Source: a virus (lineage: Duplodnaviria; Heunggongvirae; Uroviricota; Caudoviricetes). From it: DNA of 31,126 nucleotides. The notes under the pieces were generated by a model. That model worked only from the letters and a program-made list of their open reading frames with translations, did no database searches and had not been told where the DNA came from. The stretch is taken from IMG/VR virus record IMGVR_UViG_2874968258_000011; one strand, 5' to 3'. How positions within the stretch are numbered: position 1 is the stretch's first letter; each line of letters starts with the position of its first letter. Made by a program: the position numbers and the translations under genes. Shown in pieces: positions 1-31,126 of the stretch.

Positions 1-200
1 CACAACATCCGAGGACAGCATCGTCCGCCAGCCTACAGAAGTCCGGAAAGCCATGGAAGGTCGTTGGGAGGAGGTACGAATTCTATCATGCAAAAAATAC
101 GTAAAATCGATAACGCCTAGAAATCATTCAATACTCGCACTATCGAAAGTTTACCAGCCAACCGCGGCACGTTCCTGCATACGACGTGCCGCAGCTTCTG

Positions 201-764
201 TTATTCCACGATAAAATTCCTAACCGAATTCAAATCCTTCAGACTATTCAGCTCTTCCTTCAGCTCCCGCTGACGGCGATAAATCTCGTCATTGCGCTCA
301 ACCTGTGCCTGAGCCATTGCTGCCGCCAGTTCTTCCAGTTCCGGCATCGACAGTTTCACCTGCTGATTATCGGCATCACCCCACGTCATCACGTCCCGTA
401 CAATGTCGGATTTCGCAGCCATTACCACCGGATAAAGGCGGCCCAGTGAGTTGGGGCCAGCATTCCAGATACGACCGTTCCATTCAAACGTGAACGGCTT
501 CGCCTCCTGTTCTGTGCGCCATGCTTCAATTCCCTGACGTCTGGCCTCTCTGGCCGCTTCCAGCATTTCTGGTGTCACAGTGAATGGGGCTATCTCACCC
601 CATTTGCCACTTTGCAGTTCCTGCCAGATTCGCTGACCCGTCGGTGCGACATCATCAGCGGTGGCTGTGTAGGGGACTGCCTGGTCCCTGTCGTCAAAAA
701 AAACGTCACAGTCTACTGCGCCACTTTCGGTATAACGGGGATTAATGATTTTTTTAATTTCCAC
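201..764 (-). CDS. Putative tail fiber assembly/chaperone-like protein (Tfa-like); start assigned to GTG at 764 with GAGGA RBS
   Basis: ORF 201..824; position directly downstream of tail-associated gene; weak resemblance to Tfa N-terminal region (WNG motif); canonical Tfa C-terminal motif not seen. Confidence 0.35.
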   Translation of the reverse strand: MEIKKIINPRYTESGAVDCDVFFDDRDQAVPYTATADDVAPTGQRIWQELQSGKWGEIAPFTVTPEMLEAAREARRQGIEAWRTEQEAKPFTFEWNGRIWNAGPNSLGRLYPVVMAAKSDIVRDVMTWGDADNQQVKLSMPELEELAAAMAQAQVERNDEIYRRQRELKEELNSLKDLNSVRNFIVE

Positions 765-1127
765 GGTGCATTCCTCACGATGTGCGAATAAAAAGCCCGG
801 GCATTGCGCCAGAGACATGAGCATCCGGCACCCCGGACAGGGCGCTATATGACCCCGGTAATGAATGCTCTGAACATCCCGTAATGAAAAATTGTGGGGA
901 TGCTATATACGTTCCGGTGGGAGTACTGGGCACTGAAATCCCCACCGGTCCCAGTCGTGAGCCTCTGTATGACTGCCCCCTGACAAGTCTGATGACTTTA
1001 TCACCGTCAGCTTCTCCCTGGTACGCAGCAATAATCAGCCCGCCAATGTCAGGGTCTCCCCATCTGTTGCAGACAGAGCTCGCCACGATTCTGTAAATAA
1101 TATCTTCTGTGGGGTAATGACTCCAAC

Positions 1128-1631
1128 TTATTGATAGTGTTTTATGTTCAGATAATGCCCGATGACTTTGTCATGCAGCTCCACCGATTTTGAGAACGAC
1201 AGCGACTTCCGTCCCAGCCGTGCCAGGTGCTGCCTCAGATTCAGGTTATGCCGCTCAATTCGCTGCGTATATCGCTTGCTGATTACGTGCAGCTTTCCCT
1301 TCAGGCGGGATTCATACAGCGGCCAGCCATCCGTCATCCATATCACCACGTCAAAGGGTGACAGCAGGCTCATAAGACGCCCCAGCGTCGCCATAGTGCG
1401 TTCACCGAATACGTGCGCAACAACCGTCTTCCGGAGACTGTCATACGCGTAAAACAGCCAGCGCTGGCGCGATTTAGCCCCGACATAGCCCCACTGTTCG
1501 TCCATTTCCGCGCAGACGATGACGTCACTGCCCGGCTGTATGCGCGAGGTTACCGACTGCGGCCTGAGTTTTTTAAGTGACGTAAAATCGTGTTGAGGCC
1601 AACGCCCATAATGCGTGCAGTTGCCCGGCAT
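1128..1631 (-). CDS. insB: IS1 InsB (expressed as InsAB' by -1 frameshift at A6C)
   Basis: 167-aa ORF overlapping insA; TTAAAAAACTC slippery motif. Confidence 0.9.
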
Positions 1632-1825
1632 CCAACGCCATTCATGGCCATATCAATGATTTTCTGGTGCGTACCGGGTTGAGAAGCGGTGTAAGTGAAC
1701 TGCAGTTGCCATGTTTTACGGCAGTGAGAGCAGAGATAGCGCTGATGTCCGGCAGTGCTTTTGCCGTTACGCACCACCCCGTCAGTAGCTGAACAGGAGG
1801 GACAGCTGATAGAAACAGAAGCCAC
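1550..1825 (-). CDS. insA: IS1 InsA
   Basis: 91-aa [25 protein letters not shown]…. Confidence 0.9.
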
Positions 1826-2265
1826 TGGAGCACCTCAAAAACACCATCATACACTAAATCAGTAAGTTGGCAGCATCACCCTTCTGTGGTTATATTTATT
1901 TTCACCCAGCCAGTCAGTCTGGATATGGGCCAGTAGCAGTAGCGGGTGTGATAAATGGGGCCGTTAATGCCGTAAAAAGTAAGGGATTTGGCTCTGTACC
2001 TCGGTTCTGTTGTCTCAGGGCGTGCATCAGTCCACCGGATGCTGAGCCCCCCTTCAAACCGTGTGTCGGGTATGATGATGTCGTAGGGGCCAGCAACGGA
2101 ATATTCACCTGGCAGCGCATTCCTTACCCAGGCCAGGAAATCACTCTTAGTGTCAAAACGGATAACATCTTCAGGCAGAAAAGCACACCCAAAGCCGAAT
2201 GCGCCGGGTATCGCCAGACGGCTGAGGTGTACTGGCAATAGCGGACACTACCATTTGTTCTTTTT

Positions 2266-3084
2266 TTAAGCAGCCATCTGATGATATTTTTCCCTGAAGG
2301 CTGCCGGGGAGATATTCCCCAGACGAGAGTGACGACGCTGACGATTGTAGAAAATCTCAATGTATTCCCGTATTACTGAGATGGCTTCATCCCGGTTATT
2401 AAAACGATAGTGGCTCAGGCTCTCATTTTTCAGCGTTCCCCAGAAGCTTTCCATCGGAGCGTTGTCGTAACAGTTACCTTTACGCGACATTGATGTTTTC
2501 AGACCAGACTGCTCCTGTATGACCCGGTAATCGTATGCGCAGTACTGTGAACCTCGATCAGAGTGGTGGATTAGCCCGGCAGGTGGGCGCTGGCTCCTGA
2601 GCGCCATAAACAGGGCTTTACCTGTCAGCTCTTTTGTCATGCGCTCTCCCATGGCGTAGCCGACAATTTCGCACGTATAAACATCTTTGATGCCAGCGAG
2701 GTACAACCATCCCTCCTGTGTGGCAACATACGTCAGGTCCGCCACCCAGACCTGATTTGGTGCTGTAGGAGCGAACGTCTGGTTCAGCAGATTTGGCGCA
2801 ACTGGCAGATTGTGGTTCGAGTTCGTAGTCGCTCTGAACTTGCGTTTCTGCTTACAGCGTAGCCTTAGCTCCTTACGAAGACGTGCCAGTCGGTCACGAC
2901 CAACGATGATGCCATTCTCTGCCAGCTCCGTCTGGAGCCGCCGGGTTCCATATGTTTCGCGAGTGCGGATATGTGCCACCTTAATCTCCAGTTTTAGCCG
3001 CTCATCACTTTGTTTTCTGTCTGAGGGTTCATGCTGTACCCAGTTGTAATAACCGCTCCTGGATACACCAAATACCTGACACAT
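2266..3084 (-). CDS. IS600 OrfB (DDE transposase catalytic part; OrfAB by -1 frameshift)
   Basis: 272-aa ORF; A-run slippery site at end of orfA. Confidence 0.9.
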   Translation of the reverse strand: MCQVFGVSRSGYYNWVQHEPSDRKQSDERLKLEIKVAHIRTRETYGTRRLQTELAENGIIVGRDRLARLRKELRLRCKQKRKFRATTNSNHNLPVAPNLLNQTFAPTAPNQVWVADLTYVATQEGWLYLAGIKDVYTCEIVGYAMGERMTKELTGKALFMALRSQRPPAGLIHHSDRGSQYCAYDYRVIQEQSGLKTSMSRKGNCYDNAPMESFWGTLKNESLSHYRFNNRDEAISVIREYIEIFYNRQRRHSRLGNISPAAFREKYHQMAA

Positions 3085-3119
3085 CGCTTCAATGGGAAAT
3101 TGTTGTCGCCATTGTTCGA

Positions 3120-3422
3120 TTAACGCGTATTTTTCAGCGACTCCTGTGCAAAATACGCTGTTGCTTTTTTTAATATATCTCGCTCAAGGCGAGCTTCATT
3201 TAACGCCTTACGCAGTTGCAGAATTTCAGATTCCAGTTCAGCCACCGTGCGGGAACCAGGAGTACCGAGCCCTTTTCTGGCGGCGGTAACCCATTGTCCT
3301 AAAGTGCCTTCAGGAAGAGATAATCGGGAAGCGCCTTCACTGATCGAAAGTTGATTTTCAAGAACCGTTCTGACAGCTTCGGCTTTGAACTCTTTAGAGT
3401 AACGTTGGGTTTTTCTGCTCAT
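3120..3422 (-). CDS. IS600 OrfA (HTH transposase subunit)
   Basis: 100-aa ORF MSRKTQRYSKEFKAEAV…; variant with L at residue 21. Confidence 0.9.
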   Translation of the reverse strand: MSRKTQRYSKEFKAEAVRTVLENQLSISEGASRLSLPEGTLGQWVTAARKGLGTPGSRTVAELESEILQLRKALNEARLERDILKKATAYFAQESLKNTR

Positions 3423-3486
3423 TATTAGCTCCTTCTGATGCCATTCTATTTCAGGAAGGAGTGTCCGTTAAACTCAGGCTACCTCA

Positions 3487-3844
3487 TTCTGGCGAGTCGT
3501 TTTTTGGAGTGTTCGCGGGCTTTTTCCTCCGTCATCTGAATAATCAGCATATCAGCAGGATCGCAAATCACGTTGTAAATCACCCAGCCGTCAATCAGGC
3601 CGATAGTCTTGCCGGTTCGTGCCGGGCCAACAAATATCACTGCGTCGTATTCACGCGAGGCCAGGCAGTTCATCGGCTCAATAACATACGGTGCCACCAG
3701 CGGATCCCACGGGACTGAGTTCCCTGCCCCCATGGGCACCCGCATATACTGAGCAACGGCATCAGCAACCCGCATTCGTCTCGGTGCGCGAAGGATATAA
3801 CCTGAATCGGTTCGTGCTGCCTTTGCGGTTTCCTGATTCAGCAT
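3487..3844 (-). pseudogene. Terminase large subunit (gpA-like), N-terminal ~119 codons only; truncated at IS600
   Basis: ORF starts at stop of Nu1-like gene; pattern resembles lambda gpA N-terminus (W-D/E-x-L … Y-x-x-V … AR-x-G-x-T/SK); reading frame runs into IS600 end. Confidence 0.55.
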
Positions 3845-4338
3845 TACTCCTCCTGCTGTAATTCCTCCTCATCATCCGCACCTGCTTCAGTCACCCGCAG
3901 GGCTATCTGATCGCGCAGATCATCAATAATGGACTGAACACGGCTCACAGCGGCAGGCTGCAGACCGCAGTCACGTTCAAGAATATCCGGTAATGTCTCC
4001 AGCACCTGCACGACCGCTTTTGCCCAGATGGCAAACTCCCGTCTGACATCACTGGCCGGAATGAGTTGTGCCGTTTCCTGTTCGAACTTAAGACGCTCAC
4101 GTTCAGACTGATACCAGGCTTTGCGCTCATGCGCGTCCATTTCGCCTTCTGCAACCGGCGGTGGTAATGCCAGAAATGCCGACACAATATCAACCACCCG
4201 ATAAAGCTTGAGGTTGCTTTCATGCCCCCCTGCAACGGGTAGATTTTGCAGCCTTGCCGCAGCAGTCTGGCGATGTACACCTGACAGTGCCGCCAGTTGA
4301 CTGATATTCAGCGTCAGATTTTTTAACTCTCGATCCAT
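3844..4338 (-). CDS. Terminase small subunit (Nu1-like)
   Basis: 164-aa ORF with N-terminal HTH-like segment (LNISQLAALSGVHRQTAA), acidic C-terminus, immediately upstream of gpA-like ORF. Confidence 0.6.
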   Translation of the reverse strand: MDRELKNLTLNISQLAALSGVHRQTAAARLQNLPVAGGHESNLKLYRVVDIVSAFLALPPPVAEGEMDAHERKAWYQSERERLKFEQETAQLIPASDVRREFAIWAKAVVQVLETLPDILERDCGLQPAAVSRVQSIIDDLRDQIALRVTEAGADDEEELQQEE

Positions 4339-4481
4339 ACCCGCTCCAGAATGTTTTAAACATGCATCTTGCGAACAACTTTAGGCAAACGGTGTTAGTG
4401 ATGAACAAAAAACAATCAAAATTGTCAACGCCACGATGTTTGACCGTTATTTGCCATTTTCATGCCCGCTAAATACTTTCG

Positions 4482-4775
<294 letters not shown>

Positions 4776-4793
4776 CTACCATTTGTTCTTTTT

Positions 4794-5612
4794 TTAAGCA
4801 GCCATCTGATGATATTTTTCCCTGAAGGCTGCCGGGGAGATATTCCCCAGACGAGAGTGACGACGCTGACGATTGTAGAAAATCTCAATGTATTCCCGTA
4901 TTACTGAGATGGCTTCATCCCGGTTATTAAAACGATAGTGGCTCAGGCTCTCATTTTTCAGCGTTCCCCAGAAGCTTTCCATCGGAGCGTTGTCGTAACA
5001 GTTACCTTTACGCGACATTGATGTTTTCAGACCAGACTGCTCCTGTATGACCCGGTAATCGTATGCGCAGTACTGTGAACCTCGATCAGAGTGGTGGATT
5101 AGCCCGGCAGGTGGGCGCTGGCTCCTGAGCGCCATAAACAGGGCTTTACCTGTCAGCTCTTTTGTCATGCGCTCTCCCATGGCGTAGCCGACAATTTCGC
5201 ACGTATAAACATCTTTGATGCCAGCGAGGTACAACCATCCCTCCTGTGTGGCAACATACGTCAGGTCCGCCACCCAGACCTGATTTGGTGCTGTAGGAGC
5301 GAACGTCTGGTTCAGCAGATTTGGCGCAACTGGCAGATTGTGGTTCGAGTTCGTAGTCGCTCTGAACTTGCGTTTCTGCTTACAGCGTAGCCTTAGCTCC
5401 TTACGAAGACGTGCCAGTCGGTCACGACCAACGATGATGCCATTCTCTGCCAGCTCCGTCTGGAGCCGCCGGGTTCCATATGTTTCGCGAGTGCGGATAT
5501 GTGCCACCTTAATCTCCAGTTTTAGCCGCTCATCACTTTGTTTTCTGTCTGAGGGTTCATGCTGTACCCAGTTGTAATAACCGCTCCTGGATACACCAAA
5601 TACCTGACACAT
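4794..5612 (-). CDS. IS600 OrfB
   Basis: 272-aa ORF identical to copy 1. Confidence 0.9.
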   Translation of the reverse strand: MCQVFGVSRSGYYNWVQHEPSDRKQSDERLKLEIKVAHIRTRETYGTRRLQTELAENGIIVGRDRLARLRKELRLRCKQKRKFRATTNSNHNLPVAPNLLNQTFAPTAPNQVWVADLTYVATQEGWLYLAGIKDVYTCEIVGYAMGERMTKELTGKALFMALRSQRPPAGLIHHSDRGSQYCAYDYRVIQEQSGLKTSMSRKGNCYDNAPMESFWGTLKNESLSHYRFNNRDEAISVIREYIEIFYNRQRRHSRLGNISPAAFREKYHQMAA

Positions 5613-5647
5613 CGCTTCAATGGGAAATTGTTGTCGCCATTGTTCGA

Positions 5648-5950
5648 TTAACGCGTATTTTTCAGCGACTCCTGTGCAAAATACGCTGTTGCTTTTTTTA
5701 ATATATCTCGCTCAAGGCGAGCTTCATTTAACGCCTTACGCAGTTGCAGAATTTCAGATTCCAGTTCAGCCACCGTGCGGGAACCAGGAGTACCGAGCCC
5801 TTTTCTGGCGGCGGTAACCCATTGTCCTAAAGTGCCTTCAGGAAGAGATAATCGGGAAGCGCCTTCACTGATCGAAAGTTGATTTTCAAGAACCGTTCTG
5901 ACAGCTTCGGCTTTGAACTCTTTAGAGTAACGTTGGGTTTTTCTGCTCAT
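5648..5950 (-). CDS. IS600 OrfA
   Basis: Identical to copy 1 OrfA (L variant). Confidence 0.9.
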   Translation of the reverse strand: MSRKTQRYSKEFKAEAVRTVLENQLSISEGASRLSLPEGTLGQWVTAARKGLGTPGSRTVAELESEILQLRKALNEARLERDILKKATAYFAQESLKNTR

Positions 5951-6014
5951 TATTAGCTCCTTCTGATGCCATTCTATTTCAGGAAGGAGTGTCCGTTAAA
6001 CTCAGGCTACCTCA

Positions 6015-6549
6015 TGGCTTCCTCTCTGTTCATCGGCAGATAGCCTATTTCATCCAGGATCAACACCCGGGCATAACTCAGTTGCTGTAGCTGACGCTCC
6101 AGCCGGTTTTCCTGTTTCGCTTTCATCAGTGTCGCGATCAGTCTGTCCAGTGGCATAAACAGTACCCGATGTCCCGCATCCACCGCTTTCACGCCAAGAG
6201 CTATGGCCAGATGAGTTTTTCCGACACCAGGAGGGCCCAGCAGGATCACGTTTTCGCTGCGCTCCACGAACGCCAGACCAGCCAGTTCCCGGACAACCTT
6301 ACGGTCGATGCCCGGCTGGAAGGTAAAGTCGAACTGCTCCAGCGTTTTGACCCACGGCAGACGAGCCTGCTTCAGCCTGGACTCCATACCGCGCTGATGC
6401 CTGCCGTTCCATTCCTGCTGTAGCGCCATGCACAGGAACTCCCGGTAGTTCAGCTCTTTTTTAGCTGCCTGTTCCAGCAGGCTTTCAACGTGATAACTCA
6501 GATGCTCCATTTTCAGGCGACTCAGCAGGACTTCCAGTTCATGCATCAC
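6015..6549 (-). pseudogene. istB: istB N-terminal fragment (Walker A GPPGVGKT present)
   Basis: 180-aa ORF 6007..6549 whose last codons run into IS600. Confidence 0.8.
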
Positions 6550-7718
6550 AACAGCTCCTCATAGGCACTCAGTGGTCGATGTTCCACCTGACTGACCTGC
6601 TGCCAGAGCGGGGCGTGATGCTCCGGCACTGTCTGCCAGCCAGACGATGCTGAACAGAGGCGATGTGAGGCCACCAGTTTCTCATTACTGTAGATCCGCA
6701 ACTCGTCATCCAGCGATATTCGTATCGATACCGGCTGACCACACAGCGCTTCGGGAACGCTGTAACGATTACCACCAACCTCGATATAGCTGTCCCAGGA
6801 CACATGGCGGATATCGAAGTAACTGGTATCGAAGTCTGTATCCGGTAACGGCTGCAGATGTTCCTGCTCCAGCGCGAAGCGCTGTTCCGGCGTTTCTTTG
6901 AACTGGCGAAGCTCCCGTTTGTCAGCCACATCGGCTATCCATTGCTCCAGTTGTTGATTGACATGAGTGAAGCTGTCGAACCTGCGGTACCGGACGAAGA
7001 AGTTCTCCTTGAGGTATTTCACCATCCGCTCAACCTTACCTTTTGTTCTGGCCCTGCGTGGACGGCATGCCCGTGGCAGGAAGTTATAGTGGTCAGCCAG
7101 CAACAGGAATCCGGAGTTGAACACGACTTTCCCGTTGTTATTCTTCAGCACCGCAGCCTTCTGGTTATCAACCAGCACCGTTTTCACACAACCACCGAAG
7201 TAGCGGAAGGCGCGAACCAGTGATTCGTAGGTATGCTCAGCATCCTGTTTTGGTGCGGCGAAGACATGGAAGCTGCGGGAGAACCCCAGCGTATTAACCG
7301 CAAAGTTAACTTTGCACCGTTGCCCGGCAACCTCCACCTCAACTTCGCCCCAGTCATGCTGGAGCTGGTATCCAGGCTGAGTTTCGAAGCGAACTGTTCT
7401 TTTTGACGGACGCATTTTACGTTTGGGCTGGATGTAGTAACGCAGCATGGAACGTCCGCCCGTATAACCCATTGCCTTAATCTCCGCGAAGATAACCTCG
7501 CTATTCCAGACATTCTCTGCCAGGCGCATGTCGATGTAATCCATAAACGGTTTCAGCTTAACCATTTTGTGGCGGGTCTTTCTGGCTGGCGGTTCAGGGT
7601 ATTTGAGGTAGCGTCTGACCGTCCGTTCAGAGCAACCAATCTGAGTCGCAATATCGACGATGTACGCGCCCTGCTGGCGCATTTGCTTTATCATGTAAAA
7701 GTCCTCTCTGCTCAGCAT
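6546..7718 (-). CDS. istA: IS21-family transposase IstA
   Basis: 390-aa ORF with N-terminal HTH, overlapping istB start. Confidence 0.85.
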   Translation of the reverse strand: MLSREDFYMIKQMRQQGAYIVDIATQIGCSERTVRRYLKYPEPPARKTRHKMVKLKPFMDYIDMRLAENVWNSEVIFAEIKAMGYTGGRSMLRYYIQPKRKMRPSKRTVRFETQPGYQLQHDWGEVEVEVAGQRCKVNFAVNTLGFSRSFHVFAAPKQDAEHTYESLVRAFRYFGGCVKTVLVDNQKAAVLKNNNGKVVFNSGFLLLADHYNFLPRACRPRRARTKGKVERMVKYLKENFFVRYRRFDSFTHVNQQLEQWIADVADKRELRQFKETPEQRFALEQEHLQPLPDTDFDTSYFDIRHVSWDSYIEVGGNRYSVPEALCGQPVSIRISLDDELRIYSNEKLVASHRLCSASSGWQTVPEHHAPLWQQVSQVEHRPLSAYEELL

Positions 7719-8096
7719 GTTGATGTCCTTTCTGGTGTGAGAACCTTAAGGAAACAACATGTTGGGTGGAGCGGACAATCCAAATGGCGAATTACCGTCT
7801 TATATCACTGGCGCTGACAAAATCGACACCATAAAAATAAAACCACTGTAATATCAATCCATTACAGTAGTGGTGATGACGAATGAAATTTCAAAAACTA
7901 GCCTTTTTCCGCGCCGCTCCCGCCCCGTGGCAGGCCACCCCACCGGGAGGACCCGTCAGCCTGACAGCCATGACGAACGTCTGATACAGCGCCCTGCATG
8001 AATGACATCGGGATAATCCAGAAAGGAATAGCATCGTACCCACAAGAATCAGTGTAAGTGTCCTGTTTCTTCCACCCCCGCACAGGACTGGCGAGC

Positions 8097-8273
8097 ATGA
8101 GGGACAAACCCGCGAACCATAAACGCGGTAAAAACCCGGTGTGCATCGTTTTTGATTATTCCCGCACACTCGCGCAGAAGGAGTTCCCCGTCGGGCTACG
8201 GTCATGGTTAATACGGGAATACGGCGACGATACAGCGCATGATGTGTCAGGCTTGAATACCTTTATCCGTTAA
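8097..8273 (+). CDS. Hypothetical small protein (moron-like, opposite to lysis genes); start at internal ATG 8097
   Basis: ORF 8058..8273; followed by hairpin 8321-8344; position analogous to bor/ybcW-type genes downstream of Rz. Confidence 0.3.
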   Translation: MRDKPANHKRGKNPVCIVFDYSRTLAQKEFPVGLRSWLIREYGDDTAHDVSGLNTFIR

Positions 8274-8320
8274 AAGGGATATCAGTTAAGTTATCCCGTG
8301 TAGGGTATAAGCCATTATCA

Positions 8321-8348
8321 AAGCCACTCTGTAGGAAGTGGCTTTTGT
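8321..8348 (+). terminator. Candidate intrinsic terminator (stem AAGCCACT/AGTGGCTT then T-rich)
   Basis: 8-bp perfect inverted repeat; weak T-run. Confidence 0.35.
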
Positions 8349-8354
8349 AATGGC

Positions 8355-8380
8355 AATAAAAAGCCCCGCGAATGCGAGGC
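8355..8380 (-). terminator. Candidate intrinsic terminator downstream of Rz (stem GCCUCGC/GCGGGGC with one G-U, then U5)
   Basis: Hairpin plus A5 run on plus strand. Confidence 0.4.
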
Positions 8381-8554
8381 TAAATCCTGGTATTTGTAAT
8401 GACTGGCTCTTATCTCAACGCAGCCCCTTACCGCGCGCAAAATGCTCAATATCAAGCATCAGCAATGAGATGTTTAATCTGGATTCACTCCAGAAGTGAG
8501 CACCACCCTGTCTACAGAGCCAGATGTGAAGGATGATGAGTAAAATTATCGCTA

Positions 8555-9022
8555 TCATCGAAGGCATTGCGTCCTGATGTATTCCTGAAGCGTTCTCAGT
8601 GCTGTTTGGTCGCGGATAATTCCGTCCCGGATACCGAGAACGTTTCGTCCAGCAACTGGAGAGAGTTCGACGGTGGCATCATTGCCCATGCCGGAGGCGC
8701 TGGAGGTTTCGGCTGAGGATGGCACAGGGCATTTTCCTTTGACGAGCACCCGACCACCATTATCAAGCTTGCGCCGAAGAGCATCATTTTCAGCTTTCGC
8801 ATCAGCTAACTCCTTCGTGTATTTAGCATCGAGTGCATCAGCATCACGCTGGCGCTGCTGCATGTCAGTAATGGTTGCGTTCGCCAGCTTCAGTTCTCTT
8901 GCGTTTTTGTCGCGCTGCTCTTTGTAGGTAATGGCGTTATCACGGTAATGATTAACAGCCCATGACAGGCGGACGATGATGCAGATAACCAGAGCGGAGA
9001 TAATCGCGGTGACTCTGCTCAT
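8555..9022 (-). CDS. Rz: Spanin inner-membrane subunit Rz
   Basis: [17 protein letters not shown]…[11 protein letters not shown]… resembles lambda/P21 Rz; start overlaps R stop (ATGA). Confidence 0.9.
8596..8802 (-). CDS. Rz1: Spanin outer-membrane lipoprotein Rz1, embedded in +1 frame of Rz
   Basis: ORF with lipobox VVGC and proline-rich stretch [11 protein letters not shown], wholly inside Rz. Confidence 0.8.
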
Positions 9023-9516
9023 TGCTGCCCCCACAAACAGACTTCACGCTCAATCTCACGACGGGTCATCAGCCCTTTCCATTGCTTACCGCCAGCATAT
9101 GTCCAGCGACGTAGCTGGTCACATGCGCCTTTGATATAGCCCTGGTTTATTTTGCGAAGAAGCGTCGATGTTCTGAAATTGCCAGCGCCCACGTTGTAAA
9201 CGAACGAGTAAAGAGCGCCGCGCGTTGTTTCCGGTATATCGACTTTGATGTACGGGTTAATTTGTCTGGCGACAGTGGCAAGGTCTTTATTCAGGAGAGC
9301 TTTGCATTCTGCTTCGGTATACGTTTTACCAGGCATGATGTCTTTTCCGGTGTGTCCGTGACATACAGTCCATACACCAATGATATCTTTGTATGGTATG
9401 TAGCTGACACCTTCCAGACCATCGTTACCACCTGGGCCAGTGATTAACACAGATGCTATAGCAACAGCCCCGCCACCAATAGCAACTGCAACAGCCTTGC
9501 GTAATGATGGCGACAT
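9019..9516 (-). CDS. R: SAR endolysin (phage lysozyme R, P21 type)
   Basis: 165-aa ORF; N-terminal Gly/Ala-rich signal-anchor-release segment; lysozyme-like body. Confidence 0.9.
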
Positions 9517-9731
9517 TATTCACCTCTCGCAGCCTTACGCTTATCTTCTCTTATTTTGAAATACAGATTCGTCAGATAAGTCAGAAGCCCCAGAAGCAGA
9601 CTTCCCAGCACACCAATCGCAGCCCACTGTGATGGACTGACCTGATCCAACCACTGCAAAAACCAGTAGCCGGCACTGCCGGCGGAGGTGCCGTAGGCAA
9701 TGCCCGTTGAAATTTTGTCCATGGATTTCAT
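9516..9731 (-). CDS. S: Pinholin S (P21 type), dual-start motif MKSM
   Basis: 71-aa [31 protein letters not shown]…; GGAGG RBS; ORF-track start at 9893 is an upstream extension into IS600. Confidence 0.85.
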
Positions 9732-9908
9732 AGCCTCACCTCCGCAAATAACGGATGGCGTAGTTTTACACTGAGAAATGAAAGGGATTTGAAAAGAAAA
9801 AAACGCAAAAGCGGGCGAAACGATATATACAGTAAGGAAAGCACTGAGGTAGCCTGAGTTTAACGGACACTCCTTCCTAAAATAGAATGGCATCAGAAGG
9901 AGCTAATA

Positions 9909-10211
9909 ATGAGCAGAAAAACCCAACGTTACTCTAAAGAGTTCAAAGCCGAAGCTGTCAGAACGGTTCCTGAAAATCAACTTTCGATCAGTGAAGGCGC
10001 TTCCCGATTATCTCTTCCTGAAGGCACTTTAGGACAATGGGTTACCGCCGCCAGAAAAGGGCTCGGTACTCCTGGTTCCCGCACGGTGGCTGAACTGGAA
10101 TCTGAAATTCTGCAACTGCGTAAGGCGTTAAATGAAGCTCGCCTTGAGCGAGATATATTAAAAAAAGCAACAGCGTATTTTGCACAGGAGTCGCTGAAAA
10201 ATACGCGTTAA
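9909..10211 (+). CDS. IS600 OrfA (P variant at residue 21)
   Basis: 100-aa ORF. Confidence 0.9.
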   Translation: MSRKTQRYSKEFKAEAVRTVPENQLSISEGASRLSLPEGTLGQWVTAARKGLGTPGSRTVAELESEILQLRKALNEARLERDILKKATAYFAQESLKNTR

Positions 10212-10302
10212 TCGAACAATGGCGACAACAATTTCCCATTGAAGCGATGTGTCAGGTATTTGGTGTATCCAGGAGCGGTTATTACAACTGGGTATGAAGT
10301 GG

Positions 10303-11471
<1,169 letters not shown>

Positions 11472-12542
11472 TGGAGCACCTGTGTTGTTCTGAGGTGAGC
11501 ATATCACCTCTGTTCAGGTGGCCAAATTCAGTGTGCCACTTCAGTACAGCATGAACCCTCAGACAGAAAACAAAGTGATGAGCGGCTAAAACTGGAGATT
11601 AAGGTGGCACATATCCGCACTCGCGAAACATATGGAACCCGGCGGCTCCAGACGGAGCTGGCAGAGAATGGCATCATCGTTGGTCGTGACCGACTGGCAC
11701 GTCTTCGTAAGGAGCTAAGGCTACGCTGTAAGCAGAAACGCAAGTTCAGAGCGACTACGAACTCGAACCACAATCTGCCAGTTGCGCCAAATCTGCTGAA
11801 CCAGACGTTCGCTCCTACAGCACCAAATCAGGTCTGGGTGGCGGACCTGACGTATGTTGCCACACAGGAGGGATGGTTGTACCTCGCTGGCATCAAAGAT
11901 GTTTATACGTGCGAAATTGTCGGCTACGCCATGGGAGAGCGCATGACAAAAGAGCTGACAGGTAAAGCCCTGTTTATGGCGCTCAGGAGCCAGCGCCCAC
12001 CTGCCGGGCTAATCCACCACTCTGATCGAGGTTCACAGTACTGCGCATACGATTACCGGGTCATACAGGAGCAGTCTGGTCTGAAAACATCAATGTCGCG
12101 TAAAGGTAACTGTTACGACAACGCTCCGATGGAAAGCTTCTGGGGAACGCTGAAAAATGAGAGCCTGAGCCACTATCGTTTTAATAACCGGGATGAAGCC
12201 ATCTCAGTAATACGGGAATACATTGAGATTTTCTACAATCGTCAGCGTCGTCACTCTCGTCTGGGGAATATCTCCCCGGCAGCCTTCAGGGAAAAATATC
12301 ATCAGATGGCTGCTTAAAAAAAGAACAAATGGTAGTGTCCGCTATTGCCAGTACACCTCACACTCTATCCAACAAACCACCCACAGTTAATCGGAATAAA
12401 AGCAGAGTGCTTATGAATGATCGCACGCCCGAAGGTTAGTATTTCTGCACAGCAATTTTGCAAAAAAAGGCGATCATTCATAACTTAAACGTCTTTCAGT
12501 CACTCCGGGATTTCCCATCATCGCAGACTGAAAGACTCTGAC

Positions 12543-12617
<75 letters not shown>

Positions 12618-12620
12618 ATA

Positions 12621-12696
<76 letters not shown>

Positions 12697-12698
12697 GC

Positions 12699-12775
12699 TG
12701 GCCCACCACCGAGGACTCGAACCTCGCACCGTCAACTTAGAAGGTTGATGCTCTATCCGGATGAGCTAGTGGTGG
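12699..12775 (-). tRNA. tRNA-Arg (anticodon UCU); unusual C1:G72
   Basis: Acceptor CCACCAC/GTGGTGG, anticodon loop CTTCTAA, T-arm CGAGGTTCGAGTCCTCG, CCA. Confidence 0.75.
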
Positions 12776-12776
12776 T

Positions 12777-12853
12777 TGGTGGCCCTTGCTGGACTTGAAC
12801 CAGCGACCTGGCGATTATGAGTCGCTCGCTCTGACCAACTGAGCTAAAGGGCC
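12777..12853 (-). tRNA. tRNA with CAU anticodon, ileX-like (Ile2/lysidine type; elongator Met not excluded)
   Basis: GGCCCTTTAGCTCAG…GACTCATAATCGCC…GGTTCAAGTCCAGCAAGGGCCACCA. Confidence 0.75.
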
Positions 12854-12940
12854 GGAGGCAGAATAATAACCATATGTCATCACATCTGCAAACTCATCTG
12901 ACCACCAGCACGTTTAACGTCCTGTGCCGTTTTTCAGGTA

Positions 12941-12966
12941 TAAAAAAACCCGCATAAAGCGGGCTC
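12941..12966 (-). terminator. Intrinsic terminator between Q-like gene and tRNA cluster (candidate tR')
   Basis: Minus strand stem CCCGC, loop UUUAU, stem GCGGG, then U7. Confidence 0.55.
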
Positions 12967-13042
12967 TTTCAAATGTCCATGTCTGCTATTCGCCTCGCGG
13001 TACAGCTTTGCGAAGCGTACAAGAATTGAAGCAGTTTTTACG

Positions 13043-13597
13043 TCAAAAAGCAATAACTTTTTTCTCTATACCAAAAGCCATAACCATTGGTTTGTACAAA
13101 ATAAATTCTGCCACCTTTAGCCAATGCTCAATGCGTCTTTCACAGGTTCTTAAACTCCATTTCGGGTGTGCATCATTCAGCAGTTCAGCCATTTTGCGTT
13201 TGGTCATCCCCCGCCCCTCATACCGTTGCCGAAGGACGCTAATCAATCCTGGATGCTCTGCCAGCACCTCACTTATGACCCGATCAATACATAACGCCTC
13301 TGCATCAGTACAATGCGCCAGCCAGCTCTTTTGCTTACCGTTAATCATATCCCGCAAAAAAGCCTCAAGTTCAGACTTGTTCAGACCTGCTTTTTTCATC
13401 CTCCGGAGCGCCTCGTTAATTGCCGTTTTTGTCAGCTTTTTAGAGGTCAACATCAGGTTAAACATATTCCCCGTCTTACCGCCACCAATATACGACCAGC
13501 GCCCCCACATACGTAGTTTTCCCTGAATCCAGACACTTTCCAGCGTGGTGAGACGAAGGTGTTCTCCGCTTTTTCCTGTATTCGTTGGGTAAATCAT
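13043..13597 (-). CDS. Putative late antiterminator (Q-like)
   Basis: 184-aa ORF from internal ATG with AGGAGG RBS; positioned immediately upstream of terminator, tRNAs and lysis genes; family not verified. Confidence 0.5.
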   Translation of the reverse strand: MIYPTNTGKSGEHLRLTTLESVWIQGKLRMWGRWSYIGGGKTGNMFNLMLTSKKLTKTAINEALRRMKKAGLNKSELEAFLRDMINGKQKSWLAHCTDAEALCIDRVISEVLAEHPGLISVLRQRYEGRGMTKRKMAELLNDAHPKWSLRTCERRIEHWLKVAEFILYKPMVMAFGIEKKVIAF

Positions 13598-13884
13598 AAA
13601 TATCCCTCCTTTCTCCAGATTTCTTGTGTGCGAAAAACACCTTCTGCATGCATCAGGCGTAATTCTTCTTTGGTGTAATCGCTGGTTTTTACCCGCCCGT
13701 CGATTAAATCGTGGCACGAGCTACAGGCAATCGCTGCCTGCATATCGTGTGGCTTTATCGCTGTTCCGCACGTTCCCGCCAGTCGGTAATGCGCCAGCAC
13801 AGACGTTTCCGGATCGTGATTGCAGTAGCCAGGAATTCTGACGGTGCACATCTGCCCCCGCGCCGCTTTACGTAAATCCACCAT
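13594..13884 (-). CDS. ybcO: YbcO-like (DUF1364) putative nuclease
   Basis: 96-aa ORF MVDLRKAARGQMCTVRIPGYCN…ETSVLAH…; Cys-rich. Confidence 0.7.
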   Translation of the reverse strand: MVDLRKAARGQMCTVRIPGYCNHDPETSVLAHYRLAGTCGTAIKPHDMQAAIACSSCHDLIDGRVKTSDYTKEELRLMHAEGVFRTQEIWRKEGYL

Positions 13885-14483
13885 TACGCAAACTCCAGCA
13901 GCTGCGCGGCCACATTTTCGACTTGTTCCGGAGAGGAAAATTTACGGAACAGAATCCAGTTCCACAGCACATTCAGAACAGATTTATAAACCTGCTGAAA
14001 CTCGGTTTCGTCCATATTCGCAAAAGCGATGGATTTTGCCCGACGCCCGCGGCTACCGTCCGGATAAAAATGTTCGGTGTAAAATCCAGCCTGAATGGTT
14101 ACCCACTCGCGAAAAGCCTCAAACGACTTTAGCAATGCCGTATCCCGGGTTCTGCGTGTCGCAACTGTATTCAGATATTGCTCTGCGGCTTCGCTCAGAG
14201 CTGGCGTATGTTCCCGACCTACTGATTCGCACAGGTAATCAACGAAACCAGACAGCAGTTCTCGTTCGCGAGGCGTGATCGCCCCACCGACCGGAGTCCA
14301 GTAATCGAATCCCAGTTGCAGGAGTTTGAAAAAACGCTTGTGGAATGCGTAGTTACGCACACGCTTAAAGTCTGCGTGTATCCACTCACCTGTTTTGATT
14401 TGATGCAGAAAATCGCAACTCTCCGGCGTCGCCGGGAGAAGTAATCCGGAAGAGGTTTGTTTGATCAGTTGTATATGCGCCAT
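13884..14483 (-). CDS. Hypothetical prophage nin-region protein (DUF1367-like)
   Basis: 199-aa ORF with GGAGA RBS; translationally coupled to downstream ybcO-like gene. Confidence 0.55.
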   Translation of the reverse strand: MAHIQLIKQTSSGLLLPATPESCDFLHQIKTGEWIHADFKRVRNYAFHKRFFKLLQLGFDYWTPVGGAITPRERELLSGFVDYLCESVGREHTPALSEAAEQYLNTVATRRTRDTALLKSFEAFREWVTIQAGFYTEHFYPDGSRGRRAKSIAFANMDETEFQQVYKSVLNVLWNWILFRKFSSPEQVENVAAQLLEFA

Positions 14484-14554
14484 CGTAGTTCTCCGCTGGC
14501 GCAGTAGAATGGGTGTTCAGCCCGTTATGTAGTATACCAGAATTAATGCCAATA

Positions 14555-14767
14555 CTAACAGGATGCTCTGACTCGCAATTCATCCAGCAGTTTATCATTT
14601 CCCATAATGTCACTTACCCTCATCGGTAAAAAAATTGCCTTTCGACCATTACGATACATCATTGATTTTTTGGTTTCAGGGAAGTAATCCATTTCGACTA
14701 TAACTGACAGGTCATCACGACGTATGACTGCGTATTTACTACTAAATAGTTTCTTTATTTTTTCCAC
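14555..14767 (-). CDS. Hypothetical small ORF (GTG start), AT-rich
   Basis: 70-aa ORF only; no recognisable family. Confidence 0.2.
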   Translation of the reverse strand: MEKIKKLFSSKYAVIRRDDLSVIVEMDYFPETKKSMMYRNGRKAIFLPMRVSDIMGNDKLLDELRVRASC

Positions 14768-14873
14768 GATGCCTCCAGGTTTATAAGTACAAACGGTTAT
14801 ATCAACATAGAGACAAAAGGTGATGCTGCCAACTTACTGATTTAGTGTATGATGGTGTTTTTGAGGTGCTCCA

Positions 14874-15149
14874 GTGGCTTCTGTTTCTATCAGCTGTCCC
14901 TCCTGTTCAGCTACTGACGGGGTGGTGCGTAACGGCAAAAGCACTGCCGGACATCAGCGCTATCTCTGCTCTCACTGCCGTAAAACATGGCAACTGCAGT
15001 TCACTTACACCGCTTCCCAACCCGGTACGCACCAGAAAATCATTGATATGGCCATGAATGGCGTTGGATGCCGGGCAACTGCACGCATTATGGGCGTTGG
15101 CCTCAACACGATTTTACGTCACTTAAAAAACTCAGGCCGCAGTCGGTAA
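14874..15149 (+). CDS. insA: IS1 InsA
   Basis: 91-aa ORF. Confidence 0.9.
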
Positions 15150-15571
15150 CCTCGCGCATACAGCCGGGCAGTGACGTCATCGTCTGCGCGGAAATGGACG
15201 AACAGTGGGGCTATGTCGGGGCTAAATCGCGCCAGCGCTGGCTGTTTTACGCGTATGACAGTCTCCGGAAGACGGTTGTTGCGCACGTATTCGGTGAACG
15301 CACTATGGCGACGCTGGGGCGTCTTATGAGCCTGCTGTCACCCTTTGACGTGGTGATATGGATGACGGATGGCTGGCCGCTGTATGAATCCCGCCTGAAG
15401 GGAAAGCTGCACGTAATCAGCAAGCGATATACGCAGCGAATTGAGCGGCATAACCTGAATCTGAGGCAGCACCTGGCACGGCTGGGACGGAAGTCGCTGT
15501 CGTTCTCAAAATCGGTGGAGCTGCATGACAAAGTCATCGGGCATTATCTGAACATAAAACACTATCAATAA
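15068..15571 (+). CDS. insB: IS1 InsB
   Basis: 167-aa ORF. Confidence 0.9.
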
Positions 15572-15678
15572 GTTGGAGTCATTACCAAAAAAACCGCCGA
15601 AACGGGTTAAGTGCGGGTGCGTTGAGGATGCCTGACACATCAAAGGTGGCGGGAGATTACTCTCCCGCCTGGTCACTC

Positions 15679-15834
15679 TTACTCTCTAGATTCGTAGTCT
15701 ACGAAAACAGCGACCTCCGTCTGGCCGATTCGGATTCGTACCTCGCAGAGGTCTTTCCTCGTTACCAGTGCCGTCACAATGACGGTTAAACAGATGACGA
15801 TCAGGGCGATTAACATCGCCTTTTGCTGCTTCAT
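15679..15834 (-). CDS. hok: Hok/Gef-family type I toxin (51 aa)
   Basis: MKQQKAMLIALIVICLTVIVTALVTRKDLCEVRIRIGQTEVAVFVDYESRE closely resembles Gef/HokC; AGGAG RBS; ORF-track entry 15679..15891 is an upstream extension. Confidence 0.85.
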   Translation of the reverse strand: MKQQKAMLIALIVICLTVIVTALVTRKDLCEVRIRIGQTEVAVFVDYESRE

Positions 15835-16172
15835 AGCCTGCTTCTCCTTGCCTTTCGGCACGTAAGAGGCTAACCTACATTTGTGAGACATAGATTGGGC
15901 CTCAGATTAATGTTAAGCGTCTTGCAGGACGCGTAATGTTAACTGGGGCTTTTCTCTGTCTGCCTTACAGTGACATACCCGAGGCAGACAGCCTCAAGCA
16001 CCCGCAGCAATCTTACCGACACCGATAAGAAAACGCTATTTTTTATTGCCAGCACCATCTATCCAGGCTAGTTTATCTGCGTCAGAACGGCGCAATGCGC
16101 TCGCCTGAGATACGTTTACTTGCCATGGTAACAACAGGTAACGGCAATTGCTGTTTCTGTTTTGTTTCCTTC

Positions 16173-16203
16173 AAAAACCCCGGACCATCAATCCGGGGTT
16201 TTT
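16173..16203. terminator. Bidirectional intrinsic terminator (stem CCCCGGA/TCCGGGG, A5 on one side, T5 on the other)
   Basis: 7-bp GC-rich perfect stem flanked by A-run and T-run. Confidence 0.6.
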
Positions 16204-16208
16204 GTTTG

Positions 16209-16292
16209 TTAACCCCAACGGCAAATCGAATACACCACCAGCGCCACCGCCATCGCAATTCCTACCGTGGTGAATGCCTCAGGCCAGGTCAT
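16209..16292 (-). CDS. Candidate 27-aa hydrophobic peptide MTWPEAFTTVGIAMAVALVVYSICRWG
   Basis: ATG overlaps stop of DUF551-like gene (ATGA); AGGAGGTG located 6 nt upstream inside preceding gene; terminator immediately downstream; below ORF-track size cutoff. Confidence 0.4.
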   Translation of the reverse strand: MTWPEAFTTVGIAMAVALVVYSICRWG

Positions 16293-16654
16293 TGATTCAC
16301 CTCCTGCGGTGGTTCCGGTAGCGGCATCCAGTGAGTTGAGCTCTCTACTTCAACGCCGTCTTTGTCCACAAAAGCCATCTTATTCCCGCCACGAGTGGGG
16401 CAAAAAACCTTATCCCAGGAACCGGGGAATACATTCCCGAGATCATCGAGAAGAATCACATCGCAATATTCAGCAGGAACTGCATCACTACAGCTTATCC
16501 AGCCAGCCGGAGCTACCGGAGAGTTGCCAGCCTTACGCATGGCCATTTCCACGATTTCAACCATATCTCCTGGTGGAATTTTACAAAGTTGCCCAATACA
16601 TTTCTGCTGCCTGGCATATTCGAGAATGTGCTCCAGTTTGGTTCGATTAATCAT
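16289..16654 (-). CDS. DUF551-like prophage protein
   Basis: 121-aa ORF with C-terminal W…THWMPLPEPP-type motif. Confidence 0.55.
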   Translation of the reverse strand: MINRTKLEHILEYARQQKCIGQLCKIPPGDMVEIVEMAMRKAGNSPVAPAGWISCSDAVPAEYCDVILLDDLGNVFPGSWDKVFCPTRGGNKMAFVDKDGVEVESSTHWMPLPEPPQEVNQ

Positions 16655-17319
16655 TATTTATCTCCCTTAAGCATGGCAGCGCGGCAGGCGTTCCAGCCAT
16701 CAACATAATCAAACGTATTACTATCGTTTGGCCCGATTTCATCCGGCACTATCGGCTCTGGTTGGATAGTGACGTTGGCAAAGGCAGCACGCAAACCGGT
16801 TTTAATTTCTTCGATTTCATCAGAGCCAAGCGATGAATCTGACAGTGCGTGATGGAATGCGTAAGCCATGTCGTCGTTTACTGCAACCGGCACTGCCGGC
16901 GCTGCGTAAAGCGGTGTTATATCTGCCCGAAAATCACATGCTTTATGCAGTCGTACCCAACACTCAACTTCCGCTTTGTCAAAATATATAGCAGTGAACG
17001 TATTAGATTCCTGGTCAACTTGAGTAAACGTCACCTTCCACGCTACAGCTACGGCTTTCCATCCATCAGGTTGTCGCATTCGCGGGGCAGCATAAAGCTC
17101 ATGCATTCCATCAGGCAGCGAGTGACCCACATACTCACCGAACCCGTCAATACACATGCCCCCATCTTCAACAATGCATTCCGCTACAGGCTCTGCTTCC
17201 AGTGATGCCAGAGCGATAAGCGCCAGTTCACGAATTTCACCGCCGTCTATATCGTCAATATCATCGCGGCCAGAAATGTTAGCCAGCCATTGCAGTCGCT
17301 CTTTGGTAATAGTGGTCAT
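16654..17319 (-). CDS. Hypothetical prophage protein with duplicated LYAAP motif
   Basis: 221-aa acidic ORF; start overlaps HNH stop; stop overlaps DUF551 start. Confidence 0.55.
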   Translation of the reverse strand: MTTITKERLQWLANISGRDDIDDIDGGEIRELALIALASLEAEPVAECIVEDGGMCIDGFGEYVGHSLPDGMHELYAAPRMRQPDGWKAVAVAWKVTFTQVDQESNTFTAIYFDKAEVECWVRLHKACDFRADITPLYAAPAVPVAVNDDMAYAFHHALSDSSLGSDEIEEIKTGLRAAFANVTIQPEPIVPDEIGPNDSNTFDYVDGWNACRAAMLKGDK

Positions 17320-17681
17320 GCCGTAGCCCCTTCTTGATATTTTTCAAACCAGAACACAACCGGGTCAGATTTCATTTCAACCAATCCCATACGAACCAGC
17401 GCTTTGCCTTTCCCGGACGCAAGGAATTCACGACGACCATCACTGATAATTCGTCGATAATCTTCCAGGCTACTGCAATGCTTGTGCAGATTGCATGGGT
17501 GGCATGCTGGTACCATGTTGGATATATCGTCACGTTCCTGGTGAAGCATATTTCCATCAAAACGAATGACCGGTTTTACATGGTCTGCATGCCACTTTTC
17601 GCCAAGTTCGCAGCCGCAATAAGCGCAGCGACCACCGAACTTCATGCGCAGTTCTGCACGTTGTTTTTTCGTCAGTGCCAT
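17316..17681 (-). CDS. HNH endonuclease
   Basis: CAYCGCEL…WHADHVKP…CHPCNLHK zinc-finger/HNH motif; start at internal ATG with AAGGA RBS. Confidence 0.75.
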   Translation of the reverse strand: MALTKKQRAELRMKFGGRCAYCGCELGEKWHADHVKPVIRFDGNMLHQERDDISNMVPACHPCNLHKHCSSLEDYRRIISDGRREFLASGKGKALVRMGLVEMKSDPVVFWFEKYQEGATA

Positions 17682-17682
17682 A

Positions 17683-17901
17683 TCAGCTTTCCTTATACGG
17701 ATTAATTTTATTGTGCAGTGTGTTGAATGACGCCCATACCACGTCGTTATACAATTCAATAACTGGCTCAATTATTTTTCCGATTATCCAGACAAAAATT
17801 AGCGGGGATATCGGTGTCATCAACACGATAAACAGAATGAGAAACAGGAATTCTGTTGTTCTACTCTTTCGCGGATATTTTTTTCTAAATAATGTAACCA
17901 T
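17683..17901 (-). CDS. Hypothetical small membrane protein
   Basis: 72-aa ORF with hydrophobic segment FLFLILFIVLMTPISPLIFVWIIG; ends 2 nt before HNH start. Confidence 0.35.
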   Translation of the reverse strand: MVTLFRKKYPRKSRTTEFLFLILFIVLMTPISPLIFVWIIGKIIEPVIELYNDVVWASFNTLHNKINPYKES

Positions 17902-17993
17902 TCATTACCGCCCTTTCGAGCGGTCTCCTGATGATTTGAGGGTGCAGAAATCCCTCCGGTTAAGGATTAAATTTTTAACAGTGCTAAATTTAA

Positions 17994-18334
17994 TTATTCA
18001 GTTCTGGATTTTGTCGCCCTGCGTATCCGCGCTTTCGCGTTACGCTCAATCTGTATCAGCTTTTCTATATTTCTCCGCCTTTCCTGTTCCTCCTGGCGCA
18101 ATAGCCTTACATCATCTGCCAGTCTGGTTTCTCTTTTTGCCACAGAGAGCATCCAGTCAAACGGCTCCACAACCGCACCGCAGATTTTACAGCGGACCTG
18201 ACGCTCTTTTTCGTCAACCCGGACAGAGGCGTGATGGCAATATGGTCTTTCCGATGGTTCATAAAGAAAATTAACCTGATTACGTGGGTCATCCTCTTTT
18301 ACCGGAAATAAAACGATATTGCTTAACTCATCTT
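17994..18334 (-). pseudogene. 5'-truncated gene remnant (Cys/His then charged helical tail), cut by IS1 copy C
   Basis: Open frame …RPYCHHASVRVDEKERQVRCKICGAVVEPFDWMLSVAKRETRLADDVRLLRQEEQERRRN… continues without start codon into IS1 end. Confidence 0.35.
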
Positions 18335-18389
18335 GGTGATGCTGCCAACTTACTGATTTAGTGTATGATGGTGTTTTTGAGGTGCTCCA

Positions 18390-18665
18390 GTGGCTTCTGT
18401 TTCTATCAGCTGTCCCTCCTGTTCAGCTACTGACGGGGTGGTGCGTAACGGCAAAAGCACTGCCGGACATCAGCGCTATCTCTGCTCTCACTGCCGTAAA
18501 ACATGGCAACTGCAGTTCACTTACACCGCTTCTCAACCCGGTACGCACCAGAAAATCATTGATATGGCCATGAATGGCGTTGGATGCCGGGCAACTGCAC
18601 GCATTATGGGCGTTGGCCTCAACACGATTTTACGTCACTTAAAAAACTCAGGCCGCAGTCGGTAA
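18390..18665 (+). CDS. insA: IS1 InsA
   Basis: 91-aa ORF. Confidence 0.9.
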
Positions 18666-19087
18666 CCTCGCGCATACAGCCGGGCAGTGACGTCATCGTC
18701 TGCGCGGAAATGGACGAACAGTGGGGCTATGTCGGGGCTAAATCGCGCCAGCGCTGGCTGTTTTACGCGTATGACAGTCTCCGGAAGACGGTTGTTGCGC
18801 ACGTATTCGGTGAACGCACTATGGCGACGCTGGGGCGTCTTATGAGCCTGCTGTCACCCTTTGACGTGGTGATATGGATGACGGATGGCTGGCCGCTGTA
18901 TGAATCCCGCCTGAAGGGAAAGCTGCACGTAATCAGCAAGCGATATACGCAGCGAATTGAGCGGCATAACCTGAATCTGAGGCAGCACCTGGCACGGCTG
19001 GGACGGAAGTCGCTGTCGTTCTCAAAATCGGTGGAGCTGCATGACAAAGTCATCGGGCATTATCTGAACATAAAACACTATCAATAA
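18584..19087 (+). CDS. insB: IS1 InsB
   Basis: 167-aa ORF. Confidence 0.9.
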
Positions 19088-19164
19088 GTTGGAGTCATTA
19101 TGAGGTAGCCTGAGTTTAACGGACACTCCTTCCTGAAATAGAATGGCATCAGAAGGAGCTAATA

Positions 19165-19467
19165 ATGAGCAGAAAAACCCAACGTTACTCTAAAGAGTTC
19201 AAAGCCGAAGCTGTCAGAACGGTTCCTGAAAATCAACTTTCGATCAGTGAAGGCGCTTCCCGATTATCTCTTCCTGAAGGCACTTTAGGACAATGGGTTA
19301 CCGCCGCCAGAAAAGGGCTCGGTACTCCTGGTTCCCGCACGGTGGCTGAACTGGAATCTGAAATTCTGCAACTGCGTAAGGCGTTAAATGAAGCTCGCCT
19401 TGAGCGAGATATATTAAAAAAAGCAACAGCGTATTTTGCACAGGAGTCGCTGAAAAATACGCGTTAA
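19165..19467 (+). CDS. IS600 OrfA (P variant)
   Basis: 100-aa ORF. Confidence 0.9.
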   Translation: MSRKTQRYSKEFKAEAVRTVPENQLSISEGASRLSLPEGTLGQWVTAARKGLGTPGSRTVAELESEILQLRKALNEARLERDILKKATAYFAQESLKNTR

Positions 19468-19502
19468 TCGAACAATGGCGACAACAATTTCCCATTGAAG
19501 CG

Positions 19503-20321
19503 ATGTGTCAGGTATTTGGTGTATCCAGGAGCGGTTATTACAACTGGGTACAGCATGAACCCTCAGACAGAAAACAAAGTGATGAGCGGCTAAAACTGGA
19601 GATTAAGGTGGCACATATCCGCACTCGCGAAACATATGGAACCCGGCGGCTCCAGACGGAGCTGGCAGAGAATGGCATCATCGTTGGTCGTGACCGACTG
19701 GCACGTCTTCGTAAGGAGCTAAGGCTACGCTGTAAGCAGAAACGCAAGTTCAGAGCGACTACGAACTCGAACCACAATCTGCCAGTTGCGCCAAATCTGC
19801 TGAACCAGACGTTCGCTCCTACAGCACCAAATCAGGTCTGGGTGGCGGACCTGACGTATGTTGCCACACAGGAGGGATGGTTGTACCTCGCTGGCATCAA
19901 AGATGTTTATACGTGCGAAATTGTCGGCTACGCCATGGGAGAGCGCATGACAAAAGAGCTGACAGGTAAAGCCCTGTTTATGGCGCTCAGGAGCCAGCGC
20001 CCACCTGCCGGGCTAATCCACCACTCTGATCGAGGTTCACAGTACTGCGCATACGATTACCGGGTCATACAGGAGCAGTCTGGTCTGAAAACATCAATGT
20101 CGCGTAAAGGTAACTGTTACGACAACGCTCCGATGGAAAGCTTCTGGGGAACGCTGAAAAATGAGAGCCTGAGCCACTATCGTTTTAATAACCGGGATGA
20201 AGCCATCTCAGTAATACGGGAATACATTGAGATTTTCTACAATCGTCAGCGTCGTCACTCTCGTCTGGGGAATATCTCCCCGGCAGCCTTCAGGGAAAAA
20301 TATCATCAGATGGCTGCTTAA
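19503..20321 (+). CDS. IS600 OrfB
   Basis: 272-aa ORF. Confidence 0.9.
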   Translation: MCQVFGVSRSGYYNWVQHEPSDRKQSDERLKLEIKVAHIRTRETYGTRRLQTELAENGIIVGRDRLARLRKELRLRCKQKRKFRATTNSNHNLPVAPNLLNQTFAPTAPNQVWVADLTYVATQEGWLYLAGIKDVYTCEIVGYAMGERMTKELTGKALFMALRSQRPPAGLIHHSDRGSQYCAYDYRVIQEQSGLKTSMSRKGNCYDNAPMESFWGTLKNESLSHYRFNNRDEAISVIREYIEIFYNRQRRHSRLGNISPAAFREKYHQMAA

Positions 20322-20364
20322 AAAAAGAACAAATGGTAGTGTCCGCTATTGCCAGTACACCTCA

Positions 20365-20734
20365 TAGCTTCGCTCTTCCGGCACTCGCGACAGATTATAT
20401 TCAGGCGCCTGTCGTAGCGGCGTATTTCTCCGTCTGGTAATGACCAGATAAGGTCAGGATCAACCACAACCGGTTTCTTCACCTTTACCCTCGATAGCTT
20501 TTTGCGGGCGTTTTGCCAGTCTTTATGAGCCTGTTCAGAGGGAAATACCCCGTAGCCAGAATTATATACATCACCACTTGCGACCAGTTCCATGCATAAG
20601 CGACCGACAGACGCACGACTGATACCTGTTTCATCTGACAACTGCCGAATCGTGACCCGACCGTCCTGATGCACGAGTTCCACAATTCGCGTCTTCAGTT
20701 CTTCCCGCTGTTCGGGAGTAAAAGGTTTCGCCAT
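20365..20734 (-). CDS. Hypothetical prophage protein; 3' end runs into IS600, probably C-terminally truncated
   Basis: ORF 20318..20734 with strong AGGAGG RBS; last ~14 codons are IS600-derived. Confidence 0.45.
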
Positions 20735-20748
20735 AAATCCTCCTGAAA

Positions 20749-21495
20749 CTACTTAACAACCCTCGAATGGCTAACATTCGGACGCCAGCTCTCCCAGTTA
20801 AAATTCACCCAGCGCCCGCCGTTCATGACCATGCGATCCATCACCCGCTCGCCGAGAAGTGTATTCATCGCTGCATGGTTAATATTTGTCAGCATCCCCA
20901 CACCGCGTAACGATGCCGTCCGGCGATCAACAATCTGGTTCAGTACCACCTGCTCGTTTTTCGTATCCCGCTGCATGCCAATTTCATCCAGGACCAGCAG
21001 GTCAACACCACAAAGCTCCTGTAAAAATTTTTCACCGGATTTGCCGTTGTCGTAGCTCTCATGCAACACGCTCATGACATCGGACACGGTGACGATAATC
21101 ACGCTACGCCCCTTCGCCATCAGCCGGTTGCCAATCGCGTCTGCAAGATGATTTTTTCCGGTGCCGGGCTTACCGCTGAACACAAAATTCGTACAGCCTG
21201 TCATCAGTTCGTCAGCTATGGATTTCGCCTGACTCAGTGCATGTCGCTGACCGTCGTTCTGCGCCCGGTAATTCGCAAACGAACACTTCCGGTGCAACGG
21301 CTGGATGCCGGAGCGGTTCAGGATTTTTTCCACCCGCAACTGACGATTCAGGCGGTTGATCTCCTCGCAACGTTTCTGGCCTTCAGCAAGTTGCCACTCG
21401 CGCCACTCCGCAACCGTTCTGAATGGGGCGGTTACATGTGGTGGGGTCAGTCTGCGGATACGCTCCAGAACGCCTCCTGTCGCAATATTTTTCAT
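20749..21495 (-). CDS. DnaC-like replication protein (helicase loader, YdaV-like)
   Basis: 248-aa ORF with Walker A GKPGTGKN and Walker B LLVLDEIG. Confidence 0.8.
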   Translation of the reverse strand: MKNIATGGVLERIRRLTPPHVTAPFRTVAEWREWQLAEGQKRCEEINRLNRQLRVEKILNRSGIQPLHRKCSFANYRAQNDGQRHALSQAKSIADELMTGCTNFVFSGKPGTGKNHLADAIGNRLMAKGRSVIIVTVSDVMSVLHESYDNGKSGEKFLQELCGVDLLVLDEIGMQRDTKNEQVVLNQIVDRRTASLRGVGMLTNINHAAMNTLLGERVMDRMVMNGGRWVNFNWESWRPNVSHSRVVK

Positions 21496-22033
21496 GGTCT
21501 GTTACCCCCTGAAGCCTGGCGGGATCGCACTGTCCGGCAACGAGACGGTGTTAACCTGTCGGAGCAACGTCTCAGGCCGAACACCTTTCGGCGCGAACAG
21601 ACCCTGGTATTCATTGGCGATGCTGTGTCGAATCACCTGCTCAGGTGTAAAACCCTGCTGACGGAATTTTTCCAGTTCCCGTATCGCCCCGTTAGCGCCC
21701 TGCTCCGTTCGAATCGGTTTTCGCAATGCCTGCCTGAACTGGACCCACTCATGCCAGAGTGTTTCTGGCAACCAGTCGGGCAGATCAACTGACAACGGGT
21801 CAAATTTTTTCTGGCGAACAGCCCCACCGATAACCAGAATTCCCTGCTCGGTGTGCCTTGCGATATCACTGCGCCGCAAGACACATATCCCGGTTTCAAC
21901 AGCACCGATTTTGAGCAGTGATTTCTGTCGCGGAGAATTTCGGTCAAGCTCGCTCCCACACCGGACACCGTTCCTGTCAGTCACGACGATTGAGGTGTAC
22001 TGGCAATAGCGGACACTACCATTTGTTCTTTTT

Positions 22034-22852
22034 TTAAGCAGCCATCTGATGATATTTTTCCCTGAAGGCTGCCGGGGAGATATTCCCCAGACGAGAGTGA
22101 CGACGCTGACGATTGTAGAAAATCTCAATGTATTCCCGTATTACTGAGATGGCTTCATCCCGGTTATTAAAACGATAGTGGCTCAGGCTCTCATTTTTCA
22201 GCGTTCCCCAGAAGCTTTCCATCGGAGCGTTGTCGTAACAGTTACCTTTACGCGACATTGATGTTTTCAGACCAGACTGCTCCTGTATGACCCGGTAATC
22301 GTATGCGCAGTACTGTGAACCTCGATCAGAGTGGTGGATTAGCCCGGCAGGTGGGCGCTGGCTCCTGAGCGCCATAAACAGGGCTTTACCTGTCAGCTCT
22401 TTTGTCATGCGCTCTCCCATGGCGTAGCCGACAATTTCGCACGTATAAACATCTTTGATGCCAGCGAGGTACAACCATCCCTCCTGTGTGGCAACATACG
22501 TCAGGTCCGCCACCCAGACCTGATTTGGTGCTGTAGGAGCGAACGTCTGGTTCAGCAGATTTGGCGCAACTGGCAGATTGTGGTTCGAGTTCGTAGTCGC
22601 TCTGAACTTGCGTTTCTGCTTACAGCGTAGCCTTAGCTCCTTACGAAGACGTGCCAGTCGGTCACGACCAACGATGATGCCATTCTCTGCCAGCTCCGTC
22701 TGGAGCCGCCGGGTTCCATATGTTTCGCGAGTGCGGATATGTGCCACCTTAATCTCCAGTTTTAGCCGCTCATCACTTTGTTTTCTGTCTGAGGGTTCAT
22801 GCTGTACCCAGTTGTAATAACCGCTCCTGGATACACCAAATACCTGACACAT
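22034..22852 (-). CDS. IS600 OrfB
   Basis: 272-aa ORF. Confidence 0.9.
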   Translation of the reverse strand: MCQVFGVSRSGYYNWVQHEPSDRKQSDERLKLEIKVAHIRTRETYGTRRLQTELAENGIIVGRDRLARLRKELRLRCKQKRKFRATTNSNHNLPVAPNLLNQTFAPTAPNQVWVADLTYVATQEGWLYLAGIKDVYTCEIVGYAMGERMTKELTGKALFMALRSQRPPAGLIHHSDRGSQYCAYDYRVIQEQSGLKTSMSRKGNCYDNAPMESFWGTLKNESLSHYRFNNRDEAISVIREYIEIFYNRQRRHSRLGNISPAAFREKYHQMAA

Positions 22853-22887
22853 CGCTTCAATGGGAAATTGTTGTCGCCATTGTTCGA

Positions 22888-23190
22888 TTAACGCGTATTT
22901 TTCAGCGACTCCTGTGCAAAATACGCTGTTGCTTTTTTTAATATATCTCGCTCAAGGCGAGCTTCATTTAACGCCTTACGCAGTTGCAGAATTTCAGATT
23001 CCAGTTCAGCCACCGTGCGGGAACCAGGAGTACCGAGCCCTTTTCTGGCGGCGGTAACCCATTGTCCTAAAGTGCCTTCAGGAAGAGATAATCGGGAAGC
23101 GCCTTCACTGATCGAAAGTTGATTTTCAGGAACCGTTCTGACAGCTTCGGCTTTGAACTCTTTAGAGTAACGTTGGGTTTTTCTGCTCAT
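22888..23190 (-). CDS. IS600 OrfA (P variant)
   Basis: 100-aa ORF. Confidence 0.9.
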   Translation of the reverse strand: MSRKTQRYSKEFKAEAVRTVPENQLSISEGASRLSLPEGTLGQWVTAARKGLGTPGSRTVAELESEILQLRKALNEARLERDILKKATAYFAQESLKNTR

Positions 23191-23980
23191 TATTAGCTCC
23201 TTCTGATGCCATTCTATTTCAGGAAGGAGTGTCCGTTAAACTCAGGCTACCTCAGATATCAATCCGCCCTCCGCAACCGTCACCACGCTCTGGCACCGGA
23301 TACTCACGACAGACATCCAGGCCAGCAGCCTGCAACGCAACCACCGCAGAATTACAAAATTCCGCTGCAGTACCGCCAGATAATCTCCCCTCAAGCACTC
23401 CAGCCACAAAATCCCGAAACTCCCTTCCGGAAGGGAAGGGTTTGGGATGGGTTAGATCTGTTTTTAGATCTTTATCTGTATCTTTATTAGTTGCCTTTGT
23501 GTTGGCATCATGTTCGAACATCACTCCAACATCTGTTTGAACACCTGTTAAATTTCTCTCTTGTTTTGTTTGAACATCTGCTTCCTTTCTGCTTCTTCTG
23601 GCCTGAACAGATGCTTTTCCTGCGGCTGATTTTTTGGTTAATTTTTCTCTGACAGATGCCAGATCTTCCTCAATCCGAAGATGCATCCATTCGTCGCCGT
23701 TATCACAAAAAAACTCCCGCAAGGATGGTTCAACATCAACCCATCGCTCGTTAGTCAGACGGGCAATTTTTGCCAACCTGTTTTTGGGTATTGGCTTTCC
23801 TGTTTGCCAGTAATTGAACATCAGCAACAAATACGCGCCGTGCTCCTCTGCTGACAAATGCATGGTGTCAGCCAGGTAATCAGCTATGTACAGTTGCATG
23901 TATGGTAATGCGGCCATAATTGCCCCGTATGATGCTGCCCGGTTGCTTAGAATAAGCACAAACAGCATGGAAACTTTTGC

Positions 23981-24403
23981 TTAATGAACAATGACAGAAT
24001 CGTCGGAAGACCCGCCGCCGCTGAAATGCGCTTTCCGGTAAACGGCCTGGACTGCATCATCATGCGCATCAATTGCCGTACTCAACGCTTCCTGCGCCGC
24101 CAGTAATGCACGGCGTTCCAGGGTATCGAAGATGCAGAGTCGGTGACGCAGCTCGCGCGGAAGAATTGCCAGAACCGCAGGGATCAGTTTCTGAATTTTT
24201 TCCCTTTGCGCTTTCGTTTCACCTTTCAACCAACGGTGATAGATATTCTGCTGATTGTTCCAGTCCTTGCCTGGTACAAGGGGCAATTCGCCGCCCCCCT
24301 GGCGCAGATATTCTTCAGTAATTGCGTTAGCGACCCACGCCTGCCCTTTTTCGGCTGCCAGGGCTAACAACACTGATTCGATGTGCTCATGCCTGATTTT
24401 CAT
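23981..24403 (-). CDS. YdaT-like / CII-like prophage regulatory protein
   Basis: 140-aa ORF MKIRHEHIESVLLAL…; start overlaps cro-like stop (ATGA). Confidence 0.55.
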   Translation of the reverse strand: MKIRHEHIESVLLALAAEKGQAWVANAITEEYLRQGGGELPLVPGKDWNNQQNIYHRWLKGETKAQREKIQKLIPAVLAILPRELRHRLCIFDTLERRALLAAQEALSTAIDAHDDAVQAVYRKAHFSGGGSSDDSVIVH

Positions 24404-24642
24404 GAATCAACCGCTCCTATGCTGTTTTCGCTATGCTTACCGTCTGGGGGGAATACATCGTCAAGTCCACAATGAGCGCCAAGCCGATTAAGGGTAGAAA
24501 CAATTTTTCTGCACTCCTCTAGTCCAGGGGTACGAAAATTTGCTTCGTAATTTGCCAGTCGGCTTTGTATCCACCCTAACTGAACAGCAAGTTGTCTTTG
24601 AGACAGCCCAAGCTGTTTTCGATATGTTGAAATTTTGTTCAT
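24400..24642 (-). CDS. Cro/YdaS-like HTH (XRE) regulator
   Basis: 80-aa ORF with HTH QLGLSQRQLAVQLGWIQSRLANYE; divergent from repressor gene. Confidence 0.7.
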   Translation of the reverse strand: MNKISTYRKQLGLSQRQLAVQLGWIQSRLANYEANFRTPGLEECRKIVSTLNRLGAHCGLDDVFPPDGKHSENSIGAVDS

Positions 24643-24738
24643 TGAAAACCTCCGATGACAATTTTAAACACACCTTGTGTTATATAGCCAAGCTGTTTTG
24701 TGTTTTATGTAAATCACGATTCGTGATACAAGGATGCA
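24643..24738. promoter_or_regulatory. Divergent immunity-region control region with two 15-bp palindromes (AACACAccTTGTGTT 24667-24681; ATCACGattCGTGAT 24713-24727)
   Basis: 96-bp intergenic spacer between divergent HTH genes; perfect palindromes read directly. Confidence 0.55.
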
Positions 24739-25158
24739 ATGGAAAAAGAAAACGAAAAAATTGCCGCTAGTAGGCTCAATGACAAAATTGCAATGCGTCT
24801 TAAAGAGCGCAGGCAGAAGCTTGGTTTATCTCAAGGAAAACTTGCTGAAATCTGCGGATGGACGCAATCGCGTATAGGTAACTATGAGGCGGGCAGCAGA
24901 AATGTTGGAGTACATGACGCTGTCGTATTGGGAAAGGCACTTGGCATATCTCCTCCTGAGCTCCTCTTTGGAGAACAGGAATCTTCTGAATTGTGGTTAA
25001 ATGAATCCCAACGAAAACTTCTTGAGTTGTTTAACCAGCTACCGGGCTCAGAACAACAACGAATGATTGAGCTATTTGAAGTCCGGCTAAAAGAAATCGA
25101 TGAGTATGTAGAAAAATATTTGAGAGGCAGGATTAAAGATAATCCCCCACCGGAATAA
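24739..25158 (+). CDS. CI-like prophage repressor, HTH-XRE, no recognisable S24 peptidase domain (RacR-like)
   Basis: 139-aa ORF with HTH KLGLSQGKLAEICGWTQSRIGNYE; helical C-terminus. Confidence 0.7.
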   Translation: MEKENEKIAASRLNDKIAMRLKERRQKLGLSQGKLAEICGWTQSRIGNYEAGSRNVGVHDAVVLGKALGISPPELLFGEQESSELWLNESQRKLLELFNQLPGSEQQRMIELFEVRLKEIDEYVEKYLRGRIKDNPPPE

Positions 25159-25189
25159 TGATCTTGCTATCACAGTAATATGCCAATCA

Positions 25190-25212
25190 GCCCGCTATCA
25201 GCGGGCTTTTTT
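25190..25212 (+). terminator. Intrinsic terminator after repressor gene (GCCCGCT-ATC-AGCGGGC then T6)
   Basis: Perfect 7-bp stem followed by TTTTTT. Confidence 0.7.
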
Positions 25213-25254
25213 GTAGCATCATCATATGACACTCACCATAAAACACATTGCGTG

Positions 25255-25283
25255 TTGACACAAGAAAACAAATTGTGTTTAAT
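25255..25283 (+). promoter_or_regulatory. Candidate sigma70 promoter (TTGACA, 17-bp spacer, TTTAAT) overlapped by inverted repeat ACACAA…TTGTGT
   Basis: Consensus -35 hexamer and AT-rich -10 read in sequence. Confidence 0.45.
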
Positions 25284-25463
25284 AAGCATATCCAAACAAC
25301 GCCCCACCAGAGAACGGCAGGACAATACCTCGAGTTATCCAGTCACTGAACAGGGCTAAGTAGCCAGCCTGAGGCATACGAACATGACGGCAGTTGTTGA
25401 TTGATACAAAGCGCAGTAGATAAAACGTTCCGCCACCCGGCGTTAAGGGGAAATGGGGTCAAC

Positions 25464-25619
25464 ATGAATACTATCGATCTTGGCAACAACGAATCTCTGG
25501 TATGTGGCGTGTTTCCCAATCAAGACGGCACATTCACCGCCATGACGTATACCAAAAGCAAAACGTTTAAAACCGAAGCTGGCGCACGTCGTTGGTTGGG
25601 AAGACATTCAGGTGAGTAA
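25464..25619 (+). CDS. Hypothetical small prophage protein (51 aa)
   Basis: ORF from internal ATG with G-rich RBS; early-left region context. Confidence 0.4.
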   Translation: MNTIDLGNNESLVCGVFPNQDGTFTAMTYTKSKTFKTEAGARRWLGRHSGE

Positions 25620-25662
25620 AATGAACGAGACAGAATTAAAACACGTTATCGCTCTACTCCTA

Positions 25663-26815
25663 AATAGCTGCGCGGAATAGTAGATCACTTTGAGGGAACT
25701 TAGCCCGGATTGTGCGATCTGATCAATCGCCAAATCAAAACAAATCACCAACCGGACTGAGCAATGCCGATCATAGCACCAATTTCCCGTGACGAACGAC
25801 GCCTGATGCAGAAAGCCATCCATAAAACACACGATAAAAATTATGCCCGCAGACTGACTGCCATGCTGATGCTGCACCGGGGCGACCGTGTCAGCGACGT
25901 TGCCAGAACGCTCTGCTGCGCCCGTTCCTCTGTTGGACGCTGGATTAACTGGTTCACGCAGTCGGGTGTTGAGGGACTGAAATCATTACCTGCCGGGCGT
26001 GCCCGTCGCTGGCCGTTTGAGCATATCTGCACACTGTTACGTGAGCTGGTAAAACATTCTCCCGGCGACTTTGGCTACCAGCGTTCACGCTGGAGTACAG
26101 AACTGCTGGCAATAAAAATCAATGAGATAACCGGTTGCCAGTTAAATGCCGGAACCGTTCGCCGCTGGTTGCCGTCTGCGGGGATTGTGTGGCGAAGGGC
26201 TGCGCCAACTCTGCGTATCCGTGACCCGCATAAAGATGAAAAGATGGCAGCAATCCATAAAGCACTGGACGAATGCAGCGCAGAGCATCCGGTCTTTTAT
26301 GAAGATGAAGTGGATATCCATCTTAATCCCAAAATCGGTGCGGACTGGCAACTGCGCGGACAGCAAAAACGGGTGGTCACGCCGGGACAGAATGAAAAAT
26401 ATTATCTGGCCGGAGCGCTGCACAGCGGGACAGGTAAAGTCAGCTGTGTGGGCGGCAACAGCAAAAGTTCGGCGCTGTTCATCAGCCTGCTGAAGCGGCT
26501 TAAAGCGACATACCGTCGGGCGAAAACCATCACGCTGATCGTGGACAACTACATTATCCACAAAAGCCGGGAAACACAGAGCTGGCTGAAGGAGAACCCG
26601 AAGTTCAGGGTCATTTATCAGCCGGTTTACTCGCCATGGGTGAATCATGTTGAACGGCTATGGCAGGCACTTCACGACACAATAACGCGTAATCATCAGT
26701 GCAGCTCAATGTGGCAACTGTTGAAAAAAGTTCGCCATTTTATGGAAACCGTCAGCCCATTCCCCGGAGGCAAACATGGGCTGGCAAAAGTGTAGCGGTA
26801 TTAAGCGCAGCTATT
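25663..26815 (+). mobile_element. IS630, 1153 bp, TA target duplication
   Basis: Inverted ends AATAGCTGCGC…/…GCGCAGCTATT; TA at 25661-25662 and 26816-26817; 343-aa transposase. Confidence 0.85.
25764..26795 (+). CDS. IS630-family transposase
   Basis: 343-aa ORF with N-terminal HTH and DDE-type C-terminal region. Confidence 0.85.
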   Translation: MPIIAPISRDERRLMQKAIHKTHDKNYARRLTAMLMLHRGDRVSDVARTLCCARSSVGRWINWFTQSGVEGLKSLPAGRARRWPFEHICTLLRELVKHSPGDFGYQRSRWSTELLAIKINEITGCQLNAGTVRRWLPSAGIVWRRAAPTLRIRDPHKDEKMAAIHKALDECSAEHPVFYEDEVDIHLNPKIGADWQLRGQQKRVVTPGQNEKYYLAGALHSGTGKVSCVGGNSKSSALFISLLKRLKATYRRAKTITLIVDNYIIHKSRETQSWLKENPKFRVIYQPVYSPWVNHVERLWQALHDTITRNHQCSSMWQLLKKVRHFMETVSPFPGGKHGLAKV

Positions 26816-26955
26816 TAGAAGATGCAAAACGCCTCCAGCAACTGGAGCCAAATGCAGGCACTGGGGCACGCATCTGGCTGGCTAAAGAAGCGCTGGAATC
26901 TGGCGATTATGATAGCGAAGAAGCCTTCTACAAAGCAGAAGGCCGTACAGGATAT

Positions 26956-27246
26956 TCACCGGGTCTTGGCGGGGTATAAATACCATGCGCATTGACTGAA
27001 TTCGCAAACAAAAACAGACGCGCGATACCTGGATAGTCGGTCTGCATAGTCAGATATCTGGCTGCGAATTTGATAAATATCACCGCCCTTTTCGGAAACA
27101 TAAGTTCCGTCCGGGAGTTGATTATACGAACCATCTCCATGGGGGATCGTTCTCCTGAATCCTAGTGAGAGCATATATTTATGAAGCCCTTCGTAATCCT
27201 CTGGCTCAGCATTATATAGTTCTACTCTGGCGAGATACGTTGGCAT
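26956..27246 (-). CDS. Hypothetical protein (96 aa), convergent with and overlapping the 3' end of the IS630-split gene
   Basis: ORF 26956..27252; second ATG has properly spaced AGGA RBS. Confidence 0.4.
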   Translation of the reverse strand: MPTYLARVELYNAEPEDYEGLHKYMLSLGFRRTIPHGDGSYNQLPDGTYVSEKGGDIYQIRSQISDYADRLSRYRASVFVCEFSQCAWYLYPAKTR

Positions 27247-27482
27247 ATTCATTTCCTTACTGGTTGTGTGAGAACTTCAGTAAAGATACCACCAAAGCCC
27301 GGAGGTGGTGAAATAAAACCGGGCACAACACGAAGGCGCATTTCCGGTATCCATAAAGAGTCGGTCTTGTCTGTTAAATTTAAATGGTGGGAGTGCGCCT
27401 CCGGTTGTAAATAACGACATTGCTGTGTGAAGTACCAGTTGGCGGCATCGGTTTAATTGCTGGCTGATGTCCGCCCTTTTTA

Positions 27483-27625
27483 AAGTGAATTTTGTGATGC
27501 GGTGAATGCGGCTCAGCGCACGCGGAACAGTTAAAACAGTAAGGAAAATCCCTTATTCCGGCGTTAATTGTTAACTGGTTAACGTCACCTGGAGGCACCA
27601 GGCACCGCATCAACAAAGTTCACTT
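27483..27625. repeat. Imperfect inverted repeat pair (22/23 nt arms at 27483-27504 and 27603-27625, about 98 bp apart) upstream of Rha-like gene
   Basis: AAGTGAATTTTGTGATGCGGTG versus reverse complement AAGTGAACTTTGTTGATGCGGTG. Confidence 0.6.
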
Positions 27626-27647
27626 CGGTGATGAAAGGAAAGAGAAA

Positions 27648-28493
27648 ATGTTGAATGTAGCTATTGAAAACCAGAACGGGTGGAATTATAGTGCACCTGC
27701 ACCTCATAAAACGGGTGCCGGGATTGCTACCCCGAAGTCATTCACGGCGCATAACCGCGCTCAGGCGGTTTTTTTATGCGTAATGCACAGCCACATTCAA
27801 ATTATGGTGGGGCGTGCGGGGCAGTCGCAAGACTGGCCGGGTTCCGTGATGACCGGTTGTAGCAACCCTGTACGTCTCACCACCCATGAGATTGCTACCT
27901 CCGGTGGTGAGTTAATCAAATTCATCGCGGAGGCTGCCATCATGGCTACTACCCTTTCTCACCCTTGTGTAACCGTAGAAAACGGTCGCGCTGTCACTAC
28001 GTCTGTTGCGGTTGCAGAGTTCTTCCACAAACGACACGACAATGTGTTACGTGCCATCGCAAATATTGAATGCTCAGATAAATTTACTGCCCTCAATTTT
28101 GAAGCGAGCGAATACACCGACTCAATCGGGCGCAAACTCCCAATGTACCAAATCACCAAAAACGGCTTCGTTTTCCTGGTTATGGGCTTCACTGGCAAAA
28201 AAGCCGCTGCATTCAAAGAAGCCTACATTGCTGAGTTCGACCGCATGGAGGCCGAACTGCGCCAGAATAACACCCCACCTGCTGACAAGATGATTCCGGG
28301 TGATGGTCGCACTCTGGTTGTTCACTTCGACAAATTCGGCAATGTCGAATTCACCGAAACCGTTCCTGATGGCGCACTGGTCTGTACCCTGGAGACTTTC
28401 CGGTTTTATCTGGAAAAACAGGGATGGACTCTTGTTAACCGGGGCGCAATTAAAAATATGACTGTGGAACAATTACTCAAAATTCATTGTTGA
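27648..28493 (+). CDS. Rha-family phage regulatory protein / antirepressor-like; alternative internal start at 27942
   Basis: Rha-like segment VTVENGRAVTTSVAVAEFFHKRHDNVLRAI begins near residue 105; both 27648 and 27942 ATGs have RBS. Confidence 0.5.
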   Translation: MLNVAIENQNGWNYSAPAPHKTGAGIATPKSFTAHNRAQAVFLCVMHSHIQIMVGRAGQSQDWPGSVMTGCSNPVRLTTHEIATSGGELIKFIAEAAIMATTLSHPCVTVENGRAVTTSVAVAEFFHKRHDNVLRAIANIECSDKFTALNFEASEYTDSIGRKLPMYQITKNGFVFLVMGFTGKKAAAFKEAYIAEFDRMEAELRQNNTPPADKMIPGDGRTLVVHFDKFGNVEFTETVPDGALVCTLETFRFYLEKQGWTLVNRGAIKNMTVEQLLKIHC

Positions 28494-28503
28494 GGACGCA
28501 ATA

Positions 28504-28692
28504 ATGGAGACGTTATTACCAAACGTTAATACGTCTGAAGGTTGTTTTGAAATTGGTGTCACTATCAGTAACCCTGTATTTACTGAAGATGCCATTAACA
28601 AGAGAAAACACGAACGGGAGCTATTAAATAAAATATGCATTGTTTCAATGCTGGCTCGTTTACGTCTGATGCCAAAAGGATGTGCACAATGA
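28504..28692 (+). CDS. Hypothetical small protein (62 aa)
   Basis: GAGGA RBS; stop overlaps next start (ATGA). Confidence 0.4.
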   Translation: METLLPNVNTSEGCFEIGVTISNPVFTEDAINKRKHERELLNKICIVSMLARLRLMPKGCAQ

Positions 28693-28880
28693 ATACAGTA
28701 TTTGCACTCGTTCTGACGGTTTTTCTTGTTTCCGGTGAACCGGTTGACATGGTTACTGGCGTATACAGCTCAATGAAAGAATGTATGACTGCCGCAGCGA
28801 AACAGAAAATTCCCGGTGACTGTTATCCGGTCGATAAAGTTATTCACCATGATAATAACGAAATCCCGGCAGGTCTTTAA
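28689..28880 (+). CDS. Hypothetical small exported protein (63 aa, N-terminal signal-like segment, two Cys)
   Basis: MNTVFALVLTVFLVSG… from internal ATG with AAGGA RBS; coupled to upstream ORF. Confidence 0.4.
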   Translation: MNTVFALVLTVFLVSGEPVDMVTGVYSSMKECMTAAAKQKIPGDCYPVDKVIHHDNNEIPAGL

Positions 28881-28964
28881 AACAGTTCCGTAATAAATAT
28901 CCGGTTTCATTCTTATATGCCAGCAATGGCAGGGGTTCGCTCAACCTTAATTAAGGAGAAAAAC

Positions 28965-29240
28965 ATGATTACCAGTTATGAAGCCACTGTTGTAACTACT
29001 GATGACATTGTTCACGAGGTTAATCTGGAAGGAAAGCGTATTGGCTACGTGATTAAGACAGAAAATAAAGAAACCCCATTCACTGTGGTTGATATCGACG
29101 GTCCATCAGGCAACGTTAAAACACTTAACGATGGTGTAAAAAAAATGTGTCTGGTGCACATAGGAAAGAATCTGCCCGCAGAAAAAAAAGCCGAATTTCT
29201 GGCAACTCTGATTGCAATGAAATTAAAAGGTGAAATCTGA
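28965..29240 (+). CDS. Hypothetical protein (91 aa)
   Basis: AAGGAGAAAAAC-ATG RBS; followed by 7-bp stem hairpin 29251-29269. Confidence 0.4.
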   Translation: MITSYEATVVTTDDIVHEVNLEGKRIGYVIKTENKETPFTVVDIDGPSGNVKTLNDGVKKMCLVHIGKNLPAEKKAEFLATLIAMKLKGEI

Positions 29241-29435
29241 AAAAAAGAAAGCCTGCACACTGTGCAGGCCTGAGTGAAGAACCTGGGACATTTATTCATC
29301 ACTCGCAGTAATTTTAATCTGAGTTGAGGTTAAAAAACAATGAGCACCGATAAACAAGTTTACCCACTGTATGAGGTAGCCTGAGTTTAACGGACACTCC
29401 TTCCTGAAATAGAATGGCATCAGAAGGAGCTAATA

Positions 29436-29738
29436 ATGAGCAGAAAAACCCAACGTTACTCTAAAGAGTTCAAAGCCGAAGCTGTCAGAACGGTTCCTGA
29501 AAATCAACTTTCGATCAGTGAAGGCGCTTCCCGATTATCTCTTCCTGAAGGCACTTTAGGACAATGGGTTACCGCCGCCAGAAAAGGGCTCGGTACTCCT
29601 GGTTCCCGCACGGTGGCTGAACTGGAATCTGAAATTCTGCAACTGCGTAAGGCGTTAAATGAAGCTCGCCTTGAGCGAGATATATTAAAAAAAGCAACAG
29701 CGTATTTTGCACAGGAGTCGCTGAAAAATACGCGTTAA
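29436..29738 (+). CDS. IS600 OrfA (P variant)
   Basis: 100-aa ORF. Confidence 0.9.
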   Translation: MSRKTQRYSKEFKAEAVRTVPENQLSISEGASRLSLPEGTLGQWVTAARKGLGTPGSRTVAELESEILQLRKALNEARLERDILKKATAYFAQESLKNTR

Positions 29739-29773
29739 TCGAACAATGGCGACAACAATTTCCCATTGAAGCG

Positions 29774-30592
29774 ATGTGTCAGGTATTTGGTGTATCCAGG
29801 AGCGGTTATTACAACTGGGTACAGCATGAACCCTCAGACAGAAAACAAAGTGATGAGCGGCTAAAACTGGAGATTAAGGTGGCACATATCCGCACTCGCG
29901 AAACATATGGAACCCGGCGGCTCCAGACGGAGCTGGCAGAGAATGGCATCATCGTTGGTCGTGACCGACTGGCACGTCTTCGTAAGGAGCTAAGGCTACG
30001 CTGTAAGCAGAAACGCAAGTTCAGAGCGACTACGAACTCGAACCACAATCTGCCAGTTGCGCCAAATCTGCTGAACCAGACGTTCACTCCTACAGCACCA
30101 AATCAGGTCTGGGTGGCGGACCTGACGTATGTTGCCACACAGGAGGGATGGTTGTACCTCGCTGGCATCAAAGATGTTTATACGTGCGAAATTGTCGGCT
30201 ACGCCATGGGAGAGCGCATGACAAAAGAGCTGACAGGTAAAGCCCTGTTTATGGCGCTCAGGAGCCAGCGCCCACCTGCCGGGCTAATCCACCACTCTGA
30301 TCGAGGTTCACAGTACTGCGCATACGATTACCGGGTCATACAGGAGCAGTCTGGTCTGAAAACATCAATGTCGCGTAAAGGTAACTGTTACGACAACGCT
30401 CCGATGGAAAGCTTCTGGGGAACGCTGAAAAATGAGAGCCTGAGCCACTATCGTTTTAATAACCGGGATGAAGCCATCTCAGTAATACGGGAATACATTG
30501 AGATTTTCTACAATCGTCAGCGTCGTCACTCTCGTCTGGGGAATATCTCCCCGGCAGCCTTCAGGGAAAAATATCATCAGATGGCTGCTTAA
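29774..30592 (+). CDS. IS600 OrfB
   Basis: 272-aa ORF. Confidence 0.9.
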   Translation: MCQVFGVSRSGYYNWVQHEPSDRKQSDERLKLEIKVAHIRTRETYGTRRLQTELAENGIIVGRDRLARLRKELRLRCKQKRKFRATTNSNHNLPVAPNLLNQTFTPTAPNQVWVADLTYVATQEGWLYLAGIKDVYTCEIVGYAMGERMTKELTGKALFMALRSQRPPAGLIHHSDRGSQYCAYDYRVIQEQSGLKTSMSRKGNCYDNAPMESFWGTLKNESLSHYRFNNRDEAISVIREYIEIFYNRQRRHSRLGNISPAAFREKYHQMAA

Positions 30593-30635
30593 AAAAAGAA
30601 CAAATGGTAGTGTCCGCTATTGCCAGTACACCTCA

Positions 30636-31126
30636 TTGTGAATGTCAGAAGAAACCTGACGATACTTGATATGTTCGGTCCCCCAAAAACAAATGCCGGG
30701 ATCCGGACGGTAACATTACTGCAGCCGGCTCTTGAAGCACTGAAGGAGCAATACAAACTGACCGGGCATCATCGCAAAAGCGAAATCACTTTTTATCATC
30801 GGGAGTACGGCAGAACTGAAAAGCAAAAACTGCATTTTGTTTTCATGCCCAGGGTGTGTAACGAAAAACAGAAACCTTATTACTCGGTAAGCAGTTTGGG
30901 TGCAAGATGGAATGCAGCAGTAAAACGTGCTGGTATTCGCCGCCGTAATCCGTACCATACGCGACATACTTTTGCCTGCTGGCTGTTGACGGCAGGAGCG
31001 AACCCGGCATTTATAGCCAGCCAGATGGGGCATGAAACTGCGCAAATGGTGTATGAAATTTACGGTATGTGGATTGATGACATGAACGACGAACAGATAG
31101 CCATGTTGAATGCGCGGTTATCGTAG
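30636..31126 (+). pseudogene. Tyrosine integrase, C-terminal catalytic fragment (~164 codons)
   Basis: …YHTRHTFACWLL…GHETAQMVYEIYGMW contains the H-x-x-R and terminal Tyr region of tyrosine recombinases; begins at IS600 boundary, no start codon of its own. Confidence 0.7.

Follow-up and report, generated by a model that had tools for sequence, protein, structure and literature searches.

Loss of about 19 kb of head and tail genes at an IS600 joint in the sit-linked lambdoid prophage remnant of Shigella sonnei

Cryptic lambdoid prophages of Shigella and E. coli, such as Rac and Qin in K-12 and the defective Stx prophage of S. dysenteriae 1, have decayed with loss of morphogenetic genes and carry many insertion sequences. 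PAI sit of Shigella and EIEC likewise has sitABCD at the end of phage-derived DNA, and the island is reported to show considerable variation in size and orientation and to occupy several chromosomal sites (Fisher et al., 2009, as cited in PMC7545054). The parts of the sit-island literature considered here, in which Fisher et al. (2009) is represented through that citation, describe neither a terminase/tail-fibre joint nor nested IS600 deletions. Where an insertion sequence lacks its target duplication, the usual causes are IS-IS recombination or adjacent deletion; in the long-term evolution experiment, IS150, of the IS3 family, gave rise to 14 deletions of the latter kind (PMC11708052).

We analysed a 31,126-nt stretch of DNA (the window, meaning the whole of that stretch), which was 99.99-100% identical to the complete S. 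sonnei chromosomes CP044191.1 and CP032523.1. Its left neighbours are sitDCBA-uspF-ompN-ydbK, the first 200 nt of the window being DNA downstream of sitD, and at the right border a truncated integrase lies at the window end, about 50 nt from ttcA-dbpA-zntB. The element, a lambda-like (lambdoid) prophage remnant, lies in the Rac site (ttcA ... uspF-ompN), carries sitABCD as cargo at its end and is the equivalent of what has been termed PAI sit (PMC7545054). Like other decayed lambdoid prophages it occupies the Rac attachment site, keeps cargo (sitABCD), lysis and regulatory genes, and has duplication-less insertion sequences at its joints. Unlike them, it allows the exact breakpoints, the size of the loss (18,956 bp) and a less advanced joint in a sister lineage to be read, and the responsible element is IS600 rather than IS1 or IS5. 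The features on which the analysis rests are the following.

201..824, minus strand: DUF4376 gene, the last prophage gene before sitD (Pfam DUF4376, E=2.9e-15; phrog_1141, 'tail fiber protein')
775..1112, minus strand: 3' segment of the retained side tail fibre fragment (stf'), distal to IS1, in frame with 1890-2222 after IS1 removal
1113..1880, minus strand: IS1 in stf', with the 9-bp duplication CTTCTGTGG at 1104-1112 and 1881-1889
1881..2222, minus strand: 5' segment of stf' (phrog_2636), phage sequence resuming at nt 599 of the 1269 nt of stf
2223..3486, minus strand: IS600 copy 1, with IRL at 3486 by the terminase fragment and IRR at 2223 by stf'
3487..3844, minus strand: gpA', the 5' 358 nt of gpA (Pfam GpA_ATPase; breakpoint set against the intact gene)
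3844..4338, minus strand: complete small terminase subunit gene (Pfam DUF1441, E=2.7e-41; phrog_141, E=7e-74)
4423..7817, minus strand: IS21-family element (IstA/IstB; Pfam matches for IstA), with CAAAAT on both sides
8555..9516, minus strand: Rz and lysozyme genes (Pfam Phage_lysis and Phage_lysozyme)

IS600 copy 1 (1264 bp, minus strand) was delimited exactly, and a preliminary description of this DNA, which had placed it at 2223-3486 between the triplets GGC and TTC, proved correct to the base. That description also read the locus as the first 119 codons of gpA joined through IS600 to the 3' part of a tail gene, which was borne out once both breakpoints were mapped on intact genes. The break in gpA falls between ...CGACTCGCCAGAA and CGTTTCGCG, and the break in stf between ...GGACAAAAG and GCCGTCTGGCG, both exact against the intact gene.

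To size the loss we used two comparators that hold both flanks in one prophage, FDAARGOS_943 and FDAARGOS_944.

FDAARGOS_944, sit-linked prophage: 18,956 bp between the breakpoints
FDAARGOS_943, ipaH-bearing prophage: 19,012 bp between the breakpoints

The FDAARGOS_944 prophage is the better comparator. It was collinear with the window on both sides of the joint, from ydaT to sitD, with the shared order ydaT/ydaU, DnaC-like, DUF977, HNH, DUF551, hok, DUF1367, DUF1364, DUF1133, tRNA cluster, lysis genes, small terminase and gpA', followed after the gap by stf'-DUF4376-sitD. Most of its early genes were 99.7-100% identical to those of the window and its small terminase-gpA' DNA was 99.6% identical, with the early, lysis, tRNA and stf-DUF4376 genes and the sit junction in the same order. 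Alignment of the flanks to this intact relative thus set the deletion at 18,956 bp. The missing interval holds gpA nt 359-2103, a W-like gene (head-tail joining), portal, a ClpP/capsid fusion (protease/capsid), DUF2190 (decoration), homologues of Z, U, V, G, T, H, M, L, K, I and J, lom, and stf up to nt 598, so that tail tube, tape measure and tail tip are among the tail functions lost. The same 19-kb head/tail module is kept in full in mEp460, 569R4 and the FDAARGOS_944 prophage. The window lacks it, and the genes left there still run small terminase, gpA', stf', DUF4376 in the original order and direction, between the two expected chromosomal borders. Head and tail genes totalling about 19 kb have been lost in situ from the prophage. 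The proposal of the preliminary description, an IS-mediated deletion of portal, capsid and tail genes, is supported, since the orthologous prophage holds 18,956 bp where the window has IS600.

On the right of the joint, the ORF at 3479-3844 (minus strand) matched phrog_15 (terminase large subunit) and, in Pfam, GpA_ATPase (PF05876; E=4.5e-22, positions 2-80 of the 247-position profile). Its phage-derived part is limited to 358 nt (119 codons plus 1 nt), after which the frame enters IS600 by two codons. The translation of gpA' contains the Walker A motif GPARTGKT, as expected of an N-terminal GpA_ATPase segment; a full-length protein has a complete ATPase plus GpA_nuclease (about 640-700 aa), and with 119 codons left gpA' is a truncated remnant of a gene that measures 2103 nt (700 aa) in relatives. 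The fragment was 100% identical to gpA of an E. coli O91:H21 prophage, and the small terminase-gpA' DNA was 99.3-99.8% identical to phages mEp460, phi458 and 569R4, with prophages at least 99% identical in 784 E. coli records. A gpA-like assignment from the preliminary description therefore stands, on the GpA_ATPase match together with 99.3-100% DNA identity to mEp460, phi458, 569R4 and about 780 E. coli prophage terminases. The gene upstream of gpA', earlier called Nu1, is indeed a small terminase, but its family is a different one: DUF1441 (PF07278) was its sole Pfam match and phrog_141 its PHROG match, and the Pfam Phage_Nu1 profile (PF07471) did not match it. It is Nu1-like by position and role and not a member of the Nu1 family. 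Further right, the stretch that holds the Rz and lysozyme genes is collinear with both phage 569R4 and the FDAARGOS_944 prophage, so the right flank runs on as a normal lambdoid late region.

On the left, the tail-associated gene of which the preliminary description saw the distal part is the side tail fibre gene stf, represented by its last 222 codons and split by IS1. When IS1 and one copy of its duplication were removed, 775-1112 and 1890-2222 formed a single open 222-codon C-terminal frame ending at 775, and this joined fragment matched phrog_2636 (side tail fibre) at positions 340-567 of 568. IS1 is a simple insertion here and was not present in stf of S. sonnei CP061367.1. The segment at 775-1112 was 96.9% identical to stf of EIEC CFSAN029787, and that at 1881-2222 was 99.4-99.7% identical to stf of three further loci, L002, L019 (CP061367.1) and L022. 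Homologues 97-99.7% identical over the fragment carry PF08400 phage_tail_N, and the gene follows Lom in L016 and L027; the fragment is thus assigned to the lambda Stf type through its homologues, the N-terminal domain itself being deleted in the window. The stf products of the mEp460, 569R4 and FDAARGOS_944 relatives are at least 470 aa, versus 422 aa in S. sonnei, as in EIEC CFSAN029787. Searched against the phage collection, the tail fragment returned nothing by megablast and only tail fibres of 28-40% identity at the protein level, and neither search gave a deletion size. The last gene before sitD had been described as Tfa-like, a label that has to be given up: the gene at 201-824 did not match the Caudo_TAP (PF02413) profile of Tfa, DUF4376 was its sole Pfam match, and it occupies the usual tfa position, followed by sitDCBA-uspF-ompN in S. 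sonnei genomes.

One way to dispose of the joint would be to treat it as an artefact, with terminase and tail-fibre genes naturally adjacent, the ORFs misassigned, or the assembly collapsed over repeated insertion sequences. Some drafts that cross IS600 are in fact unreliable; the IS end of the L009 contig contains an N, and no right IS end was found in L008 or L010. We had considered draft contigs L008-L010 as other right-hand contexts and treated them as scaffolding joins for these reasons. The family assignments in both Pfam and PHROG are strong, however, and the two genes are not natural neighbours. About 16.45 kb of head and tail genes separates gpA from stf in mEp460, in the O91:H21 Qin-type prophage and in FDAARGOS_943, and this spacing held in every intact relative examined that carries the same terminase. 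S. sonnei 53G (HE616528.1) has the same gpA'-IS600-stf' joint, and it was identical in several independent complete S. sonnei chromosomes (HE616528.1, CP044191.1 and CP032523.1), so it is not an assembly artefact. We regard this explanation as hardly credible.

A second explanation, very improbable in our judgement, is that two prophages were fused, with a mEp460-like small terminase-gpA'-IS600 block brought into a myovirus-type sit prophage such as that of EIEC CFSAN029787. The closest match to stf' does lie in the CFSAN029787 sit prophage, which has a myovirus baseplate module and a different terminase, and one S. sonnei-like assembly combines a myovirus-type sit prophage with the same gpA'-IS600 joint in a mEp460-like background on another contig. 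We briefly entertained a fusion because of CFSAN029787, and dropped it once the FDAARGOS_943 and FDAARGOS_944 prophages were found. In FDAARGOS_944 the same locus holds a sit prophage that combines a lambda-like small terminase-gpA...J-Lom-stf-DUF4376 module with early genes 99.7-100% identical to those of the window. All parts of the window, for their part, follow the canonical arrangement and direction from one proper chromosomal border to the other. In addition, the spacer from Rz to the small terminase was closer to mEp460 and 569R4 than to the L015 prophage, and an stf with the lambda-Stf N-terminal domain (PF08400) fits a lambda-like tail. In our view the myovirus-type sit prophages arose by module replacement and the S. 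sonnei element by deletion in situ.

The inserted element is an IS600. Its termini read TGAGGTAGCC... and TGAGGTGTAC..., forming imperfect inverted repeats that start with TGAGGT around an element of about 1.26 kb, and it has overlapping reading frames, orfA (100 aa) matching HTH_Tnp_1 and orfB (272 aa) matching rve in Pfam. Elements that carry the annotation 'IS3-like element IS600 family transposase' in E. coli FDAARGOS_943 matched it at 99.4% identity. The 31-kb window contains six IS600 copies, of which five are uninterrupted and copy 3 is split by IS911; copy 1 was identical to copy 2 and differed by 1-2 nt from the remaining three uninterrupted copies. Copies 2, 3 and 5 have 3-bp duplications (TGG, CAC and GAT, respectively). 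Copies 1, 4 and 6 all lack a target duplication, and at copy 1 the flanks are GGC (2220-2222) and TTC (3487-3489). The missing duplication marks copy 1 as a rearrangement joint and is no argument against its identity as IS600. Set against the duplications at simple IS600 insertions nearby, it favours adjacent deletion or rearrangement. When the flanks of copies 1, 4 and 6 were compared for inversion partners, no pair matched.

A different joint is found in S. sonnei CP061367.1 (L019), whose chromosomal flank was identical to that of 53G over 9,978 nt. Its gpA'-IRL joint is identical to that of the window and the other end of the IS is joined differently. There, IRR abuts nt 172 to 1 of a second, inverted IS600, followed by stf from nt 65 to its end (1205 nt, of which 7 differ from the EIEC stf). 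The two states therefore share the gpA'-IRL joint and differ in where IRR leads: in the window and 53G it meets stf at nt 599, and in CP061367.1 it meets the inverted IS600 at nt 172 of that element. The window lacks 706 bp that CP061367.1 retains, made up of the 172-nt IS fragment and 534 nt of stf. CP061367.1 has stf sequence that the window lacks, and so cannot descend from the window state. CP061367.1 also lacks both the IS1 and the IS21-family insertions, and its state looks less derived than that of the window; the order from the one to the other is one that we infer by parsimony rather than from a phylogeny.

These observations point to an in-situ loss of about 19 kb by transposase-driven adjacent deletion, that is, intramolecular attack by an IS end, in at least two nested steps, which we consider somewhat more probable than all other accounts taken together. 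The features of an adjacent deletion are present, with the joint exactly at the IS terminus, no duplication, and the deleted DNA present in the orthologue. Two endpoints on one anchored IS end are the signature of transposase-driven adjacent deletion, and the loss probably took two or more nested steps. The sequence of events would have been as follows. A first element, IS600-A, would have inserted directly behind gpA nt 358, co-directional with the gene, and a second, IS600-B, would have inserted inverted at stf nt 65. A first deletion would then have removed about 18.3 kb from the IRR terminus of A into B, leaving the state kept in S. sonnei CP061367.1, and a second would have removed a further 706 bp from the same terminus to stf nt 599, giving the state of the window and 53G. 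IS1 and the IS21-family element would have inserted last. IS3-family elements move mainly by a copy-out-paste-in route via a circle, and adjacent deletion is a side reaction for them. As in known adjacent deletions, the IS is kept, the DNA by one end is lost, no duplication is present and the joint lies at the IS terminus; unlike those, the event here is natural and old, with a transposase dependence that we infer.

The same in-situ 19-kb loss could instead have come from RecA-dependent recombination between two direct IS600 copies, leaving a single hybrid copy. One copy would have lain in gpA (duplication GAA) and one at stf nt 596-598 (GCC), and the mismatched GAA/GCC flanks are exactly those that a hybrid copy would have. 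The abundance of IS600, present six times in the 31 kb, makes a second insertion plausible, and IS-IS recombination is a frequent cause of missing duplications (PMC11708052). Against this, in none of the genomes examined does a duplication-flanked IS600 occupy the site at stf nt 599, and the joint in CP061367.1 runs into the interior of an inverted IS600, so that a further nested insertion would be needed. The gpA and stf copies in CP061367.1 are inverted relative to one another and their recombination therefore cannot delete the intervening DNA, and two endpoints on one IS terminus are the classic signature of adjacent deletion. Probes for both joints detected neither of them in the collection of E. 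coli complete genomes, nor any intermediate there. We judge the recombination account a serious contender and rather unlikely. An extra direct IS600 insertion followed by homologous recombination with the gpA copy would leave the same sequence, so the transposase chemistry falls short of proof, and 'IS-mediated' as used here spans adjacent deletion and IS600-IS600 recombination, which sequence alone does not fully separate.

The IS21-family element separates the lysis genes from the small terminase gene, contains IS600 copy 2 (nested at 4751-6014) and was missing in S. sonnei 53G and in CP061367.1; it is a later, lineage-specific insertion and not part of the deletion. The integrase is cut short by IS600 copy 6, which has no duplication, and a replication-region gene is split by copy 5. 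Insertion sequences account for at least 42.6% of the window.

Apart from IS elements, the remainder of the window codes for early, regulatory, replication, antitermination, tRNA and lysis functions only. No portal, capsid, tail-tube or other head/tail genes were left within the 31-kb window, which runs from sitD to about 50 nt from ttcA. Having lost every head and tail gene and the greater part of the large terminase gene, the prophage is predicted to be incapable of building capsids or tails. It would accordingly be non-inducible to particles, as the preliminary description proposed, and the truncated integrase and several other IS lesions reinforce this expectation. All that survives is a vehicle for sitABCD and for regulatory, lysis and tRNA genes. 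With the morphogenetic genes gone and the integrase truncated, the iron/manganese transporter cargo becomes a stable chromosomal trait, which explains the fixation of the sit prophage. This is ordinary IS-driven prophage decay, a known kind of event in public annotated genomes, and it leaves the understanding of phage or IS biology unchanged. It is a well-resolved example that could serve for teaching or for benchmarking tools that detect IS deletions, and the CP061367.1-type versus 53G-type joint, together with the presence or absence of IS1 and of the IS21-family element, could provide lineage markers.

A simple deletion history does not account for the arrangement in the S. sonnei-like assembly GCA_001260535.1. 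Its chromosomal flank had 1 mismatch in 9,978 nt against 53G, and it carries a myovirus-type sit prophage with an intact stf whose 5' part is about 6.7% divergent from the stf of CP061367.1, which points to replacement of the remnant by an incoming phage, one of the crossovers falling within stf. The gpA'-IS600 joint was also found at a contig end of this assembly, in a mEp460-like prophage background (L015). This joint in a second background may reflect an insertion hot spot, inter-prophage recombination or shared ancestry. We propose tentatively, and short of calling it probable, the combined picture in which S. sonnei preserves successive stages of nested deletion by one IS600 end, amounting to a natural time series of prophage erosion by the transposase, and gpA nt 358 is either a hot spot or the site of a joint copied between prophages.

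Two sequence details around copy 1 were considered and set aside. The 8-nt inverted repeat TCGCCAGA/TCTGGCGA that surrounds it has halves native to gpA and stf, respectively, and we take their likeness for a coincidence and not for a footprint of the event. A T/C polymorphism at IS600 nt 126 was unusable as evidence for a hybrid IS, 53G having C there together with the same joint. As a separate point, the reciprocal joint, with IS600 followed by gpA from nt 359, would read CCAGTACACCTCA-GAA-CGTTTCGCGTCAGCC and would mean an inversion or translocation.

IS elements have repeatedly rearranged the locus of the prophage linked to sitABCD (sit). Two other genomes, CP029794.1 (L020) and JANXIY010000004.1 (L021), showed an identical DUF4376-sit flank and carried the same prophage differently truncated, with the ends bounded by IS1 or IS600. 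The IS1 of L020 was adjoined by chromosomal genes, identified from their Pfam domains as ycjT-like glycosyl hydrolase, tpx-like, ycjG-like and mpaA-like genes. Insertion sequences accounted for at least 42.6% of the window, including the following elements.

4423-7817: IS21-family element, CAAAAT at both flanks
4751-6014: IS600 copy 2, inside istB of the IS21-family element, duplication TGG
9845-12360: IS600 copy 3, duplication CAC, split by an IS911-like element
10295-11543: IS911-like element within IS600 copy 3, duplication GTA
14819-15586: IS1, no 9-bp duplication
19101-20364: IS600 copy 4, no target duplication
29372-30635: IS600 copy 6, no target duplication

Besides copy 1, the element joining the 5' part of the large terminase gene (gpA) to the 3' part of the side tail-fibre gene (stf), IS600 copies 4 and 6 also seem to mark IS-associated deletions within this prophage. 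Copy 4 was adjoined by an IS1 (18335-19100) missing its last 2 bp, and copy 6 cut the integrase gene, of which the C-terminal catalytic part alone remained (30620-31126). The IS1 at 14819-15586 appears to mark a small IS1-adjacent deletion; beside it, approximately 130 bp of the orthologous prophage of E. coli FDAARGOS_944 were absent from the window.

The IS21-family element with its nested IS600 copy 2 was found in S. sonnei CP044191.1 and CP032523.1, but S. sonnei 53G and CP061367.1 both lacked it. IS600 copies 1 and 2 had in common a rare T at IS nt 126 and lay only 1.3 kb apart, which suggests that copy 2 arose by local hopping from copy 1. We also observed an 8-nt inverted repeat bracketing copy 1 (TCGCCAGA / TCTGGCGA, window 2213-2220 and 3489-3496); this repeat is probably coincidental, because in intact relatives its halves are native stf and native gpA sequence, respectively.

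The S. sonnei-like assembly GCA_001260535.1 (loci L022 and L015) carried a sit prophage of the myovirus type whose stf was intact but divergent in its 5' part, suggesting prophage replacement via recombination within stf. On a different contig, an mEp460-like prophage showed the same gpA-IS600 joint as the window; its presence in this second background suggests either that gpA contains a hot spot for IS600 or that the prophages exchanged DNA. In the EIEC sit prophage (L002; NZ_CP011416.1, record positions 4676080-4679726), the myovirus's own fibre and Tfa pair was followed by a lambda-Stf-type fibre gene and a DUF4376 gene; the latter two look like what is left of a lambda-like tail module that was there before, retained together with sitABCD.

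A tRNA cluster separated the Q-like antiterminator gene from the lysis genes, and IS600 copy 3 was positioned between this cluster and the holin gene.

12543-12853: four phage-borne tRNA genes (Gly-TCC, Thr-TGT, Arg-TCT and one with a CAT anticodon)

The cluster was kept in related EIEC and E. coli prophages, and the CAT-anticodon tRNA, called Met here, was annotated as Ile in the E. coli relatives.

Follow-up and report, generated by a model that had tools for sequence, protein, structure and literature searches.

The combination of a pinholin, a signal-anchor-release (SAR) endolysin and embedded spanin genes is a textbook lysis system that is already known, and the locus described here is of this type. 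In phage 21 (OL657228.1), the S gene is annotated with two products, the antiholin S21-71 and the holin S21-68, and the same two forms are described in a review. A cassette of this type, essD-rrrD-rzpD/rzoD, also persists in the cryptic prophage DLP12 of E. coli K-12. Experimental evidence indicates that the DLP12 cassette can be expressed and that it influences vesicles and biofilm (PMC7918800, PMC12287860); the Shigella sonnei copy is known by sequence. Closely related spanins occur in HK620, where their partners are an S of the lambda type and an R that is not a SAR endolysin. Finally, in the Stx phage phi467 (LN997803), PhiR47_1 and vB_EcoS-689R5 the tRNA-Thr/Gly-leader-S-R segment is collinear with ours and 92-98% identical. 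Unlike our locus, these three are complete phage records that lack the insertion sequences (IS) found here, and they serve as the empty site in the comparisons below.

The window (the whole stretch of DNA that was analysed, 31,126 nucleotides) is a defective lambdoid prophage in the S. sonnei chromosome, with 12 IS copies in 31 kb. It matches S. sonnei 53G (HE616528) and is 100% identical to locus L003 over 8.6 kb. Prophages full of IS are a hallmark of Shigella. The list of open reading frames places S, R, Rz and Rz1 all within 8555-9731, as the original prediction had it, and assigns them to the minus strand.

9739..9743, minus strand: Shine-Dalgarno sequence GGAGG of S, 7 nt 5' of Met1
9516..9731, minus strand: S, class II (pinholin-type) holin, 71 aa, starting MKSMDK (open reading frame; PF04971, 1e-35)
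9019..9516, minus strand: R, SAR endolysin (GH24 lysozyme), 165 aa (PF00959, 9e-45)
8555..9022, minus strand: Rz, i-spanin, 155 aa (PF03245, 3e-30)
8596..8802, minus strand: Rz1, o-spanin lipoprotein precursor, 68 aa (PF06085, 4e-21)
8415-8567: hydrophobic open reading frame, 50 aa
8362..8381, minus strand: terminator-like hairpin and T-run, downstream of Rz and the 50-aa hydrophobic frame

The matches to the Pfam profiles Phage_holin_2_1, Phage_lysozyme, Phage_lysis and Rz1 reached 121.8 (cut-off 26), 152.5, 105.6 and 75 bits, respectively, and these four scores are so far beyond the curated cut-offs that chance matches are excluded. A search of NCBIfam with S, Rz, Rz1 and Q gave no family at cut-off. 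Gene calls for identical copies of the cassette already exist in public S. sonnei genomes, and in close relatives the genes bear the names holin, lysozyme RrrD and lysis protein. The hairpin at 8362..8381 likely marks the end of the lysis transcription unit; phage Ayreon has an annotated terminator at the corresponding position.

Gene order is the same as in phage 21, and so are the overlaps of the R start codon with the S stop codon (TAATG) and of the Rz start codon with the R stop codon (ATGA). The designation as a phage-21-type cassette holds for S (96% identity) and R (94%) but not for the C-terminal halves of Rz and Rz1, which are of the HK620/P22 type. The module is a mosaic of familiar components: a phage-21/DLP12-type pinholin S, the matching R21-type SAR endolysin and an embedded two-component spanin with interacting C-terminal halves of the HK620/P22 type. 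Likeness to DLP12 is seen in S (87% identical to EssD) as well as in R, which matches RrrD (4zpu) over its full length at 1e-106.

Features of the lysis proteins

The prediction that MKSM provides two starts, as in holin/antiholin pairs, agrees with what is present in S, namely Met1 and Met4 with Lys2 between them; phage 21 S begins with the same MKSM. By analogy, the 71-aa product from Met1 would be the antiholin form and translation from Met4 (ATG 9720-9722) would give the 68-aa holin form, Lys2 being the extra positive charge of the longer form. Phage 21 and phi467 share the ribosome-binding site, and the nucleotide context at the dual start is conserved with phage 21. TMD1 (residues 8-27; mean hydropathy 0.16; 60% G/A/S/T) is identical to that of S21. 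TMD2 has a mean hydropathy of 1.53, and its G40, S44 and G48 are identical in phage 21 and invariant in the alignment. The three substitutions relative to phage 21 (V46L, F49L and R64K) are all common alleles among 80 IMG/VR relatives, and positions 46, 49 and 64 of S21 are not mentioned in a mutational/nanopore paper on the pinholin. A 125-aa open reading frame (9516-9893), in which S is extended into IS600, lacks a Shine-Dalgarno sequence and was judged to be a chance open frame.

The claim that R has an N-terminal SAR segment was corroborated, since hardly any residue of the segment differs from R21, a protein of known structure (3HDE/3HDF). It spans approximately residues 8-26, consists to 58% of G/A/S/T, has a hydropathy of 2.22 (2.11 in R21) and differs from R21 only by P2S, A11V and I18V. 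The match of R to 3hde, like 3hdf found at 1e-106, is full length and includes this segment. The catalytic residues E35, D44 and T50 (Glu-8aa-Asp-5aa-Thr) are the same as in phage 21 and invariant in the relatives. Not all family-invariant residues are retained, however, because Y127 replaces an aspartate that is present in 120 of 120 homologue clusters and is thus as invariant as the catalytic D44 and T50. Among IMG/VR and phage relatives, 81 of 83 have aspartate at this position, and it is also kept, within the motif GD(Y/I)xGA, in solved lysozymes of only ~40% identity (9kbs, 9kbq). The R genes of the nearest relatives differ from ours by D127Y and one or two synonymous changes only; copy L037 has two further non-synonymous and zero synonymous changes.

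In comparison with HK620, identity over the full length amounts to 96% for Rz and 97% for Rz1 (for Rz1, to the embedded open reading frame, likewise of 68 aa), whereas identity to phage 21 is 65% in the C-terminal half of Rz and 47% in Rz1, which there are of another allele type. Rz1 is moreover 100% identical in at least 8 IMG/VR relatives. It was correctly placed wholly inside Rz in the +1 frame, since (9022-8802) mod 3 = 1, and phage 21 Rz1 is embedded in the same frame. A listed 159-aa frame with a GTG start is merely an upstream extension of Rz. The predicted lipobox of Rz1 (VVG|C19) would leave a mature part of 50 aa that is proline-rich (8 Pro), and the periplasmic cysteines, Cys98 and Cys153 in Rz and C27 in Rz1, occupy the same positions in HK620. 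The N-terminal TMD of Rz (approximately residues 4-23) has a hydropathy of 2.35 with Arg18 included. Position 18 is cysteine in HK620 and in 76 of 79 relatives and arginine in two of the 79; Arg18 cuts the uninterrupted hydrophobic run to 14 residues.

The cassette, described as intact in the original prediction, is therefore intact as a set of open reading frames but carries D127Y at an invariant position of R and C18R in the TMD of Rz, both of which distinguish it from phage 21. Inactivating substitutions in S or R had been named as evidence against the prediction; D127Y, which may inactivate R, comes close to one, and the alleles of S are common ones. The lineage-specific, non-conservative changes D127Y and C18R look like first signs of relaxed constraint. 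One R allele is retained in two S. sonnei prophages, and the R Y127 and Rz R18 alleles occur in two or three different S. sonnei prophage contexts, so that they could be tolerated. An open reading frame should not be equated with a working gene where the endolysin bears a radical change at an invariant residue.

If the genes were expressed, S68 would, by analogy with the phage-21 system, build up in the inner membrane and its TMD1 would exit. Heptameric pinholes would then collapse the proton-motive force, and this collapse would release and activate the membrane-tethered endolysin. Pinholins of this class make openings of about 2 nm, which depolarise the membrane without letting a cytoplasmic endolysin out. 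As the last step, Rz-Rz1 would fuse the inner and outer membranes.

The late leader and its IS600::IS911 insertion

The sequence upstream of S, on which the supposed separation from the late promoter depends, was resolved into the following elements.

9732..9844, minus strand: proximal remnant of the late leader, from IS600 to S, 113 bp
9845..10294, plus strand: left 450 bp of IS600 (IRL, orfA), delimited by comparison (self-BLAST) with the window's five full-length copies of 1264 bp
10295..11543, minus strand: IS911 inside IS600, 1249 bp
11544..12360, plus strand: right 817 bp of IS600 (rest of orfB, IRR)
12361..12363: CAC, 3-bp target-site duplication of IS600 (other copy 9842-9844)
12364..12542, minus strand: distal late leader, containing two long hairpins
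12543..12853, minus strand: phage tRNA cluster Met(cat), Arg(tct), Thr(tgt), Gly(tcc) (ARAGORN, Rfam)
12941..12971, minus strand: strong intrinsic, tR'-like terminator with a 13-bp stem and U-run, downstream of Q
12989..13053, minus strand: conserved ~60-bp block that spans the Q stop codon and continues beyond it
13043..13597, minus strand: Q-type late antiterminator gene, 184 aa, full length

IS600 and IS911 were thus mapped just upstream of S, where they had been predicted, and the gap between IS600 and S measures 113 bp instead of 114. The whole IS600 (9845-12360, split by IS911) has the ends TGAGGT...ACCTCA, contains orfA and orfB and matches the IS600 annotated on S. sonnei plasmids at 100% identity. 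Removal of the IS together with one CAC restores an unbroken alignment with phi467 over the junction, which shows a simple insertion; the 113-bp remnant has a single mismatch to phi467. IS911, like IS600 a member of the IS3 family, has the terminal repeats TGAAGTGG, is 99.9% identical to annotated IS911 and is flanked by a GTA duplication (10292-10294 and 11544-11546). It is transcribed in the same direction as S, and it is not found at this site in loci L008 and L010, that is, in some S. sonnei strains. IS600 entered the untranslated late leader first, and IS911 inserted into IS600 later, in some strains.

Beyond the insertion, the arrangement resembles that of phage 21 in having tRNA genes between pR' (presumed here) with its terminator and S, although the tRNA set is different and phage 21 has no IS600::IS911 in its leader. 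Q belongs to the DUF1133/Phage_antitermQ type (PF06576, 4e-107; PF06530, 28.4 bits, cut-off 26), aligns over its full length and is annotated as antitermination protein Q in related phages. The Q of phage 21 is of a different family, and only a faint N-terminal match to the Q21 structures 6p18/6jnx was obtained (E = 4e-4). DLP12 likewise has ybcN/ybcO-type genes upstream of Q, while its Q is QuuD and not of the DUF1133 type. The ~60-bp block is mostly 100% identical across phages with a diverged Q C-terminus and hence is better conserved than that C-terminus. From its conservation and position, the block is presumed to be the pR'/Q-utilisation module. Candidate hexamers within it, -35 TTGCTT (13048-13053) and -10 TTCAAT (13025-13030) with a 17-bp spacer, are weak and lack the -11 A; a consensus promoter scan missed them and gave no good sigma-70 match in the block. 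In relatives, a hairpin and T-run of different sequence stand at the place of the terminator. The distal leader is conserved in 689R5, PhiR47_1 and phi467 and is 79% identical in HK639, and the region 12361-12545 folds with z = -4.0. A known RNA element such as a put-like antiterminator, considered on account of the HK639 match, was rejected since Rfam at its gathering thresholds reported tRNAs only.

The predicted separation from the late promoter is physically real, because Q, the ~60-bp block, the terminator and the four tRNAs all lie beyond IS600. An insert of 2.5 kb does not imply that the genes are orphaned. RNA polymerase modified by Q resists terminators over many kb, antitermination being processive, and normally transcribes through inserts of this kind. 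A late-leader IS alone does not orphan Q-controlled genes. The DLP12 cassette also has an IS, namely IS5 in nmpC, between its Q gene (quuD) and essD, and PMC7918800 cites earlier work that places this cassette under Q control.

The suggestion that an outward promoter at the IS600 end drives S was not borne out. The promoter scan gave no consensus sigma-70 site facing S in 9732-12360, and of the two IS only IS911 is co-directional with S. The IS600 end nearest to S is the left end; the sole site there (9860-9888, plus strand) points away from S, and the best -35 found by eye at the junction matches only 2/6. An RpoE-type promoter as reported for DLP12 was also rejected, as GAACTT-N15-17-TCNAA has 0 matches in the window; the leader before essD is unrelated in sequence. 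By eye, the IRR of IS911 was found to contain an outward TTGACC (10300-10305), followed at 17-bp spacing by TGT-AATAAC. On the S-sense strand, the IS contain only weak terminator-like sites with poor T-runs.

Present state of the cassette

The prophage is defective in several respects: IS600 interrupts an O-like gene, the gene for the large terminase is cut at 3486 and the structural genes are missing. Within the early operon, two IS1 and two IS600 copies separate the replication genes from Q, which lies downstream of them. The immunity region resembles that of Rac, and a 139-aa candidate repressor matched HTH families only and no protease domain in the family search, which makes SOS induction doubtful. 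S. sonnei is a very young clone, and open frames are for this reason the null expectation and no evidence of selection; the integrity of open reading frames is uninformative on selection in a clone as young as this. Insertion of an IS into a leader of ~0.8 kb is unremarkable as well, given 12 IS in 31 kb.

Taken together, we consider the locus, with a probability of roughly 0.8, to be the lysis module of a defective prophage for which Q-antitermination from upstream of the IS is the strong route into S, and which is probably silent or nearly so, its frames remaining open through the youth of the clone. Q-antiterminated transcription would then be the only strong route into S, and because Q lies behind four IS copies in a prophage that lacks structural genes, there is most likely little or no expression of the cassette. 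Some expression is possible, since Q-modified polymerase could cross the IS and IS911 is transcribed in the direction of S. Dependence on Q might also mean that the genes are still wired to the late promoter as a Q-dependent suicide switch, with read-through of tR', the tRNAs and the 2.5-kb IS600::IS911. Such wiring fits the full-length Q, the intact Q-proximal block and terminator, the undisturbed leader, ribosome-binding site and dual start of S, the well-established processivity of Q antitermination and the weakness of terminator-like sites within the IS in the S sense, as well as the IS5/nmpC at the same position in DLP12 with the Q control cited for it. We nevertheless regard this wiring as unlikely, because Q may never be made downstream of two IS1 and two IS600, the Rac-like immunity and the repressor would make SOS induction doubtful, and the substitutions D127Y in R and C18R in Rz may weaken lysis. 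The same two substitutions could have ended function at the protein level, D127Y inactivating or destabilising the endolysin and C18R blocking i-spanin anchoring, so that S would depolarise the cell without lysis. Here the invariance of D127 down to lysozymes of ~40% identity, the radical replacement by tyrosine, the shortened hydrophobic run of Rz and the restriction of both alleles to S. sonnei copies have to be set against the non-catalytic role of D127, the many substitutions tolerated by lysozymes of this fold, the ability of a TMD to accommodate an arginine near its periplasmic end, and lysis under shear, which needs no spanins; on balance such protein-level death appears unlikely. The locus has little significance beyond annotation.

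Host use of the cassette would be a different outcome. Low transcription from IS911 or a host stress promoter might serve mild peptidoglycan remodelling or vesicle release, a role proposed for DLP12 in E. coli K-12, with the R and Rz alleles as attenuating adaptations; IS911 could contribute the promoter of its transposase or, with the outward -35 at its right end, a hybrid promoter. IS911 does face S and offers the TTGACC/TGT-AATAAC pair, one R allele is common to two S. sonnei prophages, physiological roles and regulation are reported for essD-rrrD-rzpD/rzoD of DLP12 (PMC7918800, PMC12287860), and a genomics paper speculates that rrrD helps S. sonnei to persist. Such domestication is nonetheless very unlikely: IS911 is missing at the site in L008 and L010, neither of the key T residues is present in the hybrid -10, which the promoter scan missed, the RpoE-type motif is absent from a window whose leader is unlike that of DLP12, and the IS in the leader is unremarkable. 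Proof of expression would place the cassette beside DLP12 as a second case of a lysis module in a cryptic prophage with a role in the host. An stx locus was considered because phi467, the best collinear phage, has stxAB upstream and because stx of S. dysenteriae is flanked by IS600, and was rejected, as the window lacks stx and Q, the terminator and the tRNAs follow directly beyond the IS. A further proposal, that two attenuated S. sonnei cassettes (R-Y127, Rz-R18), uncoupled independently by IS, form a domesticated low-output system for autolysis or vesiculation, in which the IS hits and the alleles are adaptive and the drive may come from IS read-out or stress, strikes us as highly improbable. 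On this view IS600 at our locus and, in the second prophage, an IS911 in a tRNA-Met gene would each have uncoupled the cassette from its Q/pR' module.

Anatomy and affinities of the lysis cassette

The minus-strand genes at 8555-9731 form a lysis cassette of the phage 21/DLP12 type with HK620-type spanins, located in a defective Shigella sonnei prophage and carrying IS600 and IS911 in its late leader (DLP12 is the cryptic prophage of E. coli K-12 that holds essD, rrrD and rzpD/rzoD). The original prediction was a correct reading of an ordinary, textbook kind of object: public genomes already contain calls of identical genes, and annotations of close relatives in E. coli and phages read class II holin, lysozyme RrrD and lysis protein. 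Added here are the proof of a simple insertion, the location of the Q/terminator module, a caution that the IS elements alone do not orphan Q-dependent genes, and two substitutions, R D127Y and Rz C18R, that qualify the term "intact". The features of the cassette are as follows.

9516-9731, minus strand: S, pinholin-type holin, 71 aa, N-terminus MKSMDK (ORF listing and direct reading)
9019-9516, minus strand: R, SAR endolysin, 165 aa (ORF listing and direct reading)
8555-9022, minus strand: Rz, i-spanin, 155 aa; the listed 159-aa GTG ORF is the same frame extended upstream
8596-8802, minus strand: Rz1, o-spanin, 68 aa, wholly within Rz in the +1 frame
8362-8381, minus strand: strong terminator-like hairpin, downstream of a 50-aa ORF (8415-8567)

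The predicted span corresponded exactly to the extent of the four genes, and the MKSM start of S and the embedding of Rz1 in Rz were both recovered. GGAGG lies 7 nt upstream of Met1 of S. S and R overlap in TAATG and R and Rz in ATGA, compact junctions typical of such cassettes. All four products scored far above the curated cut-offs of the expected Pfam families (S, PF04971, 1e-35; R, PF00959, 9e-45; Rz, PF03245, 3e-30; Rz1, PF06085, 4e-21), which confirmed the cassette and excluded a chance pattern. The four frames are full length in comparison with their phage counterparts.

The annotation of phage 21 comprises the antiholin S21-71, the holin S21-68, a SAR endolysin, i-spanin and o-spanin as well as pR', Q-binding elements and a terminator. 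S is 96% identical to S21 and differs by V46L, F49L and R64K, changes that leave TMD1, the loop joining the two TMDs and the G40/S44/G48 face of TMD2 unaltered. Among 80 related viral contigs the variant residues were common alleles (L46 in 38/82, L49 in 72/82 and K64 in 74/82). R is 94% identical to R21 and retains E35, D44 and T50. Its whole length is matched (about 1e-106) by structures of RrrD (4zpu) and of R21, solved both complete (3hde) and lacking the SAR segment (3hdf). The 19-residue N-terminal segment of R consists of 58% Gly/Ala/Ser/Thr, and its hydrophobicity is barely above that of R21. Together with the full-length match to 3hde, these properties make the predicted signal-anchor-release assignment as good as sequence alone permits. 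In the phage 21 mechanism, a dual-start antiholin/holin forms pinholes, the SAR endolysin is released depending on the PMF, and spanins fuse the membranes (PMC9636201; also established knowledge); by analogy, the cassette of the window would act in the same way.

The spanins are mosaic: Rz resembles phage 21 over its first ~80 residues, but its C-terminal half and Rz1 are unlike phage 21, and overall identity to phage 21 is 65% for Rz and 47% for Rz1. In contrast, HK620/P22-like phages match both proteins over full length (96% and 97% identity, respectively, in HK620), and an identical Rz1 (100%) occurs in at least eight viral contigs. Rz1 carries a lipobox (VVG|C19) and Cys27, and its mature part is proline-rich; Rz has the periplasmic cysteines Cys98 and Cys153.

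Two further minus-strand frames touch the cassette. The S frame continues open across the leader and reaches an ATG at 9893 in the left end of IS600, giving a 125-aa ORF (9516-9893) with a hydrophobic N-terminal extension and without a Shine-Dalgarno sequence. The frame is probably open by chance; a translation product would resemble an antiholin with a blocked N-terminus. The very hydrophobic 50-aa ORF at 8415-8567 overlaps the Rz stop, is a gene call in public annotations and is kept in the phages Ayreon and Kati.

The IS600::IS911 insertion and expression of the cassette

As predicted, S is physically parted from the late-promoter region: IS600::IS911 lies between S and the Q/terminator/tRNA module, 113 bp upstream of S (114 bp in the original prediction).

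9842-9844 and 12361-12363: CAC duplication flanking IS600
9845-12360: IS600, left end and orfA adjoining S
10295-11543: IS911 within IS600, with a GTA duplication
12941-12971, minus strand: strong intrinsic terminator; relatives have another sequence in the same place
13043-13597, minus strand: Q-type antiterminator, full length

In silico removal of the IS elements and one CAC copy restored an unbroken alignment, from tRNA-Thr through S and R, to phi467, a collinear Stx phage without the IS elements; the 113 bp remaining beside S differ from phi467 by one base. IS600 thus entered the untranslated late leader by clean transposition, with no rearrangement and nothing removed. The distance from the Q stop to the S start is 3311 bp with the IS elements and ~790 bp without them.

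The minus-strand order of Q, a ~60-bp block, the terminator, four tRNA genes and a structured leader corresponds to the Q-pR'-tR'-tRNA-S layout annotated in phage 21. The ~60-bp block is almost invariant (mostly 100%) across phages with diverged Q C-termini. A consensus promoter scan of this conserved region gave no match, and the best pR' candidate, TTGCTT-17-TTCAAT (13053-13025), is a weak one. From tRNA-Gly to the IS600 insertion site, the leader (12361-12545, minus strand) forms a pair of long, near-perfect hairpins (-61 kcal/mol, z = -4.0). Several phages conserve this segment, HK639 among them at 79% identity, and it matched no family in Rfam. The first tRNA of the cluster (12777-12853, minus strand) has a CAT anticodon and was called Met, an uncertain identity; its Stx-phage counterparts are annotated as Ile (ileZ-type).

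The suggestions that the insertion orphaned the cassette, or that outward promoters of the IS elements drive it, both proved weak. Lambdoid late transcription depends on Q, which renders RNA polymerase terminator-resistant over long distances, so that a 2.5-kb insert need not block transcription of S. On the S-sense strand of the two IS elements, every terminator-like site is poor. A precedent is the same type of cassette in DLP12, where IS5/nmpC lies between quuD and essD. According to earlier work cited in PMC7918800, Q, RpoE and Hha control the DLP12 cassette; PMC7918800 itself reports effects on vesicle production, and PMC12287860 reports SOS-linked up-regulation of essD, rrrD and rzoD. 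In the IS elements and the junction, no consensus promoter facing S was found, and the window contained no RpoE-type motif. The IS600 end beside the leader is its left end, and the promoter-like site there is directed away from S. IS911 is oriented toward S and its right end carries an outward TTGACC with 17-bp spacing to a poor TGT-AATAAC; a hybrid promoter driving S from this end would be speculative, and IS911 is absent from this site in two of the compared loci (L008 and L010). The practical obstacle to expression more likely lies upstream: in the early operon, two IS1 and two IS600 copies precede Q, and the immunity region is Rac-like. We infer that, in ordinary conditions, the cassette is expressed barely or not at all. 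A role as a domesticated, attenuated autolysis or vesiculation module is improbable.

Substitutions in R and Rz

The cassette had been called intact. This holds for its open, full-length ORFs and is qualified by two radical, lineage-specific substitutions.

9136-9138, minus strand: codon 127 of R, D127Y
8969-8971, minus strand: codon 18 of Rz, C18R

Asp occupies position 127 of R in 81/83 close relatives and in 120/120 homologue cluster representatives (down to 77% identity), an invariance equal to that of D44 and T50, and is kept in solved lysozymes only ~40% identical, within the motif GD(Y/I)xGA. The nearest relatives (L016-L018 and L036) differ from R of the window by D127Y and 1-2 synonymous substitutions, and D127Y is therefore recent and derived. 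Position 18 of Rz is Cys in 76 of 79 relatives; the Arg of the window lies within the membrane anchor and leaves an uninterrupted hydrophobic run of 14 residues. Every locus found with the exact R protein as query, all of them S. sonnei-type sequence and a second prophage among them, carries both substitutions. The changes come close to the condition set as refuting the original prediction, inactivating substitutions in S or R, with D127Y as a candidate; S has only its common alleles. R of locus L037 has two further non-synonymous and zero synonymous changes, and the substitution pattern, based on small numbers, is more consistent with relaxed constraint than with purifying selection. S. sonnei arose only a few centuries ago, and well under one substitution is expected in the 1.2-kb region over that time; open frames are therefore uninformative on selection.

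Prophage setting and related loci

The window as a whole is a degraded lambdoid prophage. From the right end, an integrase fragment is followed by a Rac-like immunity/replication region (HTH repressor, YdaT-, YdaU-, YdaV- and YdaW-like genes), an HNH gene and a DUF551 gene, and then by DUF1367, YbcO, Q, the lysis genes, the small terminase, a truncated large terminase and a tail-fibre assembly fragment. Self-comparison of the window revealed six IS600, three IS1 and one IS911 copies, and Pfam domains and locus comparison added a truncated IS21-family element and an IS630-family transposase gene; the identities of IS600 and IS911 were confirmed against annotated records. This IS density is extreme for 31 kb, and several prophage genes are cut, including an O-like gene (23254), a DUF977 gene (20364) and the large terminase (3486). 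Since the prophage carries ~1 IS per 2.6 kb, an IS in the 0.8-kb leader is statistically unremarkable.

Look-up of the exact R protein revealed chromosomes with the same locus, among them HE616528.1 (S. sonnei 53G in papers), and L003 (CP032523.1) is 100% identical to 6000-14600 of the window. All copies of this locus, that of lineage II strain 53G included, have the IS600 upstream of S; among S. sonnei loci, IS911 at this site and the downstream IS21-family element (6015-7818) are polymorphic. The second prophage (L007; CP061367.1 4135386-4147883; 3922-5800) encodes the same R protein and an S of 96% identity starting with MYQME, which has a dual Met and lacks Lys2. It carries an independent IS911 insertion between Q and S, 6 nt before the tRNA-Met 3' end. 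Another locus (L005) joins the IS600-S junction of the window to the downstream genes of the second prophage, a composite structure that is evidence of recombination through the lysis genes common to both.

Two RNA loci were also detected with Rfam. A full-length sok antitoxin RNA (RF01794, 118 bits) at 15829-16003 (minus strand) implies that a hok/sok toxin-antitoxin module lies there, with an IS1 copy on one side and the DUF551 gene on the other. At 27699-27887 (plus strand), isrK (RF01394) lies beside a C4 antisense RNA (RF01695) in the 5' part of an ORF (27648-28493) that encodes Ash and Rha domains; the arrangement resembles a c4-icd-ant immunity module of the P1/P7/Gifsy type within the lambdoid remnant.

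Follow-up and report, generated by a model that had tools for sequence, protein, structure and literature searches.

Independent IS1 insertions as the probable origin of an IS1-flanked hok/sok-HNH segment in a Shigella sonnei prophage, and loss of the segment between the two copies

Genes and insertion sequences at the locus

The window, by which we mean the whole stretch of 31,126 nucleotides that was analysed, is part of the chromosome of Shigella sonnei, with 100% identity to CP032523.1 over 20.4 kb and 99.99% identity to HE616528.1; it represents a degraded Rac-like lambdoid prophage, full of insertion sequences (ISs). Most of the studies citing HE616528 that were consulted deal with S. 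sonnei. Three copies of IS1, six of IS600 and one of IS911 were counted in the 31 kb of the window. The features discussed here are collected in Table 1.

Table 1. Position, strand and characteristics of the features of the window considered in this study.
Feature	Position	Strand	Characteristics
IS1-A (comparison copy)	1115-1882	-	intact 9-bp duplication CTTCTGTGG
DUF1367 gene	13884-14483	-	left prophage neighbour; collinear with IS-free relatives
70-aa gene	14555-14767	-	left prophage neighbour; collinear with IS-free relatives
IS1-B	14819-15586	+	complete 768-bp IS1; insA/insB' intact
Block	15587-18334	- (all genes)	2748 bp; Rac-like lambdoid prophage segment, very probably native
Segment with sok match	15587-16003	-	Rfam sok and predicted mRNA end pairing
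mok/hok	15679-15891	-	mok 70 aa; Pfam HOK_GEF 1.7e-21
hok reading frame	15679-15834	-	51 aa; overlaps mok
DUF551 gene	16289-16654	-	121 aa; Pfam PF04448 3.4e-19
221-aa hypothetical protein	16654-17319	-	two LYAAP motifs
HNH endonuclease gene	17316-17681	-	121 aa; Pfam PF01844 2.2e-06; so annotated in relatives
DUF4014 gene	17683-17901	-	72-aa hydrophobic protein; Pfam PF13198 1.3e-25
118-aa gene	17994-18334	-	first 6 codons (MEIKPE) missing; interrupted by IS1-C
IS1-C	18335-19100	+	766 bp; right inverted repeat without terminal CC
IS600	19101-20364	+	100% identity to elements annotated 'IS3-like element IS600'
DUF977 gene	20365-20734	-	Pfam DUF977 4.7e-30

IS1 is an insertion sequence of 768 bp with terminal inverted repeats of about 23 bp and the genes insA and insB', and a simple insertion of it produces a target duplication of about 9 bp. 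The length, the inverted repeats and both genes are found in the window copies, with reading frames of 91 aa for InsA and 167 aa for the insB' ORF; the IS1 genes in the S. sonnei loci match Pfam Zn_ribbon_InsA and DDE_Tnp_IS1, and in relatives the element is annotated as IS1A or IS1B. Two of the copies, IS1-B and IS1-C, are both plus-oriented and lie 2748 bp apart, around the block of about 2.7 kb to which a preliminary description of this DNA had drawn attention. The gene content listed there (hok, a DUF551 gene, a protein with LYAAP repeats, an HNH endonuclease, a small membrane protein and a 5'-truncated gene) is confirmed by Pfam and Rfam matches and by the translations. IS1-B and IS1-C constitute 766-bp repeats with a single mismatch (nt 199, which leaves InsA unchanged), corresponding to 99.9% identity, and such repeats cannot have arisen by chance.

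The replication genes of the prophage lie on one side of the block and its Q antiterminator on the other. The 'HNH operon' of the preliminary description is correct as to its genes, which however form only a co-directional string of the lambdoid 'nin' region. The 221-aa protein has no match in a Pfam search, and its counterpart in E. coli prophages is a hypothetical protein of the same length (WP_000208061.1). Loss of the first codons of the 118-aa gene is recognized by comparing its translation with that of the E. coli relative L001; strain 53G retains this 5' end, immediately past IS1-C. On the other side of IS600, the DUF977 gene lacks about 52 nt at its 3' end (as judged from the corresponding junction in L001 and L002), and its open frame runs into IS600 to give an ORF of 138 aa (20318-20734). 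The DUF977-IS600 fusion protein was used as the marker for retrieving S. sonnei genomes, among which L003 designates the window, L004 strain 53G, L005 CP061367 and L008 CP179997. The last of these is S. sonnei 391324; CP179990 is S. sonnei 830292.

The sequence hallmarks of a hok/sok system are present in the block: a Hok/Gef peptide, an overlapping mok, a sok region and a predicted tac/fbi pairing. The Rfam sok family (RF01794) matches positions 15829-16003 with 118 bits (gathering score, 59), and in the minimum-free-energy fold of the hok mRNA nt 1-12 pair with nt 377-389, as expected of tac, the 5' element of hok mRNAs, and fbi, their 3' element. Judging from these sequence features, the locus is intact. 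The chromosomal hok loci of K-12, reportedly described by Pedersen and Gerdes in 1999, are said to have an IS just downstream, which would inactivate the locus. The window locus resembles them in its 51-aa Hok with overlapping mok, its Rfam sok match, the predicted pairing of the two mRNA ends, its location in a lambdoid prophage and the IS immediately 3' of the locus. It differs from them in that IS1-B, which abuts the T-run of the hok terminator with 7 of the 8 T retained, leaves the predicted 3' pairing element intact, and in the substitution T36I, which was identified by comparing the translation of Hok with that of the nearest E. coli allele. On the effect of the residue that corresponds to T36, which is D37 in R1 Hok, a literature search yielded nothing usable, and the same holds for a search on Tn9.

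The block in IS1-free relatives and the history of each IS1 copy

The block is found at the same prophage position, and with no IS1, in E. coli FDAARGOS_944 (99.7% identity, 7 differences) and in E. coli VL40 (99.3% identity). Both of its flanks are collinear with the prophages of these two strains: one flank shares with them a DUF1133 Q-like gene, YbcO, DUF1367 and the 70-aa gene, and the other flank shares DUF977 and a DnaC-like gene. Since the same neighbours occur in the same gene order in E. coli genomes free of IS1, the block appears to be the prophage's own DNA, still in place.

The flanks of the three IS1 copies bear out the earlier observation that neither IS1-B nor IS1-C has a target duplication in the window, while IS1-A has one of 9 bp. 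For IS1-C, which is bordered by ACTCATCTT on the left and on the right runs straight into IS600, whose left end is at 19101, the state that preceded this junction is preserved in sister strains. In 53G, L007, L013 and L015 the element is complete and carries a 10-bp duplication AACTCATCTT on both sides, which in 53G matches the inner flank of IS1-C; in all four, 139 bp of native sequence lie between it and IS600, which is inserted at the 3' end of the DUF977 gene with a duplication of 3 bp (TAG). Because it has its own 10-bp duplication within the 118-aa gene in 53G and in the other strains, IS1-C is recognized as a simple solo insertion. From the window and from L006 exactly 141 bp are absent, namely the last 2 bp of IS1-C and the 139 bp up to IS600.

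In the sequence of events that we propose, IS1-C would have entered the 5' end of the 118-aa gene, creating the 10-bp duplication, and IS600 would have inserted at a distance of 139 bp, in the 3' end of the DUF977 gene, creating one of 3 bp; in the lineage of the window a later 141-bp deletion, with an endpoint exactly at the left terminus of IS600, would have taken these 139 bp, the two terminal base pairs of IS1-C and the copy of its duplication on the right side. As this deletion stops at the terminus of IS600 and not at that of IS1, it is IS600 rather than IS1 that is implicated. A stretch of about 940 bp (ead/Ea22 and DUF4406 genes) that is missing with respect to VL40 was also considered as a deletion at the IS1-C/IS600 junction, and rejected: comparison with FDAARGOS_944 and 53G indicates that the S. 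sonnei prophage never had these genes, and that the true lineage-specific loss is 141 bp.

IS1-B has both ends intact (GGTGATGCTGCC...GGAGTCATTACC), with GAGACAAAA as left and AAAAAAACC as right flank, and no target duplication of it was found in any genome compared. It occupies a site from which a spacer of about 133 bp is gone: both flanks are adjacent in 131 E. coli genomes, and the listed matches in which they are side by side have about 130-135 bp of extra DNA between them. This spacer, which is AT-rich and follows the hok terminator, would have received IS1-B and lost the approximately 133 bp, either by an IS1 adjacent deletion or by recombination of two nearby IS1 copies. A pre-deletion intermediate was not found among the genomes compared, so that the history of IS1-B is read from the missing spacer only. 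Adjacent deletions, and single copies left with no duplication after recombination between two ISs, are classical behaviour of IS1, and IS1-B, with its intact ends, no duplication and the conserved spacer missing, looks like such a remnant; the deletion on the IS1-C side, which ends at the terminus of IS600, is unlike an IS1 adjacent deletion. The enzymatic routes of both small deletions are presumptive.

Taken together, these observations make it very probable that two IS1 copies inserted independently in an old prophage, and that the block between them is native and in its original place: the solo duplication of IS1-C and the missing spacer at IS1-B point to independent insertions, with duplications erased by small IS-associated deletions. 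Both insertions would be older than the most recent ancestor shared by these S. sonnei strains. An origin of IS1-B and IS1-C from one intramolecular replicative IS1 event was rejected, as such events yield deletions or inversions and not a retained segment between direct copies, and also in view of the private nucleotide difference of IS1-B and the duplication that belongs to IS1-C. The suggestion, made from the window, that the segment was left by an IS1-mediated rearrangement stands loosely, in the sense that small IS-associated rearrangements took place at both copies, around a block that is itself native.

Other readings of the IS1 pair

We have weighed three other readings against that of independent insertions. 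According to the first, which we regard as very unlikely, the two IS1 copies are the joints of a large IS1 x IS1 translocation or inversion, and the block is a relocated fragment of another prophage. Such an origin would agree with the lack of a duplication at either copy in the window, with the many IS-mediated inversions and deletions of the same region in S. sonnei genomes, and with a shift of identity near IS1-B, from 99.7% for the block on its right to about 98% to the E. coli relatives (L001) in the last 500 bp or so on its left, and to 91-95% farther left. This leftward fall identifies a prophage mosaic near IS1-B, and leaves some room for a putative recombination joint close to it; however, the drop starts within the DUF1367 gene, some 500 bp left of IS1-B, and not at the IS1. 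Moreover, each IS1 copy has on either side exactly the gene order of IS-free E. coli prophages, the losses are small (133 and 141 bp) and local, and IS1-C has a clean duplication in 53G.

Even less credible is that the arrangement is a composite IS1 transposon like Tn9, which imported the hok/HNH block or can move it as a unit. Tn9 consists of two direct IS1 copies flanking cat, and the likeness is evident: here too there are direct IS1 repeats, apparently functional, around a passenger of a few kb, and in strains of the 53G type the four IS1 ends are all intact. The geometry of a composite transposon noted in the preliminary description is real, but a composite transposon is not supported. 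Its presence at this prophage position in relatives without the IS1 copies is what the preliminary description had named as refuting its reading. Unlike that of Tn9, the passenger is native, as the IS1-free relatives demonstrate; each IS1 has its own insertion history, documented for IS1-C by the duplication in 53G; the outer flanks, GAGACAAAA and AACTCATCT (in 53G), differ from each other, with no common duplication; and in the window one of the outer ends, that of IS1-C, is joined to IS600 and short of its last 2 bp. There is also no second location known for it. Neither the 5,426 E. coli genomes searched nor the best 5,000 plasmid matches include a record that contains the unit IS1-block-IS1 at a coverage of at least 80%; the proposed mobilisation of the hok module finds no support. 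The S. sonnei Mok/Hok allele always occurs within the same block (10 of 10 places among the matches listed). An exact-match scan for the inner junction between IS1-B and hok, in one genome per species, gave no match, a result that carries no information, since there was apparently no S. sonnei among these genomes.

Two kinds of partial match were examined and rejected. Plasmid records that cover 44% of the IS1-block-IS1 query do not represent IS1-hok-IS1 units: on an IncHI1B plasmid, one IS1 is located close to a hokD that is unrelated, and both IS1 copies of the query match that one IS1. In E. coli Br_190_kylling, where the coverage is 62%, a related prophage region was the target of a separate insertion of one IS1, and the structure is different.

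The S. sonnei sample comprises a few dozen assemblies, and genomes outside it may carry rare transposed copies of the unit. In strains of the 53G type both IS1 copies are structurally intact, so that transposition as a unit is physically conceivable there; we nevertheless see only a very slim chance that the IS1-hok-HNH-IS1 arrangement of these strains is a latent Tn9-like transposon, which could occasionally carry a working hok/sok to, for example, pINV. In a genome saturated with ISs, a missing duplication beside one of them argues only weakly for a composite transposon, and the question is quickly decided once IS-free relatives and sister strains are compared.

Finally, collapse or misjoining of IS1 repeats in the assembly has a negligible probability: short-read assemblies do break at IS1 repeats, and of 1,411 index blocks with the hok allele of S. 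sonnei, 1,308 have it on a contig of only 2-5 kb, but many S. sonnei chromosomes that were finished independently of one another show identical junctions (L003, L004, L006, L007, L013-L022).

Loss of the block between the IS1 copies

The observable effect of the IS1 pair is deletion of the block. In two chromosomes, CP061367 and CP179997, there is a single IS1 and the block is absent; the left flank of this IS1, ...GAGACAAAA, is that of IS1-B, and its right flank, AACTCATCTTCTGG..., is that of IS1-C. A single IS1 with the left flank of one copy and the right flank of the other indicates that the block was deleted by IS1 x IS1 recombination. Near-identical direct repeats and a natural single-repeat product, the features of a deletion-prone segment, are both present. 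Homologous recombination between direct repeats 2.7 kb apart would remove the block together with one IS1, in a process that presumably depends on RecA.

Losses of IS-flanked segments in Shigella, for example of the pathogenicity island of pINV, likewise involve two near-identical direct IS copies, and here too there is a natural single-IS product in an IS-saturated S. sonnei host. Unlike that island, the block belongs to a chromosomal prophage, of which it is a small part, and is not known to play any role in virulence. The arrangement is ordinary genome decay of a known kind, and not a new mobile element. Disruption, deletion and rearrangement driven by ISs are dominant forces in Shigella genomes (PMC7373316), and genome decay driven by ISs in Shigella is also dealt with in PMC5629016. 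The locus is a clear local example of this erosion, in which insertions are followed by IS-adjacent deletions and the repeats then remove the intervening DNA; its importance beyond bookkeeping is slight.

Viable strains without the block exist, an observation that says nothing on whether the hok/sok locus is active. These strains represent a possible test of killing upon loss of a chromosomal prophage hok/sok, with the T36I form of Hok. Most short-read assemblies of S. sonnei have the block as an orphan contig, so that scoring whether it is present could also provide a minor lineage marker.

Insertion sequences of the window and the S. sonnei genomes compared

The window is very rich in insertion sequences, with three copies of IS1 (IS1-A, IS1-B and IS1-C) and six copies of a 1264-bp element recognized in a repeat scan; the latter is IS600, with 100% identity to elements annotated 'IS3-like element IS600'. 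The preliminary description of IS1-B and IS1-C as two directly oriented copies bracketing a gene block was accurate with respect to coordinates, orientation, gene content and the lack of a duplication in their flanks; unlike these two, IS1-A does have its target duplication. The insA and insB' frames are intact in both IS1-B and IS1-C, which differ from each other by a single internal base (position 199) that leaves InsA unaffected. IS1-B lies between GAGACAAAA and AAAAAAACC; IS1-C has ACTCATCTT on its left, and its right end is directly abutted by the left end of an IS600 (TGAGGTAGCC...). The block between them measures 2748 bp, and all its genes are on the minus strand.

IS1 copies of the window and genes of the block between IS1-B and IS1-C
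Feature	Position	Strand	Remarks
IS1-A	1115-1882	-	duplication CTTCTGTGG
IS1-B	14819-15586	+	768 bp; start GGTGATGCTGCC..., end ...GGAGTCATTACC
mok/hok	in block	-	Pfam HOK_GEF; Rfam sok match, 118 bits
DUF551 gene	in block	-	
221-aa protein gene	in block	-	two LYAAP motifs; no Pfam match
HNH gene	in block	-	
DUF4014 gene	in block	-	
118-aa gene	in block	-	without its first six codons
IS1-C	18335-19100	+	end ...GGAGTCATTA, last two bases missing

The frame of the DUF977 gene runs on into the adjoining IS600, giving a junction-specific product of 138 aa, and S. sonnei chromosomes were retrieved by exact match to this protein. CP032523.1 is 100% identical to the window over 20.4 kb, and HE616528.1 (strain 53G) is 99.99% identical; most of the citing studies looked at for the latter record concern S. 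sonnei. CP179997 is S. sonnei 391324 (genotype 1.5) and CP179990 is S. sonnei 830292 (genotype 2.3).

Elsewhere in the window, one IS600 copy (9843-12361) is split by a nested 1249-bp IS911 (10295-11543; 99.9% identity to annotated IS911), and another (21991-23254) interrupts a YdaU-type (DUF1376) replication gene. The latter copy is missing from 53G and several other S. sonnei, in which the gene is intact (399 aa); a 3-bp alignment overlap at this site is in keeping with simple insertion and a duplication of 3 bp.

Native position of the block

The block is the prophage's own DNA in its native position, the stretch that runs from the replication genes to the Q antiterminator, because it has the same neighbours, in collinear order, in E. 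coli prophages with no IS1 there. The whole block occurs in 2 of 5,426 complete E. coli genomes, FDAARGOS_944 (99.7% identity, 7 differences) and VL40 (99.3%), whose lambdoid prophages share, from the Q side, the order DUF1133 (Q-like), DUF1364/YbcO, DUF1367, a 70-aa gene, hok, DUF551, the 221-aa gene, HNH, DUF4014, the 118-aa gene, other genes, DUF977, a DnaC-like ATPase, YdaU and YdaT; in neither genome was an IS1 found in this DUF1133-to-YdaT stretch. In the window the neighbours on both sides of the block are the same, and its flanks are collinear with those of the E. coli prophages. Among the genes further out in S. sonnei genomes are DicB, Rha, YdaT, YdaU-type DUF1376 and exonuclease VIII, the mark of a Rac-like prophage. 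Four prophage tRNA genes, Gly-TCC, Thr-TGT, Arg-TCT and one with a CAT anticodon (Met according to ARAGORN, Ile according to RefSeq), are clustered downstream of the Q-like gene (12543-12853); the E. coli relatives share this cluster.

On these comparisons the feature is best described as a pair of IS1 insertions that took place independently in a prophage undergoing decay. The suggestion that it was left after IS-mediated rearrangement holds only in so far as small IS-associated deletions erased the target duplications. A composite IS1 transposon, the other origin proposed, is contradicted by the presence of the block at the same prophage position without IS1 in FDAARGOS_944 and VL40, the very finding that the preliminary description had set as its refutation. 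At a coverage of at least 80%, the entire IS1-block-IS1 segment had no match in any of the 5,426 E. coli genomes, nor among the 5,000 best-scoring plasmid records, the limit of that search. The best partial matches were blocks without IS, or unrelated single IS1 near other hok genes. In all ten places shown, the Mok/Hok allele specific to S. sonnei lay within the block. The outer flanks of the IS1 pair do not match each other.

DDE transposases need the terminal bases of the IS for cleavage. IS1-C is without these bases at its outer end in the window; all ends are intact in 53G-type strains, where both IS1 copies are complete. Since the ends are intact there, low-level transposition of the unit may be structurally possible in these strains, with no sign of its occurrence.

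Insertion and deletion at IS1-C and IS1-B

In 53G, 830292 and others (loci L004, L007, L013, L015) IS1-C is complete (768 bp), with AACTCATCTT on both sides, versus one copy of the motif in the uninterrupted E. coli sequence (GCTTAACTCATCTTCTGG). This doubling marks IS1-C as a simple insertion, which entered the 118-aa gene at its 5' end and duplicated 10 bp there. Next in the same loci come 139 native bp, made up of the beginning of the 118-aa gene, a short spacer and DUF977's 3' end, and then IS600, which is bordered by TAG on both sides, versus one TAG in E. coli (GCTGCATAGCTTCG). The window and CP044191 are without exactly 141 bp, consisting of the terminal CC of IS1-C and the 139 bp, and the deletion endpoint is exactly the left terminus of IS600 (window 19100/19101; 11635-11775 in L004, the 53G locus). 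This later, lineage-specific deletion accounts for the missing duplication at IS1-C in the window; it could have arisen through IS600-end-mediated deletion or, alternatively, through entry of a second IS600 into the IS1 end followed by recombination between the two IS600. The deletion is polymorphic in S. sonnei, being present in CP032523 and CP044191 and absent from 53G, CP179990, CP061367 and CP179997, and could serve as a lineage marker.

In FDAARGOS_944 (L001, ~9810-11075) an unrelated IS3-family element, ISEc52, lies in the short spacer that separates the 118-aa gene from DUF977; this insertion is independent and ~60 bp from the IS600 site of S. sonnei. At least three IS have entered this small stretch (IS1, IS600, ISEc52). 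In a draft S. sonnei contig (FTYA01000070.1; L009, 5480-6500) IS1-C is cut to 648 bp and joined to a partial IS600, beyond which lies a chromosomal region with rpoE, rseABC and lepA; this represents either another rearrangement through IS or an assembly error.

Both junctions of IS1-B are identical in all S. sonnei genomes examined. When 600 bp from each side of IS1-B were joined and compared with the E. coli genomes, the two flanks were adjacent in 131 of them, with ~130-135 extra bp between them in the listed matches that have both side by side; a few genomes carry a larger insert. In FDAARGOS_944 and VL40 the extra bases form an AT-rich spacer that separates the hok terminator from the 70-aa gene; in the window this spacer is replaced by IS1-B, with both its ends intact. 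Most simply, the spacer would have been lost after IS1 had inserted, either by an IS1 adjacent deletion or by recombination of two IS1 copies close to each other; no intermediate state was found among the genomes compared. Identity to the E. coli relatives is ~98% over the 500 bp left of IS1-B and 91-95% further left. The drop starts inside the DUF1367 gene; it appears to be ordinary lambdoid mosaicism, with a boundary that is not at IS1-B.

Loss of the block and state of the hok locus

The visible consequence of the IS1 pair is recombinational loss of the DNA between its members. The block is absent from CP061367 and CP179997, in which a single IS1 is bounded on its left by the flank of IS1-B (...ACATAGAGACAAAA) and on its right by that of IS1-C (AACTCATCTTCTGG...), beyond which lie the 139 bp and IS600. 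Homologous recombination of the two direct repeats would be expected to leave exactly this product. Since both outer junctions occur in a Lineage 1 strain, the two insertions are older than the common ancestor of the lineages compared. Deletions between IS600 copies and an IS600-bounded inversion affect the same region in other S. sonnei and, like the loss of the block, agree with the documented role of IS elements as drivers of Shigella genome decay (PMC7373316). Events of this kind are already well known in Shigella. Changes to the prophage were seen in a set of S. sonnei genomes (L013, L016-L018, L020, L021; L015, L019): some are without its replication-gene half, the IS600 copies at 19101-20364 and 29371-30635 being merged into one, and two have an extra IS600 at ~14775 and an inverted Q-to-DUF1367 segment.

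The hok/sok locus looks structurally competent, because the hok frame (15679-15834) is intact, with one change (T36I) versus the allele of the closest E. coli prophages, the sok region matches Rfam well above threshold, nt 1-12 of the predicted 417-nt hok mRNA are paired with nt 377-389, the contact to be expected between its 5' (tac) and 3' (fbi) elements, and IS1-B adjoins the terminator T-run, of which 7 of 8 T are kept. Strains without the block are viable, which does not decide whether hok is active. Enrichment of hok in prophages has already been described (bioRxiv 10.1101/2025.08.07.668861). The T36I allele was found in 1,411 index blocks of the protein collection. Most of these are on contigs of 2-5 kb, as would fit assembly of the block into an orphan contig bounded by IS1 repeats.

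Follow-up and report, generated by a model that had tools for sequence, protein, structure and literature searches.

A chromosomal toxin gene with an insertion sequence directly behind it raises an obvious question: does the element alter the control of the toxin, or does it merely lie next to it? The locus considered here is a hok/gef-like gene in a window of 31,126 nucleotides (the whole stretch of DNA that was analysed), which, judging by its sequence, belongs to a decayed and defective lambdoid prophage of Shigella sonnei. A copy of IS1 stands immediately 3′ of the gene, and the initial annotation proposed that it could alter the fold-back control or processing exerted through the hok 3′ UTR. 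Our analysis does not bear this out. The locus is very probably a complete hok/mok/sok type I toxin–antitoxin cassette of the hokW/hokD subgroup of lambdoid prophages, to which the IS1 is a bystander. The range initially given for the locus (15587–16050) does take in the whole cassette, from a −35-like hexamer at 16033–16038 to a T-tract at 15587–15593.

The hok and mok reading frames and their promoter

The Hok/Gef ORF (15834..15679, minus strand) encodes 51 aa followed by a TAA stop codon (MKQQKAMLIALIVICLTVIVTALVTRKDLCEVRIRIGQTEVAVFVDYESRE). The protein matches the Pfam family HOK_GEF over the full length of the profile (PF01848: 77.3 bits against a cutoff of 22, E value 6.7e-22, profile positions 1–42 of 42), and its ATG lies 9 nt after a Shine–Dalgarno (SD) sequence, AGGAG (15848..15844). 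The gene had initially been described as an intact hok/gef-like ORF with an AGGAG ribosome-binding site, its coding sequence spared by the IS1 immediately downstream, and both statements are borne out.

An overlapping ORF corresponding to mok (15891..15679, minus strand, 70 codons) appears in the ORF list in the same frame as hok, with a stop codon common to both. It has an SD of its own, GAGG (15903..15900), 9 nt upstream of its ATG at 15891, so that the whole element spans 15679..15903. The layout corresponds to that annotated for mokW/hokW of phage 933W and is what one expects of mok, an upstream frame with a separate SD on whose translation that of hok depends; the coupling is putative here.

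The hok promoter is known to be weak. A sigma-70 scan of positions 15400–16300 at a threshold of 9/12 called no promoter for either hok or sok, so the positions given for both rest on conservation and on comparison with phage 933W and plasmid R1. Conservation was assessed in an alignment of 62 distinct related cassettes taken from E. coli prophages, phage genomes and IMG/VR contigs. The candidate promoter of the hok mRNA (16010..16038, minus strand) comprises a −35-like TAGCGT (16038..16033), a 17-nt spacer and a −10 TAAGAT (16015..16010). Conservation across the 62 cassettes sets in at this promoter; the T/A/A/T bases of the −10 hexamer are 98 % conserved and the T and G of the −35 hexamer 92–95 %, and the −10 is collinear with the TATGAT of R1 (PMC9841398).

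A predicted Sok antisense RNA

On the plus strand, a putative Sok RNA gene occupies 15848..15953. Its candidate promoter consists of a −35 TTGCCT (15848–15853), a 17-nt spacer and a −10 TAACCT (15871–15876), and the RNA itself would extend over approximately 15883–15953 (71 nt), with ends set by homology to the annotated 71-nt sokW of 933W. The promoter stretch is 98–100 % conserved among the 62 cassettes and falls where a Sok-like antisense promoter had been anticipated, namely on the plus strand near 15835–15900. The Rfam model 'sok' (RF01794) matches 16003..15829 with 118 bits (gathering score 59), and the predicted Sok RNA folds into a 14-nt single-stranded 5′ tail, a long hairpin and a U-tail (−29.2 kcal/mol, z=−5.3). 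The arrangement fits a predicted cis-encoded antisense RNA lying over the mok translation-initiation region and transcribed from a promoter of its own. The initial annotation had allowed for the Sok and Mok elements being absent and the locus consequently inert; both are present.

Control elements and predicted folds of the hok mRNA

The elements expected at both ends of a hok mRNA were found on the minus strand. The 5′ end is placed at 16003, where the RF01794 match begins, and with it the tac element (15992..16003, GGGUGCUUGAGG), which is nearly invariant among relatives. The upstream complementary box, ucb (15943..15951, AAGCCCCAG), which serves as an anti-SD of mok, was assigned from its partners in the predicted folds. 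The fold-back inhibitory element, fbi (15615..15627, CCUCAACGCACCC), forms a helix with mRNA nt 1–12 in the minimum free energy (MFE) structure; like tac, it is 92–100 % conserved, and it ends ~66 nt past the hok stop, likewise in the R1-type locus.

Between the hok stop and fbi lies a GC-rich stem-loop (15648..15669; arms 15648–15656 and 15661–15669). The 9-bp stem noted in the initial annotation is real and perfect (GGCGGGAGA/UCUCCCGCC), although it lies 10–31 nt beyond the stop rather than at 18–39 nt. It is far more stable than expected by chance (−19.7 kcal/mol, z=−6.5; equalled by 0 of 200 shuffles). In an alignment of 44 distinct 3′ UTRs, 98 % of cells retain pairing in the stem, three of the nine pairs show compensatory GC/AU changes, and the register is specific, 92 % of cells being paired against 47–57 % when the partners are slid. 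In R1, breaking a C–G pair in the matching stem abolishes the truncated (Tr-hok) mRNA (PMC9841398). Given the collinearity with R1 and the matching folds, we interpret the stem, by analogy, as the protective terminal hairpin of the truncated, processed hok mRNA.

The full-length RNA was modelled as 16003..15587 (417 nt). In its MFE fold, tac (16003–15992) and fbi (15627–15615) form a 12-bp helix with one bulge, the ucb box GCCCCAG is paired with the mok SD region CUGAGGC, and the 9-bp stem is present. When the RNA is shortened to end at 15647, 15644 or 15640, the MFE structure flips in all three cases to a tac(1–8)/ucb(53–59) pairing (G1–C59 to U8–A53), and the mok SD UGAGGC moves to dcb (UGAGGC/GUCUCA). 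These folds match the closed-to-open switch described for R1 hok (PMC9841398). An R1-type locus from an IncFII plasmid is collinear with the window element by element, and its full-length fold is likewise closed by tac and fbi. Covariation between tac and fbi was sought within the subgroup, where the elements are almost invariant and leave little variation to score; the pairing proposed for the window is based on energy prediction and analogy with R1.

In the working model, a weak promoter would give rise to a hok mRNA of ~417 nt (16003 to ~15587), in which pairing of the 5′ tac with the 3′ fbi would let ucb keep the mok SD locked and the RNA translationally silent. Slow 3′ exonucleolytic trimming would then strip fbi and halt at the 9-bp GC stem, whereupon the trimmed RNA would refold, tac pairing with ucb and the mok SD becoming exposed. 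Two fates would follow, either binding by Sok with decay of the duplex, or translation of mok and hok and action of the toxin at the membrane. The model presumes that the promoters fire, that transcription terminates at the U-tract and that Hok carrying its T36I substitution is toxic.

Conservation of the cassette and the T36I variant

With the hok ATG as reference, the conserved unit shared by the 62 distinct cassettes is sharply bounded, reaching from about −183 to +248, after which conservation falls to background level. Homology among cassettes from unrelated contexts stops at the terminator T-tract, and loci of the 933W type diverge already just after fbi. Set against the ≥85 % consensus drawn from 56 distinct relatives, the window deviates at only five positions: 15977, a base of the apical loop in the 5′ hairpin; 15728, giving T36I; 15706, which is synonymous; 15643, a spacer base of the 3′ UTR; and 15593, the last G of the terminator stem. 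The last two are found in an IS1-free relative as well. All five spare tac, ucb, both SDs, both start codons, the sok promoter, the 3′ stem and fbi.

T36I is rare and is the sole oddity in the Hok protein. Isoleucine occupies this position in 4 of 79 relatives from viral contigs (three of these four being the S. sonnei allele itself), and the substitution lowers the Pfam score by ~4 bits (77.3 versus 81.1). Both observations could be taken to mean that the cassette is an inert relic that has lost the ability to kill, either through attenuation of the toxin by T36I or through a failure of this chromosomal/prophage subgroup to become activated once transcription ceases; its persistence would then reflect nothing more than the young age of the S. 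sonnei clone. The defective, IS-split state of the prophage makes induction-driven expression like that of Sp5 (PMC8621323) unlikely, and the chromosomal hokA, hokB and hokC gave no post-segregational killing according to a passage of a preprint that cites Pedersen & Gerdes 1999 (10.1101/2025.08.07.668861). We nevertheless consider an inert relic unlikely. Residue 36 is variable across the family, being Asp in R1 Hok, and it lies outside the seven residues that are conserved in >80 % of Hok peptides; overexpressed Hok stayed toxic even after alanine substitution of those seven, and 42 of 45 diverse Hok homologs assayed were toxic (preprint 10.1101/2025.08.07.668861). By analogy with these proteins, Hok(T36I) would therefore be expected to be active. 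All regulatory elements are, moreover, at consensus, which would be unexpected for a decaying locus.

A separate observation concerns the only Cys that Hok encodes (C30). The second conserved Cys position is occupied by a Tyr codon, TAC, followed by G (TACG; codon at 15694–15696, minus strand), and in the full-length MFE fold this TACG sits in a 7-nt loop, CUACGAA (15698..15692), closed by UAGA/UCUA. In hokB, and at Cys46 in hokC/D/E, a TadA A-to-I editing motif has been reported (preprint 10.1101/2025.08.07.668861). The Y47 codon of the window Hok appears to fit this motif and may, by analogy, be recoded to Cys.

The prophage and the segment between two IS1 copies

S. sonnei assemblies, Ss046 (CP000038.1) among them, encode the exact Hok protein, and the IS1/hok junction is fixed among the S. 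sonnei places that were examined, being identical in 6/6. Five of these are collinear with window positions 18834..12679 at ~99.9 % identity, and the remaining one (CP151349.1, L010) is collinear only to ~15384. In the latter, a Mu-like element with HTH_35 and Mu transposase genes (L010, ~3451 onward) interrupts IS1 copy B ~200 bp from its hok-proximal end; the hok cassette and the junction are unchanged. Contigs of 2–5 kb make up 915 of the 1166 index blocks that contain the exact Hok protein, which fits short-read assemblies breaking at the flanking IS1.

The cassette is located in the nin region, between genes for a DUF551 protein and a NinB-like protein. Its neighbours are DUF551, the NinB-like DUF1367 protein, YbcO, a Q-like antiterminator, a tRNA cluster and an Rz lysis gene. 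The IS load of the window comprises three copies of IS1, six copies of a 1264-bp IS3-family element (which we take to be IS600), and IS21-, IS630- and other IS3-family elements. IS1 copies B (14819–15586) and C (18335–~19100) form direct repeats around a 2.75-kb segment (15587–18334) with hok/sok, DUF551, a 221-aa ORF, an HNH protein and DUF4014. The layout resembles a Tn9-like composite IS1 transposon carrying hok, but this was rejected as a transposition product, as the segment lies, together with both outer flanks, in the same order as in the IS-free prophage of E. coli FDAARGOS_944. Upstream of hok, IS1 copy C and the IS3-family element abutting it (18335–20364) would sever hok from the early operon of the prophage, leaving it drivable by its own promoter only, unlike the induction-linked hokW of Sp5.

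Enclosed by direct IS1 repeats, the 2.75-kb segment should be easily lost through IS1 × IS1 recombination, yet it is kept in every S. sonnei assembly and place examined. This suggests a possible role for the cassette as an addiction module for its own chromosomal segment (15587–18334), with Hok killing the segregants that have deleted it; we regard such a role as quite doubtful. If the cassette does prevent IS1-mediated loss of the segment, it would represent a natural case of a toxin–antitoxin system slowing genome reduction in an IS-expanded pathogen, an idea that already exists for other toxin–antitoxin systems. In a weaker variant, read-through of the degenerate hok terminator (described below) may produce hok transcripts antisense to insB of IS1.

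Several other features of the prophage were noted. The IRR of IS1 copy C is present without its last two bases (…GGAGTCATTA|TGAGGTAGCC, 19098–19102) and is abutted by the end of the IS3-family element at 19100–20364, one IS having inserted into, or beside, the tip of the other at 19098–19102. A 1249-bp insert (10295–11543) that encodes another IS3-family transposase pair (HTH_Tnp_1 and rve) divides one of the 1264-bp IS3-family copies into two parts (9844–10294 and 11544–12360). The two parts share 3 bases of the intact copy, as would be expected of a 3-bp target duplication, and with the insert this identifies 9844–12360 as a nested IS. Four phage tRNA genes (Met-CAT, Arg-TCT, Thr-TGT and Gly-TCC; 12543–12853, minus strand) lie just downstream of the Q-like antiterminator gene (13043–13717), as is the arrangement in Stx-type lambdoid phages. 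On the plus strand, Rfam matches to isrK (64.8 bits) and C4 antisense RNA (79 bits) stand in tandem at 27699–27887, within the 5′ part of a listed Rha/Ash-family ORF (27648–28493). The region is a P1/P7-style c4-ant immunity module, and the Rha/Ash-family ORF probably starts downstream of these RNAs.

IS1 copy B and its junction with hok

IS1 copy B (14819..15586, 768 bp, plus strand) could be delimited exactly by its IRL and IRR, and agrees with the standard form of IS1, a 768-bp element with terminal inverted repeats of ~23 bp and insA/insB′ frames. It is identical to the other copies in the window and 100 % complementary over 771 nt to the inverted copy A (1113–1880), and InsA, HTH_Tnp_IS1 and DDE_Tnp_IS1 domains are found on the same element in S. 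sonnei records. Its IRR end points at hok, the two being convergent. The gap between the hok stop and IS1 is 91 nt, the first base of IS1 being the 92nd past the stop, in agreement with the 92 nt stated initially.

Copy B has no target-site duplication, its flanks GAGACAAAA and AAAAAAACC being different, and copy A has a clean 9-bp duplication, CTTCTGTGG, on both sides. The missing duplication is no argument against the element being IS1. An inversion between copies A and B was rejected as its cause, copy A having retained its own duplication.

An IS1-free version of this prophage segment is present in E. coli FDAARGOS_944, 99.6 % identical to the window over 713 bp toward hok and 98.3 % identical on the opposite side. 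In this genome, fbi is followed by ACTTAACCCGTTTCGGCGG, 8 T, a 135-bp AT-rich spacer and a 70-aa ORF, and the uninterrupted order of hok, spacer and ORF is kept in 137 complete E. coli genomes. The window agrees with this sequence as far as 7 T, one of the eight being lost, and the IRR of IS1 follows at once; the match to FDAARGOS_944 picks up beyond IS1 only 135 bp later (L001 3849/3850). Copy B thus stands in place of ~135 bp (L001 3714–3848). As the spacer is kept in the IS1-free relative and the flanks of copy B are unlike, it appears that IS1 came together with, or before, a ~135-bp deletion, one end of which would be the last T of the hok terminator tract. The absent duplication and the missing 135 bp point to an IS1-associated adjacent deletion or to IS1 × IS1 recombination. 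We infer that the insertion and deletion took the upstream region of the next phage ORF (14767..14555), and copy B, as a polar element, would separate hok from the NinB-like and Q genes.

No exact match to the IS1/hok junction turned up among GTDB species-representative genomes. Neither window IS1 junction was found in 5,426 complete E. coli genomes, nor was a progenitor with a target duplication. This hok 3′ end and IS1 were found in one matched place in only three of the 5,426 genomes (in PI7, the IS1 is ~340 nt downstream), and the hok 3′ end is therefore not a marked IS1 hotspot. IS1 favours AT-rich targets such as the spacer past the terminator.

IS1 and the hok 3′ end

As the homology of the cassette ends at the T-tract that IS1 abuts, all known hok control elements are outside IS1, the terminator hairpin by 8 nt and fbi by at least 29 nt; with the 3′ stem, these elements span 8–82 nt from its end. 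The proposal that IS1 alters fold-back control or processing is consequently unsupported: tac, fbi, ucb, the mok SD and the 3′ stem are intact, and the predicted folds are R1-like. The native 3′ boundary, by alignment with FDAARGOS_944 and the 62 cassettes, is the T-tract itself, and a native end short of IS1 with intact fold-back elements is what the initial annotation had named as evidence against its own proposal. The 9-bp stem, as the known protective hairpin, is neither made nor affected by IS1. In our model IS1 would be a bystander that abuts the last U of the terminator, and the ~135-bp loss would have taken only the AT-rich spacer before the next phage gene.

The terminator occupies 15587..15605 (minus strand) in a degenerate form, with a 4-bp hairpin, CCGU-UUCG-GCGG (15605..15594), and a 7-U tract (15593..15587). 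Relatives have ACCCGC-UUCG-GCGGGU followed by Us, and a terminator scan flags the Rac-type locus L005. In the window lineage, the hairpin has a stability of −3.8 kcal/mol versus −11.8 kcal/mol for the consensus; it is no better than shuffled sequence (z=−0.28), and the same scan made no call on it. Two substitutions (C>U and G>U) weaken it. Both are also present in the IS1-free FDAARGOS_944, suggesting that the weak hairpin was inherited, is older than IS1 and was not caused by it. Some read-through of the transcript into IS1 is plausible, and with a hairpin no better than shuffled sequence the true 3′ end of the hok mRNA could fall inside IS1.

IS1 might still change hok 3′-end formation or processing, through more read-through into the new downstream DNA, longer tails and a shift in the timing of fbi removal, and convergent insA/insB transcription could add antisense RNA across hok. 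The convergent orientation, the U-tract abutted by IS1 and shortened by its last U (8 to 7), the weak and unflagged hairpin, and the long transcript of K-12 gef, which ends in an IS186 inserted in its 3′ UTR (PMC3562002), would all agree with such an effect, but we judge it very improbable, given that fbi, the 3′ stem and the whole hairpin lie outside IS1, that the weak hairpin of FDAARGOS_944 means any read-through predates IS1, that 3′ exonuclease trimming would erase an extra tail down to the tac/fbi helix, that nothing resembling a promoter faces outward from the IS1 end (a hybrid promoter reading out of the IRR, TTGGAG plus 17 nt, was rejected for want of a usable −10), and that hokW of the 933W type works experimentally without this hairpin.

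On the preferred reading, a complete cassette with IS1 as a bystander, both the element and its location are of familiar types. The finding matters little beyond annotation, where its consequence is that the hok/sok locus of the S. sonnei prophage should be treated as potentially live, and not as IS-inactivated like K-12 gef/hokC.

Comparison with known hok/sok systems

Other hok genes are paired with insertion sequences, further pairs being hokA/IS150 and hokE/IS186. The closest parallel to the junction itself is hokD of E. coli 2018-11-3CC (NZ_AP021895.1), where an IS1 in the same orientation, with its IRR toward hok, lies a few bases past the terminator tract. That junction is ~10 nt further out (…GGCGAGTTTATTTTATC|GGTAATG), the hok allele has 91.5 % identity to that of the window and the genomic context is another one; the two insertions are independent events. 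The IS1 of 2018-11-3CC adjoins a truncated recombinase gene (L006 2600–2625), which suggests another IS1-associated rearrangement beside a hok locus.

The initial annotation had referred to insertion sequences at chromosomal hok loci, and a precedent is provided by K-12 gef/hokC, likewise a chromosomal hok with an IS just 3′ of an intact toxin ORF. According to the passage of PMC3562002 that cites Pedersen & Gerdes 1999, an IS186 lies inside the 3′ UTR of this gene and is thought to disrupt fbi and normal processing; a transcript of ~644 nt ending in IS186 is described (PMC3562002). The window differs in that IS1 lies beyond fbi and the terminator hairpin, so that the transcript unit is spared.

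The hok/sok (parB) locus of R1 is plasmid-borne, and post-segregational killing has been demonstrated there. Its elements occur in the same order as in the window, namely −10, tac, ucb, mok, sok promoter, hok SD, hok, GC stem and fbi, and its predicted closed and open folds match those of the window. The GC stem of R1 lies 10–30 nt past the stop and its fbi ends ~66 nt past it, the window being alike in both (PMC9841398). At the sequence level the two are strongly diverged, with no DNA match at the megablast level; R1 Hok has 52 aa, and the Sok target hairpin of the window is longer than that of R1.

The window cassette belongs to the same subgroup as hokW-sokW (mokW) of Stx2 phage 933W and Sakai prophage Sp5 (92.7 % DNA identity over 405 bp), and the Hok proteins are identical at 48 of 51 residues. 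The loci are alike in having mok in the hok frame, a 71-nt Sok covering the mok start and a prophage location. The toxicity of HokW and the antitoxin activity of SokW, which depends on RNase III and Hfq, have been shown experimentally, establishing a type I toxin–antitoxin system, and induction-linked expression of hokW has been reported in Sp5 (PMC8621323). The 933W hokW is situated near the far end of the phage, whereas the window cassette lies in the nin region, and loci of the 933W type are without the UUCG terminator hairpin that the window has. Unlike hokW-sokW, the window cassette combines the T36I substitution with an adjoining IS1.

Follow-up and report, generated by a model that had tools for sequence, protein, structure and literature searches.

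An overlooked phage gene for a predicted single-pass membrane microprotein, carried as a mosaic cassette

A reading frame of 27 codons at the end of an operon in a 31,126-nt stretch of tailed-phage DNA (IMG/VR record IMGVR_UViG_2874968258_000011, hereafter the window) is, judging from the comparison of its relatives, a genuine and widely conserved protein-coding phage gene. The same comparison supports the original prediction, made from the window alone, of a small hydrophobic membrane peptide whose gene is translationally coupled. The explanation favoured here, which we regard as probable, is a real gene that forms a mosaic cassette and encodes a single-pass inner-membrane microprotein acting by helix packing on a membrane partner.

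The reading frame and its operon

The frame runs from 16292 to 16209 on the minus strand, opens with ATG and consists of 27 codons followed by TAA. The features of its operon are the following.

16209..16292, minus strand: microprotein gene, 84 nt, product MTWPEAFTTVGIAMAVALVVYSICRWG; from the ORF listing and family conservation
16289..16292, minus strand: ATGA stop-start overlap, the translational-coupling junction at which the microprotein ATG overlaps the DUF551 TGA
16298..16305, minus strand: Shine-Dalgarno sequence AGGAGGTG, inside the final DUF551 codons (P-Q-E-V-N-Q and stop)
16289..16654, minus strand: DUF551 gene, 121 aa, the upstream partner in the window mosaic (Pfam PF04448, E=3.4e-19)
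16654..17319, minus strand: 221-aa ORF with an Ea22-like C-terminal motif, overlapping the DUF551 gene by 1 nt
17316..17771, minus strand: HNH endonuclease ORF (Pfam HNH, E=3e-6), overlapping the 221-aa ORF by 4 nt

The product MTWPEAFTTVGIAMAVALVVYSICRWG begins with a W-P-E-A-F stretch, has a glycine at position 11 and small residues at positions 13, 15 and 17, contains a hydrophobic core that spans residues 8-24, and finishes with R-W-G. The hydrophobic 27-codon frame is present as it had been described from the window, and so is its ATG/TGA overlap with a DUF551-like gene, whose identity is borne out by the Pfam match. It had also been proposed that a Shine-Dalgarno sequence lies 6 nt upstream of the ATG. 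The sequence is there, as AGGAGGTG, but its spacing to the ATG is 5 nt, with 7 nt separating the AGGAGG core from the start codon.

The window DUF551 protein is identical to a Shigella MULTISPECIES entry, and the annotation of the operon agrees in a related locus (L001) that is 99.8% identical to the window. Since 103 ORFs of at least 20 aa are found in 6 kb, an ORF of 27 codons is not significant by its length alone, and conservation is what raises it above chance. The window probably represents a lambdoid prophage in decay, from Shigella or from an E. coli closely related to it. IS1 is present three times in the window, and a 1.26-kb IS five times or more. One of the IS1 copies (18335-19100) is located just upstream of the operon genes kept in the window, and the expression of the operon in the window's own genome is consequently uncertain.

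A family of short peptides with a conserved N-terminal motif

A k-mer-prefiltered profile search returned 201 proteins, none of which has a Pfam domain; their database names are 'hypothetical', 'bacteriophage protein' or 'putative prophage protein', apart from those wrongly labelled as partial DUF551. Where the peptide turns up in a 'DUF551, partial' entry, the record is a mis-framed fragment and not a real fusion. When an HMM was run without filters against 1.84 billion representatives, 243 clusters (defined at 50% identity) matched at E<=1e-3 and 15 at <=1e-10, nearly all of them being 25-90 aa long and matching from residue 1. Family members are usually 23-35 aa long: exactly 27 aa in 48 of 112 distinct peptides, and 23-40 aa in most others.

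The core of the family is M-x-W-P-x-A-[FLIV]-x-x-V-G, followed by a hydrophobic helix that contains small residues and then by a basic end. Its variants include W-P-D-A-F, W-P-Q-A-F, W-P-S-A-F, W-P-A-A-F and W-P-T-A-F, as well as W-P-E-A-L/I/V, W-P-E-T-F and W-P-D-A-I. The peptide sets that describe the motif were partly selected by the motif itself, and with this bias G11 is invariant among the 112 distinct peptides, while alanine is found at position 13 in 90 of them, at position 15 in 104 and at position 17 in 99. P22 EaD was considered as a further carrier and rejected, as the tblastn extension into the motif proved spurious.

The composition of the peptides is that expected of the structural class of single-pass membrane microproteins, to which the family is predicted to belong, with a hydrophobic segment at residues 8-24, an acidic N-terminal end and a basic C-terminal end. 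Residues 8-22 have a mean Kyte-Doolittle hydropathy of 1.95 (about 112 distinct peptides). In the 112 peptides, residues 1-9 include 114 D+E and only 3 K+R, and the tails 212 K+R and 59 D+E, although this charge bias is weak in the 27-aa form itself. From W3 to W26 there are 23 residues. Members that share only 40-50% identity retain the start, the motif, the hydrophobic run and the length.

Prevalence and purifying selection

At a coverage of 80% or more, the 84-nt ORF is found in 1,557 of the 5,426 complete E. coli genomes (about 29%), at 2,512 places, with up to six copies per genome and 161 copies on plasmids. Searching with the peptide by tblastn yields 94 phage records. The carriers include 933W, VT2-Sakai, VT1-Sakai, Stx2 II, BP-4795 and ArgO145, and also the P1-like SJ46 and the virulent Vequintavirinae phage Av-05. 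The same search yields 226 plasmid records, 217 of them non-mobilizable and mostly phage-plasmids of 90-100 kb.

For the study of selection, a degenerate DNA pattern for M-x-W-P-E-A-F-x-x-V-G was used, which gave 120 IMG/VR stretches. The allele set comprised 129 matches (the window and loci L001-L128) together with ten from one-per-species genomes, and amounted to 67 distinct nucleotide alleles. Their frames have 19-40 codons, with the exception of one 65-codon member that bears a C-terminal extension and of two matches to the pattern that evidently arose by chance, one in Streptomyces and one in Micromonospora; these last are frames of 77 and 143 aa that lack the hydrophobic run, and they serve as a natural control.

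To count substitutions, the 27-codon alleles were joined in a minimum spanning tree, of which 42 short branches were used. In codons 12-27, which are the part left free by the search pattern, 40 synonymous and 18 non-synonymous changes were found, against a chance expectation of 26% synonymous (omega about 0.16, p=6e-12). For the whole ORF, the numbers are 68 and 29 (p=3e-21), and the replacements are conservative, involving I/V/L/M/A or S/T. Conservation of the frame in related prophages had been put forward with the original prediction as the test that could refute it, and the whole-ORF omega of about 0.15 speaks clearly for a gene. Decayed copies also occur, as expected for prophage accessory genes: the W3 codon has changed from TGG to TAG in POCJ13 and the ATG to ATA on one plasmid, and there are also one allele with a nonsense change and one with a frameshift.

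Three of the four other frames that were tested give an omega of about 1-1.8. For the remaining one, the antisense frame that is aligned by its wobble positions, the value is 0.20, which is the expected shadow of the coding frame; this antisense frame is free of stops in 58 of 62 alleles. Three reasons identify the sense strand as the coding one: a start codon and ribosome-binding site are conserved in the sense frame alone, an antisense ORF would run across junctions that are not the same from one mosaic to another, and the sense product has coherent properties as a protein. The assignment of the coding strand therefore depends on the start and Shine-Dalgarno sequence, the cassette boundaries and the properties of the peptide, and not on omega alone. 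With the antisense shadow frame as a caveat, purifying selection and the conserved start and ribosome-binding site are those of a protein-coding gene.

A mosaic cassette behind diverse genes

Many blastn matches begin exactly at the ATG and finish at the stop codon. When seven contexts are aligned, similarity is limited to the ORF and both flanks are unrelated. The junction with the upstream gene is nevertheless maintained. The ORF overlaps the upstream stop codon in 134 of 137 loci, by the 4-nt ATGA in 100, by 1 nt in 28 and by 14 nt in 6, and a Shine-Dalgarno-like motif precedes it in 129 of the 137, despite the differing upstream genes. The gene in front is of the DUF551 type in 90 of 137 loci. 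Overall, the upstream proteins fall into at least 21 unrelated clusters, that is, the DUF551 type and at least 20 others, which include a 933W L0139-like protein, a DHH phosphoesterase, DUF669 and an MBL-fold protein. In Av-05, the upstream gene is Ea22-like and the ORF lies inside a gene array. Selection thus keeps the microprotein gene translatable wherever the cassette lands.

The junction is also used by other genes. HK022, ST104 and Stx2c phages have the AGGAGG-bearing 3′ end of DUF551 too, but coupled to unrelated downstream genes, so the Shine-Dalgarno sequence at this end is not special to the ORF. Since these phages carry other genes there, the microprotein gene can be seen as one of several alternative cassettes at a recurrent junction. 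In the literature, DUF551 itself figures as a portable domain at the C-terminus of Ea22 variants (PMC10834534).

Distant members of the family are found in long same-strand arrays of small early genes, where their neighbours are RecT, a YqaJ-like exonuclease, an SMC-like ATPase, an MBL-fold protein, an RNA ligase and methylases, or else xis and int. The Sphingobium member has 27 aa, is preceded by a Shine-Dalgarno sequence and overlaps its neighbours. The Sphingobium and Izhakiella peptides are probable members, and with them the family would extend to hosts other than Escherichia, Shigella and Salmonella.

In at least six contigs, the N-terminal coiled coil of Ead/Ea22 is fused in frame to the peptide (..PPLESNK-MSWPDAF..CRWG). 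The three fusion contigs that are shown come from three different samples, and GGAG still precedes the internal ATG. There is also a second fused cluster, P0162. Such a fusion could be of the Rosetta-stone kind and mean that the peptide and Ea22-type proteins act together, but loss of the variable C-terminal domain by a simple deletion would explain it equally well. Fusion of an Ea22 N-terminal part to the peptide would imply a topology opposite to the predicted one. A programmed -1 frameshift that joins the peptide to DUF551 was considered as well and rejected, there being no slippery heptamer at the ATGA junction.

The hairpin and hok beside the frame

Two further features lie downstream of the ORF in the window.

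16172..16204, both strands: symmetric G+C-rich hairpin with A5/T5 flanks, a predicted bidirectional intrinsic terminator; from a terminator scan and folding
15679..16003, minus strand: hok/sok locus, comprising the mok/hok coding region and leader (Rfam RF01794, 118 bits at 15829..16003)

The TAA of the ORF is followed by CAAAC and then by AAAAACCCCGGA-TTGATGG-TCCGGGGTTTTT (16172..16204), so that 5 nt separate the stop codon from the A-tract and 10 nt separate it from the G+C stem. Compared with shuffled sequence, the hairpin folds at -23.0 kcal/mol on the minus strand (z=-3.9) and at -20.7 kcal/mol on the plus strand (z=-4.3). The terminator scan flags it on the plus strand, where a stem of 13 pairs is followed by TTTGTT; on the minus strand, the 7-bp G+C stem CCCCGGA/TCCGGGG followed by TTTTTG is an intrinsic terminator pattern too. 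It is thus predicted to be an intrinsic (Rho-independent) terminator on both strands. The hok gene itself occupies 15834..15679 on the minus strand, its start being 375 nt past the ORF stop, and PGAP calls a 'Hok/Gef family protein' in locus L001.

Both elements had been noted in the window, and there they are confirmed: the hairpin with A5/T5 flanks does start 5 nt past the stop and folds with a z of about -4 on both strands, and hok (15834..15679) does lie some 375 bp away, as a distance. The meaning that was attached to a terminator cap and to the proximity of hok does not survive comparison with the related loci. A terminator-like hairpin is found directly 3′ of the ORF in 27 of 134 of them by a strict scan, which missed at least one class with a longer loop, and the hairpin with the window's own sequence is found in about 12 of 134. 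Downstream hok genes, at 130-155 nt, are seen in about 26-34 of 134 loci (about a quarter). In other loci a gene follows at once, namely an 80-aa DUF4222-type gene beginning 4 nt past the ORF stop in 22 of 134 and another gene of 77-80 aa beginning 2 nt past it in 15; in about 37 of 134 loci, then, the next gene starts within a few nt of the ORF stop. These context counts across 134 loci led to the rejection of a functional linkage of the ORF to hok or the terminator. The terminator and the nearby hok are traits of the window mosaic and not of the microprotein family, and hok/sok is a separate module with no functional tie to the ORF.

Comparison with toxins, holins and regulatory microproteins

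The type I toxins (Hok/Gef, TisB, Ldr, Ibs, ShoB) resemble the product of the ORF in being tiny hydrophobic peptides of a single helix that are carried on a mobile element. Unlike them, the ORF is coupled within an operon, has no antisense RNA, own promoter or folded leader, and shares no sequence similarity; furthermore, hok is absent from most loci related to the ORF. The type I toxin reading of the original prediction is not supported. No promoter of its own, sequestered ribosome-binding site or structured leader was found for the ORF. A crude consensus scan, which may miss weak promoters, detected no sigma-70-like antisense promoter on the opposite strand at 16100-16350. Neither strand of the ORF matches an Rfam family, and the sub-threshold matches are driven by the terminator hairpin only. 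No antisense RNA antitoxin was thus recognised for the gene, nor is it a stand-alone unit with a structured leader, the same coupling being observed in 134 of 137 loci. Because of the strong Shine-Dalgarno sequence and the stop-start overlap, the ORF would be translated whenever the operon is transcribed. Lastly, 32 family members have no match to Hok_Gef (Pfam PF01848) at E up to 1. On this evidence, the microprotein is not a hok-like toxin system.

Holins are encoded in a lysis cassette beside endolysin and spanin genes, have at least one transmembrane domain and a charged C-terminal tail, and are usually at least 60 aa long. This class was rejected for the 27-aa peptide, the neighbours of which are Ea22/DUF551, HNH, hok, xis/int, RecT and others, and never lysis genes.

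Another class is formed by KdpF, CydX, AcrZ, MgtS, MgrB and Caulobacter SidA, single-pass regulatory microproteins that bind larger membrane proteins. They are like the family in size (about 25-50 aa), in having one transmembrane helix and in carrying a short end motif, and KdpF and CydX are also encoded in operons and overlooked by annotation. In contrast to this class, the microprotein is phage-borne, has no sequence relationship with its members and has no membrane partner encoded alongside, as the upstream genes encode proteins that are soluble and varied. This class nonetheless seems the best functional analogy, and a role as a regulatory microprotein, which the original prediction also proposed, is possible.

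Among phage proteins, early and accessory membrane proteins of temperate phages share the same niche, that of a variable, membrane-targeted cassette coupled behind Ea22/DUF551-type genes. For instance, ORF7 of ST104 is a small membrane protein at the same junction, but it has 94 aa and an unrelated sequence. The superinfection-exclusion proteins HK97 gp15 and T4 Imm are phage membrane proteins as well; they are larger than the microprotein and unrelated to it.

Annotation and literature

Single peptides, 32 members and 10 longer members gave no above-threshold match in Pfam, PHROGs v4, NCBIfam or PADLOC, and a profile search of the PDB with the family gave none either. Below threshold, there are a KdpF match (E=0.024, 14.7 bits with a cut-off of 26.9) and a resemblance to the glycine-zipper region of Pfam DUF883_C (E=0.04). 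The initial description of the ORF as unannotated is correct for RefSeq/PGAP and for eleven annotated records that were inspected, but not for GenBank, where the exact 27-aa peptide appears as 'hypothetical protein' or 'bacteriophage protein' (AOM45384.1, ASL59396.1) and a close variant as BAI35516.1. These three entries, with their identical or near-identical 27-aa sequences, are bare predictions that bear no family name, function or curation. The family has thus already been seen, but it is uncurated and has been dropped by RefSeq.

A full-text search of the accessible literature for WPEAF brought up no relevant paper. The motif is absent from the accessible portions of the supplements of a Ribo-seq study of Sakai (EHEC) and of the Enterobacteriaceae intergenic smORF, human-microbiome small-gene and GMSC catalogues, studies that targeted intergenic ORFs. 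Four K-12 MG1655 prophages, CPS-53, Rac, Qin and DLP12, have no family member, which would explain why small-protein studies in K-12 never met the family.

Alternative explanations

It might be argued that there is no gene at all and that a chance frame owes its conservation to an antisense ORF, an RNA element or hitch-hiking with DUF551. This would agree with the open, wobble-aligned antisense frame with its low apparent omega, and with the missing RefSeq call of the ORF. Nevertheless, within the cassette the antisense frame has neither a start nor a Shine-Dalgarno sequence, and it would span junctions that vary between mosaics; no Rfam family matches the ORF, and its conservation is independent of DUF551. 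The features kept at 40-50% identity (start, motif, hydrophobic run and length) are not those of a chance frame either, for the chance matches in Streptomyces and Micromonospora look different, with 77 and 143 aa and no hydrophobic run. We consider this view exceedingly improbable. It is somewhat less far-fetched, although still very improbable, that the ORF acts in cis as a translated spacer with an incidental peptide, in which what matters is that translation reaches the operon end, so as to cover the mRNA with ribosomes, avert Rho-dependent polarity, or tune the terminator and the read-through into hok. As the stop codon is 5 nt from the A-tract and 10 nt from the stem, a terminating ribosome would cover part of the 5′ arm. 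Against this, selection acts on the amino-acid sequence, and the hairpin is directly downstream in only 27 of 134 loci, about 37 having a gene there instead. In addition, the Av-05 copy lies within a gene array, and the cassette boundaries are those of the ORF, with the terminator excluded.

The other alternatives accept the peptide and differ in what it does. The microprotein could be a membrane anchor or partner that tethers or recruits the upstream Ea22/DUF551-type protein, with the fusions as a single-chain version. That a DUF551-type gene precedes it in 90 of 137 loci, that tight coupling favours equimolar synthesis, and that the Ead/Ea22-peptide fusion recurs in at least six contigs, with P0162 as a second fused cluster, all agree with this proposal. 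It is hard to reconcile with at least 20 other unrelated upstream clusters, such as the DHH phosphoesterase, DUF669 and the MBL-fold protein, or with the DUF551 3′ ends that precede unrelated genes in HK022, ST104 and Stx2c phages; moreover, the fusion could be a mere deletion of the C-terminal domain, and the ATGA junction has no -1 slippery site. On balance, such an anchor is improbable. Less easily set aside, yet unlikely, is a self-assembling toxic peptide, similar to a type I toxin or a mini-holin, that oligomerises and depolarises or permeabilises the inner membrane, and from which repressed lysogens are spared. Many small phage membrane peptides are toxic on overexpression. The peptide is short and hydrophobic, its small-residue faces G11/A15 and A13/A17 could pack oligomers, its weak, sub-threshold resemblance to the DUF883_C glycine zipper (E=0.04) would agree with this, and its gene is found in operons that are silent in lysogens. 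By contrast, no antitoxin RNA, antisense promoter or structured leader was found, the strong and exposed Shine-Dalgarno sequence together with coupling means unregulated translation, and there is no similarity to Hok/Gef or another toxin family. The gene is located outside the lysis cassette and also in the early-gene array of a virulent phage, and the invariant N-terminal motif speaks for specific recognition over generic membrane damage.

Proposed mode of action

According to the favoured explanation, that of a membrane microprotein which packs against a partner, the ORF alone behaves as a self-contained mosaic cassette inserted behind varied early or accessory genes: behind Ea22/DUF551-type genes in lambdoid phages, and beside recombination-module genes in distant phages. 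It would be translated by stop-start coupling from the Shine-Dalgarno sequence inside the preceding gene, and the peptide would be produced with every transcription of the early operon, at infection or upon induction. The peptide may then insert in the inner membrane as a single helix, its short W-P-E-A-F end probably facing the periplasm and its basic end the cytoplasm. The faces formed by G11, A13, A15 and A17 could pack, helix against helix, on a membrane protein. This partner would most likely be encoded by the host, because no membrane partner travels with the gene. The result might be an effect on host membrane function early in infection or induction, superinfection exclusion and interference with division or transport being candidates. 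The terminator would merely end the window operon ahead of hok/sok.

A broader, more speculative reading, which can be offered only tentatively, is that the W-P-x-A-F microproteins are pan-proteobacterial phage early effectors that dock by their helix on one conserved inner-membrane machine of the host and thereby block superinfection or bias the choice between lysis and lysogeny. Candidate docking targets are a divisome component, a DNA-entry or PTS channel, or FtsH, and the effect might possibly be exerted jointly with the coupled, occasionally fused Ea22/DUF551 proteins.

Implications

A gene that is present in about 29% of complete E. coli genomes is missing from RefSeq, Pfam and PHROGs. 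Among its carriers are the Shiga-toxin phages 933W, VT1-Sakai and VT2-Sakai, as well as P1-like phage-plasmids. The microprotein gene sits in exo-xis/'ea' accessory regions. In lambda and Stx phages, Ea22 reportedly shifts the balance from lytic growth towards lysogeny (PMC10834534). Because of this location, the microprotein could share in phenotypes that have been credited to its larger neighbours; deleting a DUF551/Ea22-type gene, or introducing a polar mutation in it, would also remove or silence the microprotein gene.

This is not a new kind of system, and what is known of hok/sok is unaffected by the finding. The family is compact, sharply defined and easily synthesised, which makes it a tractable entry to the membrane microproteins of phages. 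Its interest lies mainly in the annotation gap that it reveals in Stx phages and in the tractable experimental target that it provides.

The 3′ end of DUF551-type genes as a junction

The final codons of DUF551-type genes (..PEPPQEV..), which contain an AGGAGG, form a recurrent junction in HK022, ST104 and Stx2c phages (L143, L144 and L145, at about 701-745 in each locus). The genes that are translationally coupled to this junction vary among these phages: HK022 has a 94-aa protein there, ST104 the membrane protein ORF7 (94 aa), and the Stx2c phages a MerR/xis-like protein of 64 aa.

The microprotein also occurs in a natural fusion in which an Ead/Ea22 N-terminal coiled coil is joined to it in frame (..PPLESNK-MSWPDAFAIAGVAMSIALIVFAICRWG). 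At least six contigs carry this fusion (protein P0167), and the three loci given here (L154, 3001-3432, and also L155 and L156) derive from three different samples; P0162 is a second fused cluster. Downstream of the fused gene lies a DUF4222 gene, followed by xis and int.

Decayed copies and probable contaminants

Some copies of the microprotein gene have decayed. In Shigella phage POCJ13 (L150, 1501-1581), codon 3 has changed from TGG to TAG, and the annotation over the locus is an antisense ORF instead (PI30_gp73). In plasmid pLH10-b-1-B (L153, 278-352), the start codon has changed from ATG to ATA. Alleles identical to ones from E. coli are also found on very short contigs in assemblies of two non-enteric species, Xanthomonas pisi (L132, a 431-bp contig) and Acinetobacter idrijaensis (L135, a 369-bp contig), where they are probably contaminating E. 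coli phage DNA.

Surroundings of the operon

A segment of about 170 nt (16004-16171), with the hok/sok leader on one side and the terminator on the other, holds no annotated feature, and an Rfam search of it gave only sub-threshold, hairpin-driven matches. This segment is kept along with the terminator in related loci, among them L002, which has a convergent gene on the opposite strand.

RNA and tRNA genes elsewhere in the window
27699-27775, +, isrK (Rfam, 64.8 bits, over the gathering score)
27800-27887, +, C4 antisense RNA (Rfam, 79 bits, over the gathering score)
12543-12853, -, cluster of four tRNA genes (Gly-tcc, Thr-tgt, Arg-tct, Met-cat)

The isrK and C4 pair, placed just before a 281-aa ORF (27648-28493), is the P1/P7-type immunity RNA element. 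A tRNA cluster of this kind is characteristic of late-region tRNA islands in Stx and lambdoid prophages.

Insertion sequences occur throughout the window: IS1 is present three times, and an element of about 1265 nt that carries a 272-aa ORF is there in five or more full copies.

Insertion sequences in the window
1113-1883, IS1
14816-15586, IS1
18335-19100, IS1
2223-3487, ~1265-nt element, full copy
4733-6015, ~1265-nt element, full copy
19100-20382, ~1265-nt element, full copy
21991-23254, ~1265-nt element, full copy
29371-30635, ~1265-nt element, full copy
9839-10294 / 11544-12361, ~1265-nt element, split copy

The IS1 at 14816 parts hok from the DUF1367 gene. The one at 18335 lies directly upstream of the HNH/DUF551 operon, which it may separate from its promoter. 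Because the insertion sequence copies are many and the DUF551 protein is identical to that of Shigella, the window is suggested to be a decaying Shigella-type prophage.

Follow-up and report, generated by a model that had tools for sequence, protein, structure and literature searches.

Organisation of the gene string and its surroundings

The window, i.e., the whole 31,126-nucleotide stretch of virus record IMGVR_UViG_2874968258_000011 that was analysed, is an IS-riddled, decayed Rac-type lambdoid prophage located at ttcA in Shigella/E. coli, and thousands of Shigella contigs hold proteins identical to those it encodes. According to the ORF list and the sequence, the minus strand of positions 16209–17901 carries five consecutive ORFs, all at the coordinates originally assigned to them. 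The features of the string and its surroundings are as follows:

18335..19100, (+), IS1 copy (self-BLAST, intact-copy comparison, InsA/InsB ORFs)
17994..18334, (-), upstream neighbour, gene of a 118-aa CxxC...CxxC protein (phrog_1621, E 5.7e-54)
17683..17901, (-), DUF4014 gene, 72 aa (Pfam PF13198, E 1.3e-25; phrog_1832, E 1.5e-44)
17685-17683 to 17681, (-), DUF4014/HNH junction: stop TGA at 17685-17683, one spacer base, HNH ATG at 17681
17316..17681, (-), stand-alone zinc-ribbon HNH (beta-beta-alpha-Me) endonuclease, 121 aa (PF01844, phrog_2118)
17319 to 17316, (-), HNH/221-aa junction: common ATGA, ATG at 17319, stop ending at 17316
16654..17319, (-), 221-aa mosaic protein with Ea22/EaA-type modules (module map from 120 homologues)
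16654, (-), 221-aa/DUF551 junction: common TAATG with this single shared base
16289..16654, (-), DUF551 protein, 121 aa (Pfam PF04448, E 3.4e-19)
16292 to 16289, (-), DUF551/27-codon ORF junction: common ATGA, ATG at 16292, stop ending at 16289
16209..16292, (-), 27-codon ORF MTWPEAFTTVGIAMAVALVVYSICRWG, last cistron, predicted single-pass membrane microprotein
16172..16204, no strand assigned, intrinsic terminator (A-tract, GC-rich hairpin, T-tract; scan match)
15679..16003, (-), hok/sok type I toxin-antitoxin locus, a neighbour directly past the terminator and outside the string
14819..15584, (+), second IS1 copy (self-BLAST, 99.9% identical to 18335-19100)

The stop/start spacings along the string are +1, -4, -1 and -4 nt, and a Shine–Dalgarno-like run is located 7 nt 5' of every internal start, within the final codons of the preceding gene (AAGGAA, GAAGGGG, AAGGGAG and AGGAGG, in order). 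The earlier note had described starts overlapping or abutting the previous stops in a single co-directional, translationally coupled string in a prophage accessory context. All of this was borne out, the four junctions being read directly from the sequence. The hairpin of the terminator begins 4 nt past the stop of the 27-codon ORF, closing the string, and its RNA fold was calculated at -25.2 kcal/mol (z -2.99). The same element is a terminator when read on either strand. Shadow ORFs on the plus strand across 16209–17901 had neither Pfam matches nor other family support.

An intact copy of the region was found in E. coli FDAARGOS_944, in which genes for cro-like, YdaT, YdaU, DnaC-like, DUF977 and 118-aa proteins are followed by DUF4014, HNH, the 221-aa gene, DUF551, hok, DUF1367, DUF1364 and DUF1133/Q, all on one strand and adjoining intR/ttcA. 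The string is thus positioned between the replication genes and hok/DUF1367/Q, and in this relative the five genes share one strand and belong to the early-right transcription unit. The window is 99.7% identical to the intact copy over 15584–18334 and is interrupted by IS1 and IS3-family copies. The 118-aa gene, separated from DUF4014 by a gap of 92 nt, has lost its start codon and first ~5 codons to IS1; its alignment with the intact copy ends at 18334 and its translation is without a start. The IS1 copy at 18335..19100, whose Pfam domains were found on the same element in loci L176-L178, is abutted by an IS3-family element at 19101 and cuts the string off from pR and the replication genes. 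Because the IS1 and the IS3-family element split the run from its promoter, the five-gene run is here probably a relic, poorly expressed and linked to hok/sok.

In the hok/sok locus, sok was recognised by Rfam RF01794 (118 bits at 15829-16003) and Hok by a weak NCBIfam Hok-family match (50.7 bits, under the 73-bit cut-off), and a Hok/Gef CDS is annotated in the intact copy. The two IS1 copies, in the same orientation, bound a 2751-bp block comprising hok/sok and the string. A composite transposon is not claimed for this block, as its flanks represent deletions relative to the intact prophage and no simple insertion.

Proteins encoded by the string

The assignments of an HNH nuclease, a DUF551 protein and a small membrane protein made in the earlier note were correct, each with a Pfam match. 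The DUF4014 protein matched PF13198 over its full length (90 bits, residues 1-71 on profile positions 1-71 of 72). It has a basic N-terminus and one predicted membrane helix at about residues 19-41, with a Kyte–Doolittle maximum of 2.68 in a 19-residue window. The GC content of its gene is ~36% vs. ~48% in the neighbours, and a literature search gave no mention of DUF4014.

Profile searches, which had been proposed for the 121-aa and 221-aa proteins, returned PF01844 (HNH) and PF04448 (DUF551) for the former two and no match in Pfam or NCBIfam for the latter. Each of phrog_60, 12449, 5117 and 660 matches only part of the 221-aa protein. It consists of modules A (1-46), A' (47-82, with LYAAP at its end), B (88-135) and C (136-221, with LYAAP at its start and GWNACRAAML at its end). 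The two LYAAP copies noticed previously are present at residues 75 and 137, and any repeated 5-mer occurs in just 1.8% of shuffles of the protein. LY[AT]AP recurs in homologues at module junctions, and the former description as an LYAAP-repeat protein was abandoned: LYAAP is a short linker motif where swappable modules join and not a repeat domain. Modules 1-46 and 136-221 form, in most relatives, the N-terminal half of DUF551 or Ead/Ea22 proteins. The protein has no Pfam match to the Ead/Ea22-like family PF13935, so it was not placed among coiled-coil Ead_Ea22 proteins, and it has modules in common with PF13935 carriers such as P0044, P0054 and P0093. Its AF2 model was too poor for a structure search (pLDDT 48.9), and a sequence search of PDB gave one chance-level match only (E 0.84).

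The DUF551 protein covers profile positions 1-68 of 68 in PF04448 (full-length, 69.9 bits). A conserved helical N-terminus is followed by a small beta domain whose ends are conserved and whose core is hypervariable. DUF551 proteins were the sole Foldseek matches among viral models, no solved structure matched, and the search of PDB by sequence was negative. We know of no biochemical function for any DUF551 protein; with its conserved ends, hypervariable core and no solved structural relative, it is a reasonable target for structural and interaction studies. Two existing annotation labels were set aside: "released from the phage upon host infection" in PHROG, for which no source was found in the literature, and "sugar acetyl transferase inhibitor" in GenBank.

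The HNH protein exceeded the PF01844 cut-off (28.2 bits, cut-off 21.4) and matched phrog_2118 with E 8.8e-57. In a comparison of 48 homologues with identity down to 48%, residues C19, C22, H31, D33, H34, N55, C60, C63, N64, K67 and R76 were invariant, including the catalytic D-H, the Asn, the metal-ligand residues and the CxxC...CxxC zinc ligands of His-Me finger nucleases. A longer ORF with a TTG start was rejected, as all 48 homologues start with MALTKKQ/MKLTK and RefSeq annotates 366 nt. No DNA-targeting domain could be recognised in the protein, and the search of PDB by sequence gave only a weak match (4H9D, E 0.058). Homologues of 47-73% identity are present in the nin or int-proximal early regions of Klebsiella, Yersinia and Comamonas prophages, two of the three (Klebsiella and Yersinia) also containing NinG. 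Identity of the HNH cassette stays at 96% or above in many different flanks, and a remnant left by deletion was seen; among ~170 loci, no exact pair of HNH-plus and HNH-minus alleles with identical flanks was found.

A conserved 27-codon ORF at the end of the string

The homology island of the last ORF extends exactly from its ATG to its stop. The ORF was found in at least four upstream and at least four downstream contexts with unrelated flanks, a Shine–Dalgarno sequence being present in each. It was detected in 1557 of 5426 E. coli genomes (~29% of complete genomes) and in 90 phage records, and is present in 933W, VT2-Sakai and BP-4795. Its 27-codon length is kept down to 59% amino acid identity (59-81%). 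Variable positions swap hydrophobic residues, with MxWPEAF and YSICRWG fixed (consensus M-[TSN]-W-P-[ED]-A-F...Y-S-I-C-R-W-G), and alternative frames contain stops. Synonymous differences exceeded non-synonymous ones in all 21 pairs (pS 0.34-0.67 vs. pN 0.06-0.26), with pairwise dN/dS of 0.06-0.57.

As judged from sequence comparison, the ORF is under purifying selection. It probably encodes a genuine, nearly always unannotated single-pass membrane microprotein and is the coupled cistron that closes Ea-type runs of lambdoid phages and phage-plasmids. A competing explanation assumes that it is not a gene and that a DNA/RNA element, either an operon-end/terminator-associated signal or a recombination junction, is conserved instead. 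Such an element would fit the almost complete lack of annotation and the location of the stop 4-12 nt from a terminator hairpin in two contexts. No family match was obtained in Pfam or NCBIfam, and the microprotein sequence was absent from literature text and from the supplementary files of the Ribo-seq study on small genes of Sakai; moreover, 27 codons provide little statistical power. This explanation is nevertheless considered rather unlikely in view of the ATG and stop bounding the homology in unrelated flanks, the length held despite divergence, the synonymous excess in every pair, the hydrophobic-for-hydrophobic exchanges between invariant ends, the stops in alternative frames and the Shine–Dalgarno sequence of each context. 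A microprotein downstream of ea22 in lambda was searched for and was absent. Because of the short distance between stop and terminator in two contexts, translation of the ORF could also control read-through into hok/nin/Q. Hardly any annotation, even of reference Stx phages, contains the conserved 27-codon gene, and its description may help annotators.

A probable run of independent cassettes from a lambdoid early-gene pool

The string was compared with ~170 related loci. HNH is the next gene in 33 of 80 DUF4014 loci and one of at least eight other genes follows in the remaining 47, the TGAnATG spacing after DUF4014 being constant in all 80. Across the 83 HNH loci, HNH is preceded by at least 10 different genes and followed by at least 10, with the -1/ATGA geometry in every case, and the downstream cassettes also occur behind other genes. 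[quoted passage not shown] The five components assort independently across the ~170 loci and are not co-inherited as a five-component system. Therefore, of the "five-ORF operon" proposed earlier, the coupled string stands and the fixed operon or system does not. The earlier note had also asked whether these are ordinary nin-region genes conserved in order, with known non-defence roles. This is half borne out: they are ordinary lambdoid early-region accessory genes, but they keep no fixed order and have no known roles. The statement that function is not assignable from sequence holds for the most part.

The five ORFs very probably represent a series of independent accessory cassettes belonging to the "Ea/exo-xis-type" pool of early genes in lambdoid phages. 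A single dedicated system, e.g., a nuclease module anchored in the membrane and serving superinfection exclusion, defence or anti-defence, in which HNH would be the effector and DUF4014 and the microprotein the membrane sensors/anchors, would account for the tight coupling of every junction. Such uniform coupling is also expected of a true multi-subunit system and counts against the cassette reading. DUF4014 and HNH are frequently adjacent, DUF4014 lying 5' of HNH in ~70% of the sampled HNH loci, a similarity-selected and not de-replicated set in which this is above random assortment. The hypervariable DUF551 core is as for an arms-race interface, and the HNH core resembles PtuB and retron-associated HNH proteins (E 3e-8 in PADLOC, 1.6e-4 in NCBIfam). 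However, each gene is found without the others in many combinations with unchanged junction geometry, and the block encodes no PtuA-type or other ATPase, reverse transcriptase or other Septu/retron partner. PADLOC defence models gave nothing for four of the five proteins and generic HNH-core matches for HNH only (the best with 31.6 bits over 69 of 227 positions), leaving no further defence signal. None of the five proteins passed any NCBIfam cut-off, the retron-HNH model TIGR02646 scoring 21.8, far under its cut-off of 52. A dedicated system is thus regarded as very unlikely.

With respect to the nuclease itself, HNH is an active-looking zinc-ribbon nuclease of the sporadic mobile kind found in early operons, as judged from its conserved residues. 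A selfish or competition nuclease acting on DNA, and not packaging, would be its most likely role, a view held with about even confidence. A Rap/NinG- or endonuclease VII-like enzyme serving recombination-dependent phage replication appears improbable. [quoted passage not shown] The two proteins belong to the same HNH fold class and are close in size (gp74 reportedly has ~119 aa), and both, as well as Septu PtuB, have an HNH core with four zinc cysteines. Yet HNH lies in early operons, at least 4 kb and many genes from terminase in every context seen, and never beside it as in the gp74-type terminase/portal arrangement; it also lacks the PtuA ATPase partner of Septu. The prophage carries a lambda-type small and large terminase pair, a type for which no HNH requirement is known. 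Near int in lambdoid phages, HNH genes of sporadic occurrence and apparent mobility have been described (PMC12315714). Like homing-type or "mobile HNH" genes, the one in the string is a small stand-alone HNH between unrelated genes, but it differs from the homing type in having neither a DNA-recognition domain nor a demonstrated target site.

The string is best regarded as ordinary, freely shuffled accessory cassettes and not as a new system. The same cassette pool supplies the exo-xis ("ea") region of lambda and Stx phages, which includes Ea22, EaA and the ORFs separating ea22 from xis. In 933W, BP-4795 and ArgO145 this region contains DUF4014, DUF551/EaA-like and Ead/Ea22-like genes and the 27-codon ORF, with K-G-E/D ends and tight packing like those of the string. 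It has been described as highly mosaic (PMC8614690, PMC7093339). The string, in contrast, is placed in the early-right operon past the replication genes and not between exo and xis, and DUF4014, this HNH and the 27-codon ORF are all absent from lambda itself. The lambda nin region (ren to ninI, between P and Q) has the same map position and the same logic of small dispensable genes, stop/start overlaps and internal terminators, but none of the five genes is a lambda nin gene and HNH misses the NinG model.

In the preferred cassette reading, the genes sit in a Rac-type prophage at the ren/nin position, flanked by the replication genes on one side and hok-DUF1367-DUF1364-Q on the other. After induction, pR transcription would read through the run and ribosomes would terminate and re-initiate along it, so the products would be made together and then act separately. 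The 221-aa and DUF551 proteins may be Ea22/EaA-like host-interaction proteins built from swappable modules, by analogy with the distant relatives Ea22 and YfdS; the studied relatives bias the lysis-lysogeny decision or host replication. Ea22 favours lysogeny (PMC10834534), and YfdS was linked to H2O2 tolerance and, when overexpressed with YfdQR, to inhibited replication initiation (PMC4776307). CPS-53 YfdS and Ea22_V2 have the DUF551 domain in common with the protein of the string, but only the domain ends are conserved and the cores differ. The DUF4014 protein and the 27-aa peptide are predicted to be single-pass inner-membrane proteins.

As a clean negative, a tidy five-gene "operon" with a nuclease turned out to be a sample of a shuffled cassette pool, and for this reason it has no priority as a candidate defence or competition system. 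Cassettes would be exchanged at conserved gene junctions, which have in common a ...K-G-E/D stop beside M-T-T-I/F-T-K/R-E, and relaxed homologous recombination is the likely route. Module shuffling was evident in the maps of the 221-aa protein against its 120 homologues, and Red and Rad52-like recombinases drive mosaicism via short stretches of diverged homology (PMC2327257, PMC3945230). DUF551 is carried by Ea22 variants, every one of which has K/R-G-E at its end (PMC10834534, PMC7093339). This tail on all Ea22 proteins is explained by its codons being the ribosome-binding site of the next coupled cassette, an explanation of possible help to phage annotators.

The coupled ORFs and their families

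Shuffled accessory cassettes (single genes with their own junctions, as exchanged among lambdoid phages) make up the string of minus-strand ORFs, an ordinary series in a decaying Rac-type prophage. The earlier note had described a five-ORF operon; on re-reading of the sequence, the five consecutive coupled ORFs and their junctions were exactly as written there, whereas the unit as such did not hold up.

ORFs of the string (ORF calls) and the terminator behind them
17901-17683, minus: DUF4014 ORF, 72 aa
17681-17316, minus: HNH ORF, 121 aa
17319-16654, minus: 221-aa ORF
16654-16289, minus: DUF551 ORF, 121 aa
16292-16209, minus: micro-ORF, 27 aa
16172-16204: terminator (A-tract/GC-hairpin/T-tract) beginning 4 nt after the last stop; -25.2 kcal/mol, z -3.0

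The junctions read in the sequence (1/2, 2/3, 3/4 and 4/5) are TGA-t-ATG, ATGA, TAATG and ATGA, and every internal start codon is preceded by a purine-rich Shine-Dalgarno run 7 nt upstream, within the last codons of the preceding gene. No family support was found for plus-strand ORFs across the region.

The four larger proteins belong, as exact members, to families already catalogued and nothing in the string points to a new system, the microprotein being a minor by-product. The domain calls made earlier from the sequence were right, with Pfam matches to DUF4014, HNH and DUF551. The 72-aa protein matched DUF4014 over the full length (PF13198, E 1.3e-25); its N-terminus is basic and it has a single segment that is strongly hydrophobic. 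The labels carried by DUF4014 (17683-17901), 'released from the phage upon host infection' in PHROG (a phage protein family set) and RefSeq and 'sugar acetyl transferase inhibitor' in GenBank, are unsupported; a literature search returned no mention of DUF4014 or of the former phrase. The HNH protein scored 28.2 bits, above the Pfam HNH cutoff of 21.4, and two CxxC pairs together with H31, D33, H34, N55 and N64 were invariant in 48 homologues with identity down to 48%. These residues suggest a zinc-ribbon His-Me nuclease that is active. The other 121-aa protein matched DUF551 (E 3.4e-19). In the alignment of the DUF551 family (A3), to which this protein (16289-16654, minus) belongs, the ends were near-invariant (…PVTPDGWISCSERMP and THWMPLPEPPQEV) and the core between them, of about 45 residues, was hypervariable and length-variable, as might be expected if cassettes had been replaced or a binding surface were under diversifying selection. 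PADLOC returned nothing for the five proteins beyond HNH-core matches to PtuB-type models.

Cassette exchange and the 221-aa protein

The loci compared comprised 80 viral contigs with the HNH gene (96-100% identity), 80 with the DUF4014 gene, and reference phages and genomes. DUF4014 lay upstream of HNH in most loci, with at least 10 other genes in that place across 22 loci, and at least 10 different genes followed HNH; these followers also occurred behind other genes. After DUF4014, HNH came next in 33 of the 80 loci and at least eight other genes in the remainder. The junction geometry did not vary with the partners: a single base separated HNH from the gene in front of it and DUF4014 from the gene behind it, and HNH joined its follower by ATGA. 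Cassettes that are unrelated to one another start with M-T-T-(I/F)-T-(K/R)-E and end with K-G-E/D (or K-E-S), as found at the window junctions 17681-17690, 17316-17330 and 16654-16668 and in the comparison loci L004-L169. The GC content of the DUF4014 gene is 36%, against about 48% in its neighbors, and in two Stx phages, ArgO145 and 933W, these cassettes are part of the early-left operon, in the interval from ea22 to xis/int. Together, the shuffled neighbors, constant junctions, shared cassette ends, early-left occurrence and DUF4014 GC content bear the signature of independently assorting cassettes, which would recombine at conserved gene boundaries. Such a reading is consistent with Red/Rad52-driven mosaicism (PMC2327257, PMC3945230), and the Stx exo-xis region has been described as highly mosaic (PMC8614690). 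A K/R-G-E tail common to all Ea22 proteins was reported as unexplained (PMC7093339). Since the codons for the final K-G-E double as the ribosome-binding site (AAGGAG) of the gene that follows, we infer that this tail is the coding imprint of that site of the next coupled cassette.

Profile searches of the 221-aa and 121-aa proteins confirmed HNH and DUF551 and gave no Pfam or NCBIfam match for the 221-aa protein; several PHROGs of unknown function matched the latter, each along part of its length only. It had been called a LYAAP-repeat protein. LYAAP does occur twice (residues 75 and 137), whereas just 1.8% of shuffles of the protein produced any repeated 5-mer, and because the DNA of the two copies differs at synonymous positions, the peptide is the conserved level. 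However, the surrounding sequences are not homologous to one another and the motif lies at module joins, so this is not a repeat protein. The mapping of 120 homologues revealed four modules (1-46, 47-82, 88-135 and 136-221), the joins being marked by the short motifs PVA(W/E), LY(A/T)AP and VVPDE...GWNACRAAML. Modules 1-46 and 136-221 are directly joined in most relatives, forming the N-terminal half of 250-290-aa DUF551 proteins, and in other relatives are fused to Ead/Ea22 or DUF550 domains. Going by this map, the 221-aa protein is a mosaic of Ea22/EaA-type modules. It is split from its usual DUF551 partner, here the separate next ORF. Its AlphaFold model was poor (pLDDT 48.9) and moderate at residues 91-138 only.

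Possible roles of the HNH protein

Packaging had been offered as one option for the HNH protein. More distant homologues in Klebsiella (61% identity, between DnaB and NinE/NinG/Q, in front of a DUF551 gene), Yersinia (73%, between DUF1367 and NinX, with NinG present too) and Comamonas (47%, near xis/int) had no terminase nearby, and a gp74-like packaging role is not supported. A selfish or competition nuclease is the most likely role, with chances about even. A lambdoid-phage survey likewise found HNH genes near int that are sporadic and apparently mobile, and cautioned against inferring function from position (PMC12315714). A recombination nuclease ranks second in likelihood and is rather improbable. 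Replacement of NinG/Rap is unlikely, the NinG profile score was under the cutoff, and for a Septu or retron component the partner genes are missing.

A 55-aa ORF in a second (Shigella) prophage (comparison loci L016, 3907-4071; L041, 242-406 and 3331-3495; L101) resembles an MTTITKERIE cassette at its start and carries the final ~35 HNH residues (…KYQEGATA) at its end, and is followed by a 114-aa gene and then the micro-ORF. The ORF is what a deletion has left of the HNH cassette and, as it retains the HNH C-terminus, shows that this cassette can be lost in such a way.

Decay of the prophage and the micro-ORF

The region is 99.8% identical to the Rac-type prophage at ttcA of E. coli FDAARGOS_944 (L001, an intact relative), in which cro-like, YdaT, YdaU, DnaC-like, DUF977, 118-aa CxxC, DUF4014, HNH, 221-aa, DUF551, hok, DUF1367, DUF1364, DUF1133/Q, tRNA, lysis and terminase genes follow one another on one strand. 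The string occupies the ren/nin place of the early-right operon. Exact copies of all five of its proteins are present in Shigella sonnei and S. flexneri, each protein on at least 1000 contigs. The IS load of the window is very heavy: IS1 is present three times and an IS3-family element of 1264 bp six times. YdaU, RecE and other prophage genes are interrupted.

Insertion sequences and RNA features of the window
1115-1880, 14819-15584, 18335-19100: IS1 copies
2223-3487, 4751-6015, 19101-20364, 21991-23254, 29372-30635: IS3-family element, 1264 bp, 100-aa and 272-aa ORFs
9845-10294 and 11544-12360: split IS3-family copy, interrupted by a nested ISEc52-like element
10293-11549: nested ISEc52-like element, 94% identity with the L001 ISEc52 region
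12546-12853, minus: four-gene tRNA cluster upstream of the lysis genes; its counterparts in the intact relative are tRNA-Ile/Arg/Thr/Gly
15679-16003, minus: hok/sok, an intact toxin-antitoxin locus of type I (Rfam sok, 118 bits), next to the terminator on its downstream side
27699-27887, plus: isrK (65 bits) and C4 antisense RNA (79 bits), side by side

The direct IS1 copies at 14819-15584 and 18335-19100 bracket a 2751-bp block that holds the five ORFs, hok/sok and the 118-aa gene, the last of these without its first ~5 codons. In three other Shigella chromosomes of about 4.8 Mb with an identical 221-aa protein (L176-L178), the whole immunity/replication segment, still present in the window, is deleted and the IS1-flanked block (118-aa remnant, DUF4014, HNH, 221-aa, DUF551, hok) almost adjoins ttcA and an integrase remnant. 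In the window, IS1 and an IS3-family element separate the string from the replication genes and pR, and on this ground it is most likely a poorly expressed relic in this genome. Its persistence beside the hok/sok addiction locus may be hitch-hiking. The micro-ORF-then-hok arrangement was also present in 933W (hokW/sokW) and a Qin-like prophage (hokD). The isrK/C4 pair, at the 5' end of ORF 27648-28493 (the counterpart of the Rha-family regulator of L001), resembles a P4/P1-type antisense immunity element, here inside a Rac-type prophage.

The micro-ORF is the sole item beyond routine here. Its 81 nt form a homology island limited by the ATG and the stop. The contexts around it are unrelated to one another, at least four of them upstream and four downstream, with a Shine-Dalgarno in each and an ATGA overlap with the preceding gene in nearly all. 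Of 5426 complete E. coli genomes, 1557 carried it, on plasmids as well, with a maximum of six copies per genome. A further 90 phage records contained it, including those of 933W, VT2-Sakai, BP-4795 and Min27, and it was absent from lambda. It was unannotated in all annotated loci inspected and called in a few GenBank records only. Variants down to 59% aa identity kept the 27 codons and the MxWPEAF and YSICRWG ends, with hydrophobic residues exchanged in the middle, and all 21 pairs showed pS of 0.34-0.67 versus pN of 0.06-0.26 (dN/dS 0.06-0.57). The micro-ORF probably encodes a genuine microprotein with a single membrane pass. Two of the contexts have a terminator, a different one in each, a few nt after its stop, so its translation could, speculatively, affect read-through as well. 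Occasional copies were pseudogenised, by a frameshift in L048/L052 and by a stop at codon 3 in Shigella phage POCJ13 (L088, 2501-2634). In the RefSeq record of POCJ13, a 42-aa ORF (gp73) is called on the opposite strand over the micro-ORF DNA, probably a mis-call.

Follow-up and report, generated by a model that had tools for sequence, protein, structure and literature searches.

A predicted lambda-type immunity switch with one operator family in a decayed Rac/Qin-type prophage

Positions 23981-25619 of the window (the whole stretch of 31,126 nucleotides of viral DNA analysed in this study) were identified as the immunity region of a decayed lambdoid prophage of the Rac/Qin type, and we put at roughly 80% the probability that the locus as a whole is a lambda-type bistable immunity switch. 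A single type of predicted 15-bp operator, A(A/T)CAC-N5-GTG(A/T)T, is present there in five copies at three promoters. The design of such a switch is known and well studied, and what is new here is one more allele and no new type of system: one immunity specificity is added to the Rac/Qin/CP-933P switch class, together with a precise operator map that can be tested, and the annotation labels 'RacR-like' and 'YdaS' are corrected, without a new field being opened.

Gene organization of the immunity region

The genes of the locus, with the predicted YdaT box, are arranged as follows.

23981-24403, minus strand: ydaT, regulator gene at the CII position (140 aa; Pfam YdaT_toxin, PF06254, at 2.4e-11)
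24393-24410, minus strand: predicted YdaT box, TTGATTCATGAAAATCAG, at the ATGA overlap of the cro stop and ydaT start codons
24400-24642, minus strand: cro-like gene (80 aa; Pfam HTH_3 at 6.7e-10)
24739-25158, plus strand: repressor gene (139 aa; HTH_3 at about residues 17-78 and a two-helix C-terminal domain at residues 89-133)
25464-25619, plus strand: ydfA/ydaF-like first gene of the early-left operon (51 aa; DUF1391, Pfam 5.8e-29)
25764-26795, plus strand: IS630-type transposase gene (DDE_3 and HTH_23), which cuts the early-left operon

The three reading frames of the original prediction (repressor, cro-like and ydaT) were all recovered with the same coordinates, and its view of the segment as an immunity region agrees with the Pfam and PHROG assignments and with the gene order in intact relatives, in which cro-ydaT-ydaU-ydaV are located on one side and DUF1391...kil-recE-recT on the other. 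The cro-like gene and the repressor gene are separated by an intergenic region of 96 bp (24643-24738). The DUF1391 protein is 90% identical to YdfA and 88% identical to YdaF, and the similarity to the closest E. coli genomes stops shortly behind its gene, at about position 25660; in intact relatives the early-left operon runs on into dicB/kil, ydaE and recE/recT. Decay of the prophage is apparent from the IS elements that interrupt both ydaU and the early-left operon, so that the switch now governs little.

Domain composition of the repressor

A Pfam search with the repressor gave HTH families only (HTH_3 at 4.6e-13), and Peptidase_S24 was detected neither by Pfam nor by structure search, as had been expected of a repressor described as an HTH protein without a LexA/S24 domain. 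The AlphaFold model is all-helical (pLDDT 87) with residues 89-133 forming two helices, and its fold matches are limited to the 434/P22-type HTH, among them the N-terminal domains of the 434, P22 c2 and lambda repressors. The description of this protein as RacR-like was not confirmed: K-12 RacR gave a BLASTP E-value of 2.1 and the C-terminal comparison by hhalign a probability of 0.3%, and homology to RacR was rejected.

Three other repressors gave clear relationships. K-12 DicA is similar over the full length (BLASTP, 29% identity over 129 residues, E = 2e-15), and the DicA-type C-terminal motif LLxLFxxLPxxEQ is invariant or nearly so in two repressor alignments. The N-terminal domain is 58% identical to that of the CI protein of phage mEp213, which bears an S24 domain, and the recognition helix, QSRIGNYE, is the same in both. 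The C-terminal profile matched residues 72-117 of PaaR2 (hhalign probability 95%, E = 3e-8); the pairwise match to PaaR2 is confined to this C-terminal part and the DNA-binding domains are not homologous. PaaR2 was not found when E. coli genomes carrying a related repressor gene were searched for similar DNA, and for this comparison its sequence was recovered from viral contigs by means of a published primer. As judged from these alignments, the repressor is composed of a DNA-binding domain of the mEp213 CI type and a short helical C-terminal domain common to DicA (Qin) and PaaR2 (CP-933P). When the C-terminal domain alone was compared with 1.8 billion proteins, only 20 clusters were obtained, indicating a narrow family. 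The DicA/PaaR2-type helical domain is joined to HTH domains of four or more unrelated kinds.

Cro-like protein and YdaT

The 80-aa Cro protein shares 38 of 71 residues with mEp213 Cro, and between 35 and 41 identical residues with the Cro proteins of mEp213, Chris1 and six enterobacterial loci of the same operator type. Its recognition helix, QSRLANYE, resembles that of the repressor, and the Cro type co-segregates with the type of the repressor N-terminal domain and with the operator type. The original prediction named a Cro/YdaS gene followed by ydaT. The Cro and YdaT parts of this statement hold, but the YdaS identity had to be rejected, for neither the YdaS Pfam family (PF15943) nor a BLAST match to K-12 YdaS or DicC was found with this mEp213-Cro-like protein; of the K-12 YdaS/YdaT pair, only YdaT is common to the present locus.

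YdaT is 97% identical to YdaT of K-12 Rac, matches 'CII-like transcriptional activator' in PHROG (1e-36), and matches the solved structures of the YdaT family, 3c4r and 8bt1, over the full length. The predicted YdaT box, missed by the original prediction, differs at one position from TTGATT-N6-AATCAA and is the sole match with up to one mismatch in the window; the K-12 Rac box, ATGATTCATGAAAATCAA, was footprinted at the equivalent position (PMC11879457). On these similarities YdaT is a member of its family and a CII analogue, with a predicted box over its own start codon. A search by eye for a reverse PRE-like promoter inside cro gave only a weak candidate, GAGACA-17-TATGTT.

Promoters and operators

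The control elements predicted from the sequence of the intergenic region and of the segment downstream of the repressor gene are listed below; the operators are given without strand.

24661-24691, minus strand: PR-like promoter of cro-ydaT, -35 TTGGCT at 24691-24686
24667-24681: operator OR1, AACACAcctTGTGTT, in the spacer and -10 of PR (17.9 bits; exact match to the pattern)
24690-24704: candidate operator OR2, AAGCTGttttGTGTT (4.6 bits; the right half-site alone is good)
24713-24727: operator OR3, ATCACGAtTCGTGAT, a perfect palindrome that overlaps PRM at its extended -10 (16.3 bits)
24724-24739, plus strand: PRM-like promoter, TG at 24724-24725, -10 TACAAG at 24727-24732, 6 nt, then the repressor ATG
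25189-25215, plus strand: intrinsic terminator of the repressor gene, hairpin at 25189-25207 (8-bp stem, 6 GC pairs) followed by TTTTTTG
25242-25256: operator OL2, AACACAttgCGTGTT (20.4 bits, the top matrix match in the window; exact match to the pattern)
25255-25285, plus strand: PL-like promoter, -35 TTGACA at 25255-25260, -10 TTTAAT at 25278-25283 (17-bp spacer) or TAATAA at 25280-25285
25265-25279: operator OL1, AAAACAaatTGTGTT, in the spacer and -10 of PL (17.7 bits; one mismatch to the pattern)

For PR, the -10 candidates are TTTAAA (24668-24663, 17-bp spacer) and TAAAAT (24666-24661, 19-bp spacer), and a Shine-Dalgarno sequence, GGAGG, is located at 24653-24649; in the alignment of ten loci, neither GTCAA in the -35 nor T..A in the -10 region varies. 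All of the ten aligned loci keep TGnTAnnnn-N6(7)-ATG at PRM, and since the -10 is placed only 6 nt from the ATG, the repressor mRNA is predicted to be leaderless, as it probably is; the paaR2 mRNA has been shown by experiment to be leaderless (PMC8630535). The consensus-like promoter proposed behind the repressor terminator was confirmed as TTGACA-17-TTTAAT (25255-25283), in a position homologous to that of K-12 Rac PL (TTGACA-17-TATAGT) and Qin dicBp (TTGACC-17-TAATCT), and an equivalent terminator hairpin was found in the relatives. None of PR, PRM and PL was listed by a consensus promoter scan, PL being absent because T, and not A, stands at position 2 of its second hexamer. The 17-bp-spacer -10 sequences of PR and PL are both without the usual A at this position, and the alternatives TAAAAT and TAATAA need a 19-bp spacer.

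As a test of the operator assignment, we scanned the 31 kb with a matrix built from the relatives only. At 16 bits or higher exactly four sites, OR1, OR3, OL2 and OL1, were obtained against 0.09 expected, and none of 500 shuffled sequences gave more than two such matches; the exact pattern was found three times against 0.10 expected, in every case within the immunity region. The three TTGTGTT copies noticed earlier (24675, 24698 and 25273) are real and correspond to the operator half-site. This heptamer occurs seven times when both strands are counted (3.8 expected), and 15 of 500 shuffles had three copies within 600 bp. By itself it is weak evidence, while the full operator pattern is strong.

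The operator layout is shared by ten loci, including phages mEp213 and Chris1. OR1 occupies the same position in all ten, and in the Salmonella locus its arms are kept and its centre is altered; the same holds in Salmonella for OR3, of which CAC/GTG is invariant in the ten loci. OR2 is at a distance of exactly 23 bp from each of OR1 and OR3, its centre being 42 bp upstream of the repressor ATG; it is 100% conserved in Salmonella between altered flanks, and the relatives also carry weak middle sites at the equivalent place. OL2, which had escaped notice on the -35 of the downstream promoter, ends in the TT that forms the first bases of TTGACA, in a register kept in eight other loci. OL1 is 23 bp from OL2, with a degenerate left arm, and is placed in PL in the same register as OR1 in PR.

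The intergenic region had been described as carrying two distinct perfect palindromes. The one at 24713-24727 is indeed perfect (7+1+7), but that at 24667-24681 consists of 6-bp arms around a non-symmetric 3-bp centre. Nor are the two distinct in type: both fit the operator pattern, mEp213 carries both half-site types (AACAC and ATCAC) within single operators and OL2 is itself a hybrid of both (AACACA...CGTGTT). With one operator family at all three promoters, and in ten related loci, the earlier proposal that one regulator controls the divergent promoters and the promoter behind the terminator is very probably correct.

Comparison with known switches

In lambda, three operators about 23 bp apart are placed on back-to-back promoters, the middle one about 42 bp upstream of where the repressor gene starts, and the repressor mRNA is leaderless. 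The present locus resembles this geometry in operator spacing, in the position of the middle operator and in the probable leaderless repressor mRNA, and is also like lambda in the divergent repressor and cro genes, in the CII-position gene after cro, and in the second operator set on PL, a promoter that lies behind the repressor gene and points in the same direction; as in a lambda-type immunity region, predicted operators of one family are present at both PR/PRM and PL. In contrast to lambda, S24 is absent, the operators are of 15 bp instead of 17 bp, two clear OL sites are present, and YdaT replaces CII; an N gene or nut site was not recognizable at this locus. With respect to the LexA/lambda-CI family, the repressor has the N-terminal HTH but not the C-terminal S24 domain with its cleavage site.

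In repressor N-terminal domain and helix, Cro, operator family and -10-N6-ATG arrangement the locus resembles mEp213. By recognition helix, Cro type and operator family the locus appears to fit the mEp213 specificity group. In mEp213, OR and OL each comprise three sites at intervals of 22-24 bp; the phage differs in its CI of 213 aa with a LexA-type S24 domain and in having nutL, an N gene and a CII of the lambda type. Lambdoid repressors are clearly assembled from exchangeable parts, in that the same DNA-binding domain, Cro and operators go with S24 in mEp213 and with the DicA/PaaR2 helical domain here; the two form a natural pair for studying how the mode of induction is swapped with immunity specificity unchanged.

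With Qin, the locus shares a full-length homologue of DicA including the C-terminal domain, an operator in the PL spacer, and a downstream unit starting with ydfA. It differs in the operator, as DicA Oc is TTGTTAGTCATAACTAACAA (TTGTTAG...CTAACAA; PMC3441716), also present in the K-12 sequence, so that similarity to DicA is full-length without the Oc operator specificity; Cro is without similarity to DicC, ydaT stands where Qin has ydfX, and no homologue of the rem antirepressor gene was found in the window. The architecture of CP-933P, studied by experiment, is alike in its 97-bp intergenic region, PRM/PR/PL, OR and OL operators, leaderless mRNA, absence of a peptidase motif and YdaT as CII analogue (PMC8630535). 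PaaR2 shares the homologous C-terminal domain, but its N-terminal domain is unrelated, its operators are GTTTAGTAA repeats, its Cro is of the YdaS type, and it is followed by the paaA2-parE2 toxin-antitoxin pair where the present locus has a terminator. With K-12 Rac the backbone flanks are the same (YdaT, the place of its box, ydaU/ydaV, the ydaF-like first PL gene and the leader type), as is the PL operator layout, but the immunity cassette has been replaced, without similarity to RacR or YdaS, and the Rac operators are TTAGGC-N3-GCCTAA-like.

Proposed mechanism of the switch

Dimers of the 139-aa repressor would bind the 15-bp operators. Occupancy of OR1, with cooperative occupancy of the weak OR2, would block PR, the promoter of cro, ydaT and the replication genes; OR2, from its position, may serve for activation of PRM as by lambda CI, and OR3, on the extended -10 of PRM, would shut off synthesis of the repressor once its concentration is high. 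The repressor transcript probably starts at its own ATG. At OL2 and OL1, on the PL -35 and spacer 560 bp away, the repressor would silence the early-left operon, which in intact relatives extends from ydfA to dicB/kil and recET, possibly with looping between the two operator sets. Cro, with its almost identical recognition helix, would compete for the same operators, and YdaT would bind the box over its own start codon; we infer this site-by-site assignment of the binding proteins.

By extrapolation from PaaR2, which is an octamer (PMC8630535), the C-terminal two-helix domain most likely has a role in oligomerisation, and it is probably also the handle for inactivation, which would imply an antirepressor or a stochastic flip in place of RecA-stimulated cleavage. 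By analogy, induction through an antirepressor is most likely, as shown for DicA and Rem: DicA, which lacks a cleavage site, binds Oc, represses dicC and dicBp and is inactivated by Rem independently of RecA (PMC3441716, PMC10448788). For PaaR2/YdaS, OR footprints, control of PL and no response to mitomycin have been reported (PMC8630535). No Rem homologue is encoded in the window; an Ash/Rha ORF is located at 27648-28493. The antirepressors of Gifsy prophages are under LexA control. The Gifsy-type Salmonella repressors do not self-cleave and are inactivated by small antirepressor proteins (PMC10448788). In contrast, no LexA box (CTGT-N8-ACAG) is present in the window; the likeness to Gifsy concerns the probable mode of induction.

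Alternative interpretations

Classical induction by RecA-stimulated self-cleavage of the repressor might be suspected from the homology of its N-terminal domain to that of mEp213 CI, a LexA-family protein. We consider its probability close to nil and this route refuted at the sequence level, because the LexA/S24 domain is absent, the C-terminal part being 45 alpha-helical residues in an all-helical model, and the homologues DicA and PaaR2 are unresponsive to mitomycin C or RecA (PMC10448788, PMC8630535); the original judgement that RecA cleavage is an unlikely route thus stands. Little credence is given also to the idea that the two palindromes serve two proteins, one the repressor and the other Cro or YdaT, with two operator systems within 96 bp. 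Their sequences do differ at 4 of 12 arm positions, and K-12 YdaT also protects racR-ydaS intergenic DNA (PMC11879457), but both palindromes fit one pattern, half-sites of both types are mixed in the single operators of mEp213 and in OL2, the repressor and Cro share a common recognition helix, and the intergenic region contains no match to the YdaT consensus TTGATT-N6-AATCAA.

The lambda-type switch was also weighed against an addiction module resembling a toxin-antitoxin system, in which the repressor restrains toxic products of cro and ydaT and no phage switch exists. The Pfam label of YdaT as a toxin, the reported toxicity of K-12 YdaS/YdaT with lethality of racR silencing through this pair (PMC5700373, PMC5700377), and the intact immunity core in an otherwise decayed prophage all point that way. 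We find it improbable in view of the same module in complete phages that form plaques or were induced (e.g., mEp213, Chris1 and Tritos), of an operator and promoter layout that is lambda's, PL unit included, and of YdaT being a DNA-binding CII analogue with solved structures (PMC9986795), its toxicity with YdaS having been disputed as a mere overexpression effect of Cro and CII analogues (PMC5917428). Equally unlikely in our estimate is an inert relic, in which the reading frames are intact, the promoters dead and nothing is regulated. The non-canonical -10 hexamers, unlisted by the promoter scan, and the heavy IS decay are what a relic would show, but the three reading frames, five operators, terminator and YdaT box are all intact, the region is 98-99.8% identical among 153 E. 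coli genomes, identical hexamers are found in functional phages, and in Salmonella the operator arms are conserved while the spacers changed.

Leader of the early-left transcript

25300-25460, plus strand: conserved untranslated leader of the early-left transcript, including a 44-nt block identical in the Salmonella locus between differing flanks

Elements related to this leader were found in K-12 Rac, five phages and 12 other loci. A consensus structure received weak support, an Rfam search of the PL leader gave no match, and comparison with the HK022 PL/put region yielded chance words only; a likeness to putL, judged by eye from a few short common motifs, was considered insufficient. Speculatively, and with the odds clearly against it, the early-left unit may begin with a cis-acting regulatory RNA, either a protein-independent antiterminator like HK022 put or a site at which an unrecognised antiterminator is loaded; under the same reserve, the C-terminal helical domain may act as an 'SOS-blind' module that can be swapped. 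If the former were true, early-left transcription could reach recET and int, and if the latter, the prophage would confer damage-proof immunity against mEp213-type phages. The leader is related to a nearly invariant core of about 55 nt that occurs behind PL in prophages representing four or more immunity types and many enterobacterial genera.

Organization of the immunity region

Judging from the gene order in intact relatives, in which the replication genes ydaU and ydaV come next in the minus-strand unit and the plus-strand unit runs on into dicB/kil, ydaE, recE and recT, the stretch 23981-25619 is the cI-cro-cII segment of a lambdoid prophage of the Rac/Qin type, in which the promoter downstream of the repressor gene takes the place of PL. 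The coordinates, ORFs, 96-bp spacer, terminator and promoter-like sequence in the original prediction were all found to be real. The locus is widespread: at least 80% of it is present, with 98-99.8% identity, in 153 complete E. coli genomes.

Features of the immunity region
23981-24403, minus: ydaT
24400-24642, minus: cro-like gene (80 aa), ATGA overlap with ydaT
between the cro-like and repressor genes: 96-bp intergenic region
24739-25158, plus: repressor gene (139 aa)
25189-25207, plus: terminator hairpin
25255-25283, plus: promoter-like TTGACA-17-TTTAAT
between this promoter-like sequence and the DUF1391 gene, plus: 180-nt leader
25464-25619, plus: DUF1391 gene (ydfA/ydaF-like)

Domain composition of the repressor

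The predicted lack of an S24 domain was confirmed: Pfam gave HTH families only, the AlphaFold model (pLDDT 87) consists of helices throughout, two of them making up the C-terminal part (residues 89-99 and 103-133), and solved-structure and fold searches matched the HTH alone, to 434, P22 c2, lambda and C-proteins. The description of the repressor as RacR-like had to be abandoned, with a BLASTP E of 2.1 against RacR and no match of the C-terminal domain profile to RacR. DicA of Qin is a full-length homologue (E = 2e-15), and the C-terminal domain is homologous to that of PaaR2 of CP-933P (hhalign 95%, E = 3e-8; PaaR2 sequence recovered through a published primer). The N-terminal domain is 58% identical to its counterpart in phage mEp213 CI, a LexA-family protein of 213 aa as against 139 aa here, and the QSRIGNYE helix is identical. 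Taken together, these matches indicate that the repressor joins a DNA-binding domain of mEp213 type to a tail of DicA/PaaR2 type.

The C-terminal domain, with the motif LLxLFxQLPxxEQ...RLKEIDxYVEKYLRGR, has a restricted distribution (a search of 1.8 billion proteins gave 20 clusters at 50% identity), and no Pfam family was found for it. At least four different HTH domains are carried on it: that of the window, those of DicA and PaaR2, and a YdaS-like-HTH type from loci in Klebsiella, Kluyvera, Serratia and Lonsdalea.

A second repressor class with the same conserved C-terminal domain and a different HTH (GISKADMARIAGVTPQAVNGWFKKG) was observed in loci L014-L023 and L025 (Klebsiella, Serratia, Sodalis, Kluyvera, Pluralibacter, Dryocola, Phytobacter, Symbiopectobacterium and Lonsdalea); its partner is a YdaS-like Cro in the loci where the neighbour was examined (L014, L017-L020).

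Operators

Operator sites
24667-24681: OR1
24690-24704: OR2 (weak candidate)
24713-24727: OR3
25242-25256: OL2
25265-25279: OL1

Of the two 15-bp palindromes described as perfect, ATCACGAtTCGTGAT (24713-24727) is so, while AACACAcctTGTGTT (24667-24681) has 6-bp arms around an asymmetric 3-bp centre. They had been described as distinct, but both fit A[AT]CAC-N5-GTG[AT]T, and since mEp213, which carries three OR and three OL sites, mixes AACAC and ATCAC half-sites within single operators, the two palindromes do not represent two systems. Exact copies of the pattern number three over the 31 kb (24667, 24713 and 25242), against 0.10 expected, and a copy with one mismatch lies at 25265. The three TTGTGTT copies are present as predicted and form the right half-sites of OR1, OR2 and OL1; their clustering alone is weak evidence, as three copies fall within 600 bp in 3% of shuffles.

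In order to avoid circularity, a weight matrix was built from 22 sites of relatives only (mEp213 and four enterobacterial loci with repressors 56-65% identical to that of the window). Over the window exactly four sites scored 16 bits or more (25242, 24667, 25265 and 24713), the next best reaching 8.9 bits; dinucleotide shuffles gave a mean of 0.09 such hits and never more than two. The weak fifth site, OR2, has a good right arm alone and lies exactly 23 bp from both OR1 and OR3, the same distance as between OL2 and OL1. Invariant columns in the ten-locus alignment include CAC/GTG of OR1 and OR3, part of OR2, GTCAA of the PR -35, TA of the PRM -10 and the repressor ATG. The closest relative, from Salmonella (repressor 83% identical), has retained the operator arms and differs in the operator centres and in the flanks.

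The operator-like AAAACTTCTTGAGTT inside the repressor gene (25014-25028), which ranks fifth in the window with 8.9 bits, is probably due to chance, shuffles giving 2.8 hits of this kind.

Candidate promoters

The putative PR for cro-ydaT (minus strand) has -35 TTGGCT, a spacer filled by OR1, a -10 of either TTTAAA (17-bp spacer, without A at position 2) or TAAAAT (19-bp spacer), and a GGAGG ribosome site for cro downstream. The candidate PL is in the same register, with OL2 ending in the first two bases of TTGACA, OL1 in the spacer and TTTAAT or TAATAA as -10; K-12 Rac PL and Qin dicBp carry their own operator types at the same two positions. For the predicted PRM of the repressor gene, the right arm of OR3 provides TG one base before TACAAG, followed 6 nt on by the ATG. 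All three assignments are tentative, 0 of 3 having passed the consensus promoter scan of the tool employed. Counted from a +1 at 24739, the OR sites are centred at -19, -42 and -65; lambda PRM has this geometry, and CI at -42 activates. TGnTAnnnn-N6(7)-ATG is kept in 10 of 10 loci, and from the -10 six nt before the ATG the repressor mRNA is predicted to be leaderless, as was found by experiment for paaR2 mRNA (PMC8630535).

In phage mEp213 (L028 1498-1506), cI is annotated as starting (MRMNRTE...) 6 nt before the ATG aligned with the conserved -10-N6-ATG; this second ATG is probably the true start, giving a leaderless mRNA.

Cro and YdaT

Cro type, repressor N-terminal type and operator type segregate together, and the Cro helix QSRLANYE is nearly the same as QSRIGNYE of the repressor, as expected for proteins competing over the same sites. 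YdaT is 97% identical to K-12 YdaT, a tetrameric CII analogue (PMC9986795, PMC11879457). Across the ydaT start codon lies the minus-strand TTGATTCATGAAAATCAG (24410-24393), which corresponds to the footprinted K-12 Rac YdaT box (PMC11879457) and is one base off the CP-933P consensus. The Rac box activates a reverse racR promoter; inside the different cro gene of the window, no convincing counterpart of that promoter was found.

PL leader

The PL leader is strongly conserved (window 25300-25460; K-12 Rac, L004 4011-4111, minus strand; L031 3073-3173) and was also found in loci L005-L025 and phages L033-L038. A 44-nt block, CTAAGTAGCCAGCCTGAGGCATACGAACATGACGGCAGTTGTTG, is identical between the window and Salmonella, a related core of about 55 nt is almost unchanged over many genera and immunity types, and a shorter variant, AGGCAGGAcGCCCACGAAGTAGCTGCCGGCGGCATACGAAaCACCGGATGAGATG, hardly varies among 12 loci of many genera with at least two repressor types. 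For both short and long variants, RNAalifold predicted a closing helix with a few compensatory changes, which stem from few independent lineages, and the window leader folds no better than shuffles (z = +1.6). No Rfam family matched the leader, and no significant similarity to HK022 put was detected. The leader may act in cis as a regulatory RNA similar to put or nut.

A stretch of PP818812.1, 'Actinobacillus phage vB_Apl-pPE4', is 99.4% identical to the E. coli-type PL leader of the window, and its DicA-annotated repressor is 62% identical to the window protein, which is unexpected for a phage of Pasteurellaceae and points to contamination or a wrongly assigned host.

Proposed regulation and induction

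The immunity region is most likely a lambda-type bistable switch. The repressor on OR1/OR2 and OL2/OL1 would silence both early units, with PRM possibly activated from OR2 and autorepressed from OR3; Cro would compete for the repressor sites and YdaT would support establishment of repression. Higher-order assembly is probably through the helical tail, PaaR2 being an octamer (PMC8630535); OR and OL are separated by 560 bp. All elements of the architecture are known from systems already studied (lambda, Qin, Rac or CP-933P); specific here are the operator map and the pairing, within a Rac backbone, of mEp213-type specificity and a DicA/PaaR2-type tail.

Inactivation would also probably act on the helical tail. 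In the homologues that have been characterised, induction depends on neither RecA nor mitomycin C (PMC10448788, PMC8630535), and DicA is induced by antirepressor Rem, stochastic flipping, heat or urea (PMC10448788). Neither a rem homologue nor a LexA box was found in the window. An ORF with Ash and Rha domains (27648-28493) in the former early-left operon has PHROG matches to antirepressors (Ant), and two Rfam matches precede or overlap it:

27699-27775: isrK
27800-27887: C4 antisense RNA

This arrangement resembles P1 immI and Gifsy-1 isrK-anrP, and the ORF is no more than a candidate for the induction route of the S24-less repressor; an O145 relative with the same immunity region is without it.

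State of the prophage

The prophage is heavily decayed, with its immunity core intact. An IS630-type element (25764-26795) cuts the early-left operon behind ydfA, its junction at about 25660 being carried by none of the complete E. coli genomes in the collection, and an IS3-family element (100-aa and 272-aa ORFs) truncates ydaU (23252-23968). The IS density of the window is very high. Other parts of the remnant contain four clustered tRNA genes and a sok antisense RNA accompanied by a hok-like ORF.

Repeated and accessory elements
22034-23190, 2266-3422, 4794-5950, 19165-20321, 29436-30592: IS3-family element, five copies
1128-1631, 15068-15571, 18584-19087: 167-aa ORF, three copies
15829-16003, minus: sok antisense RNA
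15679-15891, minus: hok-like 70-aa ORF
12546-12853, minus: tRNA cluster

Follow-up and report, generated by a model that had tools for sequence, protein, structure and literature searches.

Helices cut by RNase III are known between the early cistrons of phages, as in the T7 R1.1-type sites and the lambda N leader, and as the stems that flank rRNAs. A site of this kind has also been reported in the dicBF operon of the Escherichia coli K-12 prophage Qin, where, according to later summaries of Faubladier 1990 (PMC5069750, PMC9438474), RNase III acts on the full-length dicBF mRNA to yield a 72-nt DicF that extends 19 nt beyond the 53-nt terminated form. A further account of this operon (PMC10448788) places the emphasis on an RNase III site upstream of dicF, and the downstream site is not discussed. 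In the prophage Rac the sRNA related to DicF is KilS, whose existence in K-12 was confirmed by northern blotting (Bar et al. 2021, PMC8175672) and whose only reported RIL-seq partner, established for the K-12 form rather than the variant described below, is yncL.

The DNA analysed here, referred to as the window, is a stretch of 31,126 nt from a virus of the Caudoviricetes. A previous sequence-only reading of positions 27247–27647 described about 400 bp with no convincing ORF and an inverted repeat upstream of a Rha-like gene, and offered a paired operator, a structured leader or sRNA, or the ends of a miniature inverted-repeat element as explanations. We conclude, with a probability of roughly 0.7, that this stretch is a non-coding RNA segment, read on the + strand, of a Qin/Rac-type early-left ('dicBF-type') prophage operon, and that an sRNA followed by a structured element cleaved by RNase III explains it as a whole. 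The structured leader or sRNA was the right option among those offered, as an sRNA gene of the KilS/DicF type lies in the stretch together with a conserved structured RNA, for which the repeat serves as the closing helix. The features of the locus are collected in Table 1.

Table 1. Positions of the genes, RNA features and helices discussed in the text, numbered from the first letter of the window.
Feature	Position	Strand	Basis
Left boundary gene, 98 aa	26956–27252	-	phrog_8894, E 3.8e-38, 93/94 profile positions
Hairpin A (GCCCGG...CCGGGC), predicted	27297–27324	+	single-sequence fold and consensus fold of 4 sequences
Helix B, long and imperfect, ~21 bp (27325–27346 with 27388–27408)	27325–27408	+	single-sequence fold and 4-sequence consensus fold
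KilS-like sRNA gene, orthologue of E. coli K-12 Rac kilS (b4833)	27387–27481	+	alignment to K-12 kilS annotation
STnc100-like structured RNA element, ~143 nt	27483–27625	+	K-12 spacer homology, Rfam STnc100, covariation
P1, extended closing helix (the inverted repeat)	27483–27504 with 27603–27625	+	
Linker AAU	27505–27507	+	
P2	27508–27523	+	
P3, putative pseudoknot	27528–27534 with 27571–27577	+	inferred
Variable hairpin	27540–27555	+	
P4	27560–27567 with 27579–27586	+	
P5	27588–27602	+	
Sigma-70 promoter of the isrK-C4-antirepressor module (TTGAAA, 17 nt, TATAGT)	27664–27692	+	10/12 consensus positions
IsrK-type sRNA with its own terminator	27699–27775	+	Rfam RF01394, 64.8 bits (gathering score 50)
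C4-type antisense RNA (STnc1160 equivalent)	27800–27887	+	Rfam RF01695, 79 bits (gathering score 45)
Rha-family antirepressor (AnrP-like), from the ATG after GGAGG	27942–28493	+	Pfam Phage_pRha, aa 117–201 of the 281-aa ORF; phrog_995, phrog_518
dicB	28504–28692	+	Pfam DicB, E 3.8e-40, full length; same gene order annotated in E. coli RMDEC465

Operon context and the KilS/DicF-like sRNA

Genes in the window that follow the Qin order are a dicA-like HTH repressor, ydfA (DUF1391), DicB and DUF1482, and the operon as a whole runs from the dicA-like repressor through ydfA and an IS630 insertion to Rha and dicB; E. coli RMDEC465 carries ydfABC, an identical hairpin, Rha and dicB in that order. In Qin-type prophages dicB is the cistron directly after the hairpin. 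The left boundary of the stretch is formed by a genuine phage gene of a family of unknown function, which is transcribed away from it and has no Pfam match. The rac10 gene, which occupies the same position in Rac-SA53, was considered as a homologue of this gene and shows no similarity to it. None of the ORFs inside 27253–27647 has a Pfam match, in agreement with the description of the stretch as lacking a convincing ORF.

The spacer upstream of kilR in Rac-SA53 is 85% identical to window positions 27250–27625, whilst 27439–27622 matches dicF and the dicF-dicB spacer of K-12 Qin at ~82%, and 27483–27625 is homologous to both the dicF-dicB and the kilS-kilR spacers of K-12. Similar sequence is present in 4,641 of 5,426 complete E. 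coli genomes, with one to nine copies per genome, and the element family is found across the Enterobacterales. Failure of the arms to recur in related prophages had been named as a finding that would speak against the repeat, and this widespread recurrence is the opposite outcome.

The region upstream of the repeat contains a putative Hfq-type sRNA gene of the KilS/DicF family that ends at an intrinsic terminator, as judged from sequence comparison. It aligns with K-12 kilS over the full length, with approximately the first 45 nt and the terminator stem identical and the loop different, and an intrinsic-terminator-like site is formed by a stem within ~27441–27475 and a U-run at 27477–27481. 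The DicF-like 3' half (27426–27476) matches the full length of the Rfam DicF model (RF00039) with 28.6 bits (E 4.5e-4), below the gathering score of 48, where K-12 dicF, used as a control in the same covariance-model test, reaches 76.7 bits. Features of the DicF/KilS group that are found here are orthology to a verified member, a terminator, and a location in a dicBF-type operon upstream of a cell-division inhibitor gene. The resemblance to Rac extends to the region upstream of KilS and to the hairpin downstream of it, both of which are shared with the window; the window differs in that its terminator loop is 7 nt shorter, 4 nt are inserted before the stem, and the gene downstream is not kilR.

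The complementarity that had been noted further upstream is present, with CCGGAGGTGG at 27299–27308 and CCTCCGG at 27398–27404. The former is included in hairpin A, at whose position related loci have GCCTG...CAGGC. Helix B encloses the 5' end of KilS, and the fold of 27285–27482 has a z-score of -3.4. In read-through transcripts, helix B may act as a further RNase III site, upstream of the sRNA. For K-12 Rac position 1418510, which corresponds approximately to window 27379 in the loop of helix B, Table S1 of Gordon 2017 gives 0 and 0 reads in the wild type and 41 in the rnc deletion, a low count. The predicted folds favour the helix B partner of CCTCCGG over CCGGAGG. In a Shigella flexneri copy the two segments read CCGGAAG and CTTCCGG, a double change, among few sequences compared, that preserves the CCGGAGG/CCTCCGG pairing.

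The inverted repeat and its STnc100-like core

The two arms of the repeat, AAGTGAATTTTGTGATGCGGTG (27483–27504) and CACCGCATCAACAAAGTTCACTT (27603–27625), are 22 and 23 nt long and 98 nt apart, with the distal arm ending 22 nt before the ATG at 27648, exactly as had been described; the GTTAAC-TG-GTTAAC tandem reported with them is likewise present (27570–27583). The arms pair over 22 bp, including one U·G wobble (27490/27618) and one bulged A (27612). An arm search with 100 shuffles places the inverted repeat far above chance expectation, and a second copy of the arm was found neither in the window, at up to three mismatches, nor in the 100 shuffles. RNA folding, which had been proposed as a check, gives -65.1 kcal/mol for the + strand of 27470–27660 (z = -5.2), and 0 of 200 shuffles are equally stable. 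The inverted repeat is a real feature, but a largely ordinary one. In the K-12 Qin dicBF spacer the arms are nearly identical to those in the window, the stem has the same length, it lies directly after an sRNA terminator, and dicB is located downstream in the operon. In contrast to Qin, the sRNA in the window is KilS-like rather than canonical DicF, the variable internal hairpin is shorter, and a 0.87-kb isrK-C4-Rha module lies between the hairpin and dicB.

The core inside the stem is a divergent branch of STnc100, with P1, P2, P4 and P5 common to both and all showing covariation. The Rfam STnc100 model (RF02076) matches at positions 22–154 of 206 with 33.7 bits (E 1.6e-5), which does not reach the gathering score of 47, and the K-12 Qin and Rac copies likewise have no STnc100 match at the gathering threshold. 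Since the locus falls below the gathering thresholds of both STnc100 and DicF, the family placement is based on the structural comparison made here and on one bridging member, a close relative with the same long stem (L018) that passes the STnc100 threshold at 47.8 bits.

The STnc100 motifs are all located at 27501–27606. As in STnc100 and PasD of the EPEC and EHEC prophages, the window copy has the GGUGAAU 5' strand (P1 GGUG/CACC followed by the AAU linker), a P2 hairpin whose loop is YNNGC and which carries a one-nt bulge, the P4 hairpin, and a CCNGG-AGGCA-CCNGG P5 hairpin that stacks on CACCRC, and it too resides in a prophage. It differs from them in having the GCGGC/GCACGC variant of P2 and a P1 lengthened to 22 bp, whilst the flanks that correspond to model positions 1–21 and 155–206 are missing. 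Typical STnc100 copies lie in the late region among tRNA genes or downstream of stx and have a P1 of ~9 bp, whereas the window copy lies in the early-left operon after an sRNA; the long P1 of 19–22 bp is specific to copies preceded by an sRNA or promoter region and followed by an ORF.

Selection on the RNA structure is seen at two levels. Among the 17 elements of the subfamily, which come from at least eight genera, 81.8% of cells are paired, compared with 72% in shuffles and 34–41% when the partners are slid, and there are 73 double-change cells compared with 32 in shuffles, with 0 of 500 shuffles matching the observed value. In P1 the changes occur on both sides in 12 of the 22 pairs. In the wider family of 117 non-identical copies, all 117 have a Watson-Crick combination at the free N/N pair of P5, the P1 pair beside GGUG is U-A in 69, C-G in 37 and U·G in 7, and P2 alternates between CCCCC/GG(N)GGG and GCGGC/GC(A)CGC. 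The wobbles in P1 (27490/27618 in the window and two more in K-12 Qin) are G·U on the + strand and would be A·C mismatches on the - strand, and for this reason the element is read as a + strand RNA. The segment after P2 probably pairs with the loop of P4 to form a pseudoknot (P3), which is absent from the Rfam consensus structure line in the cmscan output. The idea of a tRNA-like or RNase P substrate, a speculation from the four-way junction and the stacking of P5 on P1, was set aside, as the element has no T-loop or CCA-like feature.

The isrK-C4-Rha module and the start of the Rha reading frame

The sequence-only reading placed the start of the Rha-like gene at the ATG at 27648. This is indeed the first in-frame ATG of the 281-aa ORF, but it is not its probable start, as the ORF contains two RNAs that exceed their Rfam gathering scores. 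The ATG at 27648 is also upstream of the conserved promoter of the isrK module, which corresponds to PisrK of Gifsy-1 (PMC4825925) and whose TTGA...TA-A-T hexamers are aligned in seven phage or prophage copies. Downstream, an orf45-like reading frame from 27804 overlaps the C4 RNA, and a GGAGG at 27929–27933 is located 8 nt before the ATG at 27942, with the Rha frame open as far back as 27648. A translation start at 27804 or 27942 is more likely than one at 27648. Because the IsrK and C4 RNAs lie inside the 281-aa ORF, the stretch without firm coding runs on to ~27803 or 27941.

The C4 RNA carries GUAGCAACCC at 27859–27868, which is complementary to GGAUUGCUAC at 27721–27730; a direct repeat of this target, GATTGCTACC, is located at 27890–27899, and the C4 segment and both copies of its target covary across phages. 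The module as a whole (27664–28493) resembles isrK-orf45-anrP of Gifsy-1 and c4-icd-ant of P1 and P7 in that a promoter is followed by IsrK and its terminator, by a C4-like RNA under a short ORF and then by an antirepressor. It differs from them in that the orf45-like frame enters the antirepressor frame without a stop codon, and in being embedded in a dicBF-type operon. The module looks inserted between the hairpin and dicB. The description of the repeat as upstream of the Rha-like gene is correct as to position only: the element is part of the dicBF-type operon, and the Rha module has its own promoter.

Proposed RNase III processing, rival readings and significance

The homology, the conserved fold, the covariation and the operon context come from the present analysis, and RNase III cleavage at the K-12 site comes from the literature. 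The characteristics of an RNase III site found in the window are a near-uninterrupted helix of at least ~20 bp (here 22 bp) and positional and sequence homology to the K-12 site of the 72-nt DicF. The cut position was computed from the two later summaries and the dicF end annotated in RefSeq; the point 19 nt beyond the annotated K-12 dicF end lies inside the 5' arm of P1, and the equivalent cut of the window copy would fall between 27495 and 27496. If the 53-nt DicF includes terminator U residues, the cut shifts by a few nt and is still inside the arm. At position 1649470, inside the K-12 element, Table S1 of Gordon 2017 has 0 and 0 reads in the wild type and 26 in the rnc deletion; the position is flagged as a known site, with very low counts in a long and noisy table.

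In the proposed sequence of events, polymerases that pass the KilS-like terminator would transcribe the element at 27483–27625, and its long P1 helix, perfect to wobble in its pairing, would act as an RNase III substrate, as reported for the homologous helix downstream of K-12 dicF. A cut ~13 nt into the 5' arm, together with a staggered cut in the 3' arm, would give the upstream sRNA an alternative 3' end that is 19 nt longer, would free the downstream message (isrK-C4-Rha-dicB in the window, dicB or kilR in relatives), and would release a core RNA of ~116 nt, in which the 9 bp left of P1 form the closing stem and which has the architecture of STnc100. We infer that the window copy is cleaved, that its core accumulates and that cleavage affects downstream expression. 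The arrangement resembles that of the T7 R1.1-type sites, the lambda N leader and the rRNA stems in that a helix of at least 20 bp flanks a functional RNA or lies between cistrons and its cleavage splits a polycistronic transcript; it differs in that what the helix encloses is neither a simple loop nor an rRNA but a conserved core of several helices, and in that cleavage in the window is a prediction. The element in the window may be partly vestigial, because its usual cistron, dicB or kilR, is displaced by a module with its own promoter.

Two other RNA functions have to be weighed against this reading. The core could mainly be a trans-acting, Hfq-associated sRNA of the STnc100/PasD type, with distant mRNAs as targets and the long stem only as an excision signal. 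Its STnc100 architecture and the bridging relative with the same long stem, which scores above the Rfam threshold, are in line with this, as are PasD, described as STnc100-related and an abundant Hfq-bound sRNA in EPEC RIL-seq (bioRxiv 10.64898/2026.05.13.724894), and the detection of STnc100 RNA in STEC vesicles (PMC12370729). However, the window copy lacks a promoter-like site directly before it, its 3' arm is not followed by a U-tract terminator, it scores below the STnc100 gathering threshold, and the subfamily has no known target or seed, and we regard this as unlikely, if a serious candidate. Such an sRNA is compatible with excision by RNase III, and the difference lies in the role of the payload. 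Alternatively, the element could be a leader acting in cis, which independently of RNase III would govern how stable the following cistron is or how well it is translated, whether as a 5' stabiliser, a sensor, or an insulator that separates the sRNA terminator from the next ribosome-binding site. In the Lelliottia, Pseudescherichia, Scandinavium, Buttiauxella, E. ruysiae and E. coli Qin-type loci, 10–30 nt separate the end of the 3' arm from the Shine-Dalgarno sequence and start codon of a small ORF, and the pseudoknotted conserved core is more elaborate than a cleavage site requires. Yet the next functional unit in the window has its own promoter, typical family members lie in tandem arrays between tRNA genes with no downstream ORF, and no ligand or protein partner is known, which leaves a cis-acting leader rather improbable.

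The readings at the level of DNA or protein fare far worse. Two near-identical 22-nt inverted sequences close to a promoter could in principle be an operator pair for the prophage repressor or Rha that loops the DNA upstream of the Rha gene, but the arms lie downstream of an intrinsic terminator within a transcribed unit, the mismatches they tolerate are G·U on the + strand only, and the 98 nt between them are also conserved and structured. The proposal of a paired operator fails above all because the arms change between genera whilst remaining mutually complementary, as in Lelliottia (AGCAGGTTTTAAGGTGTGGTG/CACCACACCTTAAAGCCTGCT) and Klebsiella (CAGGCTTTGCAATACGGTG/CACCGCATTGCAAAGCCTG) and in the two-sided changes of P1 given above; we consider it very improbable. 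The same low standing applies to the ends of a miniature transposable element inserted upstream of Rha, although the ~22 bp terminal inverted repeats, the size of ~143 bp, the copy number per E. coli genome and the homology with relatives that ends exactly at the outer edge of the 3' arm (27625) would all suit one. This reading fails because no direct repeat is common to the flanking sequences, ...CTTTTTA on the outer side of the 5' arm and CGGTGAT... beyond the 3' arm, because the copies whose contexts were inspected individually (~20) all have one orientation and one place, in a prophage operon or an RNA-gene array, and because the interior covaries as an RNA under structural selection; an empty site was also not identified. 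A small protein, such as that of a 78-aa ORF (27380–27616, - strand) or a 48-aa ORF (27268–27414), is hardly credible: such ORFs exist mechanically, and one phage record annotates a hypothetical CDS over the hairpin, but neither ORF has a Pfam match, the 78-aa ORF starts with TTG, and the variation is compensatory pairing and not codon-like. An antiterminator like the put RNAs of HK022 was also considered and rejected. Those are likewise cis-acting structured RNAs in a lambdoid early operon, but they are ~70 nt long with two stems and differ in location relative to promoters (PMC9378689); a search of HK022 22–40.7 kb, covering early and late regions and made with STnc100, gave no STnc100-like match at E <=0.1.

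For specialists in prophage sRNAs nothing here is surprising. The gain for annotation is that ~690 bp left blank or merged into an over-long 'Rha family' ORF resolve into four RNA features that can be annotated: a KilS-like sRNA, an STnc100-like element with an RNase III stem, IsrK and C4. The 35-year-old RNase III site beside dicF is now tied to a widespread prophage RNA family of unknown function, and this link suggests a simple route of biogenesis, namely that RNase III cuts a read-through transcript and so frees the RNA. More tentatively, the RNase III stem after DicF or KilS may be the excision signal of a discrete ~116-nt pseudoknotted five-helix RNA, belonging to a large and mostly unannotated STnc100/PasD branch that extends from Escherichia to Pantoea, with a prophage function of its own. 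If this is so, possible roles of the excised core include binding to proteins or ribosomes, sponging, and acting as a chaperone in the processing of neighbouring sRNAs and tRNAs. As the element lies between a division-blocking sRNA and toxic or regulatory genes (dicB, kilR, the antirepressor), its processing could set the output of each upon derepression of the operon.

The inverted repeat and the STnc100 family

The features picked out by the sequence-only reading, namely two near-identical inverted arms 98 nt apart, a GTTAAC tandem and a CCGGAGG/CCTCCGG pairing, were all found as described, and the arms pair with each other over 22 bp, including one U.G wobble, plus one bulged A. A search for further copies of the arm returned none in the window and none across 100 shuffles, and folding of 27470-27660 gave z = -5.2 on the plus strand and z = -4.0 on the minus strand. 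On the left, the region adjoins a real phage gene.

In a relaxed search, the hairpin matched Rfam STnc100 at 33.7 bits (model positions 22-154), below the threshold of 47. Related copies were collected by scanning species-representative genomes for CACCNGGAGGCACCNGGCACC, which yielded at least 120 loci; almost all belong to Enterobacterales, with Kosakonia, Enterobacter, Pantoea, Erwinia, Klebsiella, Citrobacter and Salmonella among the genera. Most sampled copies are STnc100 by Rfam (50–90 bits), and the branch containing the window copy lies under the threshold, with the single exception of one copy (L018, 47.8 bits). STnc100 copies often form tandem series with tRNA and isrI genes in between; such arrays occur in Citrobacter, on a Pantoea plasmid and in Enterobacter (loci L086 3717-5512, L048 894-2010 and L075 2583-3377), and they hint at a role linked to the processing of RNA-gene clusters.

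Features of the region and of the fold common to 117 non-identical copies
Feature	Coordinates	Description
phrog_8894 gene	26956-27252 (minus strand)	left neighbour
Small hairpin	27297-27324	predicted by folding
CCGGAGGTGG	27299-27308	holds CCGGAGG
CCTCCGG	27398-27404	
Helix B	27325-27346 with 27388-27408	long, imperfect, predicted by folding; encloses KilS 5' end
TGTTAAATT	27372-27380	candidate extended -10 element
KilS-like sRNA	27387-27481	
5' arm of P1	27483-27504	AAGTGAATTTTGTGATGCGGTG
3' arm of P1	27603-27625	CACCGCATCAACAAAGTTCACTT
GTTAAC-TG-GTTAAC	27570-27583	
P1		..GYGGUG with CACCRC...; pair beside GGUG is U-A in 69, C-G in 37 and U.G in 7 (117 copies)
Linker after P1		AAU
P2		five pairs, one-nt bulge, YNNGC loop
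P3	27571-27577 with 27528-27534	5-9 nt after P2, complementary to P4 loop; sequences vary by copy
P4		hairpin directly 5' of P5
P5		CCNGG-AGGCA-CCNGG; both free N positions Watson-Crick in 117/117
Promoter TTGAAA-17 nt-TATAGT	27664-27692	near-consensus; just before isrK, downstream of ATG 27648
isrK	27699-27775	Rfam, 64.8 bits; in 5' third of 281-aa 'Rha' ORF
C4	27800-27887	Rfam, 79 bits; in 5' third of 281-aa 'Rha' ORF

In most copies P2 is CCCCC/GG(N)GGG, and in the branch of the window copy it is GCGGC/GC(A)CGC, so that several pairs have been exchanged on both sides. A P3 complementarity run of at least 6 is present in 69% of copies compared to 22% of mismatched sequence pairs, from which we infer a pseudoknot that is absent from the Rfam structure line in the cmscan output; in the window, P3 accounts for the first GTTAAC and P4 for the second. 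Across the window's branch (17 elements, at least 8 genera), 81.8% of cells are paired, compared to 72% in shuffles and 34–41% with slid partners, and double-change cells number 73 versus 32 in shuffles; none of 500 shuffles reached the observed value. The alignment of these 17 elements is not structure-aware, and the outer P1 is thus under-counted.

The proposal of a structured RNA or sRNA is retained, whereas the two DNA-level readings offered beside it are not: an operator pair is rejected because the arms covary instead of holding a fixed sequence, and a miniature inverted-repeat element because its ends show no duplicated target, its orientation and setting stay constant in the ~20 contexts inspected, and selection on RNA acts on its interior. 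ORFs within the region matched no Pfam family, which makes a small protein unlikely. An antiterminator resembling HK022 put was also considered and rejected, since HK022 itself (22-40.7 kb, E up to 0.1) is unmatched and the architecture differs.

The KilS-like sRNA and proposed RNase III processing

The segment directly upstream of the hairpin aligns end to end with the annotated sRNA KilS of the K-12 prophage Rac, which was predicted from RIL-seq and confirmed by northern blot (PMC8175672); the two agree exactly over the first ~45 nt and in the terminator stem, and differ in the loop. Its 3' half also gives a weak DicF match (28.6 bits, under the gathering score). KilS may have its own start site, and TGTTAAATT, picked by eye, could be an extended -10 element. 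Helix B parallels the region upstream of dicF, where an RNase III site gives rise to a 190-nt DicF species (PMC10448788). The CCGGAGG/CCTCCGG pairing competes with helix B, and is tentatively favoured, among four sequences compared, by one double change in Shigella flexneri locus L027 (CCGGAAG with CTTCCGG).

Further upstream, a GUGUGAGAAC...ACCACC(N)AGCC-stem-loop motif (27263-27324) recurs in the upstream flanks of loci L017, L009 and L089. In several genera it adjoins a divergent gene start, and its stem varies with pairing preserved (GCCCGG/CCGGGC versus GCCTG/CAGGC); it could form part of the minus-strand gene's promoter or leader. L009 (E. coli SCPM-O-B-8794, ~1290-1583, minus strand) has the modules in reverse order: first an STnc100-type element, then a KilS/DicF-like sRNA and terminator (CUGUGUGUAGUCUUGGCGGUACCAGC...GCUGGUACCGCUCUUUUU), then another long hairpin. 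Such RNA modules appear to have been shuffled between prophages.

P1 is typically ~9 bp in the family, and extends to 19–22 bp where the copy lies between an upstream sRNA or promoter region and a small downstream ORF. At these loci the 3' arm ends 10–30 nt upstream of a Shine-Dalgarno and start codon, and the long P1 sequences differ among Lelliottia, Pseudescherichia, Scandinavium, Buttiauxella and Klebsiella. A helix of 19–22 bp is an RNase III substrate. At the homologous site of the K-12 prophage Qin, RNase III is reported to act on the dicBF mRNA to give the 72-nt DicF, 19 nt longer than the 53-nt terminated form (Faubladier et al., as cited in PMC5069750 and PMC9438474); counted from the annotated dicF end, this cut falls after ...UUUUGU, 13–14 nt into the 5' arm, and its equivalent in the window would be 27495/27496. 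In an RNA-seq comparison with an rnc deletion (PMC5371410, Table S1), K-12 position 1649470, inside the element and flagged as known, has 0 and 0 reads in wild type versus 26 in the deletion, and position 1418510, just upstream of kilS, has 0 and 0 versus 41; given such small counts in a long table, the support is weak. A staggered cut would leave a ~116-nt RNA that the inner 9 bp of P1 close, and this RNA would have the size and shape of the typical family core.

The right boundary and the isrK-C4-Rha module

The right edge had been placed at the Rha ATG (27648), which does not hold, as Rfam isrK and C4 fall inside that ORF. The arrangement of promoter, isrK, C4 and antirepressor matches the Gifsy-1 locus, where the order is PisrK, isrK, orf45 (overlapping STnc1160, a C4-like RNA) and anrP, the transcript begins with isrK, and a short ORF from +107 is coupled to the antirepressor (PMC4825925). 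The start of that ORF corresponds to ATG 27804 in the window, in frame with the Rha domain. ATG 27648, where PGAP annotation also starts the ORF, is not a conserved start, because phages P13803 and PA2 have in-frame stop codons upstream of isrK and the promoter hexamers are kept in 7/7 aligned copies.

Pfam Phage_ASH (E 2.7e-17) covers aa 14-104 of the ORF, equivalent to the translated isrK and C4 RNA genes, and the N-terminal part of this Pfam family may be a translated RNA gene. Across 27648-27941, PGAP-style annotation turns RNA-gene DNA into a 281-aa 'Rha family' protein, with an experimental translation precedent (Gifsy-1) only for the final ~46 codons, which begin at ATG 27804, the orf45 equivalent. 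The orf45-like frame of this lineage runs without a stop from there to the antirepressor ATG 27942 (ATC ATG, 27939-27944), which is preceded by GGAGG, so that the short ORF and antirepressor are fused in frame; PA2, in contrast, retains a stop between them.

The C4 segment GUAGCAACCC (27859-27868) is complementary to the isrK segment GGAUUGCUAC (27721-27730), and the repeat GAUUGCUACC (27890-27899) sits just upstream of the antirepressor ribosome-binding site. These segments co-vary in loci L129-L133 (ST64B GUGGAA/UUCCAC, PA2 UUCUCAC/GUGAGAA, P88 UUUCCAC/GUGGAAA) and resemble what would set specificity in an antisense immunity system of the c4 type.

Mosaic origin and identity of the region

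The region is a mosaic of separately matching parts. The stretch 27250-27625 is 85% identical to the Rac-SA53 spacer upstream of kilR, 27700-27950 is matched by the isrK-C4 segment of numerous phages, Stx phages among them, and 27439-27622 has matches in many further records. Matches to 27430-27640 are present in 4,641 of 5,426 complete E. coli genomes (median 2, up to 9 places each), those in K-12 being the Qin dicF-dicB and Rac kilS-kilR spacers; the KilS-like/hairpin/isrK/C4 junction is found in 384 of the 5,426. Gene order in the window is that of Qin (DicA-like repressor, ydfA, IS630-type insertion, phrog_8894 gene, RNA block, Rha, dicB, DUF1482), and E. coli RMDEC465 has ydfABC, an identical hairpin, Rha and dicB.

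An IS630-family transposase (25764-26795) lies between ydfA and the phrog_8894 gene, where ydfB/ydfC are expected, and the DUF1482 gene is followed by an IS3-family element (29436-30592; ORFs of 100 aa and 272 aa). The RNA block may therefore have lost its coupling to the operon's own promoter. Elsewhere, the prophage carries a sok antitoxin RNA (15829-16003, minus strand, 118 bits), implying a hok/sok locus, and four clustered tRNA genes (12546-12853, minus strand). In the T4-like jumbo-phage record of Aeromonas phage AP1 (MT713136; L003), an E. coli-type dicF lies together with the hairpin and the first dicB bases (2001-2197) near a tRNA-Met gene, a finding that horizontal transfer or a chimeric assembly could explain.

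Overall, this is a genuine feature of a functional kind, and of known classes. We identify the region with high confidence as a KilS/DicF-type sRNA with the RNase III-processed spacer of dicBF-type operons, that spacer being a divergent STnc100-family element; the window copy is probably processed by RNase III as described, with moderate confidence. The proposed link of the dicF-side RNase III stem to the STnc100 family may be new, as may the putative pseudoknot in the STnc100-like fold.
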